Source: Dictyostelium discoideum (Eukaryota). Taken from it: 64,000 nt of DNA. The position numbers were made by a program, and so were the translations under genes. How positions within the stretch are numbered: the stretch's first letter is position 1; every line of letters begins with the position of its first letter. The notes under the pieces are model-generated. The model was not told where the DNA came from, did not search any database, and worked only from the letters and a program-made list of their open reading frames with translations. The stretch lies in the NCBI GenBank assembly GCA_000004695.1, contig CM000150.2:2784001-2848000 (forward strand). The letters run 5' to 3'. This document shows positions 1 to 64,000 of this stretch, one piece after another.

Positions 1-607
1 AATCTTATATCAATATTATTTTCAAATTCATTTAAAAACTCTTGAAATCCTTTTGTAAACGGTATTATAACATTTACATCGGATGAATAAGTTAACAATG
101 CTATTGGATTTGCCATATATGAACTAAATTTTGATGTTAATGTTGATAAAAAATATCCAATTGTTGATTTTAATATATCAAAATATGTTTTAATCTCTTC
201 TTCATTATTATTATTATTGTTATTATTATTATTTGAGCTATCTATATTATTATTTCCATTATTAATTCTAAATATAGAATGTGCCATTGAAATTGATACA
301 TCCAATAATAAAACTGTTGCCATTTTATTATTTAATTATTCTTTTATTTAAAAGAATGAATTTTAAAGTTAAATAAAAAAATTGAAAAAAAAAAAAAGAA
401 AATTAAAAAAAATTCTGAAATTAAAAAAATAAAAAAAAAAGTGAAAAAAGTGAAAAATTCAGATGATCATTTTTTTGGAATAAATGAATATTTTTTTATT
501 TATGGTTTATTATTTTTTTTTATTATTTTTATTTTTATTCTATTTTTTTTTTTTTCTTTTTTTTTTTTTTTTGAGATTTTTTTCCTATTTTTTTTCCTAT
601 TTTTTTT

Positions 608-638
<31 letters not shown>

Positions 639-672
639 GAAGTTATTAATATATTTTTTAAAGATTCTCAAT

Positions 673-3444
<2,772 letters not shown>

Positions 3445-4107
3445 TTATTGTTAGATATTTTATTTTTAGTTTTTTTTTTTTTTATTTTATTTTTTTTTAA
3501 TGTTTGTTTTTGAAATATAGCGAACACATCCCACTGGGCGTATTTTTTTTTTTTTTTTTGTTATTTTTTTTGTTTTTTTTTTTTTATTTTTTTTTTCAAT
3601 TTTCGGTTTGTTGTGAAAAAAAAAAAAATAAACAAAAAAAAAAAATAAAAAAATAAAAAAATAAAAAATAACAAAAAAAAAAATAAAAATAAAAAAAAAA
3701 AAAAAAAAAAAAAATTAAAAATAAATAAAAAAAATAAATAAATAAAAAAAAATAATATAAAAAATAATAAATTATTATTATAATAAATTTTAAAAAATAA
3801 TTATTTTAAGTAAAATAAAGATGAGATAAATATTTTTGGAAAATCTTGGTATACCATTGTTTTTTTATTTTTTTTTATTTTTTTTTTATTTTTTTTAATT
3901 TTTTATTTTTTTTTTAATTTTTTTTTTTTTTTTTTTTCATTTTTTTCATTGGTCATTAATTTTTAATAATTAAATATAAAATCAGATAAACTTTTTACCC
4001 ACCAACCAATTAAAATATCACTTTTTTATTGGATTATTTTTCATTAATTTAAATATTAAATTTAATATTATTAAAATTTTTAATTTTTATTTTAATTAAC
4101 AATAAAT

Positions 4108-5424
4108 ATGGAAAATAATAATAAAAATTATTCCCATTATTTACATAGTGGATATGCCCATCCAATTACTAGATCATGGCAAGGTGATAAGGTCATTTTG
4201 AAATCTCAATTAATTTATCCAATTTTTGTTACAGATTTAATTAATACAAAAACTGAAATTAAATGTATGTTTTTTTTTTTTTTTTTTTATTTTTTTTATT
4301 TTTCCAGTTAACAAAAAAAAAAAAAAAAAAAAAAACCATTAAAATTGATTTAAATAGAAATTTATTCTAATTGTAATAATTACTAAAATTATTATTATTA
4401 ATTTAACCAAAAATAAAAAAAATAAAAAAAAAACAATATAAAATATAAAATAATAATAATAAAAATAGCCTTACCAGGACAATATCAAATTTCAAGTGAT
4501 TTAGTAGTTGAATTTTTGAGACCATTGGTTGAGAAAGGATTAAAATCAATAATTTTATTTGGTGTAATTATAAGTGGTGTAAAAGATGAACAAGCTTCAT
4601 CTGCCGATAAAAGAGAATCATCACCAGTTATTAAATCAAGTTTGTATTTTTTTTAAAATATTATTTATTTATTTATTTTTTTATTTATTTATTTATTTAT
4701 TTCCAATGTACTAATTTTTTTTATTTTCATTTTTATTTTTTAAAAAAAAGTTGAATTAATTAAAAATGAATTTCCAGAAATTTTAATTTGTACAGATTTA
4801 TGTTTATGTGCATATACAGATCATGGACATTGTGGTGTATTAACAGAGGAAGGATTTATTGAAAATGAAAAGAGTATTATTAGATTAGGAGAGATAGCAT
4901 TATCATTTGCAAAAGCAGGTGCTCATGTAATTGCACCAAGTGATATGATGGATTGCAGAGTCGGACAAATTAAAAAGGTATTATTCCAAAATGGATATGG
5001 TGGTCGTGTTGCAGTGATGGCCTATAGCTCCAAATTTGCATCATCCTACTATGGTCCATTTAGAGATGCAGCTGGAAGTGGAGCAAAACATGGCGATAGA
5101 CAAGCTTACCAATTACCAATTGCATCAAGAGGTTTAGGTTTAAGAGCTGCCCTTAGAGACGAAGCAGAAGGTGCCGATTTCATTATGGTTAAACCAGCTG
5201 GTCCTTACATGGATATCATTCGTGAAGTCAAAGATCACGTTAAAGTACCAGTATGCTGTTATCAGGTCAGTGGTGAATATGCTATGATTTATCATGCATC
5301 TGTCGCTGGTGGTATCGATTTAAAATCTGGTGTTATGGAATCTTTAATTTCCCTCCAACGTTCTGGTTGTGATATTTTCATTACTTATTTCACTCCACAA
5401 TTATTAGATTGGTTAAAATTATAA
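4108..5424 (+). CDS. hemB: Delta-aminolevulinic acid dehydratase (porphobilinogen synthase). Three exons: 4108..4264, 4469..4639 and 4751..5424.
   Basis: The translation aligns along its whole length with ALAD/HemB: YPIFVTD, SLPGQYQ, the zinc-site CLCAYTDHGHCG, SYYGPFRDAAGS, VKPAGPYMDIIREVK and YQVSGEYAMI. Donors are GTATGT and GTTTGT, acceptors are AG, and the phases are consistent. Confidence 0.9.
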
Positions 5425-5494
5425 AAATAAAAGAAAAAAAGAAAATAATTATAATAATAAGTAATTATAATAATAAGTAATAATACAATTTATT

Positions 5495-6655
5495 TTATTT
5501 ATTAATTTTTAAAGAATGAGCAACAACATATTTTAAAGAATTTAATAAAATTTTTAAACCATCAGTAGTTTTATCCCAACTTGATGGATCAAATTCATTA
5601 GAAGGCGGATAAAAATTTAAACCAATGATTGGAGATTTTTTAGTTGATAATTCAACAATTAATGGTCTTTCATTCTCCCATTCAGCTATTAAATTAGATT
5701 GTGAAGACATTTCTGAATCACTATGAGAACTATTTACTCCACCACCAAATTTTTCAACACCTTCTAAAATTGGATGATCTGGTATAATTTTTCTACCCAT
5801 TTTTAATTTGTAAACTCTTTGTGTAATACCATCATTAAATGGATTATATCCTTCTTCTAACCATCTACCTTCAAGTCTATTACCTTTTCCACACTTTTTT
5901 AAAAATTAAAAATTAAAAATTAATAAAAAAGAAAAATTGGAAATAATAATAATAATAAATATTTTTAAAATACAAACATTTGAATAAGCAGCAATAACAA
6001 TACCACCACCACTATCAACATAATCTGATAAAATATTACCAATTGATTTTTGTCTAAAACCACAATATGAAAAGAAAAGTATACCATCATATTGGTAAAG
6101 ATCATTTACGGTTAATGATTTAAAACCAAAAACATTAAAATGATCAATTGATTTTAAACCCATTTTATGTAGACTTTTTTTTAATTCTAAAATTCTATTA
6201 TCTTCAATTTCTGAACCAATTACTAAATAACGTGGAGTACTACTTTTAATAAAAAAAAATTTCCAACTATTTTCTTGATAATTTAATAAAATTCTTCTAT
6301 AATTATTTTCAATATTTGCTTCATCTAAAAAATAATTATTTTCATTATTTTCATTTAAATTATTATTATTATTATTTTTATTATTATTATTATTATTATT
6401 ATTAAAATTATTTAAATCAATATTTAAATTATCTTGATTTTCATTAAATTCTTGGTTATTTAATTTTTGAAATCTTGATTTTAATTTTGGAGAATTTTTA
6501 TATTTAGAGTGTGATAATAATTTCCAAAATAATTCATCACTACAGAGATGGTAAATATATTTTGAAACATATTGAAATTCTTGAATTATAAAATCACTTG
6601 AAACTTTTGATAATATTAAATAAAATACCTCTGTCGGTAAATCTTGAAGGTTCAT
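5495..6655 (-). CDS. F-box domain protein with an uncharacterised C-terminal region. Two exons: 6655..5978 and 5893..5495.
   Basis: N-terminal F-box-like motif LQDLPTEVFYLILSKVSSDFIIQEFQYVSKYIYHLCSDELFWKLL. A GTTTGT donor after ...IVIAAYSN and an AG acceptor before CGKGNRLEGRWLEEGYNPFNDGITQRVYKL join the two ORFs in frame. Confidence 0.55.
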
Positions 6656-6887
6656 AGTTTAATTTTATTATATATATTATATTATTTTTAAATAATTTTT
6701 ACAAATAATAAAACATTTAATTATTAAAAAAATAAATTAAAATAATATTTAAATAATTTAAATAAATTAAAAAAAAAAAAAAAAAATTATTTAAAAAAAA
6801 AATTAAAAATAATTATTGTAATTGCCAATGTATTAAAAGATATATAAAAAATAATGTTTAAAAAAAAAAAATTAAAAAATTTAGAAG

Positions 6888-6922
<35 letters not shown>

Positions 6923-7077
6923 AATATAACTGAAACAAAAAAAAAAGTTACAAAACTTTTTGATATTTTTCAAAAACTGTGTTTTTTTTTTTTTTTTTGA
7001 AATTTTATTTTTTATTTTTATTTTTATTTTTATTTTTGGTTATTTTAATTTTTATTTTTTAATTATTTTTTTTATTT

Positions 7078-11119
<4,042 letters not shown>

Positions 11120-11743
11120 TCTATCTAAGAAATCTATATAAAAAAAAAATATAAAAATGATAATTGAAAATATGTGGATTTGTGAAAATATAAAAATATA
11201 AAAATATAAAAAAAAAAAAAAAAAAAATTGCGCAATATCTTGATATTTTAAGGAAAAAAAAAAAATAGAAAAAATAAAAAAAAAAAAAAGAAAAATCCGC
11301 AAAAAAAAAAAAAAAAAAAAAAAGACAAGAAAATTTTAGGATTGAAAAAAAGAAAAATGTATATACATAACTAATTATTATTCTTTTAAATGAGATATTT
11401 TTTAAACATTGTATATACATTTTTCTTTTTTTTACCTTTTTGAAATTATATAAAAAAATTTAATATATTTTAAACTTTTGGGAATCCTATTATTTATTTT
11501 TTAAAACAATATATTTTCCTGAAAATGTTTTAGTTTATTTTTTACCTCTATGAGATTATATAAAAAAATTAAATGTATCCATAGTTTTTAAAATTAAATA
11601 TATTTAATTAAATATCCATAATTTTTAAAATTAAACCATTTTAAAAAAAACAAATCAAATACAAAAAAGTTTAAAAATTAAAAAAAAGAAATTTTTTTTT
11701 TAAAATTATTATAAAATGCTATTTATTAAGAAATATTATTTAT

Positions 11744-13105
11744 TTATTTCTTTTTTGATGGGGCAGCAGCACCTTTCTTATCACCGGCTTTACCTGGGGC
11801 TTTCTTGACGGTTGATTTGATGACACCGACGGCGACGGTTTGTCTCATATCTCTGACGGCGAAACGACCTAATGGTGGGTATTCAGTGAAGGATTCAACA
11901 CACATTGGACGAGATGGGGTTAATTCGACCATAGCGGCATCACCATTCTTTAAGACGACGGCGGCAGTACCTTCTTTGGCAACGACGGCACCAGTACGAC
12001 GATCAACTTTATCGACGATTTCAGTGAATTTACAGGCAATGTGAGCAGTGTGACAATCTAAGACTGGTGAGTAACCAGCATGGATTTGACCTGGATGGTT
12101 GAGGACGATAACTTGAGCAACGAATTTTTCAGTTTCTTGTGGTGGATCGTTTTTGGAGTCACCAGCGACCATACCTCTTTTAATTTCTTTGACTGAAACG
12201 TTTTTAACGTTGAAACCTACATTGTCACCTGGACGGGCTTCTGGGAGTTGTTCGTGATGCATTTCGACTGATTTGACTTCAGTTGAGAGACCAGCTGGGG
12301 CAAAGGTGACGACCATACCTGGTTTAATGATACCAGTTTCGACACGACCTACTGGAACAGTACCGATACCACCGATCTTGTAGACATCTTGTAATGGAAT
12401 ACGTAATGGTTTATCGTGTGGACGTTTTGGTTCGACGATGGCATCGAGGGCTTCTAATAAAGTTGGACCTTTGTACCATTCCATTTTGTCGGATCTTTCT
12501 AACATGTTATCACCATTCCAACCTGAGATTGGGACGAAGGCAACTTTTTCTGGATTGTAACCAATCTTTTTGATGAAAGATGAAACTTCCTTGACAATTT
12601 CGTCGTAACGGGCTTGTGAGTAGTTGGTTGATTTTTCATCCATCTTGTTGATAGCAACGATCATTTGTTTGACACCTAAAGTGTAAGCAAGGAGAGCGTG
12701 TTCACGAGTTTGACCGTTTTTGGCGATACCAGCTTCGAATTCACCAGTTGGGGAGGCAATGACTAAGACGGCACAATCGGCTTGGGAGGTACCAGTAATC
12801 ATATTCTTGATGAAATCTCTGTGACCTGGGGCATCAATGATGGTGAAGTAGTATTTGGAGGTTTCGAATTTCCATAAAGCAATATCGATGGTGATACCTC
12901 TTTCACGTTCAGCCTTTAATTTATCCATAACCCAGGCGTATTTGAAGGATTGTTTACCCATTTCAGAAGCTTCCTTTTCATACTTTTCGATAACTCTCTT
13001 ATCGATACCACCACATTTGTAGATTAAATGACCAGTGGTGGTTGATTTACCAGCATCTACGTGACCAATGACGACAATGTTAATGTGAGTTTTCTCTTTA
13101 CCCAT
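11744..13105 (-). CDS. efaA: Translation elongation factor 1-alpha, single exon.
   Basis: 453-aa ORF beginning [37 protein letters not shown], with GTP-binding motifs and the conserved EF-Tu domains II and III. Third codon positions are markedly GC-richer than in neighbouring genes, typical of a highly expressed gene. From the sequence alone I cannot tell which of the two Dictyostelium paralogues (efaAI or efaAII) this is. Confidence 0.95.
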
Positions 13106-13983
13106 GGTTGTTTATTCTAAAAAATTAAATTTTAAAAAAATTATTAGTATTAATAAAACTTTTTTTTTTCAAAAAAATAATATAATAAATAAAATTTTAC
13201 ATGTGTATATTTATTATGTGTGTATATATTTATTGTGTGTGTTTGTATATATTATAATAAATTAATGAATAAAATTATAAAATTAAAATAAATTTATATT
13301 CTTTTGAACACAAAAAAATAAAATTTTAATGCGAAATTTAATGGAAAAGGTGTGCTTGTGTGTGAGTGTGTTTATCCCAATTTATTTAATTCGTTTTTTT
13401 TTATTATTATTTTATTTTTATTTTAATTTATTTATTTTTTTATTTTATTTTTCTAAAAATAAGATGCTTATTATTTCAATTTTTTTTAAACTACTCTATT
13501 TTTTTTTTTTATCATTATTATTTTTTTTATGTGGTGTGTGTGGAAAATATCATTTTTTATGAATATGTTCATAATTTGCGCATACCTTTCTTTAAAGTTG
13601 ATTATAACAATGAATCAAAAAAAGTTGAAAAATTCTTTTTATGCGTCGCAAAAAAAAAAATAAAAAAAAAATGTTTTTTTCGAAAAAAATTTTAAAAATA
13701 AATTGATAAACCAACATAACATTTACATAAGTTTTACATAAAAAAAAACCGATCTTCATAAAAAAAAAATTTTAAAAAAATTTGAAAAAAAAAAAAATTA
13801 TTAAAAAATAAAAAAAGGATAATCTCTGATCTTATTCTTATAAAGATAAAAAATAAAAAATATAAAATTAAAAAATAAAAAATAAAAAATAAAAAATAAA
13901 AAAAAAAAAATGAAAGATTATAATGATTGAAAGCGGTAAAATTATTGATGATAAGAAATAGATAGAGTTTTGATTTGAAAAAA

Positions 13984-14017
<34 letters not shown>

Positions 14018-14116
14018 TATTTTTAACCCTTTATTTGATTATGATTTCTTTTTTTTTTTTTTTTTTTTTTTTTTGTTGGGATGATATAAATATATATATT
14101 TTATTTATCTTGTATA

Positions 14117-14819
14117 TTATAAATCAATAGTATCTTCAACAAAATAATATTTAGTTATTGGGTCAGTAGTACCAATTTTCATTAGTTGTAGTTTTGAAAA
14201 GTTTTGAAAACCAAATTCTATATTTTCATCCATATGTTTCTTTTTTTTTTTTTAAAAATTTGTTAGAAACTTTTTGATTTAAAAAAGAAAAAGGTGATGT
14301 GTTTTTAAAATTTATACATACTTTAATTTGAAGATAATTTCTTTGTATATTTTTACCTTTTGCAATTGTAATATGAGGATGCCAATCTCTATCTTCTTCA
14401 ACTTTAATATTTTGATCTTTAAATAATTTATATAAACGATTTCTATAATCCACTATTTTACTATACCCATCATGATTTTCATTAACACCAGCCCATATAA
14501 CTCTATCTTTAAATGAACCTATTCCTTTTATAGATGAAGAAGGTTTATTATTTTCACCAAATATTTCAGTAGCTAATAATTTAGTTTGTGGCATTAATGT
14601 TGATTTAACAATTGATAATTGTTCATCTGTTAATTCCATAACAAATACAGTAACATGAAATTTTTCAGAGGGAATTAAATCTTTTTCAACATATTTACAA
14701 CTTTTTTTCATTGAATTTTGAATTTGTTTAAGTTGGTTATAAATTAATAATTCTGTAATTTGAAGTCCAAAAAAATAATTCATTCTACCAACATTGGATT
14801 TAACTAATTGATTTGACAT
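14117..14819 (-). CDS. 2H phosphoesterase family protein (LigT/AKAP7-CPDase-like), by motif only. Two exons: 14819..14322 and 14239..14117.
   Basis: Two H-x-T/S-x motifs are present (HVTVFV and HPHITIAK), but no other conserved features of the family support the assignment. A GTATGT donor follows ...NYLQIK. An AG acceptor after an A-run precedes KHMDENIEFGFQNFSKLQLMKIGTTDPITKYYFVEDTIDL*. The intron is 82 bp. Confidence 0.5.
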
Positions 14820-14837
14820 TATTTAAATAAAACTAAT

Positions 14838-14880
<43 letters not shown>

Positions 14881-14921
14881 AGGTTATGGTTGAAGATGGA
14901 GAAATAGTAATGGCAGTAATG

Positions 14922-14983
<62 letters not shown>

Positions 14984-15043
14984 ATTTGTTTCTTTTTATC
15001 TTTTCTGGTTAAATTCCCTGAAAAAAAAAAAAAAAAAACTCAA

Positions 15044-15138
15044 GTCAATTTCCAATACCTTAAAAAATTCCTTTACCAAATCAATTTCCGACACCTTAAA
15101 AAATTCCTTTACCAAATCAATTTCCAATACCTTAAAAA
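15044..15138. repeat. Three tandem copies of a 35-bp unit (TCAATTTCC[A/G]A[T/C]ACCTTAAAAAATTCCTTTACCAAA).
   Basis: Direct reading. Lies in the intergenic region between the 2H phosphoesterase gene (about 230-320 bp upstream of its start) and the 3' end of the SDR-fusion gene. Preceded by a run of about 60 A. Confidence 0.7.
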
Positions 15139-15425
15139 ATTAAAAAATTAAAACTAATAAACTAAAATTAAAATCTATTTTAGAATTAAAAAAAAAAAAA
15201 CTAACAATATTAGGCCATAAAAGTTTAAAATCCAAATTACTTTTTTATTTTTTTTATTATTTTTTTAATTGTTTTTTTTATTGTTTTTTTTATTCATATA
15301 TTCAATCCATAAATAGATTTCCCAAAACCCATTTATATATTTTTTTTTTTTAGTCAGGGAAAAAAAAAACTCTTGGTTTATAATATTAGTTTTCTTTTTT
15401 ATAATTTCATTATTAATATTATAAA

Positions 15426-15471
<46 letters not shown>

Positions 15472-15519
15472 TTCTTTTTAATAAATTTCATTATTATTGT
15501 TATTATTAATAATATTATT

Positions 15520-15986
15520 TTATTGCCATGGTTTAATATTATAGTTTACAAATAATGAACCGGTTGGAAATGGTGGTATTTTATAATAACTATTGAAAAT
15601 TGGGTGTAAAACACGAGCAGCACCATCAAGACAAGTTAATGGAATTGGATAGAATCTTCTAGCTCTTTTACTTCTAACTTTAAAATCTTTATCAGTAACT
15701 GGACCCATATCACTAACCCAACCGGTATTGACTGAAGAAACATGAATATTTCTTTTCTCTAAAGAGGCACTAATTGATCTTGTCATCATATTTAGTGCAG
15801 CTTTTGCCATATTAGTATGAACGTGATTACCACTTTGATTATTATAATCATAATCAAAATCACCTTCTGATGATGTAACATTTACAATATAACCCCAATC
15901 TAATTTTGATACTGTTGAATTGTTATTATTATTATTATTGCTATTATTATTATTTCTAAAATTATTATTATTAAATCTATTTGATC

Positions 15987-16059
<73 letters not shown>

Positions 16060-18510
16060 TAATGATTTTCTTTCCATTAGAGGTATTAATTGAGAAACAA
16101 ACATGGTTGGTACAATTGAATTTACTAAATTAACTTCACCCATTTCAACAGTTGAAATTTCATCAATTTGTGAAGTCCAACTTGTTTTATTTCTCATATC
16201 TAATGGTTCACCATGTTGATCATATTTTTCAGATGGGAATAGAATTTCATTTCTATCATCATTATCTTCTGGTAATAATGTACTTTCAATGATTGAAGTT
16301 GAAGAAGAACCACCAAATTTAATATCATTAACTCTAACTAAAACCATTGATTTGTCAGAATCACTATCACTATCTGATGCATTGATAATTTGCATATCAT
16401 CATCAGACGATATCTCTTGAAATTGATCAATCATTTTATCGGTTTGATTAGTTAATAAAAGTTGTTTAATTTCCTTTTCACCGGTTAACAAACTATGATA
16501 ATATGCTTTTGGTCTACGAATTGTTTGAGCAGCATTATTAATTAAAATATCAATTCTTGGGAAATTTGATTTTATATGATTTATAAATTCTTGAACAGCA
16601 GCAATACTTCTAAAATCTAAACCATAGATATGTAAACGTGATAAAATATCAGGATTTGAAGAGAACCTTTCTTTAAATGCTTCATTTGCAAGATGTGGGA
16701 ATCTTGTAGTTGCAATTACATTATAACCATAACCTAATAACAATGCAGCACATTCAAAACCAATTTTGATTCTAGCACCAGTTACCAATGCATATTTTTT
16801 ATTTAATAAATTGAAATCTTTAAATAAATTTTCATCAAATTCTGTACGTGAGAAATCATTAAATTCATTACACTCTTTACAAAGACTTGATGGTACCATA
16901 TCAAGTTTTGAATACATAATTTTCTTTTTACAAATGTAACAACTTATTAAACCATTTACAGTTAAGCATGAAATTTTCCAACAATAATCTTTTATTGGAC
17001 CAAATTTTGTAAAGCTACCAATTAAATCTGGATTTAAAATTTCATGAATTTCTTTAGCCAAGAAACGGGGTTTAAAATTTTTACGTAAAAATTCCAAAAT
17101 TCTTGACATTGGTTTAAATTGAACATGATGAAATGGAATTGAAGTATATTTTTCATATTTTTCAGAAATTGAATTTCTTGCAACACAACGATCCAAATGT
17201 TTACAATATTCAAAGTTTTTACATTGAAAACCTCTAACAGAGTATTTTTGAGAACGTTCCATCTTTGTTGTTACCAAAATTGTTCTATTATTAAATGCAA
17301 TGGCAGAACGTGGAATCATTTTAACATTACTACCATTATAACAAATTGCTGTACAATCTAAATCACAAAATATTAAATGTTCTTCAACATTTTTTGAAAA
17401 TAATGTAATGATTTGAATTGGTCTAAATTGATCACCAATAATTGTAATTGAATTTGGTGTACGTATAAAACGATAGGAATATTCATTTTTATCAATCCAT
17501 TGTTTAATTTCAATTAATAATGATTCAAGTTTACTTTCACCCATTTCAATTGTTGGTGCTGTAATAATGATATCGATATCTGATTCTGATTTTTTAAATT
17601 CTTTTTTTATTTTTGTTTGAAATTCATATTCAACAGTTTCATTGGAAAATTGTAATTTCGATTTCATTTCATCATAAAGTTTAATATATTCCAATGGTAG
17701 AGTTTCAATACATGTTACTAATGCACCACCAATTAAATATGCATTTGCTTCATTTTCATTACCATTACCAAAGGTTATATTATCTGAAAGGCCAAATGAC
17801 ATTATTGAAAGAAGTTGTTTAACAATTTCAATATTTGATGCTAATGAAAGTTCACCATACTCTGAGCCATGAATACCACGAGCTCTTGATGATATATGGT
17901 ATCTACCAATTTTTGATAATTTGAAATCATCTGGATTTTTAATATTACCTTGTTGGTTCTCTAAATCATAGACATCAAATGAATGATCTTTAACTTTTTT
18001 ATAAATCCTTTCACTAATTTCATAATCTTTACTTTCATCCATATTATTACATGCTTCATCAATATAGGCTGATCTAATCTTTAATAAATCTAATGATAAA
18101 ATTGAATCATGCAAATCTGTATTAAATAATAAATCTTTTTCAATCCAACATTTTTCATTCTCTTTTGAATTTTCTTCAATAAATTTATCAACAACACATT
18201 TAAATACTTGAGCAACTTTATCATCTAATTTAATATAAACTAAAAATAATTGAATAATTGTTACAACATCTTGAGTTTTACAATTTTTATTATTTGAAAA
18301 ATTTTCTTTAAATTTTGTATAAATTTCTTTAATATAACAATATGATTTATCAAATAAACTTTCTTTTTCACCATTATTATTATCATTATCAGTTTTATCC
18401 TCGTCTAAATATAATTTAGCCATATCTTTAATAAAAATATCATAATTTTTACCATCAATCATAAAACTTCTATATTTTTCATTATTATTATTATTATTAT
18501 TATTATCCAT
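15520..18510 (-). CDS. Uncharacterised multidomain protein. The N-terminal region of about 550 aa is unknown and contains a C-x2-C...C-x2-C element. The C-terminus has a short-chain dehydrogenase/reductase (Rossmann) fold.
   Basis: 996-aa ORF. The C-terminal SDR signatures are ALVTGARIKIGFECA (TGxxxGxG) and ILINNAAQT (NNAA). A long poly-N insertion interrupts the SDR domain. The expected YxxxK position reads TNMAK. The N-terminal part has no family I can name. Confidence 0.6.
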
Positions 18511-18636
18511 TTTTTTGATTTATAATATTTAAATCTTTTAATTGGATATTTTATTTATGGAAATAAAAAAAGAAGGAAAAAAAAGAAAAAAAAAAGATTT
18601 AGGTCATTAATAATTTTATTATTTTTTTTTTTTATT

Positions 18637-18687
<51 letters not shown>

Positions 18688-19383
18688 TTTTTTTTTTTTT
18701 TTTAGAGGTTGGTGTGATAAAAAAAATTGTGCATCGGAGTGGTGAAAGTAATTTTCAATGGTGATGGCTTTATTTTTAATTTTTTTTTATTTTTTATTTT
18801 TTGCTTTTTTTTTTTTAATAATTATAATTTACATTTTCTTTTTTTTTTTTTTCTTTTATTTTTTTCCTTTATTTTTTTCTTTTTTTTTTGAATGTTTGTT
18901 TTTTTTTTTTTTTTTTTTTTATAACAAAAAAGTTATTACAAAAATTCTAATTCCATAAAAAATGACGCAACATTTTTTTTATTATTTAAATATACCCCCC
19001 CCCCCCAAATCTGAATATCGATGAAATTTAAATTAAATTTAGAACAATATTATCTGCCACCTTAAAAAATTGATCATCTAGTAAAATTGAATAAAATTTC
19101 ACTGATTTTTAATCCAAACAAATTTCCCACCAAAAAAATGAGAAAATAATCATAAAAAAAAAAAATTTTCAAAAAATAATAAAACAATTAAGAAAATTAA
19201 ATAAGCACCGTCACCAAATTTTTGATCACATTTTAAAAGATACATACCTTGAATCCCACTATTTCTTATTATCTTGGTTAGTAATCTTTGAAAAAAAAAA
19301 AAAAAAAAAAAAAAAAATAGAAAAACTATTTTTAATAAATAATTATGAAAATTAAATAAAAAAAAGATTATATAATTTTTTAT

Positions 19384-20805
19384 TTATATATTGGTATTAT
19401 TATTATTTAAAAAATAACCATTTTCAAAAGGTGAAATTTGAGGAAATAAAAAATTTAAAGTTTTATCAATTCTTTTTAAAATTCTATTATTGAATGTTTC
19501 AAAGTTATCATTTAAACAAGTTGTTTTAGGTTTATATTTTAAAGAGGTTATTAATTTTAAATATTGACGAAATTGTACATTTTTTAATGGTATTAATCTA
19601 TTGAAACCAGGTTTAACTTGAAAAGTACTATACTTTCTTGTGAATTGATTAGCAGTGAATGAAAATTGTAAATCCTTTGGATCTCTAAATCTATGAGATG
19701 AAGTTTCTTCAACCTCTTCTTCTAATTTCTTATAAATTAATTTCAATATCTTTTTATTCAATGGTAATACACCATGATCACTTCTATATCTTTTCGATTT
19801 AAACCAAAGTTTATCCAATACCCTATTAGTATTTATCATACTTGTATAATGAATACTGCCTCTTGTACCATTTTCATAGATTTCAAAATCACTTGATATT
19901 TTATGTTGTCTTTGAAATATATATGGATTAAAATTTTCATCATAAAAATCACTTGGTAAAACTGGATTACTAAAATAAATATCATCATTTAAATATAAAA
20001 AACAATTTGATACTCTTTTTGGTAAATTAAATAAATTAATTTCAATTGAATCTGAATTAAATGTTGGTAAATGTGATCTATAAAATTTAAAATTATTTTT
20101 AATTAACATGTGTGTGTCTGTATATTTTATTTATTTATTTTTTTTTTTTTTTTTTTTAACTTACTTATTTTTATAAAGTTCAGAATGAAATATAAATTCA
20201 ACATTATCATCAATAGTTGATGTATTGAACCATGTAGGTATTTGATCAGCAGTTACTATGAAAATTTTTCTAACCCATGGTGCATTTTTACGAACACTTC
20301 GTAAAGAATACTTTAAAATACCATAGTCTCTATATCTACCTTTTGTAATACTTTCTAATCTATCATTGTAATCAACATATTTTATATATTTTTCAATATT
20401 AACAGGATCTGATCCATTAACCCATGTATAAACAATATCAATATGTTTACAATCTGATTTAAATGGTTTAATTCCTTGTTCTCTTAAAAATATATTTTTA
20501 GTTTTTTTTTTTTTTTTTCCTATTAATGATGATTCTTCTTTTTTAAATAAAGTATTTGATGTTTGTTCTATTTCAACAATTTCTTTTTTTTTTTATTTTT
20601 TTTTATTTTTTTTTTTTTTGGAAATTTTGGTGGGGTTAATATAAGTTACTAGAATGTGGTAAGATATTTTTAGAAAAAAAAAAAAAAAAAATATTGTTTA
20701 GGTACCTTGTAAAAATTCAAAACTTGTCATTGAGATTATTGTTATAAAAACTAAAAATAATACAATAGCAATTGTTTTAAATCTCCATTTTAGTTTATTT
20801 ATCAT
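19384..20805 (-). CDS. Stealth-family protein (GlcNAc-1-phosphotransferase/GNPTAB-like), type II membrane topology. Three exons: 20805..20706, 20582..20165 and 20077..19384.
   Basis: Stealth conserved region CR1 is DIVYTWVNGSD. CR2 is YRDYGILKYSLRSVRKNAPWVRKIFIVTADQIPTWFN followed by ...SHLPTFNSDSIEINLFNLPKRVSNCFLYLNDDIYF. The N-terminal signal anchor is MINKLKWRFKTIAIVLFLVFITIISMTSFEFLQ. The splice sites are CAAG|GTACCT...AG and AA|GTAAGT...TTTTATAG, and the phases are consistent. Confidence 0.75.
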
Positions 20806-20877
20806 TTTAATATTTTCATATAAACTAAAAAAATAAAAATAAAAATAAAAATAAAAATAAAACAAAACAAAATAAAA

Positions 20878-20910
<33 letters not shown>

Positions 20911-21073
20911 AAATAATTAAAAAATTAAAAATAATTAAAAAAATTAAAAAATTAAAAAAAAGGAAAAAGAAAAATCAAATGAAAAACGAAAAGTTGCAAC
21001 GATATTTTTATTTTTGTTTTTGGGTTTGTTGGATTTTTTCATTTTTTTATTTTTTTATTTTTAGGTTCAATTA

Positions 21074-21318
21074 CTAGTCGGTTACAGATTTTCTTACATA
21101 ATTTTCATTATTACCCATATTGTAAAGAAAATCAATATGAGATTTAAAAGCAGCATAAAATGTTGGTTGAATATTATAATGTACATCATACTCATCACAA
21201 ACCTTTTTAATAATTGGTACTAATTCACCATAGTATTCTTGTGAAATTGATGGAAACTATTATCATTATTATTATTATTTTTTAAAAAATAAAATATTAA
21301 AATTAATAAAACTATTTC

Positions 21319-21349
<31 letters not shown>

Positions 21350-22555
21350 AAAACTTACCAAGTGATGAACAACTTGTAAATTTACACCACCCGAAAAAAA
21401 TAAACACATATATGAATTAATACCATAATCTTGAGTAGTTTTAATTTGATGAATTGCCCAATCTTCATCAACATTTGTTGGTTCATCATTTTCATTTACA
21501 CTTGTTGCAACAATTTTTAAATTATCAGCAGAATGACTAACTTGGAAACCAAAGGATAAATAAAGACCAAAAAAGAATTCAGCGATAAAGAAATAAGTTA
21601 ACAAGTTTACTAAACTATGATATTGTAATGGTATGATGAATCTAAAAACAATGAAAACCAATTTACCAATGATAAAAGAGATGATTTCAAAATTTGAAGC
21701 ATTTGCAGTTCTAACCCTTCCAATTGAACCCTCTGTGAAAACACTATAATCACATAATCTATATTTAATCGAATATAGACCATACAAAAATGGGGCGTAT
21801 ATATGCTGATATTTATAAATCCAATATTTATTTTGGTATGGTGTTACAATTCTAAAATCAACTTCACTATCGCCAATATCCGGATCTGCATTTCTAATAT
21901 TTGTATACACATGATGACCAATCACATGCTGATTACACCAATAAAAGAACGAGGCACCAATGAATAGATCGTAAGTGGCGCCTAGCCATTTCCATACTTT
22001 TGGATTATGAGAGATCGCTGAATGGCACGCATCATGCATCATATGTAATGAGAATAGACTATTGGATAATGAATACACAATTGCAAGTAAACAATTTAAA
22101 TAGAAATTTTCAATGAATGCATAATGGCTAACATAATAACTTGTAATTAAAAACCAATAAACAAATATTAATCTTGCTATTATACCAAATGCAAATTTTG
22201 GATCTTTATTTGACTTTTTAAAATGCTCTCTAACTCTTTCTTTTAATGTTGAATAGAATTTACTTTTTTCAACATATTTTGGGAATTCCATTGTTGAAAC
22301 TTGTCCAATTTCATATTGTTTTAACATTTTACTTGGTAAATCTGTCATTGGGTGATAACTTTCAAATAAATTTGTAACATCTCTACCTGCTGCTAATATT
22401 AAAACTTGTTCACCTCCTGGATGATGTTTTATAAATTTTGTAATATCATAAACTAAACCATCAATTGAAATCCAAATTCCATTTTCAATTGTATTATGTT
22501 TTGAAATTTCTTTCCATGAATATAATTTTTTAAATAATTTTTTCTCGTTTTCCAT
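21074..22555 (-). CDS. Front-end (delta-5/delta-6 type) fatty-acid desaturase with an N-terminal cytochrome b5 domain. Two exons: 22555..21369 and 21256..21074.
   Basis: The cytochrome b5 heme motif HPGGEQV is present. The histidine boxes are HDACH, QHVIGHH, and QVVHH|LFP, which is split by a 112-bp intron with a GTAAGT donor and AG acceptor. Resembles the Dictyostelium fadA/fadB delta-5 desaturases. Confidence 0.85.
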
Positions 22556-23028
22556 TTTTTTAATTTTTTTTTTTTTTTATATTAAATAAGATTAAAAATA
22601 ATTAAAATCGTTTTTTTATTATTATTTTTATAAATTATTTAAAATATAACAAACAAAAAAAAAAAAAAAAAAAAATATATCATTAAATAAAAAAAACCAC
22701 ATATAAAAAAAAAAAAAAAAAATTATTAAAAAAAAAAAAAAAAAAAAAGAATGGGTTTGTGATTGGACTAGATTTTGTGTCAATCCTCCAAACGATTTTT
22801 TTTTTTAATTAATTTTTTTTTTCTTTTTTTTTTTTTTTTTTAAAATATCTTTGTGATTGTCATTTTACAAAAAATTAAGAAGAGGTGGATTTTATTCGTT
22901 TTTTTTAAAGTTAGTTCAAAAAAATAATACATATTTTAGTTGCGGGGTAAAAGATTTTAATAACCCAAGAAACTTATTTGATAGATATTTTTTTTTTTTA
23001 TTAAAAAAAAAGTTTTAAAAAAAAAAAA

Positions 23029-23059
<31 letters not shown>

Positions 23060-23319
23060 ATATTGGTGGTTTAGTTTTTAAAAATATATTGTGATGGCAA
23101 AACATTTATTTTTATAAGAATTATTTGTAAATAAATTTTTTAAAAAAATATTGATAATGTTGTAATTACAATATTGTGTAAATTTGATTGGGTTTACAAT
23201 ATATTTTTTTTATTAAATATATATATAAATATATATAAATATATTTATTTTTTTATAAATTATTTATTTTTATTTATTTATTTATTTATTTATTTTATTA
23301 TTTTATTATTTTTTTTTTT

Positions 23320-24805
23320 TTAAAAATTTAATTTACGAATTGACATAAAAGTTGATAAAACTTCATCAGTAATTTTAGCTCTTGCTTCTTTATGACGAAT
23401 GATAATTTTATTCATAAGATCAATTAAAATTTGTTTAATTTCACCAGTCATCATTTTACCAGTTGAATATCTATGAGCGATATCTTTTAATTGTTCATCA
23501 TCTTCCAACATAAAAGTTAAATATTCATAAGTGATATCAACTGAAAGATCAGCACCATTTTTCTCTTGTTCTTCTTTAGTAGCACCACCACCAGAGAAAG
23601 CATGTTTCTTAATTTTATCTTTAACTTGATCTGGTGTATCAGAGAGATAAACTGCGGAATTTGTATCTGAAGCACTCATTTTGGTATTGTGACCTTGAAG
23701 TGCTGGGAAGAATTTACTATGAATAAGTGCTGGTTTTTGATGACCAATTCTATGTGCAATATCACGAGTCATTCTAAAGTATGGATCTTGATCAATTGCA
23801 CATGGAATTAAACAACGAATATTCTTAATCTCTGGATCATTCAATGGGAAAATATGTGGGAATGAATCTGGAAAACATGGTGCTGCTTGAACTGGTGGAA
23901 ATGTAAATTTACCAATTGCATCTGATTCTTTAAATCCAAAAATATTTTGAATCTTTTAAATTAATTAATTGAAATAAAATAAGAAATGAATTCTAAATTA
24001 GAATATACATAACCTAAAAAATTTTATGATTATCATAATAATAGTAATAATAATAATAATAATAATAATACTAATACTAAAAACATACTTGATTTAAATT
24101 AACACATCTTGCAATTTTAAGTACATTTGGATAAAGATGATGAATATATTCTAAATTTGAAAAAATAAAAGTTTTTTGAATATCAAAACCCAATGCAATG
24201 ATATCTTTAACATTGTTATGAGTAAATTTAATTGATTCTTCTAAAGTCATATCTTTCCATAAAAACTTTTCATCATTTGTCATTTGAACTACCAATGGTA
24301 CATTGAATGCATCTTGAAGATATTTTGTAAATGTAAATGGTAATAAATGTCCAAAATGTAAACTACCACTTGATGGTCCTCTACCTGTATATAAAAACCA
24401 TTTTTTACCTGATTCATGATGATCTAAAATTTCTTTTAAATCTCTTTTTTAAAATATAATAAAATTATTAATATATATTGATAATAAATATACATATAAT
24501 ATATGGTTATATCATATATTATAGTTAAATATTTTATTTTTATCATTATTATTGTGCTATTGTTGTTTTTTTATTATTATTGGAAATTACCTATGAGAGA
24601 AAAAGATTCCTCTACGTAAAAAGTGATGTGCTCTTTTACCAGTAACTTTTTCAAAACGAGCAATGAGTTCTTCACTAATAACAGTTGAACCAAATTGATC
24701 AACAAGTTTCATATAATCTACACTACCACCTGGTGCTGCTTCAACTTCCCATGGTGTAATAACTTGTTCTTTTGTTTCGTTTGTTGTTGGTGTTGTTTCA
24801 GTCAT
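23320..24805 (-). CDS. trpS: Cytoplasmic tryptophanyl-tRNA synthetase. Three exons: 24805..24591, 24443..24089 and 23952..23320.
   Basis: Colinear with eukaryotic WARS: ...[13 protein letters not shown], then DLKEIL...[22 protein letters not shown] (the HIGH-type motif), then ...[18 protein letters not shown] and KMSASD. The introns have GTAATT and GTATGT donors and AG acceptors. Confidence 0.9.
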
Positions 24806-25100
24806 TGTTTTTTTTTATTTTTTAATTTTATTTTTAAAACAAAACAAACTCTGAAAATAATAAAAATAAAAATAAAAAAAAAAATGAATTTTTTTTTTTT
24901 TTTTTTTTTTTTGAAAAAAATAAAAATAAAGTAAAGTTTAAAATTAAAATAATTAATAAACTAATTTAATTTATTTGTCTTTAAAGTCTTTTTAATTTAA
25001 TTTAATTTAATTTATTTTATTTTAATTTCTTTTATACTAAAAATATTAAAATTAAATTTCTACTCGATTTCTCTATAATTAGTTTTCTATTAGTTTTCCC

Positions 25101-25131
<31 letters not shown>

Positions 25132-25229
25132 GACGAAAAATTGAAAATTCATTATTTTTTAATTAAAAAAACTAAAATAATTAAAAAAAAAAAAAAAAAA
25201 AAAAGATTATTAAAATAAAAAATATTTAT

Positions 25230-25829
<600 letters not shown>

Positions 25830-26325
25830 AGAAAATATTTGTTGTTTATTCCTGTTATTATTTAATTATTTCGTTATTAATTTTATTTTCCAATCTTTAT
25901 TTTATTTTATTTTTTTTTATTTTTTTTTTTTTTGTTTTCCAATTTTTTTTTTTTTTTTTTTTAACATAATTACCTTTGCATCTAATAGTTATAAAATAAA
26001 AAAAAAAATAAAAAAGTTTCCTTTATTATAATTTTTTAATAGAGTCATTTATTTATTTATCCCAATTAAGTGTCAGACACTTTTTATTGATACAGATATT
26101 AAAAAATGTTTAATTAGATATTTTTAATTTATTTTGAAAATTTTTTTTTTATTTTTTTTTTTTTTTTCAAAAGACACACTTTTTAATTTTTTTTTTATTT
26201 CTTATTTTTCAAAAGACTGACACCTTCATTTTTTGATTTAATTTTTTTTTTCCTTTTTAAAAAAAAACAATGGCCTAAAATGAACTCTTTTTGTTAATTC
26301 AATTCACATTAAAACCAAAAAGGGG

Positions 26326-26416
<91 letters not shown>

Positions 26417-27108
26417 TTTTTTAAAAAAAAAAAAAAAGAAAAATGCATTTCAAAATAATATTAAAAAAAAGACAAATCCAAAACCTAACTGGAGAACCAA
26501 TAAATCAATTTCGCCAATGTAAAAAATTTAAATTCAATACAAATTTTCAAGAAATAGAAAATCAAACAGCAGAATTTAAATTAGATCAATTAAGACAAGA
26601 GATATTTCAACTCCAACAATTACTAAAACAATTGTTATCAAATTGTATAGATTAAATAATTAAGAAACCACTAAAAATATTGGTTTAATTAAAATCATTA
26701 TAAAAAATAAAAAAATAAAAAAATAAAAAATTAAAATAAAATAAAATAAAATAAAATAAAATAAAATAAATAAAATAAAATAAAATAGAATAAAATAGAA
26801 TAAAATAGAATAAAATAAAATTAAATAAAAAAGCTATATTATTATTTAAAATGTTTAAATAATTTTTTTATTTCCATTTATAGCATACTTTTTTTTATTT
26901 TTTATTTTTTATTTTTTTTTTTGACACATTTCCTTCTCACTCGACCTCTCAACACTTTTCGGAACATTATTTATTAAAGTCTTTTTTTCTAATTTTTATT
27001 TAGTTTTAAATATAGTATCAATTCAATGAACATTGTTTTGTCAACATGACTCATAATATTAGTTTTTTATTTTTTAAAAATAAAAAATTCTTTGAAAATT
27101 ATTTTTTT

Positions 27109-27143
<35 letters not shown>

Positions 27144-27288
27144 TAAATTATTAAGAATTTTCAAAAAAAAAAAACAATAAAAAGAAAATTAATTTTCTTT
27201 TTTTTATTAATAACAATTTAAAATTATTAAAATCACTTGTTTATTTGTTTATTTACTTTATTTATTTATTTATTTATTTTAATTATAA

Positions 27289-28227
<939 letters not shown>

Positions 28228-29000
28228 AAAAAAAAAATTAAAATAAAACCAAACCACCATATTGTATAATTAATTTTTCTTTCTATTCGATTTATTATAT
28301 GATAAATTGTAATTCTTTTTTTTTTTTTTTTTTTTTTTAAAATTTATTTTAAAATTATACATTTTTTTTCTTTATTTTTTTTATTTTATAAAATTGAATG
28401 AATGAATTCCAATGTATGATTAATAATTATAAACATATTAACAGTATTAAGGAGAGAATTTTTTCTATTTTTCTTGAAAAATTAAATAAATAATGGTGAG
28501 GATGTAATTAATTGATATTTTGGTTGTCGTAAATTAAGATTTTTTAAAAATATCAAATATTTCTATTTTGATAATAATTTACAGGAGCCATTCTCGGTTG
28601 CATATGGAATAGATTTGATGCTATTTGGTTTTGAAACAGGTGAGGCAGAATATCTTGGAATTATAATACTTGGCATTTTTTTTTCTTTTTTTTAATTGTT
28701 ATTTGTTTTTTTACAGTTTGTTTTTAATGAAATAAAAATTATAAATTTCCTTCATTTTATACTTGATAATATTGTGAATCAAATAACACTGACTATTTTA
28801 AAAACTGACACCGGCACTGACACCTCTTGAAAAACCAAAATTATTTTTTTTTTAAAAACAAAATATCACAATAAACATCTCACTATTTTTTTATAGTCTA
28901 GAACAAAATTTCATCAACTACTTATGTACAAGTCTATTAGCGGCATTTGAATGAGACCTTAGCAAAGTGTATCACCCAATAAAAAAACATGAAACGTTTG

Positions 29001-29079
29001 CAAAGTGTGTCATCCAGTTGGTTTTCAATGACTCCCTGGCATGGTGGTTTATTGTAATAGTCTTCAAAAAAAATGGCGC
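29001..29079. repeat. Copy A of a dispersed ~80-bp repeat. It is followed by AAAAAAAATGGCGC and a 15-nt T-run.
   Basis: About 85% identical to 33501..33587 (...AAAGTGTGTCATCCAGTTGGTTTTCAATGACTCCCTGGCATGGTGGTTTATTGTAATAGTCTTCAAAA...). Confidence 0.5.
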
Positions 29080-29174
29080 TTTTTTTTTTTTTTTGAATTG
29101 GATAACGCAATTATTAGTTACTTCTCCTTGAGATGCTATATCTCATTTTATTAGTAGTTTTTTTACAGGGTTAG

Positions 29175-29205
<31 letters not shown>

Positions 29206-29886
29206 GTTTCGAATTTTGAATTGGATTATTACTTTTGATTAAACATCTTTTTTCTAAATCTTTTTTTATTTTATCGGCTTCGTGATTGATGTTGACGACA
29301 TATTTGAATTGATTTTTTTTTGAGTTTTGTCTACAATTTCGCTTATTTTTTGTAGGCATTTGTATTACTTAATATTTGTGGTGTTTTTTGTAATTTTCAT
29401 CTTATATTTCATCTTGCTCCGAATCGTTACCCGATTCTTCAACATCATCAAAATAAATTTCAAGCTATAGTATTATATTATTGGCATTTTTATTAATAAG
29501 TATATTATTATAAAATAAAATAAATAAAATAAAATAAAATAAAATAAATAAAATAAAAAAAGAAAAATAAAAAAAATAAAATAAAATAAAATATAAAATA
29601 TAAATTAAGAAAAAACATGTTAAAGCCTAGTAATCCAATATTATAATATATTTAATCGAAAAAAAAAAATGTTTGGGAAAAAAAAAAAAGATAATAGATT
29701 TTCAAATAAAATAACTCTCTGATGTTGTTATGGTTTAAATATCTTAAATTATTCACATTTATTAATTAAATCTTAAATAAAAATAAAATAAAAAAATTGA
29801 AAAAAAACATAATACCAATTTATTTAATAGTAATAGTTCAAACATATTGTGATTTTTATTTTATTCTTTCTAAATTTAACAGCAAA

Positions 29887-29917
<31 letters not shown>

Positions 29918-30531
29918 ATTCATTTTTTTTTTTTTTTAAATAACAATTTAGTTTTTTATATGAATTATTTAGATAGATTAATAGTCAAAAATATAAAGAG
30001 TGATATAAAATATAAAAATAATGAATGTAACTGTTGTAGGGAAATTTTAGAAAAAAAGATATTTAAATTAAAATAAAAAAAAGAAAAAAACGAAACTTTT
30101 TTCAATTTTAAAAAAAAAAAAAAAAAAAAAAAATTTGGTGTATACTTAAAATTAAATTGTTATTAAATTCTTAAACAACCAAATAATTGTGAATAATATA
30201 AAATAGTGAATTTTTACACTACACATATAAGCAGTGTATTTTAGTGAAAATTTAGAAAGGGAAATTCCAAAATAATTCCCCACAACAATAAACAATTGAT
30301 AATCAATCAATCATTGGTTCATTAGAACATTCTTCAAATAATTATCCATTTTTATCTTTATTCTCGCTCAATCATTCTTATTCCAATATATTAATTAAAT
30401 CTTAATGTAATTTAAAATAAAAAATAAAAATAAAAAAGATTAATTATAAAGTTTAAGTGATAAAAACAAATTATTTTTTTTTATTTGACTGTAAAGAATT
30501 ACCAAAGAAAAAAAATGAGGAGAGAATTATT

Positions 30532-31989
30532 TCAATGGATTTTAATATTTAATAAAGAAATTATTATTAAAATAATAACTAACAATTGATATGAAACAGA
30601 TTTACCATCAACTGAACCATTTGGATGATCATCATCACCAGTGGTAGAGGTATAAGTGGTTTCACCGGTGGTTGTAATTGAAGAAGAGGTTGAGGTTGTA
30701 ACTGAAGAAGAGGTTGAGGATGTTGTTGTTGTTTTTTTAGAGCAAACTGTTTTAGAACCAATAGATATAAAACAATCTTTACAAATTGGATTTTTTTCAA
30801 AAATCTCACTACCATCATTATTTGATGTAAATGAAATTGATGAGCCTGTGCAATCAATTAATTGATCATCATTTGAATTTCCGGAATATTTAAAAGTATT
30901 GGAATCGTACATTACATTTGAATTCAATGATTTGATGATTGGTTTGTTATTACTATTTGAAAATGTGTTTGAACTGAATGAAATCATAGAGTTATTTGAT
31001 TCTGCCAAAACACCATCAAAGTTATTAAAAGTATTTAACATAATTAAAGTAATATTTACGTTATTTGAAATTTTTAACAAAGAAGCAGGAGTTGAACTTT
31101 TTGGACCTATAATTTGATTAAAAGTTGAAGATTCAATTGATATGTCCTTTGCATCGATAAAATATAACTTTTGGGTTTTAGTGCCAAAAGAAACTTGATT
31201 AAAAGAACAACCAATTAATTTTTTTTTTGAATCTATCTCTTCAACAATAAAAGAATCGTCAAAGGATACTGAATTGAATTTTGTAAATGTAAAAGATGTT
31301 GTGTATTTTTTGCCAAAAAAGGAATATTCTCTAAAAGTAACGTTTTCAAAAATTGAGTTTTCAAAACTAATTGAATTTACTTCTTTTGATTCCCCAAATC
31401 CTGTGAATCCCAAGTTTGTAGAATTTAAAAATTTACATGTATCAAAAATATATTGTGTTTCCATCTTTCCATATGTATCTGAATATAAGATGTGATAGTT
31501 AAGGCTGAAAAAGTTTACAAAGGCAACATTGGATACTTTTAAAAATGTTTTTGAAGAAGGTGGATTTTGACCTTTACTATCAAAATCAATCAAATAATGT
31601 ATGAGATCAGATCCATCAATAATGACATCATTAGAGTTTGAAGTGTATGTTGAAATTGTTATATGTAAACCCAATCCACTTTGTATATAATTTACTTTAC
31701 CAGAATATGTTCCATCAGCTAATTTCAAAACCAATGTAGAATTATAGTTTTCTGGTTTGCTATTATATTCATGGAAATAATTCACAGCGTCCACAATATT
31801 GTTACATGAGTCTTCAAAAGAACTACCACATTCACTTGAATATGAATTGGTTTTGTTAGAATCAACAATTAAATTTAAAATTGTAGGGTTGGCATTTGGA
31901 CTAGAAACTAAATTTGAACTGGATTTAATAGCAGAAACAAATAAAACACAAAGTAATAATATGATAATATTAAATTTTCTTGATAACAT
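30532..31989 (-). CDS. Predicted secreted, probably GPI-anchored, cell-surface protein with a parallel beta-helix-like repeat region.
   Basis: 485-aa ORF. The N-terminal signal peptide is MLSRKFNIIILLLCVLFVSA. Degenerate repeats of about 22 aa carry N/S/T-x-F. A Ser/Thr-rich stalk (TTTSSTSSSVTTSTSSSITTTGETTYTSTTG) is followed by a short C-terminal hydrophobic tail. Confidence 0.55.
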   Translation of the reverse strand: MLSRKFNIIILLLCVLFVSAIKSSSNLVSSPNANPTILNLIVDSNKTNSYSSECGSSFEDSCNNIVDAVNYFHEYNSKPENYNSTLVLKLADGTYSGKVNYIQSGLGLHITISTYTSNSNDVIIDGSDLIHYLIDFDSKGQNPPSSKTFLKVSNVAFVNFFSLNYHILYSDTYGKMETQYIFDTCKFLNSTNLGFTGFGESKEVNSISFENSIFENVTFREYSFFGKKYTTSFTFTKFNSVSFDDSFIVEEIDSKKKLIGCSFNQVSFGTKTQKLYFIDAKDISIESSTFNQIIGPKSSTPASLLKISNNVNITLIMLNTFNNFDGVLAESNNSMISFSSNTFSNSNNKPIIKSLNSNVMYDSNTFKYSGNSNDDQLIDCTGSSISFTSNNDGSEIFEKNPICKDCFISIGSKTVCSKKTTTTSSTSSSVTTSTSSSITTTGETTYTSTTGDDDHPNGSVDGKSVSYQLLVIILIIISLLNIKIH

Positions 31990-32100
31990 TTTTTTTTAAT
32001 TTTTTTTTTTTTTTATAATTAAATAAATGATTTGATGTTTTTTTTTTTTTTTTTTTTTAATTTATACTAAAATTTTCTTGATGTTGAAAAAAAAAGAATT

Positions 32101-32575
32101 CTTATTTTTTTTCTATAATCTTGGAGAATAAAGAATAAAAATCGGATACCCAACCACACTTTGAGATAATAATTTTTAAATTTACCTAAATAAGCCATAA
32201 TTTCCGAAATAAGCCATAATTTAAAATTTTTTCCTTTTTTTTTTCCTCTATTTTTTTTTTTTTTTTTTTTCTTTGAAAGGAAACCACCAAAATTTTGAAT
32301 TTTATTTGAAAATGTTATTTTTTATAAATTGGTAAAGAAAAATGATTTAAAAATTTTTTTGGGTAAATGGAGATAACATTTAGAACACGTTTCAAATTAT
32401 TCAAAAATTTTATTGTTCTTCAAAATCTTTTTCATTTTTTTTTCCTATAATCTTGGAGAATAAAGAACAAAAAAATGGGTATTCAAACACACTTTCAGAT
32501 AATAATTTTTAGATATAATTTAAAAATTTTTTTTTTTTTCTTGCAAAGGAAATCACCCAAAAAAAAAAAAAAAAT
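32101..32575. repeat. Tandem duplication with a period of about 330 bp, diverged, in the intergenic/promoter region upstream of the minus-strand gene at 30532..31989.
   Basis: Unit 1 (32105..32330) and unit 2 (32437..32575) share CTATAATCTTGGAGAATAAAGAA...CACACTTT(G/C)AGATAATAATTTTTA(A/G)AT, then a T-run and CTT(TG/GC)AAAGGAAA(C/T)CACC(A/C)AAAA. Confidence 0.6.
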
Positions 32576-32706
32576 AAAAAATTTAGTCTTTTCAAGGGAA
32601 AAAAAAATTAGAAATTTATTATTAATGTTGCAGGGAAATTTCAATAAAATTTCTTACATTACATAAAAAAATAAAAAATAAAAAAAAAAGAATTCATCTC
32701 AACATC

Positions 32707-32738
<32 letters not shown>

Positions 32739-33162
32739 AAAATCAAAAATCAAAAAAGATATTGCCAGTGATAATATTAGTTCCAATTCAAAAAAAAAAA
32801 AAAAAAAAAAAAAAAAGCTTGTGATAATAATAAACTCACATACAATATTTATTTTTTAATTATTGTTTTTTTTTTTAAAAAAAAATGGCATTTTTAAGTA
32901 AATCAAATGATAATACAAAAGTATCAATGGAGATTAGAAAAATCAATCAAAGATGATAAAAGGACATTTTTAGGGTATTACACAAGTACTTTGAGCAGGT
33001 GAGTCTGTAAATCAACAATTTTCAAACAATTAAAAATTTTACAAGAAAATGGTCTTTGGACAACAAAAGAGTTACAAGAATTTAGTAATACAATTTCTTT
33101 CTTTTTTTTATTTTACTTTAAAAAGTTAAAAATCTGGAAATTTTCTGATTAACTTGGGTTCC

Positions 33163-33201
<39 letters not shown>

Positions 33202-33500
33202 TTTTTTTTATTTTATTTTTATTTTTTTTTATAATTTATAGAGAGTACTGAGTGAATTATTGTATTTTTTGAGATGTTTGGGAAGTGTTATTGCGTGAAG
33301 TGGTGAGTTCCATTGTCTGAATTGTAATAGTTTTAGCGAGATTAATGAATCTACGCAAAATTTTCAAAACGAAACAAAAAATAAATTACAATAAAGTAAA
33401 AAGATGGCTTTTAAAATAGTTTATTTATTTATTTTTTTGTTTTGTATGTCTTTTTATATGAAAAATGAAATAATCAAAAAAAGCAATTGTTTTTTTCCAA

Positions 33501-33587
33501 AAAAAAATGGCGGGTTATGAAAGTGTGCAATCCAGTTTGTTTTCAATGACTCCTTAGCATAGTGGTTTATTGTAATTGTCTCCAAAA
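33501..33587. repeat. Copy B of the dispersed ~80-bp repeat. It begins AAAAAAAAATGGCGGG and runs into the tRNA-like segment.
   Basis: Aligned by eye with 29001..29079. Confidence 0.5.
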
Positions 33588-33633
33588 CGTTAGAAGTTAG
33601 CAGTTGGTCCAGGGTTCAACTCCCTGAGGGGTC
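33548..33633 (+). other. tRNA-like sequence, possibly a tRNA pseudogene or tRNA-derived element, with a Pol III-type T-run terminator at 33634..33640.
   Basis: A perfect T-arm (CAGGG TTCAACT CCCTG) is followed by a 7-nt acceptor 3' strand AGGGGTC, then TTTTTTT. The candidate 5' acceptor GACTCCT lies 86 nt upstream and pairs with it using one G-U. I could not fold canonical D and anticodon arms, so this is not called as a functional tRNA. Confidence 0.3.
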
Positions 33634-34160
33634 TTTTTTTAAGAAAATTTTTAAGATCGCAGGTTCAATTCCCCTAAAATTTAATGTATTACCATGATTC
33701 TTAATATTATTAATATTATTTATTATGATTTTTAAAAACTTTTAACATTAAACAATCACCAAAAATCTACAGGTCGAAAAATCAATTGTCCAAATTAAAG
33801 AAATAATACCAGAAAAAATTGTAATTAAAATCATCCCAATAGTAATAATAAACCTGAATAAACTACTATTTTTGCTAAAGACCCAGATCTTGCAAATAAT
33901 TAATAGCATTTGTAAAAGTGGTTTTTTTTTAGACAAATACAATGTACATTTTAATTTAATTTAATGTAGAGCGTCTAAAAAAAAAAAAAAATTTTGGCGA
34001 TAGTGATACCAGTTTGGATATATATTCTAATGTTGGTCATTCCGTAACTAGTAACTCACCTAAATATCAAAAAAATAATTTAAACAATGATATAAAAAAT
34101 TTATAACCTATAATTTGAAAAGCTATAGAGATTAAAGGGGTTATGCTATTGAAATTTTAT

Positions 34161-34997
34161 TTATTTTTTTGAAGCTTTTTTAGTTTTTTTTGGTTTGGTA
34201 GCAGCTTGAACTTTTGGTTTTAATTTAGAGGTTGGTTTTTGGGGTGCTAGCTGTTTTTTTTTATCTTTTTCACCTCTTCTCATTTCAGCAATGCTTAGTG
34301 TTTTTGCAATACCATCGGTTTTTGATTGACGACTTGGTCTAGTTGAAATTGGGACAATTGGTTGTTTTTTTGGGGTATCTTCTTTTTCTTCTTCTTCGTC
34401 TTCTTTTTCTTCTTCATCTTCTTCCATTTCTTTTTCTTCTTCTTCCTCCTCTTCTGGTTCTTTTTCTTCTTCTTCCTCTTCTGGTTCTTCTTCTTCTTCT
34501 CCTGGTTGTTCTTCTCCTGGTTGTTCTTCTTTTGTTTGTTCTTCTTCAGGTTGCTCTTCTTCAGGTTGTTCTTCTTCTTCTTCTTCTGATTGTTCTTCTT
34601 TTGGTTCTTCTTCTTCTTCTTCTTGTTGTTCTATTTCTTTTACTTTTTCTTCTTCTTCTTCTTCTTCTTCTGGTTGTTTTTCTTGCTCTTCTTGTTCCTC
34701 TGGTTCTTGTTCATCCTGTTTTTCTTGGGTTGGTTGAACATTTTCTTCATTTTGATTATTACTTTTTTCGTCATCATCGTCATCCATTTGTTTATCTTCT
34801 ACTTTTTGATGGATAGAGGTTTCAAGGGATTGATCATTTGATTTACCCTCAACATCACTTTCTTCTTTTTGTTGAGAGTTGATAATACTTTCATCATCTT
34901 CAATTTCTTGGAATGGAGAATCCTTTTTATCTTGTTCAGTATTTTCCATTTCAACGTTTTGATTATCGTTCTTTTCTTCATCTCCCATTACCTCATC

Positions 34998-35058
<61 letters not shown>

Positions 35059-35465
35059 GTATCACCTTCTAATTCTTGAAATTTTTCATCATCTTCTTGT
35101 GGTTGTTGACTACTAATATTAGATAGAATTGAATTATTTAAATCATTAAAAGTTGATAGATTTTCATCACTTTTTTTTAATGACTCATTTTCTTGAGATT
35201 GAACGAATGATGAATCACTTTGTTGAGATTGAAAAATGTCACTATCAACAGTGGTATCGTTATTGTTTGAACCTTTATCGGTTGGAGTTGAATATTTTTC
35301 ATCTTGGTCAAAATCAATTGATTGACCAGATGTGTTACCACTTGTTTTACTTAGAAATTGGTTTGTAAATGGTGAATTAAATTGATCATTATCAGAATCG
35401 TCATCTGAAGAATTTTCATTTTTAGAAATTTCTCCACCACTTTCATCACTTTCATTCATTTTCTT

Positions 35466-35498
<33 letters not shown>

Positions 35499-35504
35499 TT
35501 CTTT

Positions 35505-35587
<83 letters not shown>

Positions 35588-36159
35588 CTTCTTCATCATT
35601 ATTATTAAATTGAACTTTTGGTAATGGTTTATGAGCTACTACTCTTTTTGGTTGTTTTGGTGAATCTTCTTCCTCTTCTTCATCTTCTTCTTGCTCTTCT
35701 TCATTATCATCCTCTTGTTCATCTTCATCATTATCTTCTTCATTATTATAATTATATTGATTTTTTACAATTTGACTATTATCTTCATCAGAGGAAGAAC
35801 CAATTTCCATTGGTTCATCTTGAGTGCCACCACTACTACTACTATTTACGATTGGTTGTCTCATAAATTGTTGAGTTGGTACTCTATAATTACCATCATC
35901 CTCTTCTTCACCATCGTCATCATCATCATAACTTTGATCATCTTCTTCATCTTCTTCATCATAATCATCATCATCTTGAGGTGATAAGAATTTTTGTTGT
36001 TGTTGTTTTGATGGTTGTAGTCCTGAATAGGTAGAGAATTTTGGTGGTTCTTTACCACCATGTTTTGGTCTTTCAAAATCTTTAAATCTATCTTCTTCTG
36101 AATCATCATCTTCTTCGACAATATCATCTTCAAGTTCTTCTTCAGTATCATCAGTTTCA

Positions 36160-36258
<99 letters not shown>

Positions 36259-39200
36259 AATAGTTTTTGATGTTTTTGATTTTGTAAGAATTGTTGAGCT
36301 TGCGAAGCTTGTTGATCATCTAATTCATCATCGTCATGAACTACAGCACTATCATCATCCTCTTCTTCTTCATCTTCTTCATCCTCTTCTTCATCTTCGT
36401 TTGAATCAATTTTATAGATATCTTCAAACTCTGAATCTTCATCATCATCATCGTCATCATCAGAATCATAATTTTCATCATCATCATCATCATCATCATC
36501 AGAATCAGGCATACCTCTTTTCTTTAATTTTGGAATTGGATATTCTCTATTTAAACTATCTTTAAATCTAACATTTGTAGTTTTCTTGGCAGAACCACCA
36601 CTTTTAAGTGCAGATTTTAATGGTGAACCTTGTGGAGTACTACCACTAGCAACTGATAAATTTGGTGAAGATGTTGTAGTTGAAGTTGTAGTTACCATTG
36701 TTGGGAAAATCATATCAAGAGAAGATTTATTTGAGGTTGCAACTTGTTCTTCTTCTTCTTCTTCATATTCTTCATCATATTCTTCATATTCTTGTTCTTT
36801 TATTTGTTTCTGTTGTTGTTGTTGTTGTTGTTTTTGTTGTAGTAATAATTGTGAATGAACTTCCATTTGATGTTGTAAAAGTTCTTGTTGTCTTTGGAAA
36901 TCTAAAAGTTTTTCTTGTTGATCTTCAAATTCTTTTTTAATTCTTTGTTGTTCTTGTAATTCTTTTTCTTGTTGAGCCAATCTTTGTTGAATTAATAATC
37001 TCTCTTGTTGTTCTTCATTTGATTTCTTTGTTAGAATCTCTAAATTTGAAATGGGAGCAGTTGATAAAGTTGATGATAAATATAAGGAATCATTATAAAG
37101 TTTTGGAATTGGTGATGGCATTACAATTGGTTTTTGAATGAACGATTGTGGTGGTACTAAATTAACTTTTGAAATTGATTTTGGTAATAATGGTATATTA
37201 TCTTCTTCACTATTTAAAAATTGTTGTGGTTGTGGTTGTTGTTGTTGTTGTTGTGATTGTGGTTGTTGTTTTGGTTTATCTTGTGATTCATTTGTAATAT
37301 TAAAATGAATTGGTCTTTGAATTAATGGTAATGATTGTTCATAATTTAATAATAAATGATTGATAGTATCATGACCATCGAAAACATCACCATTGACTCT
37401 AGTGGATTGATAGTAACGATTAACTTTACAAGCTTCAGGAATACGACCTCTTTTAATATAATATAAAGAGATTAGAGATGAAGCTTTCATTTTGAAAAGG
37501 AAATGTAAAAATACTTGTTCTTCAATTTCATCAAGAGACATATTTAAAATTAAATCCAATTTCTTTAAATTAAATGTATAATTAAATATTGAAAATAATA
37601 ATCTTTCAATTGAATCGATTGTTAATTGATCTTGTAAACGATTTCTAAAACTACGTTGGAATAAGATTGCCTCTAGAATTGAATGATTTGATAAAAGAAT
37701 TCTAACATATAACTGAGCTTCATCTGGAGTTTGTGGTTGGAAATTAAAACCTTTCATTAAAAGTTGAGCATAATTTTTGAATCCAAAACTATAAAATCTT
37801 GCTAAAATTGGATAAAGATATTTCTTTGTAACTTTTGAAGAATTTAATAATGTAAATGCACTTTTAATATCTTCATCAATTAAATTACTATTATTTTCAC
37901 GATTGGTGGCATCTTCATCATCATCATCATCGTCATCAATATTCATTTGATCTTGTGATTTTAATAAATAACTATCTAATTTCCAAATACCCATAATAAA
38001 ACTATAATAATTACTAGAGATATGGAAAGAACCAAAGAATGATTTTAAAGTTTCCGATTGATGTAAACTCTTTCCATTACTACCATTACCACCATTAAGA
38101 TCAGTTAATTCTAAATCTATTAATAAATAGAATAGTACTGAAATCTTTTTTGTAAATTGTTGAGATGATTCAAAAATTTTAAAGAATGATTTCATAGTTT
38201 GAGAATTATGTGGTGGATAAGAACTCATTATTTGATTACCATCAGTCGTTGTTGTTGTTGTTGTTGTTGTTGTTGATGTCGATGACGATAAATCAATATT
38301 TGAATAGAATAAATCAATTAATAATCTATCCGAAAGATATTGATTAGTTCTACCAATATTACCCATTTCAATTGTTAATTTCTCTTTAATAATTTTTCTC
38401 TTTTGAATTGTATAATTTCTAACTGATTCCATATCATTCAATGTTGATGGTTTAAATAAACCAAAATATAAAGACCATTTTAAAATTTCAATAAATCTTG
38501 CAATATTAATTGCTTGATCAATTTTAATTTTTAAAGTATCTGGTAATAAATTGGAATTTGAATTTAAATTTGAATTTGAATTAGAACCACCACCACCACC
38601 ACCACCATCAATTATCATATCATTTGAATTTAATTTATTTAAATTCTCTTGAATATATCTATCAGCTAATGATTTAAAAATACGAACTAAATCTGTAATT
38701 TTAACATAAACTAATTCTAAAAGTTTTGGTGTATCAGAATTTAATTTACTATAAATTTCAGAGAGACCAAAATTTCTATTTAATGTTTGAAAATGTGACC
38801 AAAACGATTCCAATATTAATTTTGCATTTGATGATTTATAATTTAAAATGTAATCCTTTACAATTGAAATTAAATTATTATTTAATGAAAATATTAATAA
38901 ATCATTTCTTTGTTGTTGTTGATCAGATTTATAGAATGGGAAAATATTTGATTCTACAAATTTAACATAGACTGAATTTAAAAGTGTTGATGATTCAAAT
39001 AAAATTGCACCCTTATTCGATAATTCATATACTAATCTCTCTTTTGGACTTAAATAATCTATATTATCAATAGTTGAAAATGATAATAATTTAAATTTAA
39101 AATTTGGATGATAAATTGTTAAATTTAATTTATTTTCTTCAAAATTTTCATAATTATCATCAAAGTTATCACTACCACTACCACTATTACTACCACTAGT

Positions 39201-40352
39201 TTGATATTGATCTTCTTTACTTAAAAATACTTTACTATTATTATTTTCTAATTGATAAAGTACATTATTTAAAACTGATTGTTGATCAATCCAAATTGAA
39301 TGATAACCATTATTTTTAAAGTTTCCATTCTCATCATCCAATTTAATTGAGTGTAACCAATGTTGTTGAGAATTTGAACTATAATTTATACCATGTCTTT
39401 CTAATAAAAATAAATCAAATAATTTAATTTCAATTTTAATTGTACCATTTTCAATGAATTGATAAATAAATATTGATTTTGATTTTGGTATAATTCCATT
39501 ATTTAATTTTAAATCTTTATTTTGATAAAGATATGACATTAATAAAATTTCACCAAATTGATTAGTTTGACTATTAGTTTGATTAATTTTTGTAATATCA
39601 ATTGGTGTATCAACATTTTGAGTTAATGAAATTAAATTATTAATTGTTTTACTTGAATCTGGTGATAATTGTAAATCAAATTCTAATTTATATAAAATGA
39701 TTGAAATGTTATTATTTGAAGATTTATTATTCTTTGAACCTCTACCAATCCATAGATGACTAACACTTGATGTATCATCATCTTCCAACTCTTGATAGAG
39801 AAAGTTGGTGACTGGTGATTGTTTATTCTCTAAATGACTAACACTTGAATGCAATCCAACCTCTCTAGCTGGTGAACAATAATACAATTTGAAGTTGTTA
39901 CTTGAGAATAACTGAAATGTTCCAATGCTATAGCCAATTGCTATCATTCTTAAACTCTCGATATATTCAATCGATGTAACATCCAATTGAGTAAATTGGT
40001 TGGTTTGTTGTTGTTGTTGTTGTTGTTGCTGTTGCTGTTGTTGTTGTGGATATTGGTGTTGTAATTTACTCTTTAAATTTTGTTGTGTAATACCATTACG
40101 ATCTTCAACTAAATATCCCTCTGATGAATGTTTACCTGCTGGATATTCAAATTTGTAACTATTTCCATTAAATAATTGATCACCACCTAAAATAAAATAT
40201 GGTACTAAATTATTGGTCTTATTATTAAAGAAATGTTTATAATCATAATTTGTTATATCTTGTAATATTAATTGATTCTTTTTTTTTTTAAAAAAAAAAA
40301 AATACAAAATAGATTAAAAAAAATAAAAAATAATTAATATTTGATTTTTTTC

Positions 40353-40392
<40 letters not shown>

Positions 40393-41136
40393 ACTGATGA
40401 TAAAAATTGTTCTCTTAAATTAAAATAAATATCAACTATTATAACTTGACAAGAATTTTGAATACCTAATGCTAATGGAGTTTTAATATTTCTAATTAAA
40501 TCAGCTTGTGCTTTTGAGAATTTAGATTCTCTATATAATTGTTTAATGTATGTTATAGTTGATAATGGTGTTGTATCCAATGTTTTTAATGTGTCACCAG
40601 TTTGAATATCTAAAACTTTTAATGATGTACTATTTCCACCCTTTAATGCTACAACAATAAATATTTGATCTTCGACAATTATTTCACCAACTGCTGTAAC
40701 TGAACACTAAAAATAAAAAAATAAAAAAATAAAAAAAATAAAAAAAAAAGGGGAAAGGGGAGGGGAGGGTTCAATAAAAAATAAATTAGTCGTTAAAAAC
40801 AAAAAAAAAAAAAAAACAAAAAGTTAATATCATTTTATTATTATTTTTAAAAAAAAAAAAAGTAAATATATATATATTTACCTCAATTGAATTTTCAACA
40901 ACAAAACAAAATGTTGTTATTCTTTTACCATTATTTAAATCATAAAAAAATATTTCGTTTTCTTTTGTAAACCAACTATAATTACCATCAGAAGTTATTC
41001 CTGATGGAATTTCTTCATGGTTTATATTTGGTTGTTTATTATTATTATGATGAGTATTTCCATAATTGAAATTATCAATTGGTGGATATAATAATTTTCT
41101 ATTGATTTTAGTTTCCATTGTAAGTGGAAAAGACAT
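34161..41136 (-). CDS. Protein of about 2200 aa. The structured N-terminal ~1100 aa are followed by a highly acidic, low-complexity C-terminal half and a basic K-rich tail. Three exons: 41136..40882, 40706..40395 and 40277..34161.
   Basis: The exon joins are E|GTAAAT...TTTTTAG|TGTTCA and TCATCA|GTAAGT...AAAAAAAG|AATCAA, all in phase. Long (CAA)n, (GAA)n and (GAT)n tracts encode poly-Q and the acidic runs. No family is recognised. Confidence 0.65.
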
Positions 41137-41930
41137 CCTTAGAAAAAATTATGATTGGAATGAAAAACCAAAGTGATGTTGAAAAAAAAAAGAAAAAAAA
41201 TAAAAAAAAAATAAAAAAAATGAAAAAAAAAAAAAAATTGAAAAAAAAAATAAAAAAATAAATTTTAAAAATTAAATTTTAATACGGAGCGCGCCGAATT
41301 TTTTTTACTTTTTTTTTTATTTTTCATTTTTATGTTTGACAACTTCAATCCCTTATTAATTTTTTTTTTTACATTTTTAGTTTTTTTGATTTTATCATCT
41401 TTGGCAACTTTAACCTTTTTTATTTTTTTATTTTTTTTATTATTTTTTATTTTTTTTATTTTTTTTTATTTTAATTTAAAAAATCAAATTAGAGTTTGTT
41501 CCTAATAATAAAAATAATAATTAATAAGGTAATAATAACAAACCATTTATAATTTTGATTTAACCCAAATCTAACAACTATTTTTAAAAATCATAAAATA
41601 TTTATAGATGAACAGTGGCAGTTGACTCACAACAAGCATTTAAAAAGATATTTATTTTCACCCTTTTAGTGGAAATTACTTTTTTAAAAATTTTATTGTT
41701 TTCTTTGAAAATTCCCAAATTTAATTTATTTTATTTTTTATTTTATTTTTTTTTTTTTTAATTCTCAAAAAAATAATAAAAAAAAAATAGATTTAATTTT
41801 TTTTTTTTTTTTTTTTTGCCATAATATAAATCAAAAAAATAAATAAAAAAATAAATAAATAAATATAAATAAATAAATAAATCAAAAAAAAAATAAAGTA
41901 AATTAAATAAAAAAAAAAAAAAAAAAAAGA

Positions 41931-44040
41931 ATGTTAACAGTAAATTTTTTAGCAACAAATAATTTTAAGACAAAATATTCCGATCTTTCTAAAGATACAA
42001 CGATTGATAGTCTTAAAATACAATTTTATAGAGAACATTCTTCAAATTTGCCTTTGCCATCTTCTGTATTCATTGAAAGTGATGAAGAGTCAAATAATGA
42101 TAATCATGTAAATAATAATAATAATAATAATAATGGTGATAAAGAAGTTGAATTTAAAGAAATTAATCAAAGTGATGAAAAAGTTGTTGAAGAAAAAACC
42201 AATCATTATTCAAGAGCACATTCATCAATTATTCATTCACATCAAATTAGATTTATTTTCTCTGGTAAACAATTAGAGAATTTTTCAACACTTGAGGAAA
42301 ATAAAATTGAAAATGATTCAACTATTATCGTTGCAGTATCACCATTCCTTGTAAATATCGAAGAACAATTCATTCAACATCAAAAGAAACAAAATCAAAA
42401 AGAATCATCAAATCAAGACCAATCAGATACAGTATTCGTTGGTGTTGCTAAAAGAGATCTCTCCTATATGGGTGGTACTATTGAAGAGAAAATAAAATAT
42501 AAACTATCAATTAATGATCGTTCATTTAAATCATCATCATTACAATCAAATTCTCAAGAATTACAAAAATTAGATGATTCAACTACCTTTAATCTCTTGA
42601 GTAGAATTAATAATTTCAATGATTCAACTATAACTAAAGATCAAACTGCATCCCCAATTATTCCAAATGTAAATTTAATTCCATCAACTAAATCATTTAA
42701 TAATGATTCTAAACTTGATTCAACATTAGAAACTAGTTTAGATAGATTATCACTTTATGAAATTCCAAGTAGAGATAAAATGGATTATTTAAATTCATCA
42801 TCACCACCAACAAATAATCCTACTACTACTACTTCTACCGCAACAACAACAGCAACAGCAACAGCAACAACAACAACAACAAAAACTAATCAAGAAATTA
42901 TTAAACCAAAATTATCAATTGAACATTTTTCACCAAATGGTGAAGTTTCATTTGCTGATTCAATTTCAATTATGTTTAATAGACCATTCCTTGATTTATC
43001 ATCAAATACAAAAGAAATTGAACTTCCAATTAAAATAGTTCCACCAGTTAAAGGTGCTAGTTGGCAATCAGTTGATGGTATTCTTTTTAGATATAGATTA
43101 CCAACATCTGAACCAACAACAACAACAACAACAACATCCTTTGGATTAAATTCATCACAACCAAACTTTTTCCCATTATCAACAACCTATAGGGTATCGG
43201 TTGAATGTTCAAACTTTAAAAAACTTTTCAAAGAAGATATTGCTCCATTAGAATATTCATTTACAACTTCACCACAATCATTACTAAATTGGGAATTTAA
43301 TAATGATTTAATCTTACCACAAATCAAATTAACATTTTCACAACCAATTGATTGGAGTAAATCTTCTGCCATTGCAAATTTATTTTCAATTAAAACCAGT
43401 TCAAAATTAGATCCAAAACTCACAAATCTTTCTTTTGTTCCATTAAACACTAATGATGAATCATGTCATTGGAAGAAACAATTGGAGCAAAGTTCAACCA
43501 CTGTTAGAGATAAAATATTTTGTGTTTCAATTACATCAAAGAATATTATAAAATATGAATCAACCATTGAAGTTGATGTTAAAATTGGTTCAATCGCTTC
43601 AAAGGAAGGTCCAAATTTTAATCCAATGAAAAATATAATTGGAAGGATTTTAACACCATCATTTCTTAGTATAAAAGCTGATTTATTACCAGAGTCCATA
43701 TTAAGTAAAGCAACAGAAGTTAGTTTTTCTTCAAATAATATATTGGAATCTAAAATTATTCCTTCAAATCAATATGACAATTATTTCTCAATTATACCAA
43801 AGGTTGAAATTACTTCAGTCTCTATATGTGGTAAAAGTGTTCGTATTTTTGCCAAATTTAAACATTCCCAAACTTATTCAGTTTCGATTAAAAAGTTTAA
43901 AGATATTTATGGTCAAATTGGTGATTCTCATGGAATTTTCTCTTTTCCAAATATTCCAATTAAAATTTGGACTCATCCATCAATTTCTTCATTTACAAAT
44001 AATTTTTATAATTTAGATCCAAATTCACAGTATGTATTAA

Positions 44041-44080
<40 letters not shown>

Positions 44081-44089
44081 TAATATATT

Positions 44090-44162
<73 letters not shown>

Positions 44163-47100
44163 GACCAATTTTTAAAATTAATTCAACAGGTACAGATCAA
44201 TTAATTATTAGAGCATTTACAGTTTCAAAGAAAACATTAAAAAGAAAAACAAAAATTAGTGGATCATTAAAAGTTGATGTTAATAAAATTAAAAATGAAA
44301 ATGGTGAATTTGAATCAATTTCAACAACTACAATTGATTTAGCAAGTTTCTTTGGTGGTAGAAATGTTCATAGTTGTAAATTTCAATTACTTCTTTTTTC
44401 AATTTCATATCCTGGAAATTTAATTTCTCAAGTTTTTGAAAAAGGAGATGATGGTACACAATTTTTATTACAATATACACCAATCAATGTAAATTCTTTT
44501 GAAGTTGGTAATCAATTCATTATAAATGCAACCGATTCAATCTCTAGAGAAAATTTAAAGAATTTATCATTAAAAGTTTATAATGATGATGATGGTGATG
44601 AAAAAGATAAAAAATCATTCAAACAATACACGATAACAGATTCACAAATTCAATTATTTGAAAAATCTACAATCGGTGGTTCTCATATGTTTATTTCAAC
44701 ATTGGATGGTAAAAACAAATGTTTATATCAAGTTCCTATCAATGAAATCAATAAGAAACCTTATGAATTCACTACCATAATTTTTGCCCAACAAGGAATT
44801 TTTCGTCCTGGCGATACTGTTAATGTTAAAGGTACAATTAGAGTTGTAGTTGATGAAGGTGTAATCTTACCAGATTCAAAGTTTTTCTCAAAGTATATTG
44901 ATGTTTATCAAAATGATGATATGGTAAATATATCATACACTTTAAAGGATGCAAAGAAAAAAGAAGTTGCCAAAGGTATAACAAAATTAAATGAATTTGG
45001 TTGCTTTGATCTAAAGTTAGTATTACCATTGGATATTAATTTGGGTAACTGTTCAGTGGTTTATAAATATTGTAATGAAGAATTCTCATTCTCTGATATC
45101 AATGTTCAAGAGTTCAAATTGAAAACATTTTTATTGGAATGCTCAATGTCAACCGAATCAAATCGTGGTACCTTTGAATTGGAGACACCATTTGGTGTTG
45201 AATTATTTGCAAAATCATACACTGATGAAATTATACCAAATACAACTGTAGATTGGAAAATCACCGTAAGACCATTGACACCAATCCTCTCGAATTTGGA
45301 TAAAGCTTTCAATTACTTTAGACATGAAACTGATAATATGTATTTTGGTGAGAGTTTTGCTTATAAAAGTAAAAGATCACCAAATGGTAAACATAATTTA
45401 GATTTGGTTCTTCAAGAATGTTCACAACGTTGTGAAGTTAGAGTTCATGCAACTGTAGCCGATGCTTCAAATAATCAAGAGGAAATCTCAAAGAATTTTA
45501 TTGTAGAGAATACTAAATTCACAAACTTTGGTGTTTTAAGTTCCAGTTCAACGATAACTCATCTTATTAATGTCGGTCAAGATTTCCATGTTGATATGTC
45601 ATTGCGTTACTTTGACAATCAACAATCATTTGATGGTAAAATCGATGCAGAAATTCAAAAGATTCCATATGAAGAAGATTTATTACCAGAGAATGTTCAT
45701 AAGAGTACAATCATACCACATACTGATACTCCTTTAAGATTCTCTTATCAATTCAATGAAACTGGTTATTATAAAATAAAATTAAACTATAGTAATGGTG
45801 GTGAACAATTATCTCAATATCATACCATTTCATTGTTTGTATTTGGTAAACAATCTCAAGCAGAATTAGAATATAAAGAATGTACTGCACCTGTTAAACA
45901 AACAACTACAAACAACACCTCATTACTCTATGGAAAGGAAACATTTAAAGCTAAACCAAAACTTGATATCAATTGTTCATTAGATAAAGAGATTTATCAA
46001 TTGGGTGATACAATTAAAATGTGTATCTCTTCAAAATCATTGAATGCCAAGGGTTACATTTGTTGCTCCAAAGAGAATACAATCATTAATGTCATACCAA
46101 TTCAATTGATTGATGGTCAACATGATTGTAAATTTGAAATCAATGAAAAAGTTTATTATCAACCATTATTCTATGTTTATTTAGAAGGTAGTTTGTTGGT
46201 GGAAATAAATGGTGGCCAAAAGGTTAATCGTTTAACAAGTTCATTCGTAAAGGTACCAGTAAAGATTGATTACACTGACAAGCTATTGAATGTTCAAGTT
46301 GAAAAATGTAATAAATTCCAATCTCCATCAGAAGAATCAAATATTACTATCAGTGTAAAAGATAAAAATCAAAAACCACTCTCAAATGCTCATGTTTCAT
46401 TGATTATTGTTGATCAAGCAGTTTTAGATATAACAAAGCATTCAATTAAAACCCAATGGGATCCATTAAATACTTACTTTGGAGATGGTTCATTTTTTAT
46501 TGGTAGAAATAAAATGAACTCTCTATTGGACAAAACAATCTATAATGATCCAGTAGAAATTAAAACCATTGAATTGGATCTTGAAGATTTCCAAGGCGAT
46601 AATGAATTACAAATCATTAATATTAAATATATGGCAGGTAGAATCATTCAATTAAAAGTATCGGATGAAACAACCATTGGTGAACTTCAACAAATGATTA
46701 TGGACAGAGATGGTCTTCCACCATCATCACAACGTTTATTCTACTTGAATAAACAAATTGATTCAAACGCAACAATGAAACTTAAAGAATTTTCAATCGT
46801 TAATAAAGCAACTCTTAATTTGGTAATCCGTTTACATGGTGGTACAAATACACCACCTTCAGATGACAAACCACTAGCTCAAGATTTGAATAAACCAATT
46901 AGAGTACGTTCAAACTTTATGCCTTTGGCTTACTTTGGAAGTTTAAATACCAATCAAGATGGTAAAGTAACATTTACTTATAAACTTCCAGATAATCTTT
47001 CAACCTTTAGAGTTATGGCTTTGGTTCACTATGGCAAAGATCAATTTGGTAGTTGTGAACATACTTTTATATCATCGTTACCAATAATGGTTCGTCCAAG

Positions 47101-49171
47101 TCCACCACGTTTCTTAAATCATAATGATAAAGCAATATTCCCAATTATGATTTCATCAATCGTTGATTGTGATTTATTTTTTAGTGGTGCAATTCGTTCA
47201 AATAATTGTAACATTGAAACCAAAGGATTCAGTGGTGTACTTCCAGCAAAATCTAGAATCATATTCCCTGTCCATGTTAATGCTTTAGTTTCAAATTGTA
47301 TTGCAGACTTTCAATTTGTTGCAAAAACTCAATTATTAGATCATTCACAAGAGATTTGTGATGCAATCTCATTTAAATTCCCTGTTTTCTCTTCAAGTGT
47401 ATTGGAGACAACAACTATCAATCATAGTTTAGTAAATTTGAAATCAAAGAAAGAAATTTCATCTCACAACTTAAAACTTGATAATTGGAAAGATTTAGAT
47501 CAACAATTGGGTGGATTAACAATTACTCTATCAAAAACTAAACTTCAAAAGATTTCATGTTCAGTTAAAGATTTATTACATTATGAATACTCTTGCTCTG
47601 AACAAATTGCTTCAAAATTATTAGCCCTCTCCACCTTTATAAAGTATCCACATTTATTAGAAGAAAAAGATATCAAAGCTTTAGGTCTTGAGAATATTAA
47701 AACCAATAAGAAACCTTTGGAAGATATGGTTGAAATTTTAAAGAAACGTTATCAATCATCAGATCATTCATTCACTTATTTCGATGATAAAAAGAGTGGT
47801 TCATATGAATTTGTTTCAGTATTTGTTTACTTTGTATTGAATCAAATCTCTGATCTATCGGAAGAAGCCAAAAAATTGGCATCAAAGGCTGAAGCTTACT
47901 TTTCAGGATCTGCCAATGTAATGGTTTTTAATAGAGATTCTTATGAAAAGAATAAATTCCAATATCTTTTAGGTAAAGCATTTGCATCATTTGTCTATGG
48001 TACCATTAAACAAACCTCTGTACCTCATACAAGTTTTATTTCAAAGGTTTTACAAACTGCAAAATTCGATTTCTCAAATAGCCAATATCAAGAGATCTTT
48101 ATCTATCTCTCACAATTCTACAAGAGTCACCTCGATTTCAAAAATATTTCAAACTATGTTACAATTACTGGTTCCTTGGCTTATGTTACTTCTAGTCCAA
48201 TCTTTGGATTCTATGGGGATACTCGTCTTCAGTCAATTTTAATACTTTCACTTTTAGAAAGTGGAAAGACATCACATAAAGATCATCCACTCTTGGAACG
48301 TTTAATAAGTGGTTTAGCTCATTTTGTAAATAAAGAAGGTCGTTATGGTACTACTCAAGCCAATGCATTCAATATCTTTGCAATCTCTCAATATGAAAAG
48401 ATGAAATTATCAGGTGAAAAAGTTGATCCAACATTGGATGCAAGTATTATTTTAGGAAATCGCTATTTGGAAAAGAAAAAAGTAACAATTGGTGATTCAG
48501 AAAATTATACAATCACTGTACCTTTCTCTCAAATCCTAAAGAATCAAAAACCATTGATAATTCAAAGAAAAACAAAAGGTACCCTTTATTATAGCATAAA
48601 TCTCTCCTATGCTTCATTGAATCCAATCTCTAAAGCTATCTTTAATAGAGGTCTCAATATTAAAAGAACCTATTATCCAGTTTCAAATTCAAATGATGTT
48701 ATTTATCATTCTCCAATTGGTGTTGACCAACCTCAAACCATTGAAATCAAAGCAGGTTCAAGAGTAAAGGTAACACTTTCAATAAAGGTCGATCATGTTT
48801 CTAGCTTTATAGTTATTAAAGATAGATTACCAAGTGGTTTGGAACCATTACTTTCAAATTCCTATTATCACAATGGTTATTATTTCAATCATGTTAATAA
48901 TCGTGAAAATGGTGTTGAAATTTATTCAAATCTTTTATATCCAGGTGTTTATAATTATTCCTATCAAACTATTGCAATTACACGTGGTACTTTTATTTCA
49001 CCATCAGCAAAAGTAAGTTTAAAAAATTTTTTCTTTTTTTTTTTTTTTTTATTTCTTTTCATATTACTGATATACTTTTTTTTTTTTTTTTTTTTTTTAC
49101 TTTAGATTGAAGAAATGTATTGTCCTGCAACTTTTGGTCGTTCTTCTTCAGAAATTGTATTAATTAAATAA
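41931..49171 (+). CDS. Alpha-2-macroglobulin/thioester-containing-protein (TEP/CD109)-like giant protein of about 2330 aa with two embedded ubiquitin-like domains. Three exons: 41931..44029, 44164..49012 and 49106..49171.
   Basis: An MG-domain-like FRPGDTVNVKGTIRVVVDEGV follows QVPINEINKKPYEFTTIIFAQQG. The candidate thioester motif is YSCSEQIASKLL (C-x-E-Q). The C-terminal CPATFGRSSS tail is encoded by a final exon reached from a GTAAGT donor. An internal ubiquitin-like domain reads MAGRIIQLKVSDETTIGELQQMIMDRDGLPPSSQRLFYLNKQ...LNLVIRLHGG, and an N-terminal ubiquitin-like segment reads IRFIFSGKQLENFSTLEENKIENDSTIIVAV. Intron 1 (GTATGT...AG) contains (AAT)n. Confidence 0.6.
44090..44160. repeat. 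(AAT)n tract inside intron 1 of the A2M-like gene.
   Basis: Direct reading. Bounded by the GTATGT donor at 44030 and the AG acceptor at 44162-44163. Confidence 0.85.
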
Positions 49172-49554
49172 ATTGTTGTCATTAATTCCAATCAAAAAAA
49201 TAAATAAAATAATAAAATAAAATTTATTTAATTTTCCAACTATTCCTTAATCTAATCTCAAATAATTTTTTATTAATTCGAGCTTTCTTCTTTTTATTAA
49301 CTTTAAATTTTTTTCTTCTTTTACTTTTTGGAAAACTCTAAAGTTTTTACTTTTTTTTTAATTTATTTTTTTTTTTTTTTGCAATTCTTGGATGATTGTT
49401 TTGTTTTGTTTTTTTTTTTTTGTTGATAATTATTATTTATTATGATGATTAAATAAAATTTGATATAAATATTAATTTATAAAAAGAAAAAAAAAAAATA
49501 AAGAAAATTAAAAATAAAATAAAATAAACTATTATATAAAAGGGTTTTTTTTTT

Positions 49555-49931
49555 ATTTATTCTTCCATAACTTCACGTCTAACCTTCTTTCTACCTCTTT
49601 TATTTCCTTCATCCTCAACTTCATCATAAACAATTTTATTTAATTTTTCTTCTTCAACCTAATTATAAAAAAAAAAAAAAAATTAATAACTAAACAATTA
49701 TTTTTTCCTTTTTTTTTTTTTTTTTACCTTTCTCTTTTGTTTTCTTAATCTTTTTTCTTTATTTTCTTCTGTTTTTTCGTTTTCTCTTTTTTCTTTTGCA
49801 AGATCAGCTGCGTGCTGTTTTTTACGGGCTGCTAAAGAATTCTTTTTTGCCTATTTATGTATATTTAATTATAAAATTAGTTTCAAGTTTTTTTAATAAA
49901 AAAATATATTTCAAAATTAAATAATTACCAT
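49555..49931 (-). CDS. Small lysine/arginine/glutamate-rich protein of about 77 aa. Three exons with the start codon immediately followed by an intron: 49931..49929 (ATG only), 49850..49728 and 49656..49555.
   Basis: ATG|GTAATT ... AG|GCAAAAAAGAATTCT... encodes AKKNSLAARKKQHAADLAKEKRENEKTEENKEKRLRKQKRK. Then |GTAAAA...TTATAATTAG| leads to VEEEKLNKIVYDEVEDEGNKRGRKKVRREVMEE*. All junctions are consensus and in phase. Confidence 0.45.
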
Positions 49932-50295
49932 TTATTTATTTATATATTTACAGGTTGGTTTGATTGGAAAAGAAAAAAAAAAAAAAAAAAAAAAAAAAAC
50001 AATCGTTTTTTTAATTTTTAAATTTTCTTGAAATTTTTTTAAAAACGAGTAAAAATAAAAAAAAAAAAAATTAAAAAATAATTTAAAACAAACAATTAAA
50101 ATGATTATTTTTTTATTTTTTGGGTTTCATTTTTTAATAAAAAAAATAGGTTGAATGGAAATAAAAAAAAAAAAAAAAAAAAAAACATTAACTAAAAATA
50201 TCTCTATGATTTTTTTTATTATATTTTTTTATTTTTTTTTATTTTTTTTTTTCTTTTTTCCAAAACTGAAAAATTAAAAAATTAAAAAATTAAAA

Positions 50296-50336
<41 letters not shown>

Positions 50337-50457
50337 CAAATTAAGATATATAAAAAATTACCATTTTTCACATTATTTTATTTATAGACACGGGCGAGGA
50401 CATAGGTTTATCTAATTAATTAAATAAATATAGATATCAAATAAATAGAATAAAAAA

Positions 50458-51595
50458 ATGTTCAATGCTTTTAAAAAGATATGGGCACCAACTGTAAATA
50501 ATGATGAAGATGAATCAAAAGAAAGACAAGAATTAGGAATTTCAGAAGAGTTAATACAATTGGTTGATAATATATCTAGATTCCCTGAATCTTTTAAAGA
50601 TTTTCCTTTTCAAACTTTAAAAGATCCTTGTAGGTTTTTTTTTTTTTTTTTTTTTTTGATTATAGTGGTATAGTAGTATTAGTATTTGTAGTAGTAGTAA
50701 TATTGACCATCAATAATATTCATACATTTATAATATATTTATATATATAATATTATTTACAGCACTTAAAATGACAAAAATTCAAAAAAGACATGTTGAA
50801 AAGATATTAGAGATTGTTAAACCATTAAATGATTTAAGATTTCAAATGTGTCCATCAGTCATGAATGATGAAAAATTTTGGAAGATTTACTTTACACATA
50901 TTCAAGTAGTATCAAAAGGAATGTTTAATCAATCACCATCATCAACAACAACAGGTACAACAACTACTCAACCACAATCACCAACAAACTTTTTAGAAGA
51001 ATTGGATTCTCAATTTGATAAATTATCATCAAAGAAGAAACCATTCGATGAAGGTATCTCTGAAGAAGAAGATAGCTATTTCTCAATAAATACCTATATG
51101 TTACAATCAAAACAACAACAATTATTACAACAACAACAACAACAGCAGCAACAGCAACAACAATTATTATTACAGCAACAACAACAACAAACTCAACCAA
51201 ATTCATTAAAATCATCAACTTCTTCAATTACACCAAATAAATCACCAATATCAGGTGGTGGTGGAATACAAATAGGAAATAAAATAGCAGTAACTCAACC
51301 AGTTGCTGCCTCCTCTCCAACTTCAACTTTAACACCAACATTAAGAAACAATACTGATAATAATAAAAATAATAATAGTGATGAAAACAACAACAACAGT
51401 AATGCTATATCACTACAATCAAAACCAAATAATAATAATAATAATAATATTGAAATTTTAAACAATACCAATAATAGTAATAATACTTTAATAGATACAA
51501 ACTTTGATAATATAAATAATACAAGTATTATTACAGATGTACAACGAAATATAGAATTGGATAAAAGTATAGATAATTTTTTAAATCCAAGTTAA
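50458..51595 (+). CDS. BSD-domain protein (SYAP1-like). Two exons: 50458..50629 and 50763..51595.
   Basis: Exon 2 contains the BSD-type motif KFWKIYFTHIQ. The junction is T|GTAGGT...TTTACAG|CA, phase 1. The C-terminus is low-complexity and Q/N-rich. Confidence 0.55.
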
Positions 51596-51982
51596 AATTT
51601 TTATGATTTTTAATAATATATACAAAAATAAATAAAAATAAAAAAAAAAAAAAAAAAAAAAAAAACCAAAATCTTTTAATTAATAATCACTAAACGTTAC
51701 ATTTAATTTAAATTAAATTTCTTTGTTTTATATTTTACAAAATTATTCTTAAAAAAAAGAAAAAAAAAAAAAAAGAAATAGAAAAACTAAAACACAAAAC
51801 ATTACTTTATTTTATTATTTATTTATTATTTAAAAAACCATTGTTTAATAAATTTGGAAAAAAAAAAAAATAATAAAAAAAGATAATATAATAAAAATAA
51901 TAATAATGAAATTCATTTAATAATAAATTGAGAAATAAATAAAATTGTAAATAATTAAATTAATGTGATTAGATAAATTTGG

Positions 51983-52012
<30 letters not shown>

Positions 52013-52015
<3 letters not shown>

Positions 52016-52591
52016 AATCAATTTAAATCATCAATAAATAAAAAATATCTTTCAAACAAAAACAACTATTATCAAATTTTTAGTTATCCTAAAAATAATG
52101 ATGGTTGTAATGATAATTTAAAAATTGAAAAGAATTCTACCAAAACACCACCACAATCATCAACACCACAATTAAATAAAGTAATAATAAAAAATGAAAT
52201 AGAACAAATAAATAATTTCAAAGAAATAACAAATGATATTTTTAAACAATTTAGTAATGATTTTTTTTGGTTTTCAAATAATGATCATTCTAATAATAAT
52301 AATTCTAATAATAATTCTAAAAATAATAATAATAATAATAATAAAAACAATAACTATAATAATAATACAAATATTAATAATAATGATTCAAGTTGTGGTA
52401 AACGTAAAAGAAACTCATCAAATAGTTATTTTACAAATGAAATAAATTTAAATTTAATAAATAAGAAACTTCCAACAAGAAGATCAAGAATAGAATCATA
52501 TGAAAAAATTAAAAATTTAAATATCCAAGAATTAAGTTCTGATGAAAGTTCAGATGAAGATTATAAAGATGAGGAAGAAGAAGAAGAATAA
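52013..52591 (+). CDS. Hypothetical N-rich protein with a basic patch (CGKRKRN) and an acidic C-terminus.
   Basis: 192-aa ORF only. Low complexity, no recognisable domain. Confidence 0.3.
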
Positions 52592-52763
52592 TAAAAAGAA
52601 AAAAAAAAAAAAAAATTAAATAAACAATGTATAATTTTATAATGTTTTATATTATTATTATTATTTTTCTTTTTTTATTTTTTTTTTTTTATTTTTATTT
52701 TCATTTTTATTTTTAAATATTTGTTTATTTGTTTATATTTTGTTTATTTTTATTTTTATTTAT

Positions 52764-54030
52764 TTATTCTCCAAGAATAAATTTAAAATATTCATAAACA
52801 GACCAAACTATAGCAGAACTCATTGAATGGAAAACCATTCTTGGTTTCATACCTCTTAAGTAACCATCCATACCTTCTTCGATCCAAATTGTTTTCATTG
52901 CATCCATCATACCACCATAACGTTTAATTGATTTAGCTGAATTAATTGTTGAACTTGCGATAAAATCTGATTGAGTTTGAAGTCTAGTTTTAACTACATC
53001 AAATGGATTTGTAAATGCTGCTGCCAACATACCAGCACCACCACCAGCAACTAAATGATCGATCAATTGATATGATCTCTCCTCTGGATTCTTATTATTA
53101 AACCATGGTTGAATTATCTTTTTCAAACTTTCATAGGATGCAAAGTATACAATATTGTATGGTACATTCATAACTAATGTTGTAGTATAACCTGAATAGA
53201 AACCTCTAATACCTTCTTTTACCCAAATTCTCTTTGTACAATCTGTTAATCCTTTATAATCTGTAATTTGTAATTGTAATCTTTGTTTAACAACATCCAT
53301 TGGTGATGCAACTGCTTCACTTGTCATCTGAATAAAAAAAAATAAAAATAAAAAATAAAAAATAAAAAAATATATATAAGTATTCAAATAATTTTTGTGA
53401 TTTATTATTATTATTTTAATAAATATTTTAATAAATATTTTAAAAAATACTTACAGTTGCGATAGCACCTGCAATACCAACTTTAATTGGATGATGATCT
53501 TCATCGGAACCAATGAATTTAAATTTAAGTAACTCGTATATTGAAAAATGTACAGCATGAGATGGAGCAGCACCAGCTGCAACTGCTGTTAGCCCTCTAA
53601 ATAAACCAGTGATACCATGTTGTTGTATAATATGTTTAGTAATTTGTAATGATGATGTTTGCATTGCACCTGGTTTAATTGCTTGAATGTGTGTCTATTA
53701 TTTATTATCATTAATTACAAATATTTGTAAAAATAATATTGATGATGATGATGAAGATGATGATGATGATGGGAAAAAAAAGTATAAAATATTGAATTGA
53801 GTTGGTATTTTTTTTTTTTAACCAAAAATAGAAATTTTTTTTTTTTTTTTTTTGGATTCCAAAAATTGTGGTAAATTAAGTTTTTATTTTTGTAGAGAAG
53901 AACATACCTTAATTGTATCAATTGGGTACATACCACAATGTTCTGCAAAACCAGCTGCTGCACCGGCAATTAAATGAACGTAAAATGATCCACCTTCATC
54001 TCCATGACTATGTCCGTGATCACCACCCAT
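52764..54030 (-). CDS. Mitochondrial carrier family protein, mitoferrin-like (iron importer Mrs3/4/SLC25A37 type). Three exons: 54030..53908, 53694..53455 and 53327..52764.
   Basis: The three carrier repeats carry P-x-[DE]-x-x-[KR] signatures: MYPIDTIKTHIQ, SPMDVVKQRLQ and NPFDVVKTRLQ. The N-terminal His-rich stretch MGGDHGHSHGDEGG, and AGAIAT|MTSEAVASPMDVVKQRLQ spanning the exon junction, match mitoferrins. Donors are GTATGT and GTAAGT. Confidence 0.85.
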
Positions 54031-54253
54031 TCTATATTTGTTTTTTTTTTATAAAAATTATTATTAATTTAAATATGTTTGAATTTGCTTTGTAATTAAT
54101 AATTCTAAATTTAGAAAAATTTCAATTAAAAGTATTCAAATAAATTAATTAATTAATTAATCAAACACAAATAAAATTTTTTTTTTTTTTAAAAAACGAA
54201 TGAAAAAAAAAAAAAAGAAAATCAAAAAAAAAAAAAAAAATCAAAAAACGATC

Positions 54254-54294
<41 letters not shown>

Positions 54295-54694
54295 AAATAA
54301 AAAAATTAAAAAAAATTAAAATAAAAAAAAATTCCTCAATTCCATCATGACGAAATCAATACTTTTGCCTTCATCTTAACCTTAAAATTACTTTTTTTAA
54401 AAAAAAAAAAAAAAAAAACCGAAATTCTATTTAAAAAATAAAAAATTTGCTCAATTTATTTTTTTATTTTTATTTTTTATTTTTTTTTTTTTTAATAGAA
54501 CATTCTATCTTCTAAAATTTATTTTTTATTTTTTTTTTTCCATTTTAAAAAATTTAATATTAACCTTTCAAAAAAAATAAAATATGTAATTGTATCAAAA
54601 AGGATAATTATTTTATAATTCTTGATTCCCAAATAATTTTAATTATTTTTTTTTTTTCCCATATAATAATAACAATTTTGATAGTTGGTAAAGG

Positions 54695-54733
<39 letters not shown>

Positions 54734-55117
54734 AAAAATTTTACAATAAAAAGGTAATTGTATAGTTTGAATTTCAAAATTAATTGTTACAAATAAAATA
54801 ATCAAATTTAAAATCTTGGAAAGGGGTTATAATTTACTTTTAATTTTTAATTTGATTAAAAAAATATTTTTAATTTATTTTTTTTTTTTTTTTATTTTAT
54901 TTTTTTTTTTTTTTTTTATGAACATCAAAATTTTTTTTTTTTTATTTTTTTTTTTTTTTCAATTTTTTTTTTTCAATTTTAATTTTTTTTTTTTTGAAAT
55001 TAAATTTTTTTTTTTTTTTTATTAAATTACACCCTGCCCAAAAATATATATATTTCATATATATATTTATTTATTTTTTTATTTTTATTTCAGTATATAT
55101 ATTTTTTTTAAAAAAAA

Positions 55118-55714
55118 ATGGAAACATTATTAGCATTTAAAGTTAAAGGTGGTGTATTATGTTTAGCAGATTCATCAGTTAATCATTCAATTGTAAAGAT
55201 GAAAGATGATGAAGATAAAATTTTAGAAATTGATGGACACAAATTATTATTATCAGCAGGTGAAGCAGGTGATCGTGTTCAATTCACTGAATATATATCA
55301 AAGAATATCAAATTATACTCCCTTCGTAATAGTTATCCAATGTCAACACCAGCAGCAGCAAATTTTATTCGTAATGAATTAGCAACATCCATCAGAAGTC
55401 ATCCATACTCAATCAATTTAATTTTGGCTGGTTATGACAAAGAAGTTGAAGATGGTGGTACATCCCTCTATTACATGGATTATTTAGGATCATTACAAAA
55501 GTTAAATTTCGGTTGTCACGGTTATGCAAGTTACTTTTTATTGGGTTTATTAGATCGTCATCATAAATGTGATCTTTCCCTTGAAGATGGTATCAATTTA
55601 ATGCATTTATGTACTACTGAATTAAAAACTCGTTTCTTAGTCTCTGGAAAATATACCCTTAAATTTGTTTCTTCTGAAGGTATTAAAGTTTTACCATTTA
55701 ATGCTCCACAATAA
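55118..55714 (+). CDS. psmB2: Proteasome subunit beta type-2 (beta4), single exon.
   Basis: 198 aa, colinear with PSMB2: VKMKDDEDKILEIDGHKLLLSAGEAGDRVQFTEYISKNIKLYSLRNSYPMSTPAAANFIRNELA, then LILAGYD and LYYMDYLGSL. Confidence 0.9.
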   Translation: METLLAFKVKGGVLCLADSSVNHSIVKMKDDEDKILEIDGHKLLLSAGEAGDRVQFTEYISKNIKLYSLRNSYPMSTPAAANFIRNELATSIRSHPYSINLILAGYDKEVEDGGTSLYYMDYLGSLQKLNFGCHGYASYFLLGLLDRHHKCDLSLEDGINLMHLCTTELKTRFLVSGKYTLKFVSSEGIKVLPFNAPQ

Positions 55715-55861
55715 AAATAAAAAAAAATAATAAAAAAGAATTTTGTTAAAAAAAAAAAAAAAACATTTTTTTTTTTTTATATAAGTAATCAACAATTAAT
55801 AACAAATAGTAACAAATAATAATAATAATAATAATCATACTCAACCAAGCATTAAAATGTA

Positions 55862-55884
55862 ACACACACACACACACACACACA
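55862..55884. repeat. (CA)n dinucleotide microsatellite.
   Basis: Direct reading: ACACACACACACACACACACACA. Confidence 0.9.
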
Positions 55885-56524
55885 AATCATTTTATTTTTT
55901 ATTTTTTTTTGAAAAAAAAAAAAAAAGAAAATAAAAAAAGAAAATAAAAAAAAAAAAAAAATATATATTTGTACAAATTCTTATTTTCACTATGATGATT
56001 ATTTTATTTTTGGTGTTTTTTTTTTTTCTGTTTTTTGATTTTTATTTTTTTTGTTTTTTTTTTTTTTTTTTATTTTTACAACTTTTCATAAAAAAAATAC
56101 CTGCTCGAAATTCGAAAAAGGGAGAAATTTTATGACATCAGTTTATTTCCATAAATGGTTGTTTAAACGCAATTGGGGATTGGGAAATTAATAAATAATA
56201 TAACATTATTTTTTCGTTTCCCAATTTTTTATTTTCTTTTTTTTTTTTTTTTTAAAATTTTTTTTTTTTTTTTTTTTTTCATAAGAATTTATTATTACTG
56301 TTTATCATTAATTTAATAATTATTCATATAATCTACATACATTTTTTTTTATTTTTTTTTTTTTAAAATTTTTATTTTTTTTTTTTTTTTTTTCAATTAA
56401 AGTTTTTTTCAATAATAAATTTGTTGTTCAAAAAAAAAAAAAAAAAGGGGTCATTTAAATAAAAAGATTTGTGACAATAAGAATAAAAATAATATAGAAA
56501 TAAAAAAAAGAAAGAAAGAAAGAA

Positions 56525-56557
<33 letters not shown>

Positions 56558-56595
56558 AATTAAATAAAATAACTAAAAGTAAACTTTAATTCGAA

Positions 56596-59560
<2,965 letters not shown>

Positions 59561-60540
59561 ACAAAATTAAAACAACCAAAAATAAAATAAAAAAAAAAAA
59601 TAAATAAAAAAAAAAAAAACAAAAAAAATTTATCACTATGAAAATAAGAAGAGAAAAATTTCTTAAATTTGAGATAAAAATAAAAAAAAGAATAAAAACT
59701 AAAAATAAATTTTTGATCAAAAAAAAAAAATAAAAAAATAAAAAATAAAACAATTTTGTATTTTTTTCTCAATTTTTTTTTTTTTTTTTAATAATTAAAA
59801 ATTTGCAATAAAAATAAAAATAGAAAAAAATAAAGAAAAAAATAGAAAAAATTGGTAGTTATTGTTTTCTAAAAATAACACATGAGGACCCTCGAATCAT
59901 GATTGATTTTAATGATTATAATCAATAAAAAGTTTTTGGGAAAAAAAAATAAAAAAAAATAAAAATAATAAAAAAAAAAAAAAAAAAAAAAACTGACCAC
60001 CCCACCACACACAAACCAAAAATATTCTTTTTTTTTTTTTTTATTATTAAAGTGATGGTTAAATATATCCATTCATACACACATAAAAATTTTTTATTAA
60101 AATAATATTTTAATGAACCCACTTTGATGGTTATGTTAAAAAAAAAAAAAATAAAAAAAAAAAAAAATTCTGTTGAGATTGATTCAGATTTATTCACATT
60201 TTCTTTTTTTTTATTATTATTATTATTATTTAAATAAAAAAAAAAAATAAAAAAATAAAAAAAAAAAAACAACATTTGAAAAGGTTTCTTTTTAATTATT
60301 ATTTTTTTAATTTTTTTTTTTCTATTCATTATTTTAATATTTTTAATATTATTAATTTACCACAAATTTTATATTAAATAAATATATATAAATTAAATAA
60401 ATATATATAAATAAATAAATATTTAGTTTGTTTAGTTTTTTTTTTTTTTAATAATCAATTATTTTTATTATTTTAGTTTAATTTTTATTATAATTATTAT
60501 TATTTTTTAAATATATATATATTTTTTTTTTTAAATAAAA

Positions 60541-61608
60541 ATGGCAGATAAGAAAATTATTATCGATTTTGGATCAGGTTGGACAAAATGTGGTTTTGAA
60601 GGTGAAGTAACACCAAGTGTAGAATGTTTAACAATTGTTGGACATCCGAATAAACAAGGTGATACAAAATTGTTTTATGGTAAAGAAGCAGTTGCAAGAT
60701 TTAGTACATCAAAATTAGTGTATCCAATAAAGAATGGTATAGTTTGTAATTGGGAAGATATGGAAAAGTTTATAGAGAATACATTTTATTATAAATTAAG
60801 AGTTGAACCACAATATCATTCGGTATTACTAACAGAAACAACAATGAATACTAAAGAGAATAGAAATAAAATGGCAGAGATTATGTTTGAAACTTATGAT
60901 ATACCATCAATTAAAATTGAAAATCAACAAAAGTTATCATTTGATCATTTATCAACAGGTACTAAAAACGGTACAATAGTTGATATGGGTGATGACTCAA
61001 TTAATATAGTGCCATTTGTTGATGGTCAACCAGTGACTGATGCCGTTGTTACACTTGATTTCGGTGGTCGTAATTTAACAGGTTATTTGGCCGCTTTGTT
61101 ATTCCAAAATGGTTATAGTTTCTCAACAGTTGCTGATCACCAAATTGTACGTCAAATTAAAGAGAAACATTCTTTCATTGAATTGGATTATGAAAAACCT
61201 TCAAATACTAAAAAACAATCATTTTCTTATCCTGGTTCATCTGATATTCAAATTGATGCTCGTTATTTATACGGTTGTCCTGAACCACTTTTTAGACCTT
61301 CACTAGTTGGTTTTGATTCTTCTGATAGTCTTTGTAATTCAACTTATTCTTCAATTATGAAATGTGATCAGTCAGTTCAACAATCATTATTTTCAAATAT
61401 AATTTTAACAGGTGGTTCTTCAATGTTTACTGGAATTAAAGAACGTCTTGAATTGGAAATTTCAAAAATTAATACTACCAGCAATAAAATTAATATAATA
61501 TGTTCAAAAGATCGTAAAAATTCAAATTGGTTAGGTGCTTCAAAATCAATTACTTCAACTGATAATTGGGTTTCAAAAGAAAAATTTACTGAAAAGGGTA
61601 CTTTTTAA
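60541..61608 (+). CDS. Divergent actin-related protein (actin/Arp family fold), single exon.
   Basis: 355 aa. The actin-like N-terminal phosphate-1 motif is IIIDFGSGWTKCGFEGE. VYPIKNGIV, LTGGSS (phosphate-2 like) and a C-terminal NWVSKEKFTEKGTF are also present. Divergence from conventional actin is high. Confidence 0.7.
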   Translation: MADKKIIIDFGSGWTKCGFEGEVTPSVECLTIVGHPNKQGDTKLFYGKEAVARFSTSKLVYPIKNGIVCNWEDMEKFIENTFYYKLRVEPQYHSVLLTETTMNTKENRNKMAEIMFETYDIPSIKIENQQKLSFDHLSTGTKNGTIVDMGDDSINIVPFVDGQPVTDAVVTLDFGGRNLTGYLAALLFQNGYSFSTVADHQIVRQIKEKHSFIELDYEKPSNTKKQSFSYPGSSDIQIDARYLYGCPEPLFRPSLVGFDSSDSLCNSTYSSIMKCDQSVQQSLFSNIILTGGSSMFTGIKERLELEISKINTTSNKINIICSKDRKNSNWLGASKSITSTDNWVSKEKFTEKGTF

Positions 61609-61623
61609 TAAATAATTTTTTTA

Positions 61624-61660
<37 letters not shown>

Positions 61661-61860
61661 TTTAAGAAAAAAAAAAACTTGGAAAAAAAAAAAAAAATAT
61701 AGATATTTTTTTTAAAAATTAATTAAAATAAAAAAATAGTATTATTGTGTAAATAAATAGTTTTTTTTTTTTTTTTATTATTTTTTTTTATAAAATATAT
61801 GTTTTTAAATAGATAAATAATATTAATTTTGAAAATATAATTTCTTTTTTTTTTTTTTTT

Positions 61861-62125
61861 TTATCTTTTTCTTTCAAATGTTTTTGTTGGGCAAATTGAC
61901 CAACCAATCCATCTGCTATTTGGATTTTTAACATAGGTAATTTCATTTTCAATTAATTCACATTCTATTGTTGATGATGTTGTTGATTTGATATAAATAT
62001 CATTTTTAGTTGAATTACCATTATTTAATGATTTTAAACATTCTATTTTATTAGTTTAGTTAGAAAAGTCTTTTTTTTTTATTTTTATATTTTTTTTATT
62101 TCAAACACTTACTAAAAAGAGACAT
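61861..62125 (-). CDS. Candidate small two-exon ORF of about 66 aa: 62125..62113 and 62043..61861.
   Basis: ATGTCTCTTTTTA|GTAAGT ... AAAATAG|AATGTTTA gives MSLFKCLKSLNNGNSTKNDIYIKSTTSSTIECELIENEITYVKNPNSRWIGWSICPTKTFERKR*. The only support is consensus splice sites plus an open frame, and no homolog is recognised. Confidence 0.25.
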
Positions 62126-62275
62126 TGTATTTGTGTGGTGTTATTGTTTTTTTTTTATTTTTTTATTTTTTTTATTTTTTTATTTTTTTTTATAATTATA
62201 TTGTAAATAAAATGATTTTTTTTTTAAATCGATTTTGGATTTATACAAATGATAATTTCCAAAATTATATTTAAA

Positions 62276-62308
<33 letters not shown>

Positions 62309-62962
62309 TATTAATTTTTTTTTTTTTTAATAGTACTAAAAATAAAATAATAAATTCAAAAAACATAAAAATTATAAGTAGTTTACAAAAAAATGAGGGG
62401 TTGTGGGTGTGGTTGTGGGGTGTTTATTGTTACATTGATACAATAACTATCCAATCAATCTTTACCACAAAAAACAAAAATCACTTTCGATAATGTTGGA
62501 ATTTATGGTATATAATTATAATGAAATAATTATTTAATTTTGGTATTTAAACTTGAAAATAATAATAATAATAATAATAACAATAATAAAAAAAATGATA
62601 ATAAAAATAATATTTTGCTTTGTTATTACTCAACCCCAAGTTTATAGATCTTTTTTAAGATTAAAAAATAATTTTTTTAAAAAGTCATTAATTTTTTTAT
62701 TTTTTTCATTAACACAAAATAATAGTTATAATCTTGTGTGAGTTGTTTTTATTATTATTATTTTTTAAATATAATTTAATTATTATTATAATTTTTTGTT
62801 TTTTTTATTATTGAAAATGATATACGATAGTTAGTAATGGTGGTTAGTAGTATTAAAATAATGATGATGATTTTACTCTATATATAAATATATTTTTTTT
62901 TGATTTTATTAATATATTCAAACCAATTGAAATAAAAGGTAATTGAATATTAAATGTAATTT

Positions 62963-62995
<33 letters not shown>

Positions 62996-64000
62996 TTAAT
63001 AATTTTCATTTTACAACACCAATTTTAAAATAAAAAAAAACTTTTAATTTCACAGTCACAGTTTATTGTAATTTTTTTTGATATATGCAGTAGTAGTTAG
63101 AATGTAATCATTTATTATTCAAAAAGACACTCCTTACTTGGAAAAAAAGAACAGTAAAATTGTTTTTATTTGTTATTAATTTTTAATGGCATTAAAAAAA
63201 AAATTCATTCAATAAAAACTAATAAATAAATGAGGAATTTACTATAACTATCACTTATTATTTTAAATATTTATAAATAACTTTTTTTTAAAAAAAGTTA
63301 AATAAATATTTATTTTTCATAGTTTTTTTATTATTTTTATAATTTATTAAAATTATATCCCAATTTAAAAAGAATTTGAAAAATTAAAAAAATAATTTAA
63401 TAAAAAATTAATCAAATTCCTTTATTATTTTTAAATTTATTAATTTAATTAAAAAAAAATAATAAAACCAGCAAACATCCCGAATTGGAAGAGGTCATTA
63501 AAAAAAAAAAAAAAAAAAAAAAAAAATTATTTTTAATTGAATATAAATATACATATATGGTTTTATAGTAATTTAAGTATTAGAACACTTTAAAATGCAA
63601 CCTTTTAAAACATTATCCTCTACATTAATATATCACTTTGTTCCAAAGGCATCCCGGAACCAAACATCGGCAATGGAATAGTCAATGTTTCCAGCTTTCT
63701 TCAACGGAGTTTCCCTTGCAAATTTGTAATTTTGATTATTTATTAAATATCTATTGAATTTTTATTATTTTAGTGACTCAAGATGAATTAATTATTTTAA
63801 TTTTTTAATTTTTAATTATTATCCTTCATTGGTTTATATGAATTGTTTTTTTTTTTGTAAAATAAAAGTTATATTATGAAATAATATTTTATAATAGTTT
63901 TCACTATCTTTTTTTTTCACATCGAGAATCCCTAAAAGAAATAAATTTTTTGTAAAAATATTAAAATGATACCCCTTTTACCATTTTCTTATTTTGAAAA

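Follow-up and report, generated by a model that had tools for sequence, protein, structure and literature searches.

The gene at positions 15520 to 18510 of the window (the whole stretch of 64,000 nucleotides of Dictyostelium discoideum DNA that was analysed) raises the question of which domains are joined in its product and what they would do together. In a preliminary description, the C-terminal part had been read as a short-chain dehydrogenase/reductase (SDR) with an unusual active site, the N-terminal ~550 residues had been left without a nameable family, and the fusion had been put forward as undescribed. Our preferred answer, to which we give a probability of about 0.55, is that the protein is a bifunctional enzyme in which a Gad2-type nucleotidyltransferase is joined to a zinc-ribbon SDR of bacterial ancestry, the two probably acting successively on one substrate. 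The gene itself and its scarcely conserved parts are as follows.

15520..18510, (-) strand: whole gene, a complete single exon of 996 codons plus stop, with an ATG start
17869..18510, (-) strand: residues 1-214, lineage-specific N-terminal region with no alignable counterpart in Q55C33
16951..17175, (-) strand: residues 446-520, linker, scarcely conserved, pLDDT <50

The reading frame is unbroken over 2991 nt, and from the base composition of the window the chance of 996 stop-free codons is ~1e-43; the intergenic DNA on both flanks is AT-rich. A second, independent assembly record at NCBI (GCA_054883475.1) carries a single-exon 996-aa gene call that is 100% identical, and about 50 proteins of several phyla, among them D. 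discoideum Q55C33, have the identical collinear architecture. Against these observations, the notion that a mis-called ORF or a mis-assembly has joined two neighbouring genes has nothing specific in its favour beyond the general point that frameshifts can hide in low-complexity tracts, and its probability is vanishingly small. The strings picked out earlier were placed in the protein: VTGARIKIG at 576-584, INNAAQT at 657-663, HVHTNMAK at 896-903, CYIC...CKEC at 524-547, SDIDIIIT at 310-317 and the poly-N loop at 818-864. It lies on a dictyostelid chromosome, is not of phage or prophage origin, and has housekeeping genes as neighbours, for example eEF1A and a myotubularin; PADLOC returned ankyrin matches only and no defence-type match.

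The BLASTP alignment with Q55C33 begins at residue 219, the first ~214 residues being unconserved. Residues 1-214 gave no Pfam and no PDB match, residues 191-223 have pLDDT <50 in the predicted model, and a Pfam search with residues 1-560 returned nothing above threshold. Matches of the N-terminal half to YfjL_C (18 bits, cut-off 28), DUF5377 and bL20 in Pfam, NCBIfam and PDB searches were taken as chance.

The C-terminal module contains the following features.

16870..16941, (-) strand: C524-x2-C527...C544-x2-C547, zinc ribbon that opens the SDR module; conservation in fused members 90% or more
15523..16803, (-) strand: residues 570-996, SDR domain of classical fold with a non-canonical active site
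16759..16782, (-) strand: T577-G-A-R580-I-K582-I-G584, a variant of the Gly-rich dinucleotide-binding motif; T, G, R, K, I and G reach 90% conservation or more in eukaryotes and in bacteria
16696..16710, (-) strand: T-T-R603-F-P after strand 2; R603, F604 and P605 conserved in both kingdoms
16498..16539, (-) strand: N658-N-A-A-Q-T...R-R-P-K-A-Y-Y671, NNAG-equivalent plus RRPxx[YF]Y, conserved in both kingdoms
16147..16497, (-) strand: residues 672-788, family-specific insert from strand 4 to helix 4, its N-terminal part acidic, variable and of low pLDDT
16177-16239, (-) strand: residues 758-778, FP....D.hGE.lDlR..tsW, conserved part of the insert; D771, R773 and W778 conserved in both kingdoms
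16108..16146, (-) strand: E789..E792-V..V-N797...P801, helix 4 with the tetrad Asn
15919..16059, (-) strand: residues 818-864, poly-Asn low-complexity loop, pLDDT <50
15862..15882, (-) strand: N877-V-T-S880-S-E882-G883, catalytic-Ser region
15802..15825, (-) strand: H896-V-H898-T899-N-M-A-K903, YxxxK position with Thr for Tyr, preceded by two invariant His
15718..15732, (-) strand: V-N928-T-G-W, Asn here for the conserved Asp of the family motif VDTGW

That this part of the protein has an SDR fold is borne out by Pfam adh_short (PF00106), whose match is split into two parts (64.4 bits, cut-off 26.6, E 1.3e-17). The extent of the domain has to be redrawn, in that the SDR proper starts at ~570, and the C-x2-C...C-x2-C element previously assigned to the N-terminal half belongs to the SDR module as its zinc ribbon. 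Indeed, the ribbon lies directly upstream of the Gly motif in bacterial standalone homologues, and the HMM of the family alignment A2 matches bacterial ORFs through this segment; on sequence comparison, ribbon and SDR are one module that has travelled together from bacteria to eukaryotes. The module stands alone at 595 or more bacterial loci, where TGxR[LIV]KIG, the insert motif and HPHTNMAK recur. These bacterial proteins are annotated only as 'SDR family oxidoreductase', and no NCBIfam model reaches its cut-off for them. In the neighbourhoods of 80 such loci there was no conserved operon, no Gad2-like neighbour, and as recurrent neighbour only a DEAD-box/DbpA RNA helicase, which is near the SDR in 11 of the 80 loci and directly adjacent in 7, across 3 phyla; most loci lack this neighbour, and those that have it are phylogenetically clustered, Flavobacteriia accounting for 7 of the 11.

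The cofactor site is a variant one. The Gly motif reads TGxRxKIG and not the canonical TGxxxGxG, the middle Gly having become Lys, and TGxR[ILV]KIG is invariant in the subfamily; NNAAQT (658-663), at the end of strand 4, is a conservative variant of NNAG. The invariance of R603 suggests that the SDR half may prefer NADP(H), an Arg after strand 2 being in SDRs generally a sign of such a preference.

With regard to the catalytic tetrad Asn-Ser-Tyr-Lys, N797 and K903 are present and the Tyr is replaced by T899. The earlier reading of TNMAK at the YxxxK position is upheld by structures, since the Tyr of 3wxb (SYRCSK) and of 2p68 (NYSTTK) lies opposite T899, and that of 1sny (AYRTSK) is consistent with the same placement once a one-residue alignment gap is allowed. 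Thr stands at this position in 100% of 43 bacterial and 85% of 40 eukaryotic sequences, and its conservation in the family rules out a misalignment of YxxxK. A canonical Tyr elsewhere was looked for: none is conserved between the Ser and Lys positions, and Y671 is the one Tyr that both kingdoms conserve. At position 880, 92% of eukaryotic members have Ser and 43 of 43 bacterial ones have Ala, and E882 and G883 are invariant in both. The poly-N loop said to interrupt the fold is there, but it is gapped in all 39 other fused members and therefore peculiar to the window protein, a species-specific low-complexity insert of no significance for the family.

The loss of the Tyr, and in bacteria of the Ser, would also fit a non-catalytic NAD(P)-binding module, an option that the preliminary description had raised. 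By analogy with NmrA/HSCARG-type atypical SDRs, the protein might then be a redox-sensing nucleotidyltransferase, in which the Tyr-less SDR serves as an NAD(P)H sensor that regulates the activity or localisation of the core, the only enzyme of the two. That the catalytic Tyr is missing in every member, that the canonical Ser is Ala throughout the bacterial homologues and that the dinucleotide-binding motifs are strongly conserved all accord with such a sensor. On the other hand, K903 and N797, together with H896, H898, E882, D771, R773, W778, Q662 and R666, are invariant from bacteria to eukaryotes, and a sensor would not need so many polar residues to be fixed away from the cofactor site; moreover, the bacterial module stands alone, with neither a partner domain to regulate nor a conserved neighbour. 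There are 51 positions that reach 90% conservation or more in eukaryotes and in bacteria alike, and many are polar and surround the would-be active site; 50 of these are intact in the window protein, the exception being N928, a pattern that speaks for a working site under purifying selection. True Tyr-less SDR enzymes also exist. The best PDB sequence match (E 1.6e-7) is DECR2 (4fc6), the peroxisomal 2,4-dienoyl-CoA reductase, which is catalytic without the Tyr; its QVHAGSAKAA aligns to HVHTNMAKAA, both being Tyr-less and both having a His at K-5. Hence we regard the sensor as unlikely, if worth taking seriously. As regards closer classification, membership of the DECR2/PECR-type enoyl reductases was rejected, this type being top by sequence yet rank 53 by structure, and so was the pteridine-reductase type, for which the NCBIfam PRK09135 match is far under its cut-off.

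The other half of the proposed bifunctional enzyme lies in the region that had been left without a family. From a family profile and a predicted structure, residues ~215-445 are a predicted Pol-beta-fold nucleotidyltransferase, homologous to phage Gad2, with the following elements.

17176..17868, (-) strand: residues 215-445, predicted Gad2-like Pol-beta-fold nucleotidyltransferase core
17725..17733, (-) strand: I260-G261-G262, hG[GS] motif where strand 1 passes into the next helix
17587..17697, (-) strand: residues 272-308, helical insert between GG and DxD (model helices 83-98 and 106-116)
17563..17583, (-) strand: S310-D311-I-D313-I-I-I, DxD metal-binding-type motif on strand 2; D311 and D313 invariant
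17407..17424, (-) strand: R363-P-I-Q366-I-I, invariant Gln on strand 5; Gad2 counterpart IQLI
17353..17367, (-) strand: C382-D383-L-D385-C386, invariant acidic pair, candidate third-carboxylate site; aligns to FDFT[VI]C of Gad2
17227..17247, (-) strand: K422-Y-S-V-R426-G-F, R..KY..RGF motif closing the core; aligns to RVQKYEDKGY of Gad2
17185..17223, (-) strand: C430-x5-C436-x-H438-x3-C442, conserved Cys/His patch (fe.c.H.prcd)

The AlphaFold2 (AF2) model of the core has pLDDT of 85-97 and the element order beta-alpha-(insert)-beta-alpha-beta-beta-beta, and Foldseek with this model independently ranks CCA/A-adding enzymes first. An exhaustive HMMER search gathered ~150 relatives. G261, which the model places where strand 66-70 ends and helix 72-78 begins and which aligns to IAGG of Gad2, is invariant in alignments A1 and A2 and in the N-module alignment. 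The segment S-D-I-D-I-I-I-T, earlier described simply as acidic, is the catalytic-type DxD motif of the nucleotidyltransferase, its aligned counterparts being NDLDVYF in Gad2 and SDIDFLIV in the minimal nucleotidyltransferase 9xbd_E. Between the two motifs, the spacing from hG[GS] to [DE]h[DE]h is 48 residues as against the usual ~10-15, both motifs being nevertheless at their expected secondary-structure sites; the helical insert is 37 residues long here and up to ~70 in relatives (family range 35-70), faces a gap in Gad2 in the hhalign alignment, and is missing from both Gad2 and the CCA enzymes. D383 and D385 are invariant and placed after strand 5, which itself bears the invariant Gln366, and the C382-C386 segment matches RRDFTINA of CCA enzymes in a weak alignment. 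The catalytic-type residues G261, D311, D313, Q366, D383, D385 and R401 are invariant in the family and all kept in the window protein, which has substitutions at six conserved N-module positions. The Cys/His patch is a possible second metal site: H438 is shared by 90% or more of SDR-fused members and C436/C442 by 60% or more, in a part modelled at low confidence. Curated nucleotidyltransferase HMMs (NTP_transf_2, Polbeta, PolyA_pol) gave sub-threshold matches at SDxD for relatives (E ~0.1) and none for the window protein.

The relation to Gad2 comes from profiles. The family profile (A2) against nine Gad2 homologues (A5, covering Gad2 up to its C-terminal half, which spans ~residues 200-400) gives 97.7% and E 1.5e-12 over 171 columns in hhalign, and a Gad2 HMM matches 16 family members directly (best E 5.7e-10); taken by itself, the window sequence scores weakly against the Gad2 profile (E 0.0026, probability 12%). 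One family member, P0151, bears a precomputed weak tag, PF26128:Gad2, and PF26128 was not returned by the Pfam copy searched, even for this protein. A tblastn search of 50,697 phage records with P0151 and the window core gave zero matches. With CCA enzymes, Gad2 is collinear at weak scores (E 8e-4, probability 25%), and a comparison of the family with two CCA-enzyme sequences by hhalign was not significant and aligned the GG segment alone (E 0.13). The core would be a distant offshoot of the head of class II CCA-adding enzymes and poly(A) polymerases; membership of that class was rejected, given that the RRD and EDxxR motifs, the tRNA-binding body and tail and any Pfam PolyA_pol match are wanting.

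Gad2 itself has been predicted with AF2 to be a nucleotidyltransferase enzyme, is needed for anti-Gabija activity, and in its SPbetaL7 form is toxic on expression in bacteria (bioRxiv 10.1101/2023.05.01.538930); its mechanism was in 2026 'yet to be elucidated' (PMC12904381).

It is conceivable that the core is inactive and that the oxidoreductase is the only enzyme, the nucleotidyltransferase-like domain binding a nucleotide or nucleic-acid end and bringing the SDR there, just as it would deliver PARP or ankyrin repeats in other fusions. The core does appear as an accessory in many different architectures, its GG-DxD insert is unusual, the invariant residue of strand 5 is Gln where many nucleotidyltransferases have an acidic one, and the window protein has lost the six conserved positions mentioned above. 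Pseudo-enzymes usually lose catalytic-type residues, however, and G261, D311, D313, D383 and D385 are invariant across the ~150 relatives; the toxicity of SPbetaL7 Gad2 would, moreover, fit an active enzyme. A purely targeting role is, in our view, distinctly improbable.

Turning to distribution, the SDR is fused to the core in 50 of the 150 relatives, from Dictyostelia, Copromyxa and chytrid fungi, so that the orthologues of like architecture sought in other Amoebozoa were found, and beyond them in fungi. The only annotations that these homologues carry are 'hypothetical' and 'SDR family protein', and literature searches turned up no account of the fusion or of Q55C33, nor any mention of a nucleotidyltransferase domain in PARP proteins, in keeping with the view that the fusion is undescribed. 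Elsewhere the Gad2-like core is fused to BRCT-WGR-PARP, PBZ, ankyrin repeats, an MTPAP-like (PAP/TUTase) palm or DUF1604. In D. discoideum, Q55C33 (XP_646648, 'short-chain dehydrogenase/reductase family protein', 997 aa) is collinear with the window protein from residue 219 to the C-terminus, at 35% identity and E 1e-136, the N-terminal ~215 residues being unrelated. It has HVHTNMAK, TGGRIKIG and the zinc ribbon, and keeps the Asp in ADTGW as against VNTGW in the window protein. From D928N and the six N-module substitutions, the window protein may be a diverging paralogue.

For the bifunctional enzyme, the following course of events may be proposed. The core would most likely bind an NTP with Mg2+ and move the NMP onto a hydroxyl of the substrate, and the zinc-ribbon SDR would most likely bind NADP(H) through its TGxRxKIG, TTR and NNAA motifs. 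Redox chemistry would proceed without the canonical Tyr, by a constellation of K903, N797, H896, H898, T899, E882 and possibly Y671. The two modules would probably act one after the other on a single substrate, because they are fused in many lineages, and gene fusion suggests, short of proof, a functional coupling of the halves. What the domains are, that the core is related to Gad2, that the unusual motifs are conserved and how the architecture is distributed are established by the comparisons, and from these we infer the catalytic competence of both halves, the use of NADP(H), the coupling and the nature of the substrate. The last may, at a guess, be an ADP-ribose-like nucleotide or the terminal sugar of a nucleic acid; the hints are faint ones, namely that the closest structural relatives of the core act on RNA 3' ends, that its partners elsewhere include BRCT-WGR-PARP, PBZ, the MTPAP-like palm and DUF1604, and that helicases adjoin the bacterial SDR.

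More broadly, cellular Gad2-like enzymes might modify nucleic-acid ends or ADP-ribose, and here couple this to an NADPH-dependent, Tyr-independent reduction of the terminal sugar or base, an idea that we hold to be quite unlikely. Were it true, there would be a new two-step pathway of end processing or modification, its reductase half common to many bacteria, where it lies beside DbpA-type RNA helicases, and its transferase half common to phage Gad2; the BRCT-WGR-PARP, PBZ and PAP-palm fusions would then hint that Gad2 blocks the sensing of DNA ends by Gabija by nucleotidylating them. Irrespective of this, a fold and a family are assigned to a widespread eukaryotic domain missed by the Pfam copy searched, and cellular eukaryotic proteins are tied to Gad2, a phage anti-defence protein, such that the fusion partners (PARP/BRCT/WGR/PBZ, PAP palm, NADP-type reductase) yield testable hypotheses on the substrates of Gad2-type enzymes. 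An unnamed zinc-ribbon SDR subfamily is defined as well, spanning the bacterial loci and several eukaryotic lineages, in which Thr beside an invariant HxH in place of the catalytic Tyr makes a candidate for new SDR chemistry. Since Dictyostelium is genetically tractable, knock-outs of the Q55C33 family are feasible.

Among known systems, the bacterial SDRs (for example of Algoriphagus, Myxococcus, Polaribacter and Microcoleus) are 30-35% identical over residues ~14-440 of the C-terminal-module query. Like the window protein they have the zinc ribbon, the Gly motif and the insert motif, with VDTGW as in the family; unlike it, they are without a nucleotidyltransferase domain, have Ala for the canonical Ser, and carry a conserved basic N-terminal segment of their own (TGIR.aR). 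Class II CCA enzymes and bacterial poly(A) polymerase (3wfo, 3aql, 3h37, 4wby, 9kma) are the nearest structural relatives only: there is no significant sequence similarity, the family of the window protein has a large insert inside motif A, and where CCA enzymes continue from the head into body and tail domains the window protein has a low-confidence linker and then the zinc ribbon. The BRCT-WGR-PARP proteins of dictyostelids (for example D. purpureum F0ZGW9) carry the same Gad2-like core after the PARP catalytic domain, with PARP and ankyrin repeats as partners and no SDR; surveys of the PARP family record 'long C terminal extensions' only, the core being unrecognised (PMC2964712). Finally, Gad2 of SPbeta-like Bacillus phages and prophages (PF26128) and the eukaryotic family have the nucleotidyltransferase core in common, with the motifs aGG[ST][IV], [SN]D[ILV]D..F, IQ[LI]I, s..EI...FD and R..KY..[RK]G[FY]. 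Gad2 proteins, of ~200-480 aa and of phage, prophage or bacterial origin, have a short GG-DxD spacing and FDFT[VI]C, whereas the eukaryotic family has the helical insert of 35-70 residues and FDxDC with a second invariant Asp, and is cellular, chromosomal and fused to SDR, PARP or ankyrin domains.

A run of 996 codons free of stops has a chance of about 1e-43 at the base composition of the window (G+C ~22%), and the NCBI assembly GCA_054883475.1 calls an identical (100%) 996-residue single-exon gene, with gene order conserved. The gene is flanked by AT-rich intergenic DNA. Several genes of the window are typical of dictyostelids (eEF1A, myotubularin, F-box/WD40 protein, Cyt-b5 fatty-acid desaturase), and its features include the following.

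Features of the window
15520-18510 (-): target ORF, 996 codons, ATG start, no interruption
14226-14819 (-): AKAP7-like 2H phosphoesterase (2',5' RNA ligase-like; PF10469, E 1.7e-37), immediately downstream of the target gene
18620-18700: (AAAT)n microsatellite, intergenic, upstream of the target gene
~18995-19005: G10 run, same intergenic region
19384-20109 (-): Stealth CR2/CR3 ORF
21275-22555 (-): Cyt-b5/fatty-acid-desaturase ORF
11744-13105 (-): eEF1A (locus L081); a second copy with identical product lies ~360 kb off on the same contig
34161-40307 (-): listed ORF of 2048 aa, start TTG
34-36 kb: strong AT skew (-0.43), raised G+C
41931-44048 (+): 705-aa ORF with a ubiquitin-like domain, adjoining the next gene
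44687-49105 (+): 1472-aa alpha-2-macroglobulin/TEP-like protein (MG2, A2M_BRD, A2M, bacterial-type MG10) with an embedded ubiquitin domain, residues 644-716

GCA_054883475.1 calls the Stealth and desaturase ORFs as one 869-residue product (L082:1-1756); the two may truly be fused, or their gene models merged. The second eEF1A copy again adjoins a myotubularin-family gene, and this duplicated neighbourhood suggests a segmental duplication. The phosphoesterase is another RNA-end enzyme, the adjacency of which to the target gene is probably coincidental, this being a eukaryote, in which gene neighbours carry little functional information.

With regard to the protein itself, the preliminary description of an SDR joined to an N-terminal region proves real and largely accurate, with all its quoted strings found and its coordinates verified, while its anatomy needs correction at the core and at the Cys element. 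Pfam adh_short recovers the C-terminal SDR fold in halves, one at residues 572-668 and the other at about 870-960 (64.4 bits against a cut-off of 26.6 bits), and the poly-N loop said to interrupt it (residues 818-864) is found in the window protein alone among the aligned family members. The reading of TNMAK at the YxxxK position is likewise correct, since the catalytic Tyr of the solved SDRs 3wxb (SYRCSK) and 2p68 (NYSTTK) aligns opposite T899 of HVH-T-NMAK in the second SDR half, 1sny (AYRTSK) agrees if a one-residue alignment gap is allowed, and the top PDB sequence match, peroxisomal 2,4-dienoyl-CoA reductase, also has no Tyr, its QVHAGSAKAA aligning to HVHTNMAKAA.

Relatives of the SDR module are widespread in prokaryotes. 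In a scan of one genome per species, counting a locus if the relative has both [IV][LV][IV][NQ]NAAQT and NMAKA[AS]LN, at least 595 loci encode one. Of 80 loci retained for closer inspection, 43 passed a strict motif filter, and all 43 sequences contain TGxR[LIV]KIG and HPHTNMAK. The bacterial members share the insert motif D..Q.DLR..NSW...E.LEV..VN and have a CYxC...CxxC zinc ribbon immediately upstream of the Gly motif. Therefore the Cys element, formerly assigned to the N-terminal region, is present in the window protein but belongs to the SDR module, with which it travels in bacteria, and not to the nucleotidyltransferase domain. In other words, zinc ribbon and SDR are one unit. The bacterial homologues are ~510-520 aa in length (e.g. 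L055:5557-7092), and their ribbon is preceded by an N-terminal segment (R..L..aaG..srP ... TgIR.aR) that is basic and conserved and has no Pfam match.

No conserved operon was found around the bacterial homologues at the 80 loci, nor any Gad2-like product among the neighbouring ORFs searched. Among the neighbours only a DEAD-box RNA helicase recurs (11/80 loci). In seven loci, from Planctomycetota, Flavobacteriia and Bacteriovoracaceae (L001, L043, L055, L063, L068, L075, L076), it lies immediately next to the SDR gene and on its strand; of six helicases scanned, three carry a DbpA RNA-binding domain. Two of the seven loci, L076 and L043, contain two helicase genes each.

Aligning 40 eukaryotic together with 43 bacterial sequences gives 51 positions at which identity reaches 90% or more in each kingdom, the following among them.

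Cross-kingdom conserved positions
Residues 577-632: T577, G578, R580, K582, I583, G584, R603, D632
Residues 659-778: N659, A660, A661, Q662, T663, R666, P667, D771, R773, W778
Residues 789-931: E789, E792, N797, E882, G883, H896, H898, N900, K903, D928, W931

Of the 51, only D928 is lost in the window protein (D928N), and the other 50 are present. All bacterial sequences (100%) and 85% of the eukaryotic ones carry Thr at position 899, and most of the other eukaryotic members carry Ser there (HPHSNMAK); the Tyr-less motif is itself conserved. At the position of the canonical Ser, 880, eukaryotes do have Ser but bacteria have Ala. The one Tyr that the two kingdoms both conserve, Y671, lies past strand 4 in RRPxx[YF]Y. 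The main rival explanation makes the SDR half a sensor of NAD(P)H with no catalytic role; the conservation of so many polar residues argues instead for a predicted working active site with non-canonical chemistry. From general SDR knowledge, the invariant post-strand-2 Arg and the basic Gly-motif residues suggest NADP(H) as the candidate cofactor.

The N-terminal ~550 aa had been described as having no nameable family, and indeed residues 1-560 give no match to Pfam, NCBIfam or PDB sequences. Profile comparison nevertheless identifies residues ~215-445 as a Gad2-type nucleotidyltransferase core. Searching exhaustively by HMMER with residues 11-565 as the query gave 174 relatives, of which the top one is only 39% identical (E 1.6e-29), and the region in common is ~215-445 (full-length numbering); the first ~214 residues are lineage-specific. 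The family-invariant pattern is G ... DxD ... Q ... DxD ... R ... KY..RGF. Residues 191-570 were modelled by AF2 from an alignment of 25 sequences, and the model reaches pLDDT 85-97 at residues ~230-435. Its elements follow in the order strand, helix, insert of two helices, strand, helix, three strands; G261-G262 lie where the first strand passes into the helix, and D311-x-D313 lies on the second strand. Foldseek independently ranks CCA/A-adding enzymes top (probability 0.98-1.0, E only about 1e-3). Family members match the NTP_transf_2 and Polbeta HMMs at E about 0.1 only, always at SDxD; the core profile has one PDB sequence match, to the minimal nucleotidyltransferase 9xbd_E (E 0.22); and hhalign of the family against two CCA-enzyme sequences, entered by hand, was not significant.

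The lead to Gad2 is a precomputed weak Pfam tag, PF26128 ("Gad2"), on the Tilletia relative P0151, which a search of the Pfam copy used here does not report. Gad2, 400 aa long, is an anti-defence protein by which phage SPbetaL7 counters Gabija; it is an AlphaFold2-predicted nucleotidyltransferase, and nearly all of its 170 homologues are in phages and prophages (bioRxiv 10.1101/2023.05.01.538930). Against an alignment of nine diverse homologues from Supplementary Table 10 of that work, the eukaryotic core profile scores a probability of 97.7% (E 1.5e-12, 171 columns aligned), and a plain Gad2 HMM directly matches 16 family members (best E 5.7e-10); the window sequence by itself reaches only E 0.0026. 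Homology is thus established at the level of the family. Gad2 and CCA sequences, the latter entered by hand, are collinear in all motifs, weakly (E 8e-4), and Gad2 members contain the CCA-like strings GGSLRDY and FDFTIN. We read the core as a Gad2-type nucleotidyltransferase, Gad2-type domains being, on these sequence comparisons, a putative distant branch of the CCA/PAP-type head. A second rival takes the nucleotidyltransferase-like core as a binding module only. The window protein retains G261, D311, D313, R363, Q366, D383, D385, R401, K422, Y423, R426 and G427, and has six substitutions at other conserved core positions.

The fusion is not confined to the window protein, the C-terminal SDR being present in 50 of the 150 relatives listed. 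D. discoideum Q55C33 ("short-chain dehydrogenase/reductase family protein") is collinear from residue 219 (35% identity, E 1e-136), and the fusion also occurs in Polysphondylium violaceum, Heterostelium album, Synstelium (two paralogues), the tubulinean Copromyxa and several chytrid fungi, where it is annotated "hypothetical". Orthologues or paralogues of this architecture therefore exist across Amoebozoa and beyond. Pfam scans of relatives without SDR, in a 46-protein batch, and of individual relatives give further architectures.

Other architectures of the core
BRCT-WGR-PARP_reg-PARP-core-Ank: D. purpureum F0ZGW9, P0121
WGR-PARP_reg-PARP-core
Core-Ank: fungal "ankyrin repeat proteins"
Core, then an MTPAP-like PAP/TUTase palm (a second nucleotidyltransferase) and an SDR: P0064, transcriptome-derived, 1353 aa
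DUF1604-core
PBZ, BTB, ubiquitin domains: 1-2 proteins each in the batch
N-terminal WD40 repeat, then tandem cores at 457-675 and 1039-1247: P0056, 1442 aa

PARP-family surveys do not recognise the core domain, and fusions of this type are not mentioned in the text of the 2009 classification of the nucleotidyltransferase fold.

In terms of function, both halves of the protein would be catalytic, the SDR half using NADP(H), and the two probably act in sequence on one common substrate. The candidate weakly indicated is the end of a nucleic acid or an ADP-ribose-type nucleotide, in view of the CCA/PAP-like fold, the fusions of the core with PARP/BRCT/WGR/PBZ and PAP-palm domains, the DEAD-box helicases adjoining the bacterial SDR and the reported sensing of DNA ends by Gabija (PMC12904381). 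The mechanism of Gad2 is "yet to be elucidated" (PMC12904381).

Neither the fusion nor the eukaryote-Gad2 link appears in the literature searched. Core and Gad2 agree motif by motif (aGG[ST][IV], [SN]D[ILV]D..F, IQ[LI]I, s..EI...FD, R..KY..[RK]G[FY]); the eukaryotic family differs in that GG and DxD are separated by a helical insert of 35-70 residues, and in that FDxDC, with an invariant second Asp, stands where Gad2 has FDFT[VI]C. The protein is a new combination of known kinds, a Gad2-type Pol-beta-fold nucleotidyltransferase and a classical-fold SDR.

Follow-up and report, generated by a model that had tools for sequence, protein, structure and literature searches.

A tRNA-Trp(CCA) gene with a small upstream array of its own partial 5' copies, probably split by a 4.4-kb insertion, in Dictyostelium discoideum

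Tandem partial copies of a tRNA gene close to its 5' side have been described for plastid trnF(GAA). The pseudogene arrays at that gene, found in Brassicaceae, Solanaceae, Asteraceae and others, contain 1 to 7 copies of 32 to 73 bp, with a variable copy number and fast turnover, and the copies consist mostly of the anticodon domain without acceptor stems (PMC3786074). The tRNA genes of D. discoideum carry an external B box in about 80% of cases (PMC5911963), and seven TrpCCA genes, each 87 bp long with an intron, are known from AX4 (PMC5391098, Tables S1 and S2). The 5' flanks of tRNA genes are also the targets of the retrotransposon TRE5-A, which integrates 47±3 bp upstream (PMC5391098). The 5' end of the TRE5 element faces the tRNA's 5' end (PMC3159450), and the target-site duplications of TRE5-A measure 10 to 16 bp (PMC9012585). 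TRE5-A terminates in oligo(A). For every AX4 TrpCCA gene listed on chromosome 1, TRE5-A(bsr) contigs were mapped in at least one culture (PMC5391098).

The locus reported here lies in a 64-kb stretch of DNA, called the window, that was analyzed as a whole. Like the plastid trnF arrays, it has tandem partial tRNA copies close 5' of a functional gene. It differs from them in that the gene is a nuclear Pol III gene rather than a plastid one, and in that its units retain the 5' acceptor strand as well as the D arm/A box. The reading that we consider well supported, and hold with good though not complete confidence, is that one of two related sequence copies (copy B) is part of a tRNA-Trp(CCA) gene, that the other (copy A) is a dead member of an array of partial copies upstream of this gene, and that the array was split by a 4.4-kb insertion in the AX4 lineage.

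The window consists of AT-rich nuclear DNA of dictyostelid type, in which a polyubiquitin gene of four units and poly-N/Q open reading frames are found, and it matches contig JBTAPE010000039.1 (GCA_054883475.1) at 99.8 to 100% over the aligned stretches. It was compared with L010, the syntenic locus in a diverged assembly labeled 'D. discoideum' (GCA_054859385.1), the flanks of which are 85 to 95% identical to the window. The gene order in L010 is tryptophanyl-tRNA synthetase (TrpRS), a 176-aa gene, polyubiquitin, a 100-aa gene, tRNA-Trp, and a 2202-aa gene. Searches for further orthologous loci with the 2048-aa neighbor protein found none, and those with the TrpRS exon gave no Dictyostelium hits. 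The P0006 and P0074 searches led to paralogous loci without tRNA genes.

Copy A (28981-29069) and copy B (33499-33587) were aligned by BLASTN without gaps at 82% identity over 89 nt. The gapless global alignment contained 73/89 identical positions (38/49 in the flank part and 35/40 in the tRNA part), and the core (29002-29069 against 33520-33587) reached 88% identity across 68 nt. The 64-kb window contained no further copy that aligned comparably well. These data bear out the initial annotation, which had described two diverged copies of an about 80-bp element at 29001-29079 and 33501-33587. Its coordinates were approximately right; the motif AAAAAAAATGGCG, which it had placed beside the copies, lies inside both of these ranges, and the homology begins about 20 nt upstream of 29001. 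This 13-nt motif has exactly two exact occurrences in 64 kb, one at the 3' end of copy A (29066-29078) and one at the 5' end of copy B (33500-33512). The number expected from shuffled sequences was 0.04 per window, and two or more matches were obtained in 0/100 shuffles. The left AAAAAAAATGGCG is followed directly by a run of 15 T at 29080-29094, confirming the motif-plus-T-run layout that had been noted after copy A. The raised G+C content reported around both copies was likewise confirmed, with values of 0.29 at 28800-29199 and 0.255 to 0.275 at 33400-33799 compared to 0.115 to 0.155 in the neighboring spacer.

Copy B is the 5' flank together with the 5' half (positions 1-38) of a bona fide intron-containing tRNA-Trp(CCA) gene, which had gone unrecognized in the initial annotation. 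The features of this gene are as follows.

33548-33634, plus strand: functional tRNA-Trp(CCA) gene, 87 nt (ARAGORN; Rfam tRNA model)
33555-33565, plus strand: A box TAGCATAGTGG at +8, internal to the tRNA-Trp gene
33582-33584, plus strand: anticodon CCA (ARAGORN/Rfam gene call)
within 33586-33599, plus strand: intron of 13 nt beside the anticodon
33613-33623, plus strand: B box GGTTCAACTCC (match to GGTTCRANYCC)
33635-33641, plus strand: T7 run, Pol III terminator, immediately 3' of the gene (read from the sequence)
33662-33672, plus strand: external B box GGTTCAATTCC, 28 nt downstream of the gene (match to GGTTCRANYCC)

The assignment is supported by the following data. The Rfam covariance model RF00005 gave 44.8 bits for 33548-33634 against a gathering score of 29, and ARAGORN called the same interval as Trp-CCA. 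The motif GGTTCRANYCC was matched at only two sites in the 64-kb window, and these are the internal and the external B box of this gene. The reverse complement of 33589-33612 is exactly the sequence of a published primer for the TrpCCA family, and the gene is 97% identical to the tRNA-Trp gene of L010. Copy B is one of the TrpCCA genes of D. discoideum and agrees with them in the 87-nt length, the intron after the anticodon, the A and B boxes, the T-run and the external B box, and no difference from them was found. Transcription by RNA polymerase III would be directed by the internal A and B boxes and would end at the T-run. The external B box of the window is absent at the orthologous position in L010 (9847-9900), where only a T4 run lies 3' of the tRNA-Trp gene. 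The gene for tryptophanyl-tRNA synthetase (window 23320-24805, minus strand; 400 aa, two introns, unique splice solution) was located about 8.7 kb from the tRNA-Trp gene, and the same neighborhood is retained in L010.

Copy A and the units that resemble it occupy the following positions.

28953-28990, plus strand: array unit w3, degenerate tRNA-Trp 5' end (GAGACCTTAGCAAAGTG...) with an A-rich tail; 14/17 to the tRNA 17-mer
28991-29029, plus strand: array unit w4, corresponding to the 'upstream flank' in copy A; matches the tRNA 17-mer with 5 mismatches, homologous to 33509-33547
29030-29069, plus strand: unit w5, core of copy A, a truncated tRNA-Trp pseudogene limited to tRNA positions 1 to about 38
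33509-33547, plus strand: array unit b(-1), immediate 5' flank of the tRNA-Trp gene and 'upstream' part of copy B; homologous to w4, aligns to L010 unit u5

Copy A differs from the TrpCCA genes in having only positions 1-38, with which it cannot be a tRNA gene. Its core is 35/40 identical to the functional 5' half, and beyond the anticodon loop there is no homology. The five differences are all on the A side, as copy B and L010 are identical at these positions, and they include A14G and the change of the anticodon-equivalent triplet at 29064-29066 from CCA to TCA. ARAGORN made no call, and Rfam gave no hit to tRNA or any other family at E≤10 in 28600-29400; what was returned near copy A was noise (DdR15 with 20 bits, where the gathering score is 70, and E = 6.3; mir-2059 with 17.9, where it is 90). 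At a relaxed threshold around both copies, only tRNA was returned. No B box was found near copy A at 30 to 60 bp from the A box, both GGTTCRANYCC sites of the window being at copy B. The RNA of copy A from +1 to the T-run had no stable fold and was weaker than shuffled sequence (z = +1.4). A remnant of the 3' half, the terminator or the external B box was not detectable downstream of copy A, where the alignment score was 23 against a background mean of 23.1. The interval 29095-29225 had been read by eye as a decayed tRNA 3' half with terminator and external B box, and this reading was rejected since its score of 23 equals the background (mean 23.1). A metagenome scan with the tRNA 5' half gave no hits.

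From the missing B box, Rfam hit and 3' half, the five A-specific substitutions and the fold result, it was deduced that copy A is a dead fragment, most plausibly a non-functional and decaying partial duplicate consisting of about 49 nt of flank and tRNA positions 1-38. The gene model ACTFIT_007837 (503 aa; GCA_054883475.1), at L001 6001-9424 or about 28566-31989 of the window, spans 3.4 kb across copy A. Its extra terminal exon is probably spurious and the model wrong, since the AX4 gene DDB_G0270532 is a single exon of 485 aa.

The relationship between the units was deduced mainly with the aid of L010. In that locus, 5.5 tandem units of 33 nt abut the 5' side of the tRNA-Trp gene without interruption, with the consensus TTTCACCCCAAAAAATGACTCCTTAGCATAGTG (Tandem Repeats Finder, score 163). 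At the start of each unit stands a copy of the tRNA 5' 17-mer, made up of the 5' acceptor strand and the A-box-bearing D arm. Tandem Repeats Finder did not detect the array in the window itself. On the plus strand of the 64 kb, sites with at most five mismatches to the tRNA 5' 17-mer were found only at 28953, 28991, 29030 and 33548, and the window units at 28953, 28991, 29030 and 33509 align mutually and with the tRNA 5' exon. Unit w3 is one of only three window hits with at most three mismatches to the 17-mer (expected 0); its local alignment to the tRNA 5' exon was significant by shuffles (p<0.0005), and it aligns to L010 unit u2. The first 28 nt of w4 are identical to w3 at 23/28 positions (by eye). 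The unit boundary consists of an A-run followed by a T / G.C.. motif, and A8TGGCG, a unit junction, is present on both sides of the insertion described below.

The array at this locus comprises four to five units of 33 to 45 nt directly abutting the tRNA-Trp gene. As judged from these alignments, copies A and B are best taken as belonging to a short series of partial tRNA-Trp 5' copies, arranged head to tail and directly upstream of the gene, in keeping with the tandem-derived layout that the initial annotation had suspected, and the 'upstream flank' common to both would itself be an older tRNA-derived unit. Unit w4 also gave a local match to the tRNA intron and the 3' strand of the anticodon stem (AAACGTT.G.AAGT...CAGTTGGT; p = 0.0055). 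Since w4 matches the intron/3' region though its first 28 nt look 5'-exon-like, the array may derive from longer, possibly whole-gene, copies. The origin of w4 and b(-1) is accordingly ambiguous, as both are 5'-exon-like by transitive homology, yet carry the intron/3' match. The birth and turnover of the array could have proceeded by slipped-strand events or unequal exchange, with the A-run that precedes the gene and the anticodon-loop AAAA as partners; the array structure is the observed part of this scheme, and the mechanism is deduced from it.

No 5' array accompanies the tRNA-Cys genes of L007 and L009, so the array is not a general feature. In these loci (L007 6590-6640; L009 7243-7290), the 3' end of tRNA-Cys with its T-run is repeated once downstream (TTCGGAACTTTCGTTTTT ... 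TTCCGAACTTCGTATTTTTTT), and this repeat hints that partial duplications of tRNA ends may recur in this genome. No description of arrays of the tRNA-Trp type in Dictyostelium was found in the literature searched, which did not extend to the older Dictyostelium tRNA-gene papers, so that a prior description is possible. A nuclear tRNA gene with a tandem array of copies of its own 5' part, persisting with unit turnover in two diverged Dictyostelium genomes, would be a nuclear counterpart of the plastid trnF pseudogene arrays and a possible marker of recombination or slippage at Pol III genes.

The distance between copies A and B in the window is due to an insertion relative to L010, with the following features.

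29066-29078, plus strand: left copy of AAAAAAAATGGCG, at the junction of w5 and the next unit; probable target-site duplication (two exact copies, 0.04 expected)
29080-33499, no strand assigned: 4.42-kb insertion relative to L010, splitting the array; window 28833-33546 is only 233 bp in L010
29080-29094, plus strand: T15 run, on the minus strand an A15 tail at the distal insertion end (from the sequence)
29404-33096, no strand assigned: host segmental duplicate inside the insertion, 3.7 kb (homology to paralogous loci)
30532-31989, minus strand: DDB_G0270532, 485 aa, secreted right-handed beta-helix/pectin-lyase-like family; 100% identical to AX4 DDB_G0270532
32886-33096, plus strand: G-alpha exon-1 pseudogene fragment, 85.6 to 92% identical to the first part of the L011 and L012 G-alpha genes; frame broken
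33500-33512, plus strand: right copy of AAAAAAAATGGCG, starting 48 bp upstream of tRNA +1 (two exact copies, 0.04 expected)

The middle part of the insertion (29404-33096), which comprises DDB_G0270532 with its flanks and the broken G-alpha fragment, was 88 to 94% identical to L012 (the DDB_G0283215 locus), 90 to 93% to L002, and 83 to 88% to L003, L004 and L011. The ends of this homology are sharp and are the same in all paralogous loci compared, and the outer parts of the insertion (29095-29403 and 33097-33499) match none of these loci. In L012, the region corresponding to the intergenic site of the G-alpha fragment holds a hAT-transposase-like gene.

When 29079-33512 was deleted in silico, the resulting allele aligned unit for unit with L010 (w3 with u2, w4 with u3, w5 with u4, b(-1) with u5, and tRNA with tRNA). 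The proposed order of events would begin with a tandem array in which w4 and w5 neighbored b(-1) and the tRNA 5' half. In the AX4 lineage, a 4.4-kb host segmental duplicate, with DDB_G0270532 and the G-alpha fragment, would then have been inserted into the array 48 bp upstream of the tRNA, and the insertion would have duplicated the 13-bp unit junction AAAAAAAATGGCG. An insertion with duplication of the junction accounts for the presence of AAAAAAAATGGCG after copy A and before copy B, which had been described as circular permutation, and for the 4.5 kb between the two copies. That the array preceded the insertion was deduced from the relative identities, which are 82% for A and B, 92 to 94% for the insert and its closest paralogue, and 13/13 for the 13-mer. 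Only two genomes carry the locus, and an insertion in AX4 is preferred to a precise deletion in L010 on grounds of parsimony and the flanking 13-mer. Two pre-existing unit junctions, instead of a target-site duplication, could also account for the exact 13-mer; the probability of a 13/13 match at 82% identity per site is then about 0.08. By eye, GCAATTGTTTTTTTCC before the right 13-mer had been considered as an anticodon-arm remnant; it was rejected as it was not in the top 12 of 667 A-run contexts.

Three other origins of copy A were weighed against its assignment as an array unit. A and B might be a single target duplication of about 90 bp that was made together with the 4.4-kb insertion by a replication-based template switch, in which case they would not be older array units. 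Both copies do flank the insertion as direct repeats, and its junctions lie in A-runs that would serve as microhomology. The identity of 82% between A and B (5/40 substitutions on the A branch in the tRNA part), compared to 92 to 94% between the insert and its paralogue, makes the A/B pair look older than the insertion, and without the insertion the unit count is one-to-one with that of L010; we regard a template switch as improbable. Copy A as the remnant of a second complete tRNA-Trp gene, with the 3' half of one member of a gene pair destroyed, has precedents in the tRNA gene pairs of AX4 such as TrpCCA-5 and TrpCCA-4, which are 3.3 kb apart on chromosome 1 (PMC5391098, Table S2). Against such a pair, nothing of a 3' half, terminator or external B box was detected downstream of A (score 23 against 23.1), L010 has one gene and an array, and in copy A the homology breaks off at the anticodon loop, where the next unit junction follows at once, which leaves a second gene very improbable. 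The initial annotation had alternatively proposed a family of unannotated Pol III-transcribed small RNAs. An A-box-like TGGCATGGTGG, the T15 run 10 nt after the tRNA-like part and the raised local G+C are what would be expected of an independent Pol III small RNA gene or a new member of such a family. The proposal was not upheld, and we give it hardly any credence, as copy A has neither a B box nor an Rfam match at E≤10, folds more weakly than shuffled sequence, has lost the invariant A14 and ends in the anticodon loop, while the anticodon-arm part is gone from the orthologous L010 unit and only two copies exist in the window.

A further question is how the insertion came to be placed. The initial annotation had likened the arrangement to the remnant of a tRNA-gene/retroelement landing site. 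The tRNA relationship was found, and so was a geometry like that of TRE5 landing sites (48 bp upstream, 13-bp flanking duplication, distal T15), but neither the DNA between the copies nor that beside them contains retroelement sequence. It is conceivable, if unlikely in our estimate, that the integration machinery of TRE5, a non-LTR retrotransposon, placed the 4.4-kb insertion, with the 13-mer as a true target-site duplication and T15 as the oligo(A) tail. This could have occurred by target-primed reverse transcription of a non-TRE transcript, by repair of staggered nicks of the TRE5 endonuclease with captured DNA, or through an old TRE5 copy with a replaced interior. The right end of the insertion (33499) is 48 bp from tRNA +1 (33548), within the TRE5-A range of 47±3 bp, although this position also follows automatically from a 39-nt unit and a 9-nt A-run. 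The T15 at the tRNA-distal junction fits an element whose 5' end faces that of the tRNA, and the 13-bp length of the flanking repeat is within the 10 to 16 bp of TRE5-A duplications. A run of at least 10 T starting right after the repeat has a chance of about 0.006 (13 such runs in 4.47 kb of both spacers), AAAAAAAATGGCG itself is expected 0.04 times per window, and the ends 29095-29403 and 33097-33499 have no match in the paralogous loci. In these respects (the -48 position, the 13-bp flanking duplication and the tRNA-distal oligo(A)/T-run), the locus resembles insertions of TRE5-A, TRE5-B and TRE5-C. It differs from them in that the inserted DNA is host sequence without ORF1/ORF2, in which no A-, B- or C-module signature could be made out from the ORFs, the comparison of the two ends, the 3' fold and two TRE5-A primers.

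Several further data argue against TRE5. Besides DDB_G0270532, there is no ORF of at least 80 aa between the two spacer-bounding genes and hence no reverse transcriptase/endonuclease ORF. Throughout its middle 3.7 kb, the insertion follows the order of its genomic paralogues, with promoters, divergently oriented gene fragments and long homopolymer runs, unlike a single mRNA copy. A B-module-like repeat common to both insertion ends was not found, the 86 nt that precede the tail contain no significant hairpin (z = -0.87) whereas TRE5-A needs the C-module hairpin, and the endogenous TRE5-A primers Rep-190 and Rep-109Q are both absent from the window. The combined proposal, that 4.4 kb of host DNA bearing DDB_G0270532 was installed at a TRE5 landing site by retrotransposon machinery and that, separately, tRNA-Trp genes may carry an undescribed, persistent 5'-exon minisatellite, is offered as speculation that we ourselves doubt. 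The segmental duplicate does carry a gene, its position is exactly that of a TRE5 landing site, and its junctions are TRE5-like. If the proposal were true, it would represent a retrotransposon-mediated gene duplication into a tRNA 'safe haven', and TRE elements would have the capacity to move host genes within a genome that is very compact.

The module of the polyubiquitin gene and the 100-aa gene (window 26966-28840) was also found in two other assemblies, in a wholly different genomic context (L007 7682-9589; L009 7700-9539), and on its right side the homology gives out just where the tRNA-derived array begins. Within this module, a block of CTGAC(A/C)C repeats (cactgactattttaaaaactgacaccggcactgacacc) at window 28789-28830 lies just upstream of the ~100-aa minus-strand gene and is conserved in four genomes, with the other occurrences at about 9478-9520 in L010, 9530-9570 in L007 and 9500-9545 in L009. 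The block is probably a promoter element and is partly responsible for the raised G+C beside copy A.

Follow-up and report, generated by a model that had tools for sequence, protein, structure and literature searches.

A dictyostelid alpha-2-macroglobulin of bacterial lineage with a ubiquitin domain inserted in its bait region

What might two ubiquitin-like domains be doing in a protein of the alpha-2-macroglobulin (A2M) superfamily? The question is raised by a gene at 41931..49171 of a 64,000-nucleotide stretch of Dictyostelium discoideum DNA (the window, to which all coordinates refer; every feature described lies on its forward strand). No publication describing its product was found in the literature. 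A sequence-only reading had interpreted the gene as a giant protein of the A2M/TEP/CD109 type, and the sequence features that it picked out are all present where it placed them: FRPGDTVNVKG (residues 913-923, 44801-44833), IRLHGG (residues 1588-1593, 46826-46843), YSCSEQIASKLL (residues 1842-1853, 47588-47623) and CPATFGRSSS (residues 2322-2331, in exon 3).

The three exons that it proposed (41931-44029, 44164-49012 and 49106..49171) belong to one gene, with homology running continuously through seven dictyostelid orthologs and bacterial A2Ms that are collinear with the protein. Joined in frame, they form a 7014-nt open reading frame of 2337 amino acids with one terminal stop; the ATG at 41931 is preceded by an A-rich intergenic stretch common to a divergent gene. 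Intron 1 (44030..44163, 134 bp, GT..AG, 96% A+T) contains a poly(A) and (AAT)n run, and use of an alternative acceptor nearby, at 44189, would break the reading frame. Intron 2 (49013..49105, 93 bp, GTAAGT..AG, 89% A+T) interrupts the bMG10 domain. Both protein junctions, NLDPNSQ/PIFKINS and SPSAK/IEEMYCPATFGR, align without gaps to D. citrinum and to intron-less bacterial homologs. The terminal micro-exon (IEEMYCPATFGRSSSEIVLIK, then the stop) carries an EXMY motif and aligns with AKAEEMYxPExFGRS...VE, the extreme C-terminus of the bacterial proteins.

Sequence and structure matches (Pfam, phmmer, Foldseek) are far beyond chance, and the protein belongs to the bacterial, thioester-type A2M lineage. 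The Pfam models bMG10 (8.5e-21), ubiquitin (6.9e-18), Rad60-SLD (1.2e-10), A2M_BRD (2.8e-08) and A2M (1.2e-07) match; the search of the protein gave no match to A2M_recep or the metazoan TED models. In a Foldseek search with the AlphaFold2 (AF2) model, the E. coli protein ECAM (5a42, 3.8e-42) and Salmonella A2M (4u48) rank first; A2M, CD109, A2ML1, C3 and TEP1 (1e-39 to 1e-34) follow below these bacterial structures, and the TEV-bait A2ML1 structures 7q60 and 7q61 are also among the matches. An exhaustive phmmer search returned seven full-length dictyostelid orthologs (E 0 to 5e-173), and the non-dictyostelid relatives among the best matches are all bacterial, with 25-31% identity. The latter, of about 2000 residues, align collinearly with the protein from its residue 325 right up to its C-terminal end; JGI labels them 'YfaS (alpha-2-macroglobulin family)'. 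Superfamily membership was therefore correctly recognized in the sequence-only reading, but bMG10, the bacterial relatives and the ECAM and Salmonella structures show that the protein is not of the metazoan TEP/CD109 type. The protein is single-copy and found across Dictyostelia; because the dictyostelid sequences form one clade whose branching mirrors the species tree, its inheritance within the group is, as judged from sequence, vertical.

The domain order is Ig-like domains, MG domains, BRD, MG7, CUB, TED with CSEQ and bMG10 with EXMY. MG2 (44780..45067, residues 906-1001) includes FRPGDTVNVKG and aligns with bacterial YRPGEEVHLKGW; its Pfam score of 29.4 bits lies below the gathering score here, but the C. 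fasciculata ortholog exceeds it. The Pfam A2M domain of the MG7 region (46943..47143, residues 1627-1693) aligns with ECAM 938-1040. The thioester domain (47543..48415, residues ~1827-2117) is all-helical in the AF2 model (segment 527-817), and bMG10, the bacterial C-terminal MG domain (48650..49126, residues 2196-2323), spans positions 1-130 of the 131-position profile.

Within the thioester domain, CSEQ (47594-47605; C1844 and Q1847, with pocket tyrosines Y1840 and Y1842) lies opposite the ECAM thioester CLEQ in the alignment of HYEYSCSEQIASKLL with ECAM AYPYGCLEQTASGLF. Its placement at the thioester site was thus correctly anticipated, but it is not a glycine-to-serine variant of GCGEQ: in the bacterial subfamily nearest to the protein the consensus itself reads YPFECSEQLASR (YPFECSEQ), and conservation of C, E and Q there is 90% or higher. 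All eight dictyostelids retain CxEQ. The pocket residues of the bacterial A2M thioester, including the Met-Tyr of EXMY that covers it, have been defined (PMC4498604); the tyrosine at -4 and EXMY are kept in dictyostelids and bacterial relatives, the tyrosine at -2 varies among orthologs, and the RDDR-like motif is degenerate (RENG in this protein). Residue conservation indicates clear purifying selection on the motif and its protective pocket.

The N-terminus departs from the bacterial pattern. As the sequence-only reading had proposed, a second ubiquitin fold is located here (41931..42341, residues 1-137), and Pfam (Rad60-SLD plus a second ubiquitin stretch), AF2 and Foldseek agree on it. It is split into beta-grasp halves at 1-44 and 100-137 (pLDDT 86-96 in both) by a disordered Asn-rich and acidic insert (45-98), and superposes on ubiquitin with a TM score of 0.87-0.93 and rmsd of 1.1-1.3 Å. 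Conserved among dictyostelid orthologs, it keeps an RLIF-x-GKQLE-like patch and terminates in VAVSPF, without Gly-Gly; we take it to resemble the integral UBLs of proteasome shuttle factors of the Rad23/Dsk2 type. A disordered, low-complexity, lineage-specific linker follows (42342..42890, residues 138-320; pLDDT <50), with 17% identity among orthologs and no counterpart in bacterial homologs. Beyond it lie N-terminal Ig-like beta-sandwich domains (42903..44000, residues 325-690; pLDDT 80-95), which align with the bacterial proteins P0139, P0133, P0135 and others and whose Foldseek matches are bacterial Ig-like domains. The lineage-specific extension is about 320 residues rather than the 700 first estimated, because from residue 325 to 700 the protein shows homology with the Ig-like domains at the N-terminus of the ~2000-residue bacterial A2Ms. 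At the same end these relatives carry a signal peptide, lipobox or membrane anchor, which, on sequence comparison, has been replaced in Dictyostelia specifically by the split Ubl and ~180 disordered residues. A signal peptide is absent at the N-terminus, whose start is the first beta-strand of the ubiquitin fold, and no membrane segment is found (Kyte-Doolittle maximum 1.54 over all 19-residue windows). Neither this absence nor the replacement by the Ubl had been noticed in the sequence-only reading. For these reasons the protein is predicted to be, most likely, cytosolic, although a protein that has no signal peptide could still leave the cell by unconventional secretion.

A Gly-Gly-ended ubiquitin domain had also been placed in the bait region, and both Pfam and AF2 bear this out. 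The bait-region domain A2M_BRD (45977..46429, residues 1305-1455; pLDDT 80-96) is followed by a variable linker (46430..46609, residues 1456-1515), whose distal ~36 residues are disordered (pLDDT <50 in model segment 178-213). The ubiquitin domain itself (46610..46843, residues 1516-1593), which lies between A2M_BRD and A2M, ends in IRLHGG, with the Gly-Gly codons at 46838-46843. Its beta-grasp is modelled with pLDDT 79-90 and its GG tail falls in a low-pLDDT segment; the pTM of 0.51 does not fix its position against the MG ring. Then come an acidic, disordered linker of ~17 residues (pLDDT <50 in model segment 290-309) and PIRVRSNFMPLAYF (together 46844..46942), in which IRVR-x-NF-x-P is conserved through to bacteria. 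This segment is likely to be the alpha'NT 'plug', the plug-in-channel concept being taken from PMC9352918. Among orthologs the ubiquitin domain is 47% identical, as against 16% and 10% for its two flanks, and R42, K48, Q49, R72, L73, G75 and G76 are invariant in all eight species. K48 is the sole invariant lysine, the other ubiquitin lysines being variable or replaced, mostly by Arg; I44 has become F or L, H68 has become N, and R74 is variable. In the orthologs Gly-Gly is followed by T, A, G or S, but in no case by Pro. No ubiquitin domain was found in the retrieved bacterial relatives, and an RLxGG-ended ubiquitin domain between two disordered bait linkers is specific to Dictyostelia.

This architecture is suggestive of a hitherto undescribed device inside the cell, for trapping or tagging, that ubiquitin-cutting proteases would set off. 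The reading that we tentatively prefer is that of a cytosolic thioester protein triggered by ubiquitin-specific-protease cleavage after Gly-Gly; each step beyond the architecture we infer. The bait ubiquitin would mimic the substrate of a protease specific for ubiquitin or ubiquitin-like proteins, and a cut between Gly1593 and Thr1594 would render the bait chain discontinuous, free the downstream plug and trigger the conformational change of the family. In A2M, the content of the bait is irrelevant to triggering, which depends only on discontinuity and alpha'NT retraction, and re-engineered baits set protease specificity (PMC9352918). The geometry would copy that of complement C3, in which a folded ANA domain of ~77 residues occupies the equivalent site and the activating cut lies at its C-terminal end. 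The exposed Cys1844-Gln1847 thioester could then link covalently to whatever adjoins it, be it the protease, not yet released by the tethered ubiquitin (as in an A2M-like snap-trap), or a nearby surface (as in C3/TEP-like tagging). The N-terminal Ubl and bait K48 might direct the adduct towards the proteasome, p97 or autophagy, standing in for the receptor-mediated clearance of metazoan A2M. Some considerations count against this proposal. Housekeeping deubiquitinases are abundant in the eukaryotic cytosol and usually remove linear ubiquitin fusions, so that a GG-exposed bait might be open to constitutive cutting unless its diverged surface protects it; and mimicry aimed at pathogen enzymes might predict closer similarity to ubiquitin.

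Of the alternatives, the one that survives best, though unlikely, is that the ubiquitin domains are never cleaved and serve as built-in handling signals: they would bind the proteasome, p97 or receptors of autophagy, and K48 would be a site at which chains could be extended. The disordered linkers would then be the real bait, and ordinary endopeptidases would cut them on entering the cytosol, whether they came from pathogens, ruptured lysosomes or elsewhere. Both flanks are indeed disordered and hypervariable, like classic bait regions; the retention of K48 alone among lysines, mostly replaced by Arg, also fits, as does an N-terminal Ubl of the non-cleavable type that keeps its receptor patch. 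To our knowledge, integral uncleaved UBL domains normally lack a Gly-Gly end. Against this explanation, no major dictyostelid group departs from R72-L73-x-G75-G76, whereas GG is missing from the N-terminal Ubl of the protein, and, by analogy with C3 (PMC9352918), the plug would still carry a folded stopper after a cut before the ubiquitin, which should therefore provide no trigger.

Less probable still is that housekeeping deubiquitinases cut after Gly-Gly constitutively, as part of a maturation comparable with furin processing of C3 and C4, yielding two chains of ~180 and 85 kDa, with activation occurring by other means or action following directly on synthesis. Cellular enzymes efficiently process ubiquitin both in linear fusions and as an insertion in polyproteins, as in the ubiquitin-fusion technique and pestivirus insertions, which would favour such a step; so would a GG tail that appears exposed in the model and a permissive next residue. 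However, a break just upstream of alpha'NT is an activating rather than a maturation event in this superfamily (PMC9352918), and with constitutive cutting the thioester would be discharged, although its motif and protective pocket are under clear purifying selection.

It is decidedly doubtful that the thioester is no longer used and that the protein is a large ubiquitin-decorated scaffold, like the type II bacterial A2Ms (MagD/YfaS). The JGI name of the bacterial relatives, the variable tyrosine at -2 and the degenerate RDDR-like motif would be in keeping with this; yet type II proteins are defined by thioester loss (PMC5764988), and here dictyostelids and bacterial relatives alike retain CxEQ, the tyrosine at -4 and EXMY. 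A secreted, metazoan-type TEP/CD109-like opsonin whose GCGEQ drifted to CSEQ is very improbable: A2M, CD109, A2ML1, TEP1 and C3 are significant Foldseek matches, but bacterial structures rank above them, bMG10 is present and A2M_recep unmatched, the close non-dictyostelid relatives are all bacterial, CSEQ is the consensus of the bacterial subfamily and the signal peptide is absent, and together these contradict it. Hardly credible is a gene-model artefact, with 41931-44029 and 44164-49012 two joined genes or the whole a bacterial contaminant, given homology unbroken over both junctions in the intron-less bacterial proteins and seven orthologs, spliceosomal introns and a regional G+C of ~22-30% typical of Dictyostelium, and the conserved C-terminal EXMY..FGR motif provided by exon 3.

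Among known systems, the closest are the uncharacterised ~2000-residue bacterial A2M-family proteins (e.g. P0139, P0003 and P0028), found in cyanobacteria, Myxococcota/Deltaproteobacteria, Chloroflexi, Gemmatimonadota, Vulcanimicrobiota and others. Besides their collinearity, they have in common with the amoebal protein the Ig-like domains, MG2, BRD and bMG10, together with IRVRxDFNPLA, YP(F/Y)ECSEQ and the EEMYxPExFGR end; they differ in their signal peptide, lipobox or membrane anchor and in a bait that is a plain disordered stretch. ECAM (YfhM) and Salmonella A2M, type I monomeric 'snap-trap' protease inhibitors (5a42, 4ziq, 4rtd, 4u48), are the best structural matches, with CLEQ aligned to CSEQ, the pocket Tyr and EXMY in common, and a bait directly before MG7, but their identity to the amoebal protein is only ~14%, and ECAM is a periplasmic lipoprotein without ubiquitin-fold or extra N-terminal Ig-like domains. 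Complement C3, C4 and C5 have the superfamily fold and a folded ~77-residue ANA domain at the bait position, with the activating cut at its C-terminal end, just before alpha'NT (PMC9352918). However, ANA folds as a helical bundle and is set free as an anaphylatoxin, in contrast to the amoebal ubiquitin beta-grasp, which would stay tethered. Moreover, these factors are secreted, furin-processed and equipped with C345C, unlike the amoebal protein with its bacterial lineage and no signal peptide. Metazoan A2M, A2ML1, CD109 and insect TEP1 share the fold, thioester logic and bait concept, but have their own GCGEQ, receptor-binding domain, signal peptide, disulfides and glycosylation, and are more remote in sequence than the bacterial proteins. 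Finally, linear ubiquitin fusions (polyubiquitin and ubiquitin-ribosomal protein precursors) resemble the bait in its RLxGG followed by a non-Pro residue, and ubiquitin itself is the closest relative of the bait domain (phmmer against PDB, E ~1e-12); in contrast to these fusions, the bait domain has ~37% identity with ubiquitin and sits mid-chain in a 2337-residue protease-inhibitor scaffold.

The 2337-residue product of the gene at 41931-49171 (plus strand) is a true member of the A2M superfamily and belongs to its bacterial branch. Pfam models recognise bMG10 over its full profile (8.5e-21), A2M_BRD (residues 1305-1455) and A2M (1627-1693), with MG2 at 906-1001 below threshold, together with ubiquitin at 1518-1590 (6.9e-18) and over a second stretch, and Rad60-SLD at 96-134; no NCBIfam family was found for the protein or for one bacterial relative. 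AF2 models span residues 1-699 and 1301-2316, the last 21 residues (with the EXMY motif) and the exon 1-2 junction lying outside them, and their inter-domain geometry is unreliable (pTM 0.51). The second model (mean pLDDT 81.8) passes from beta domains through a helical thioester domain (TED) to further beta domains, and its secondary structure, combined with the Pfam matches, gives the domain order of the superfamily: an MG array, CUB, the helical thioester domain and a C-terminal MG domain. When this model was compared with the PDB using Foldseek, native ECAM, the type I A2M of E. coli (5a42, 3.8e-42), and Salmonella A2M (4u48) ranked first, followed by frog and human A2M, CD109, A2ML1, C3, TEP1 and C5, every solved superfamily member being matched at 1e-42 to 1e-26. 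It is this fold comparison that settles membership, and not the single-sequence search of the PDB, in which the C-terminal half found ECAM at E 0.011 once its ubiquitin was removed and was swamped by polyubiquitin when it was kept. The sequence-only reading had proposed an A2M protein of the metazoan TEP/CD109 type. Both the domain searches and the predicted structure uphold the superfamily, but the narrower attribution fails, since neither the A2M_recep nor the A2M_TED Pfam model matches the protein, the nearest non-dictyostelid relatives are all bacterial and bacterial structures rank highest; a metazoan TEP origin was rejected. The hallmarks of type I bacterial A2Ms, namely bMG10, EXMY and the TED pocket tyrosines, are all present, and no lipobox or bacterial-type lipoprotein anchor was found in the protein. 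Type I bacterial A2M genes are also linked to pbpC, a feature that is not applicable to a eukaryote.

The putative thioester site is formed by CSEQ, residues 1844-1847. Its surroundings, HYEYSCSEQIASKLL, align with AYPYGCLEQTASGLF of ECAM (CLEQ) and with YPYECAEQ, YPFECSEQ and YPFECCEQ of bacterial and Naegleria relatives; YPFECSEQLASR is the consensus of a 60-sequence alignment, in which at least 90% of the sequences keep C, E and Q. The alignment of CSEQ to the thioester domain, through ECAM CLEQ and bacterial CSEQ/CAEQ, is thus borne out, whereas its interpretation as a glycine-to-serine change from GCGEQ was rejected, CSEQ being the usual motif of the closest subfamily. In bacterial A2M, two TED tyrosines protect the thioester together with the Met-Tyr of EXMY, a motif of the C-terminal MG domain (PMC4498604). 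Here, Y1840 and Y1842 precede C1844, and EEMY, encoded by the 66-nt exon 3, aligns with the bacterial terminus AEEMYxPExFGR. Because the EEMY of this exon matches the thioester-shielding end of the bacterial proteins, the 3' micro-exon suggested by the sequence-only reading is considered both real and functionally important. A dead thioester is one of the main rivals to the mechanism proposed below; C-[ST]-E-Q and the tyrosine at -4 are kept in all eight dictyostelid proteins, and both the thioester bond and a cleavage-driven conformational change are predicted for the D. discoideum protein. The model of the Synstelium polycarpum ortholog (P0126) is without the first half of the N-terminal ubiquitin-like domain (Ubl), and an unrelated tail, AKVCTPDTKALARAEF, replaces EEMYxPxTFGR; it is the one ortholog model that lacks the micro-exon, and its C-terminus is obviously mispredicted, the annotation having probably missed a first exon and the 3' micro-exon.

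Splicing of 41931-44029, 44164-49012 and 49106-49171 yields a 7014-nt frame encoding the 2337 residues, and all of the motifs originally quoted for the protein were found in the window sequence. Both introns are bounded by GT..AG and are highly A+T-rich (96% and 89%). The unspliced frame beyond 44029 meets a stop at 44048, and an alternative acceptor for intron 1 at 44189 was discarded as out of frame; a two-gene model was also rejected. The A-rich spacer preceding the ATG at 41931 belongs to a divergent promoter shared with a minus-strand gene (ATG 41136), and an extra upstream exon is unlikely because this spacer lies directly before the start codon. With two spliceosomal introns and A+T-rich dictyostelid surroundings, the gene is eukaryotic; G+C is ~22% in the window and 26-30% in its coding stretches, the character of the introns and of the homopolymer-rich DNA between genes is typical of Dictyostelium, and bacterial contamination was rejected. 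At 44038-44160, intron 1 consists almost wholly of a poly(A) run of ~37 nt followed by ~23 tandem AAT repeats, which is likely to be a length-polymorphic microsatellite within the gene. The divergent upstream neighbour (34161-41136, minus strand) is a very large multi-exon gene, comprising a 2048-aa ORF at 34161-40307 and small 5' exons that reach as far as its ATG (41136); this ORF and a 116-aa 5' ORF, scanned separately, gave no Pfam match. A BSD-domain ORF (50771-51595, plus strand) and a mitochondrial-carrier ORF (52764-53387, minus strand), probably a single exon from a larger gene, lie downstream, and an actin gene is found at 60541-61608 (plus strand; Pfam Actin 5.9e-81). As expected in a eukaryote, no functional hints come from these neighbours, whether BSD, mitochondrial carrier, actin or the large domain-less gene. 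Two compositional oddities were also observed: a G-rich tract, ggggaaaggggaggggaggg, at 40750-40769, which is unusual for this genome and a possible G-quadruplex-type motif, situated in a stretch of >85% A+T between exons of the upstream gene; and a lone GC-rich island, tacggagcgcgccgaa, at 41284-41300 in the A+T-rich DNA of the divergent promoter that separates the two genes, where it might have a regulatory role.

Queried with residues 1301-2337, a word-indexed search returned only one Naegleria protein and, at 25-29% identity, bacterial proteins named 'alpha-2-macroglobulin family / YfaS', but it missed all seven dictyostelid orthologs, which its collection does contain, and its negatives call for caution with an A+T-rich protein so rich in low complexity. 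When phmmer was run exhaustively against 1.84 billion representatives, it identified seven full-length orthologs (2177-2327 aa, E 0 to 5e-173), from D. citrinum, D. purpureum, Polysphondylium violaceum, Cavenderia fasciculata, Acytostelium subglobosum, Synstelium polycarpum and Heterostelium album, labelled only as 'hypothetical' or 'ubiquitin domain-containing protein'; the D. citrinum protein, at 89% identity, is the closest match in the collections searched, which do not contain the window's own protein. Listed after these, from E ~1e-61, are polyubiquitins and A2M-family proteins of ~2000 aa, the named examples of the latter all being bacterial (a cyanobacterium, Vulcanimicrobiota, Deltaproteobacteria and Gemmatimonadota). 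In a crude neighbour-joining tree of ~1100 conserved C-terminal columns, the dictyostelids form one clade, in which D. discoideum, D. citrinum, D. purpureum and P. violaceum are split from Cavenderia, Synstelium, Acytostelium and Heterostelium, matching the species tree. The Naegleria homolog is placed elsewhere, amid bacterial sequences, and its common ancestry with the dictyostelid genes was rejected on this basis. The simplest history suggested by these sequences would be one acquisition of a bacterial gene predating the radiation of the Dictyostelia, then loss of the export signal and gain of two ubiquitin-fold domains, and then vertical descent as a single-copy gene. The Naegleria lovaniensis protein (P0112, C9374_013412) is a bacterial-type thioester A2M with CCEQ and a Cys-rich bait, KRCCCKKSCAVPCCSCCGACKQR, without ubiquitin; it is apparently a second, independent eukaryotic copy, and its gene model looks N-terminally truncated. 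Rotifer assemblies (P0287 from Rotaria sp. and P0292 from Didymodactylos carnosus) also contain bacterial-type A2M fragments (PF00207), ~39-51% identical to the MG7 region, that may stem either from bacterial contamination or from a horizontal transfer into rotifers of the bdelloid type.

Collinearity with the ~2000-aa bacterial relatives starts at residue ~325 of the D. discoideum protein. The bacterial proteins open with signal peptides, lipoboxes or anchors (e.g. ...FGSWMSCGTKK in the relative P0135), and the dictyostelid orthologs start with a ubiquitin fold where the bacterial relatives have this export signal. AF2 models this N-terminal Ubl at pLDDT 86-96 in two halves, residues 1-44 (beta-beta-alpha) and 100-137 (beta strands), with a disordered insert between them and ~180 disordered residues after them. 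The domain superposes on ubiquitin or SUMO with a target-normalised TM of 0.87-0.93 and an rmsd of 1.1-1.3 Å (Foldseek), and retains HPYQIRLIFGGKQLEN, a near-match to the corresponding ubiquitin stretch. It ends in VAVSPF, without Gly-Gly, and as a GG-less fold fused to a larger protein it can be classed as an integral UBL. No hydrophobic N-terminus or membrane segment was found in the whole protein, the maximum 19-residue Kyte-Doolittle value being 1.54, and the signal peptide or lipobox of exported superfamily members is absent. Because it starts with a ubiquitin fold and lacks both a hydrophobic N-terminus and a membrane segment, the protein is predicted to be cytosolic.

The bait slot lies between two conserved elements, VDxAxLxL...DP..F of the BRD and PIRVRxNFxPLAxF. 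It holds 60-100 unstructured residues in bacterial relatives, a Cys-rich stretch in Naegleria and a ubiquitin domain in dictyostelids; apart from this insertion, residues 1456-1626 are variable and disordered, as befits a bait region of the superfamily. A PDB search places the inserted domain nearest to ubiquitin itself (~1e-12), with which it shares 33-42% identity. It is well folded in the AF2 model (model segment 216-288), with flanks of pLDDT <50 (178-213 and 290-309), and the Gly-Gly, at model positions 292-293, lies within the flexible part. Across eight dictyostelids R42, K48, Q49, R72, L73, G75 and G76 are invariant and position 74 varies (H/Y/S/F); Gly-Gly is followed by T, A, G or S, and by Pro in no species. 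With a beta-grasp fold and a flexible RLxGG end, this would be a processed-type ubiquitin, a class whose members are cut after Gly-Gly by a dedicated protease and/or conjugated through E1-E2-E3. According to one of the main rivals, the ubiquitin stays uncleaved as a handling signal and the linkers serve as bait. Among the six more distant orthologs, identity to the D. discoideum protein is 47% in the ubiquitin and 16% and 10% in its flanks. The ubiquitin surface has itself diverged, a caveat on the protease-trigger reading: I44 is replaced by F or L and H68 by N; every one of the eight species has Arg instead of K11 and K33, six have it instead of K6 as well, and K27, K29 and K63 are mostly replaced by other residues. 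Another main rival regards cleavage after Gly-Gly as constitutive maturation; a further caveat is that housekeeping deubiquitinases might cut the bait constitutively. None of the remaining long A2M matches retrieved has a ubiquitin domain, and a profile search with the ubiquitin-MG7 junction returned 13 fragments and no ubiquitin-A2M fusion, although this search was insensitive, having missed known orthologs.

The preferred reading is that the ubiquitin acts as a protease trigger. Activation of A2M is independent of bait content, as a break in the chain frees the downstream segment, alpha'NT, from the central channel, and rewritten baits select the protease (PMC9352918). In the D. discoideum protein, a folded 78-aa domain is followed by the conserved RLxGG, a permissive P1', a flexible spacer of 17 residues and IRVRSNF. 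We infer that the activating event would be a cut following Gly1593, made by a protease specific for ubiquitin or a Ubl, and that it would expose the C1844-Q1847 thioester. A cysteine deubiquitinase would then still be on the tethered ubiquitin, transiently as an acyl-enzyme, which would favour its capture, in the manner of the monomeric 'snap-trap' of ECAM and A2ML1. The N-terminal Ubl and K48, the sole invariant lysine, could then allow hand-over to the proteasome, p97 or autophagy, in place of the receptor-mediated clearance of metazoan A2M. The protease might be the target, following A2M logic, or a mere activator of a tagging protein, following C3/TEP logic, and could be endogenous or pathogen-derived. 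A more ambitious extension, which we consider rather improbable, is a cytosolic 'complement-like' device derived from the horizontally acquired bacterial macroglobulin, in which a deubiquitinase or Ubl protease cuts the decoy ubiquitin and the thioester captures its target. Typical of the candidate cutters are effectors that an intracellular pathogen injects so as to clear its vacuole of ubiquitin, and the fired thioester would bind covalently to the cutting enzyme or to the adjoining pathogen surface. As the captured target would bear ubiquitin-fold domains within a polypeptide, deubiquitinases would be unable to remove them, and it would be marked for the proteasome or xenophagy with no E1-E2-E3 step.

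To our knowledge, every A2M/thioester protein characterised so far works outside the cytosol (plasma, haemolymph or periplasm) and has an unstructured peptide as its bait, or the ANA domain in the case of complement. The orthologs are already deposited as uncharacterised proteins, and full-text literature searches found no paper on a Dictyostelium macroglobulin or thioester protein, on a ubiquitin-containing bait or on the ortholog accessions. What would be new is a bacterial-lineage A2M in the predicted setting of a eukaryotic cytosol, a putative ubiquitin bait and a UBL apparently replacing the export signal. If true, a cytosolic ubiquitin-baited A2M would be a natural deubiquitinase-specific inhibitor or sensor, employing the suicide-substrate principle that engineers recently built into human A2M via bait rewriting, and would join thioester opsonisation and ubiquitin, two ancient tagging chemistries, within one polypeptide. 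It would also provide a clear example of a bacterial defence protein re-tooled following transfer to a eukaryote, and studies of Legionella, Mycobacterium or Burkholderia infection in Dictyostelium would gain a new innate-immunity candidate. The known range of the superfamily would be widened even if the protein were, on a more conservative view, a cytosolic thioester protein carrying its own degradation signals.

Two features of the bait site have counterparts in known systems. Complement factors possess a folded ANA domain at the bait site, with the activating cut at its C-terminal end, and the alpha'NT of human A2M contains a conserved R-x-x-F (PMC9352918). The dictyostelid protein likewise has a folded domain at this site, ubiquitin in place of ANA, and its IRVRSNF matches the R-x-x-F of the human alpha'NT.
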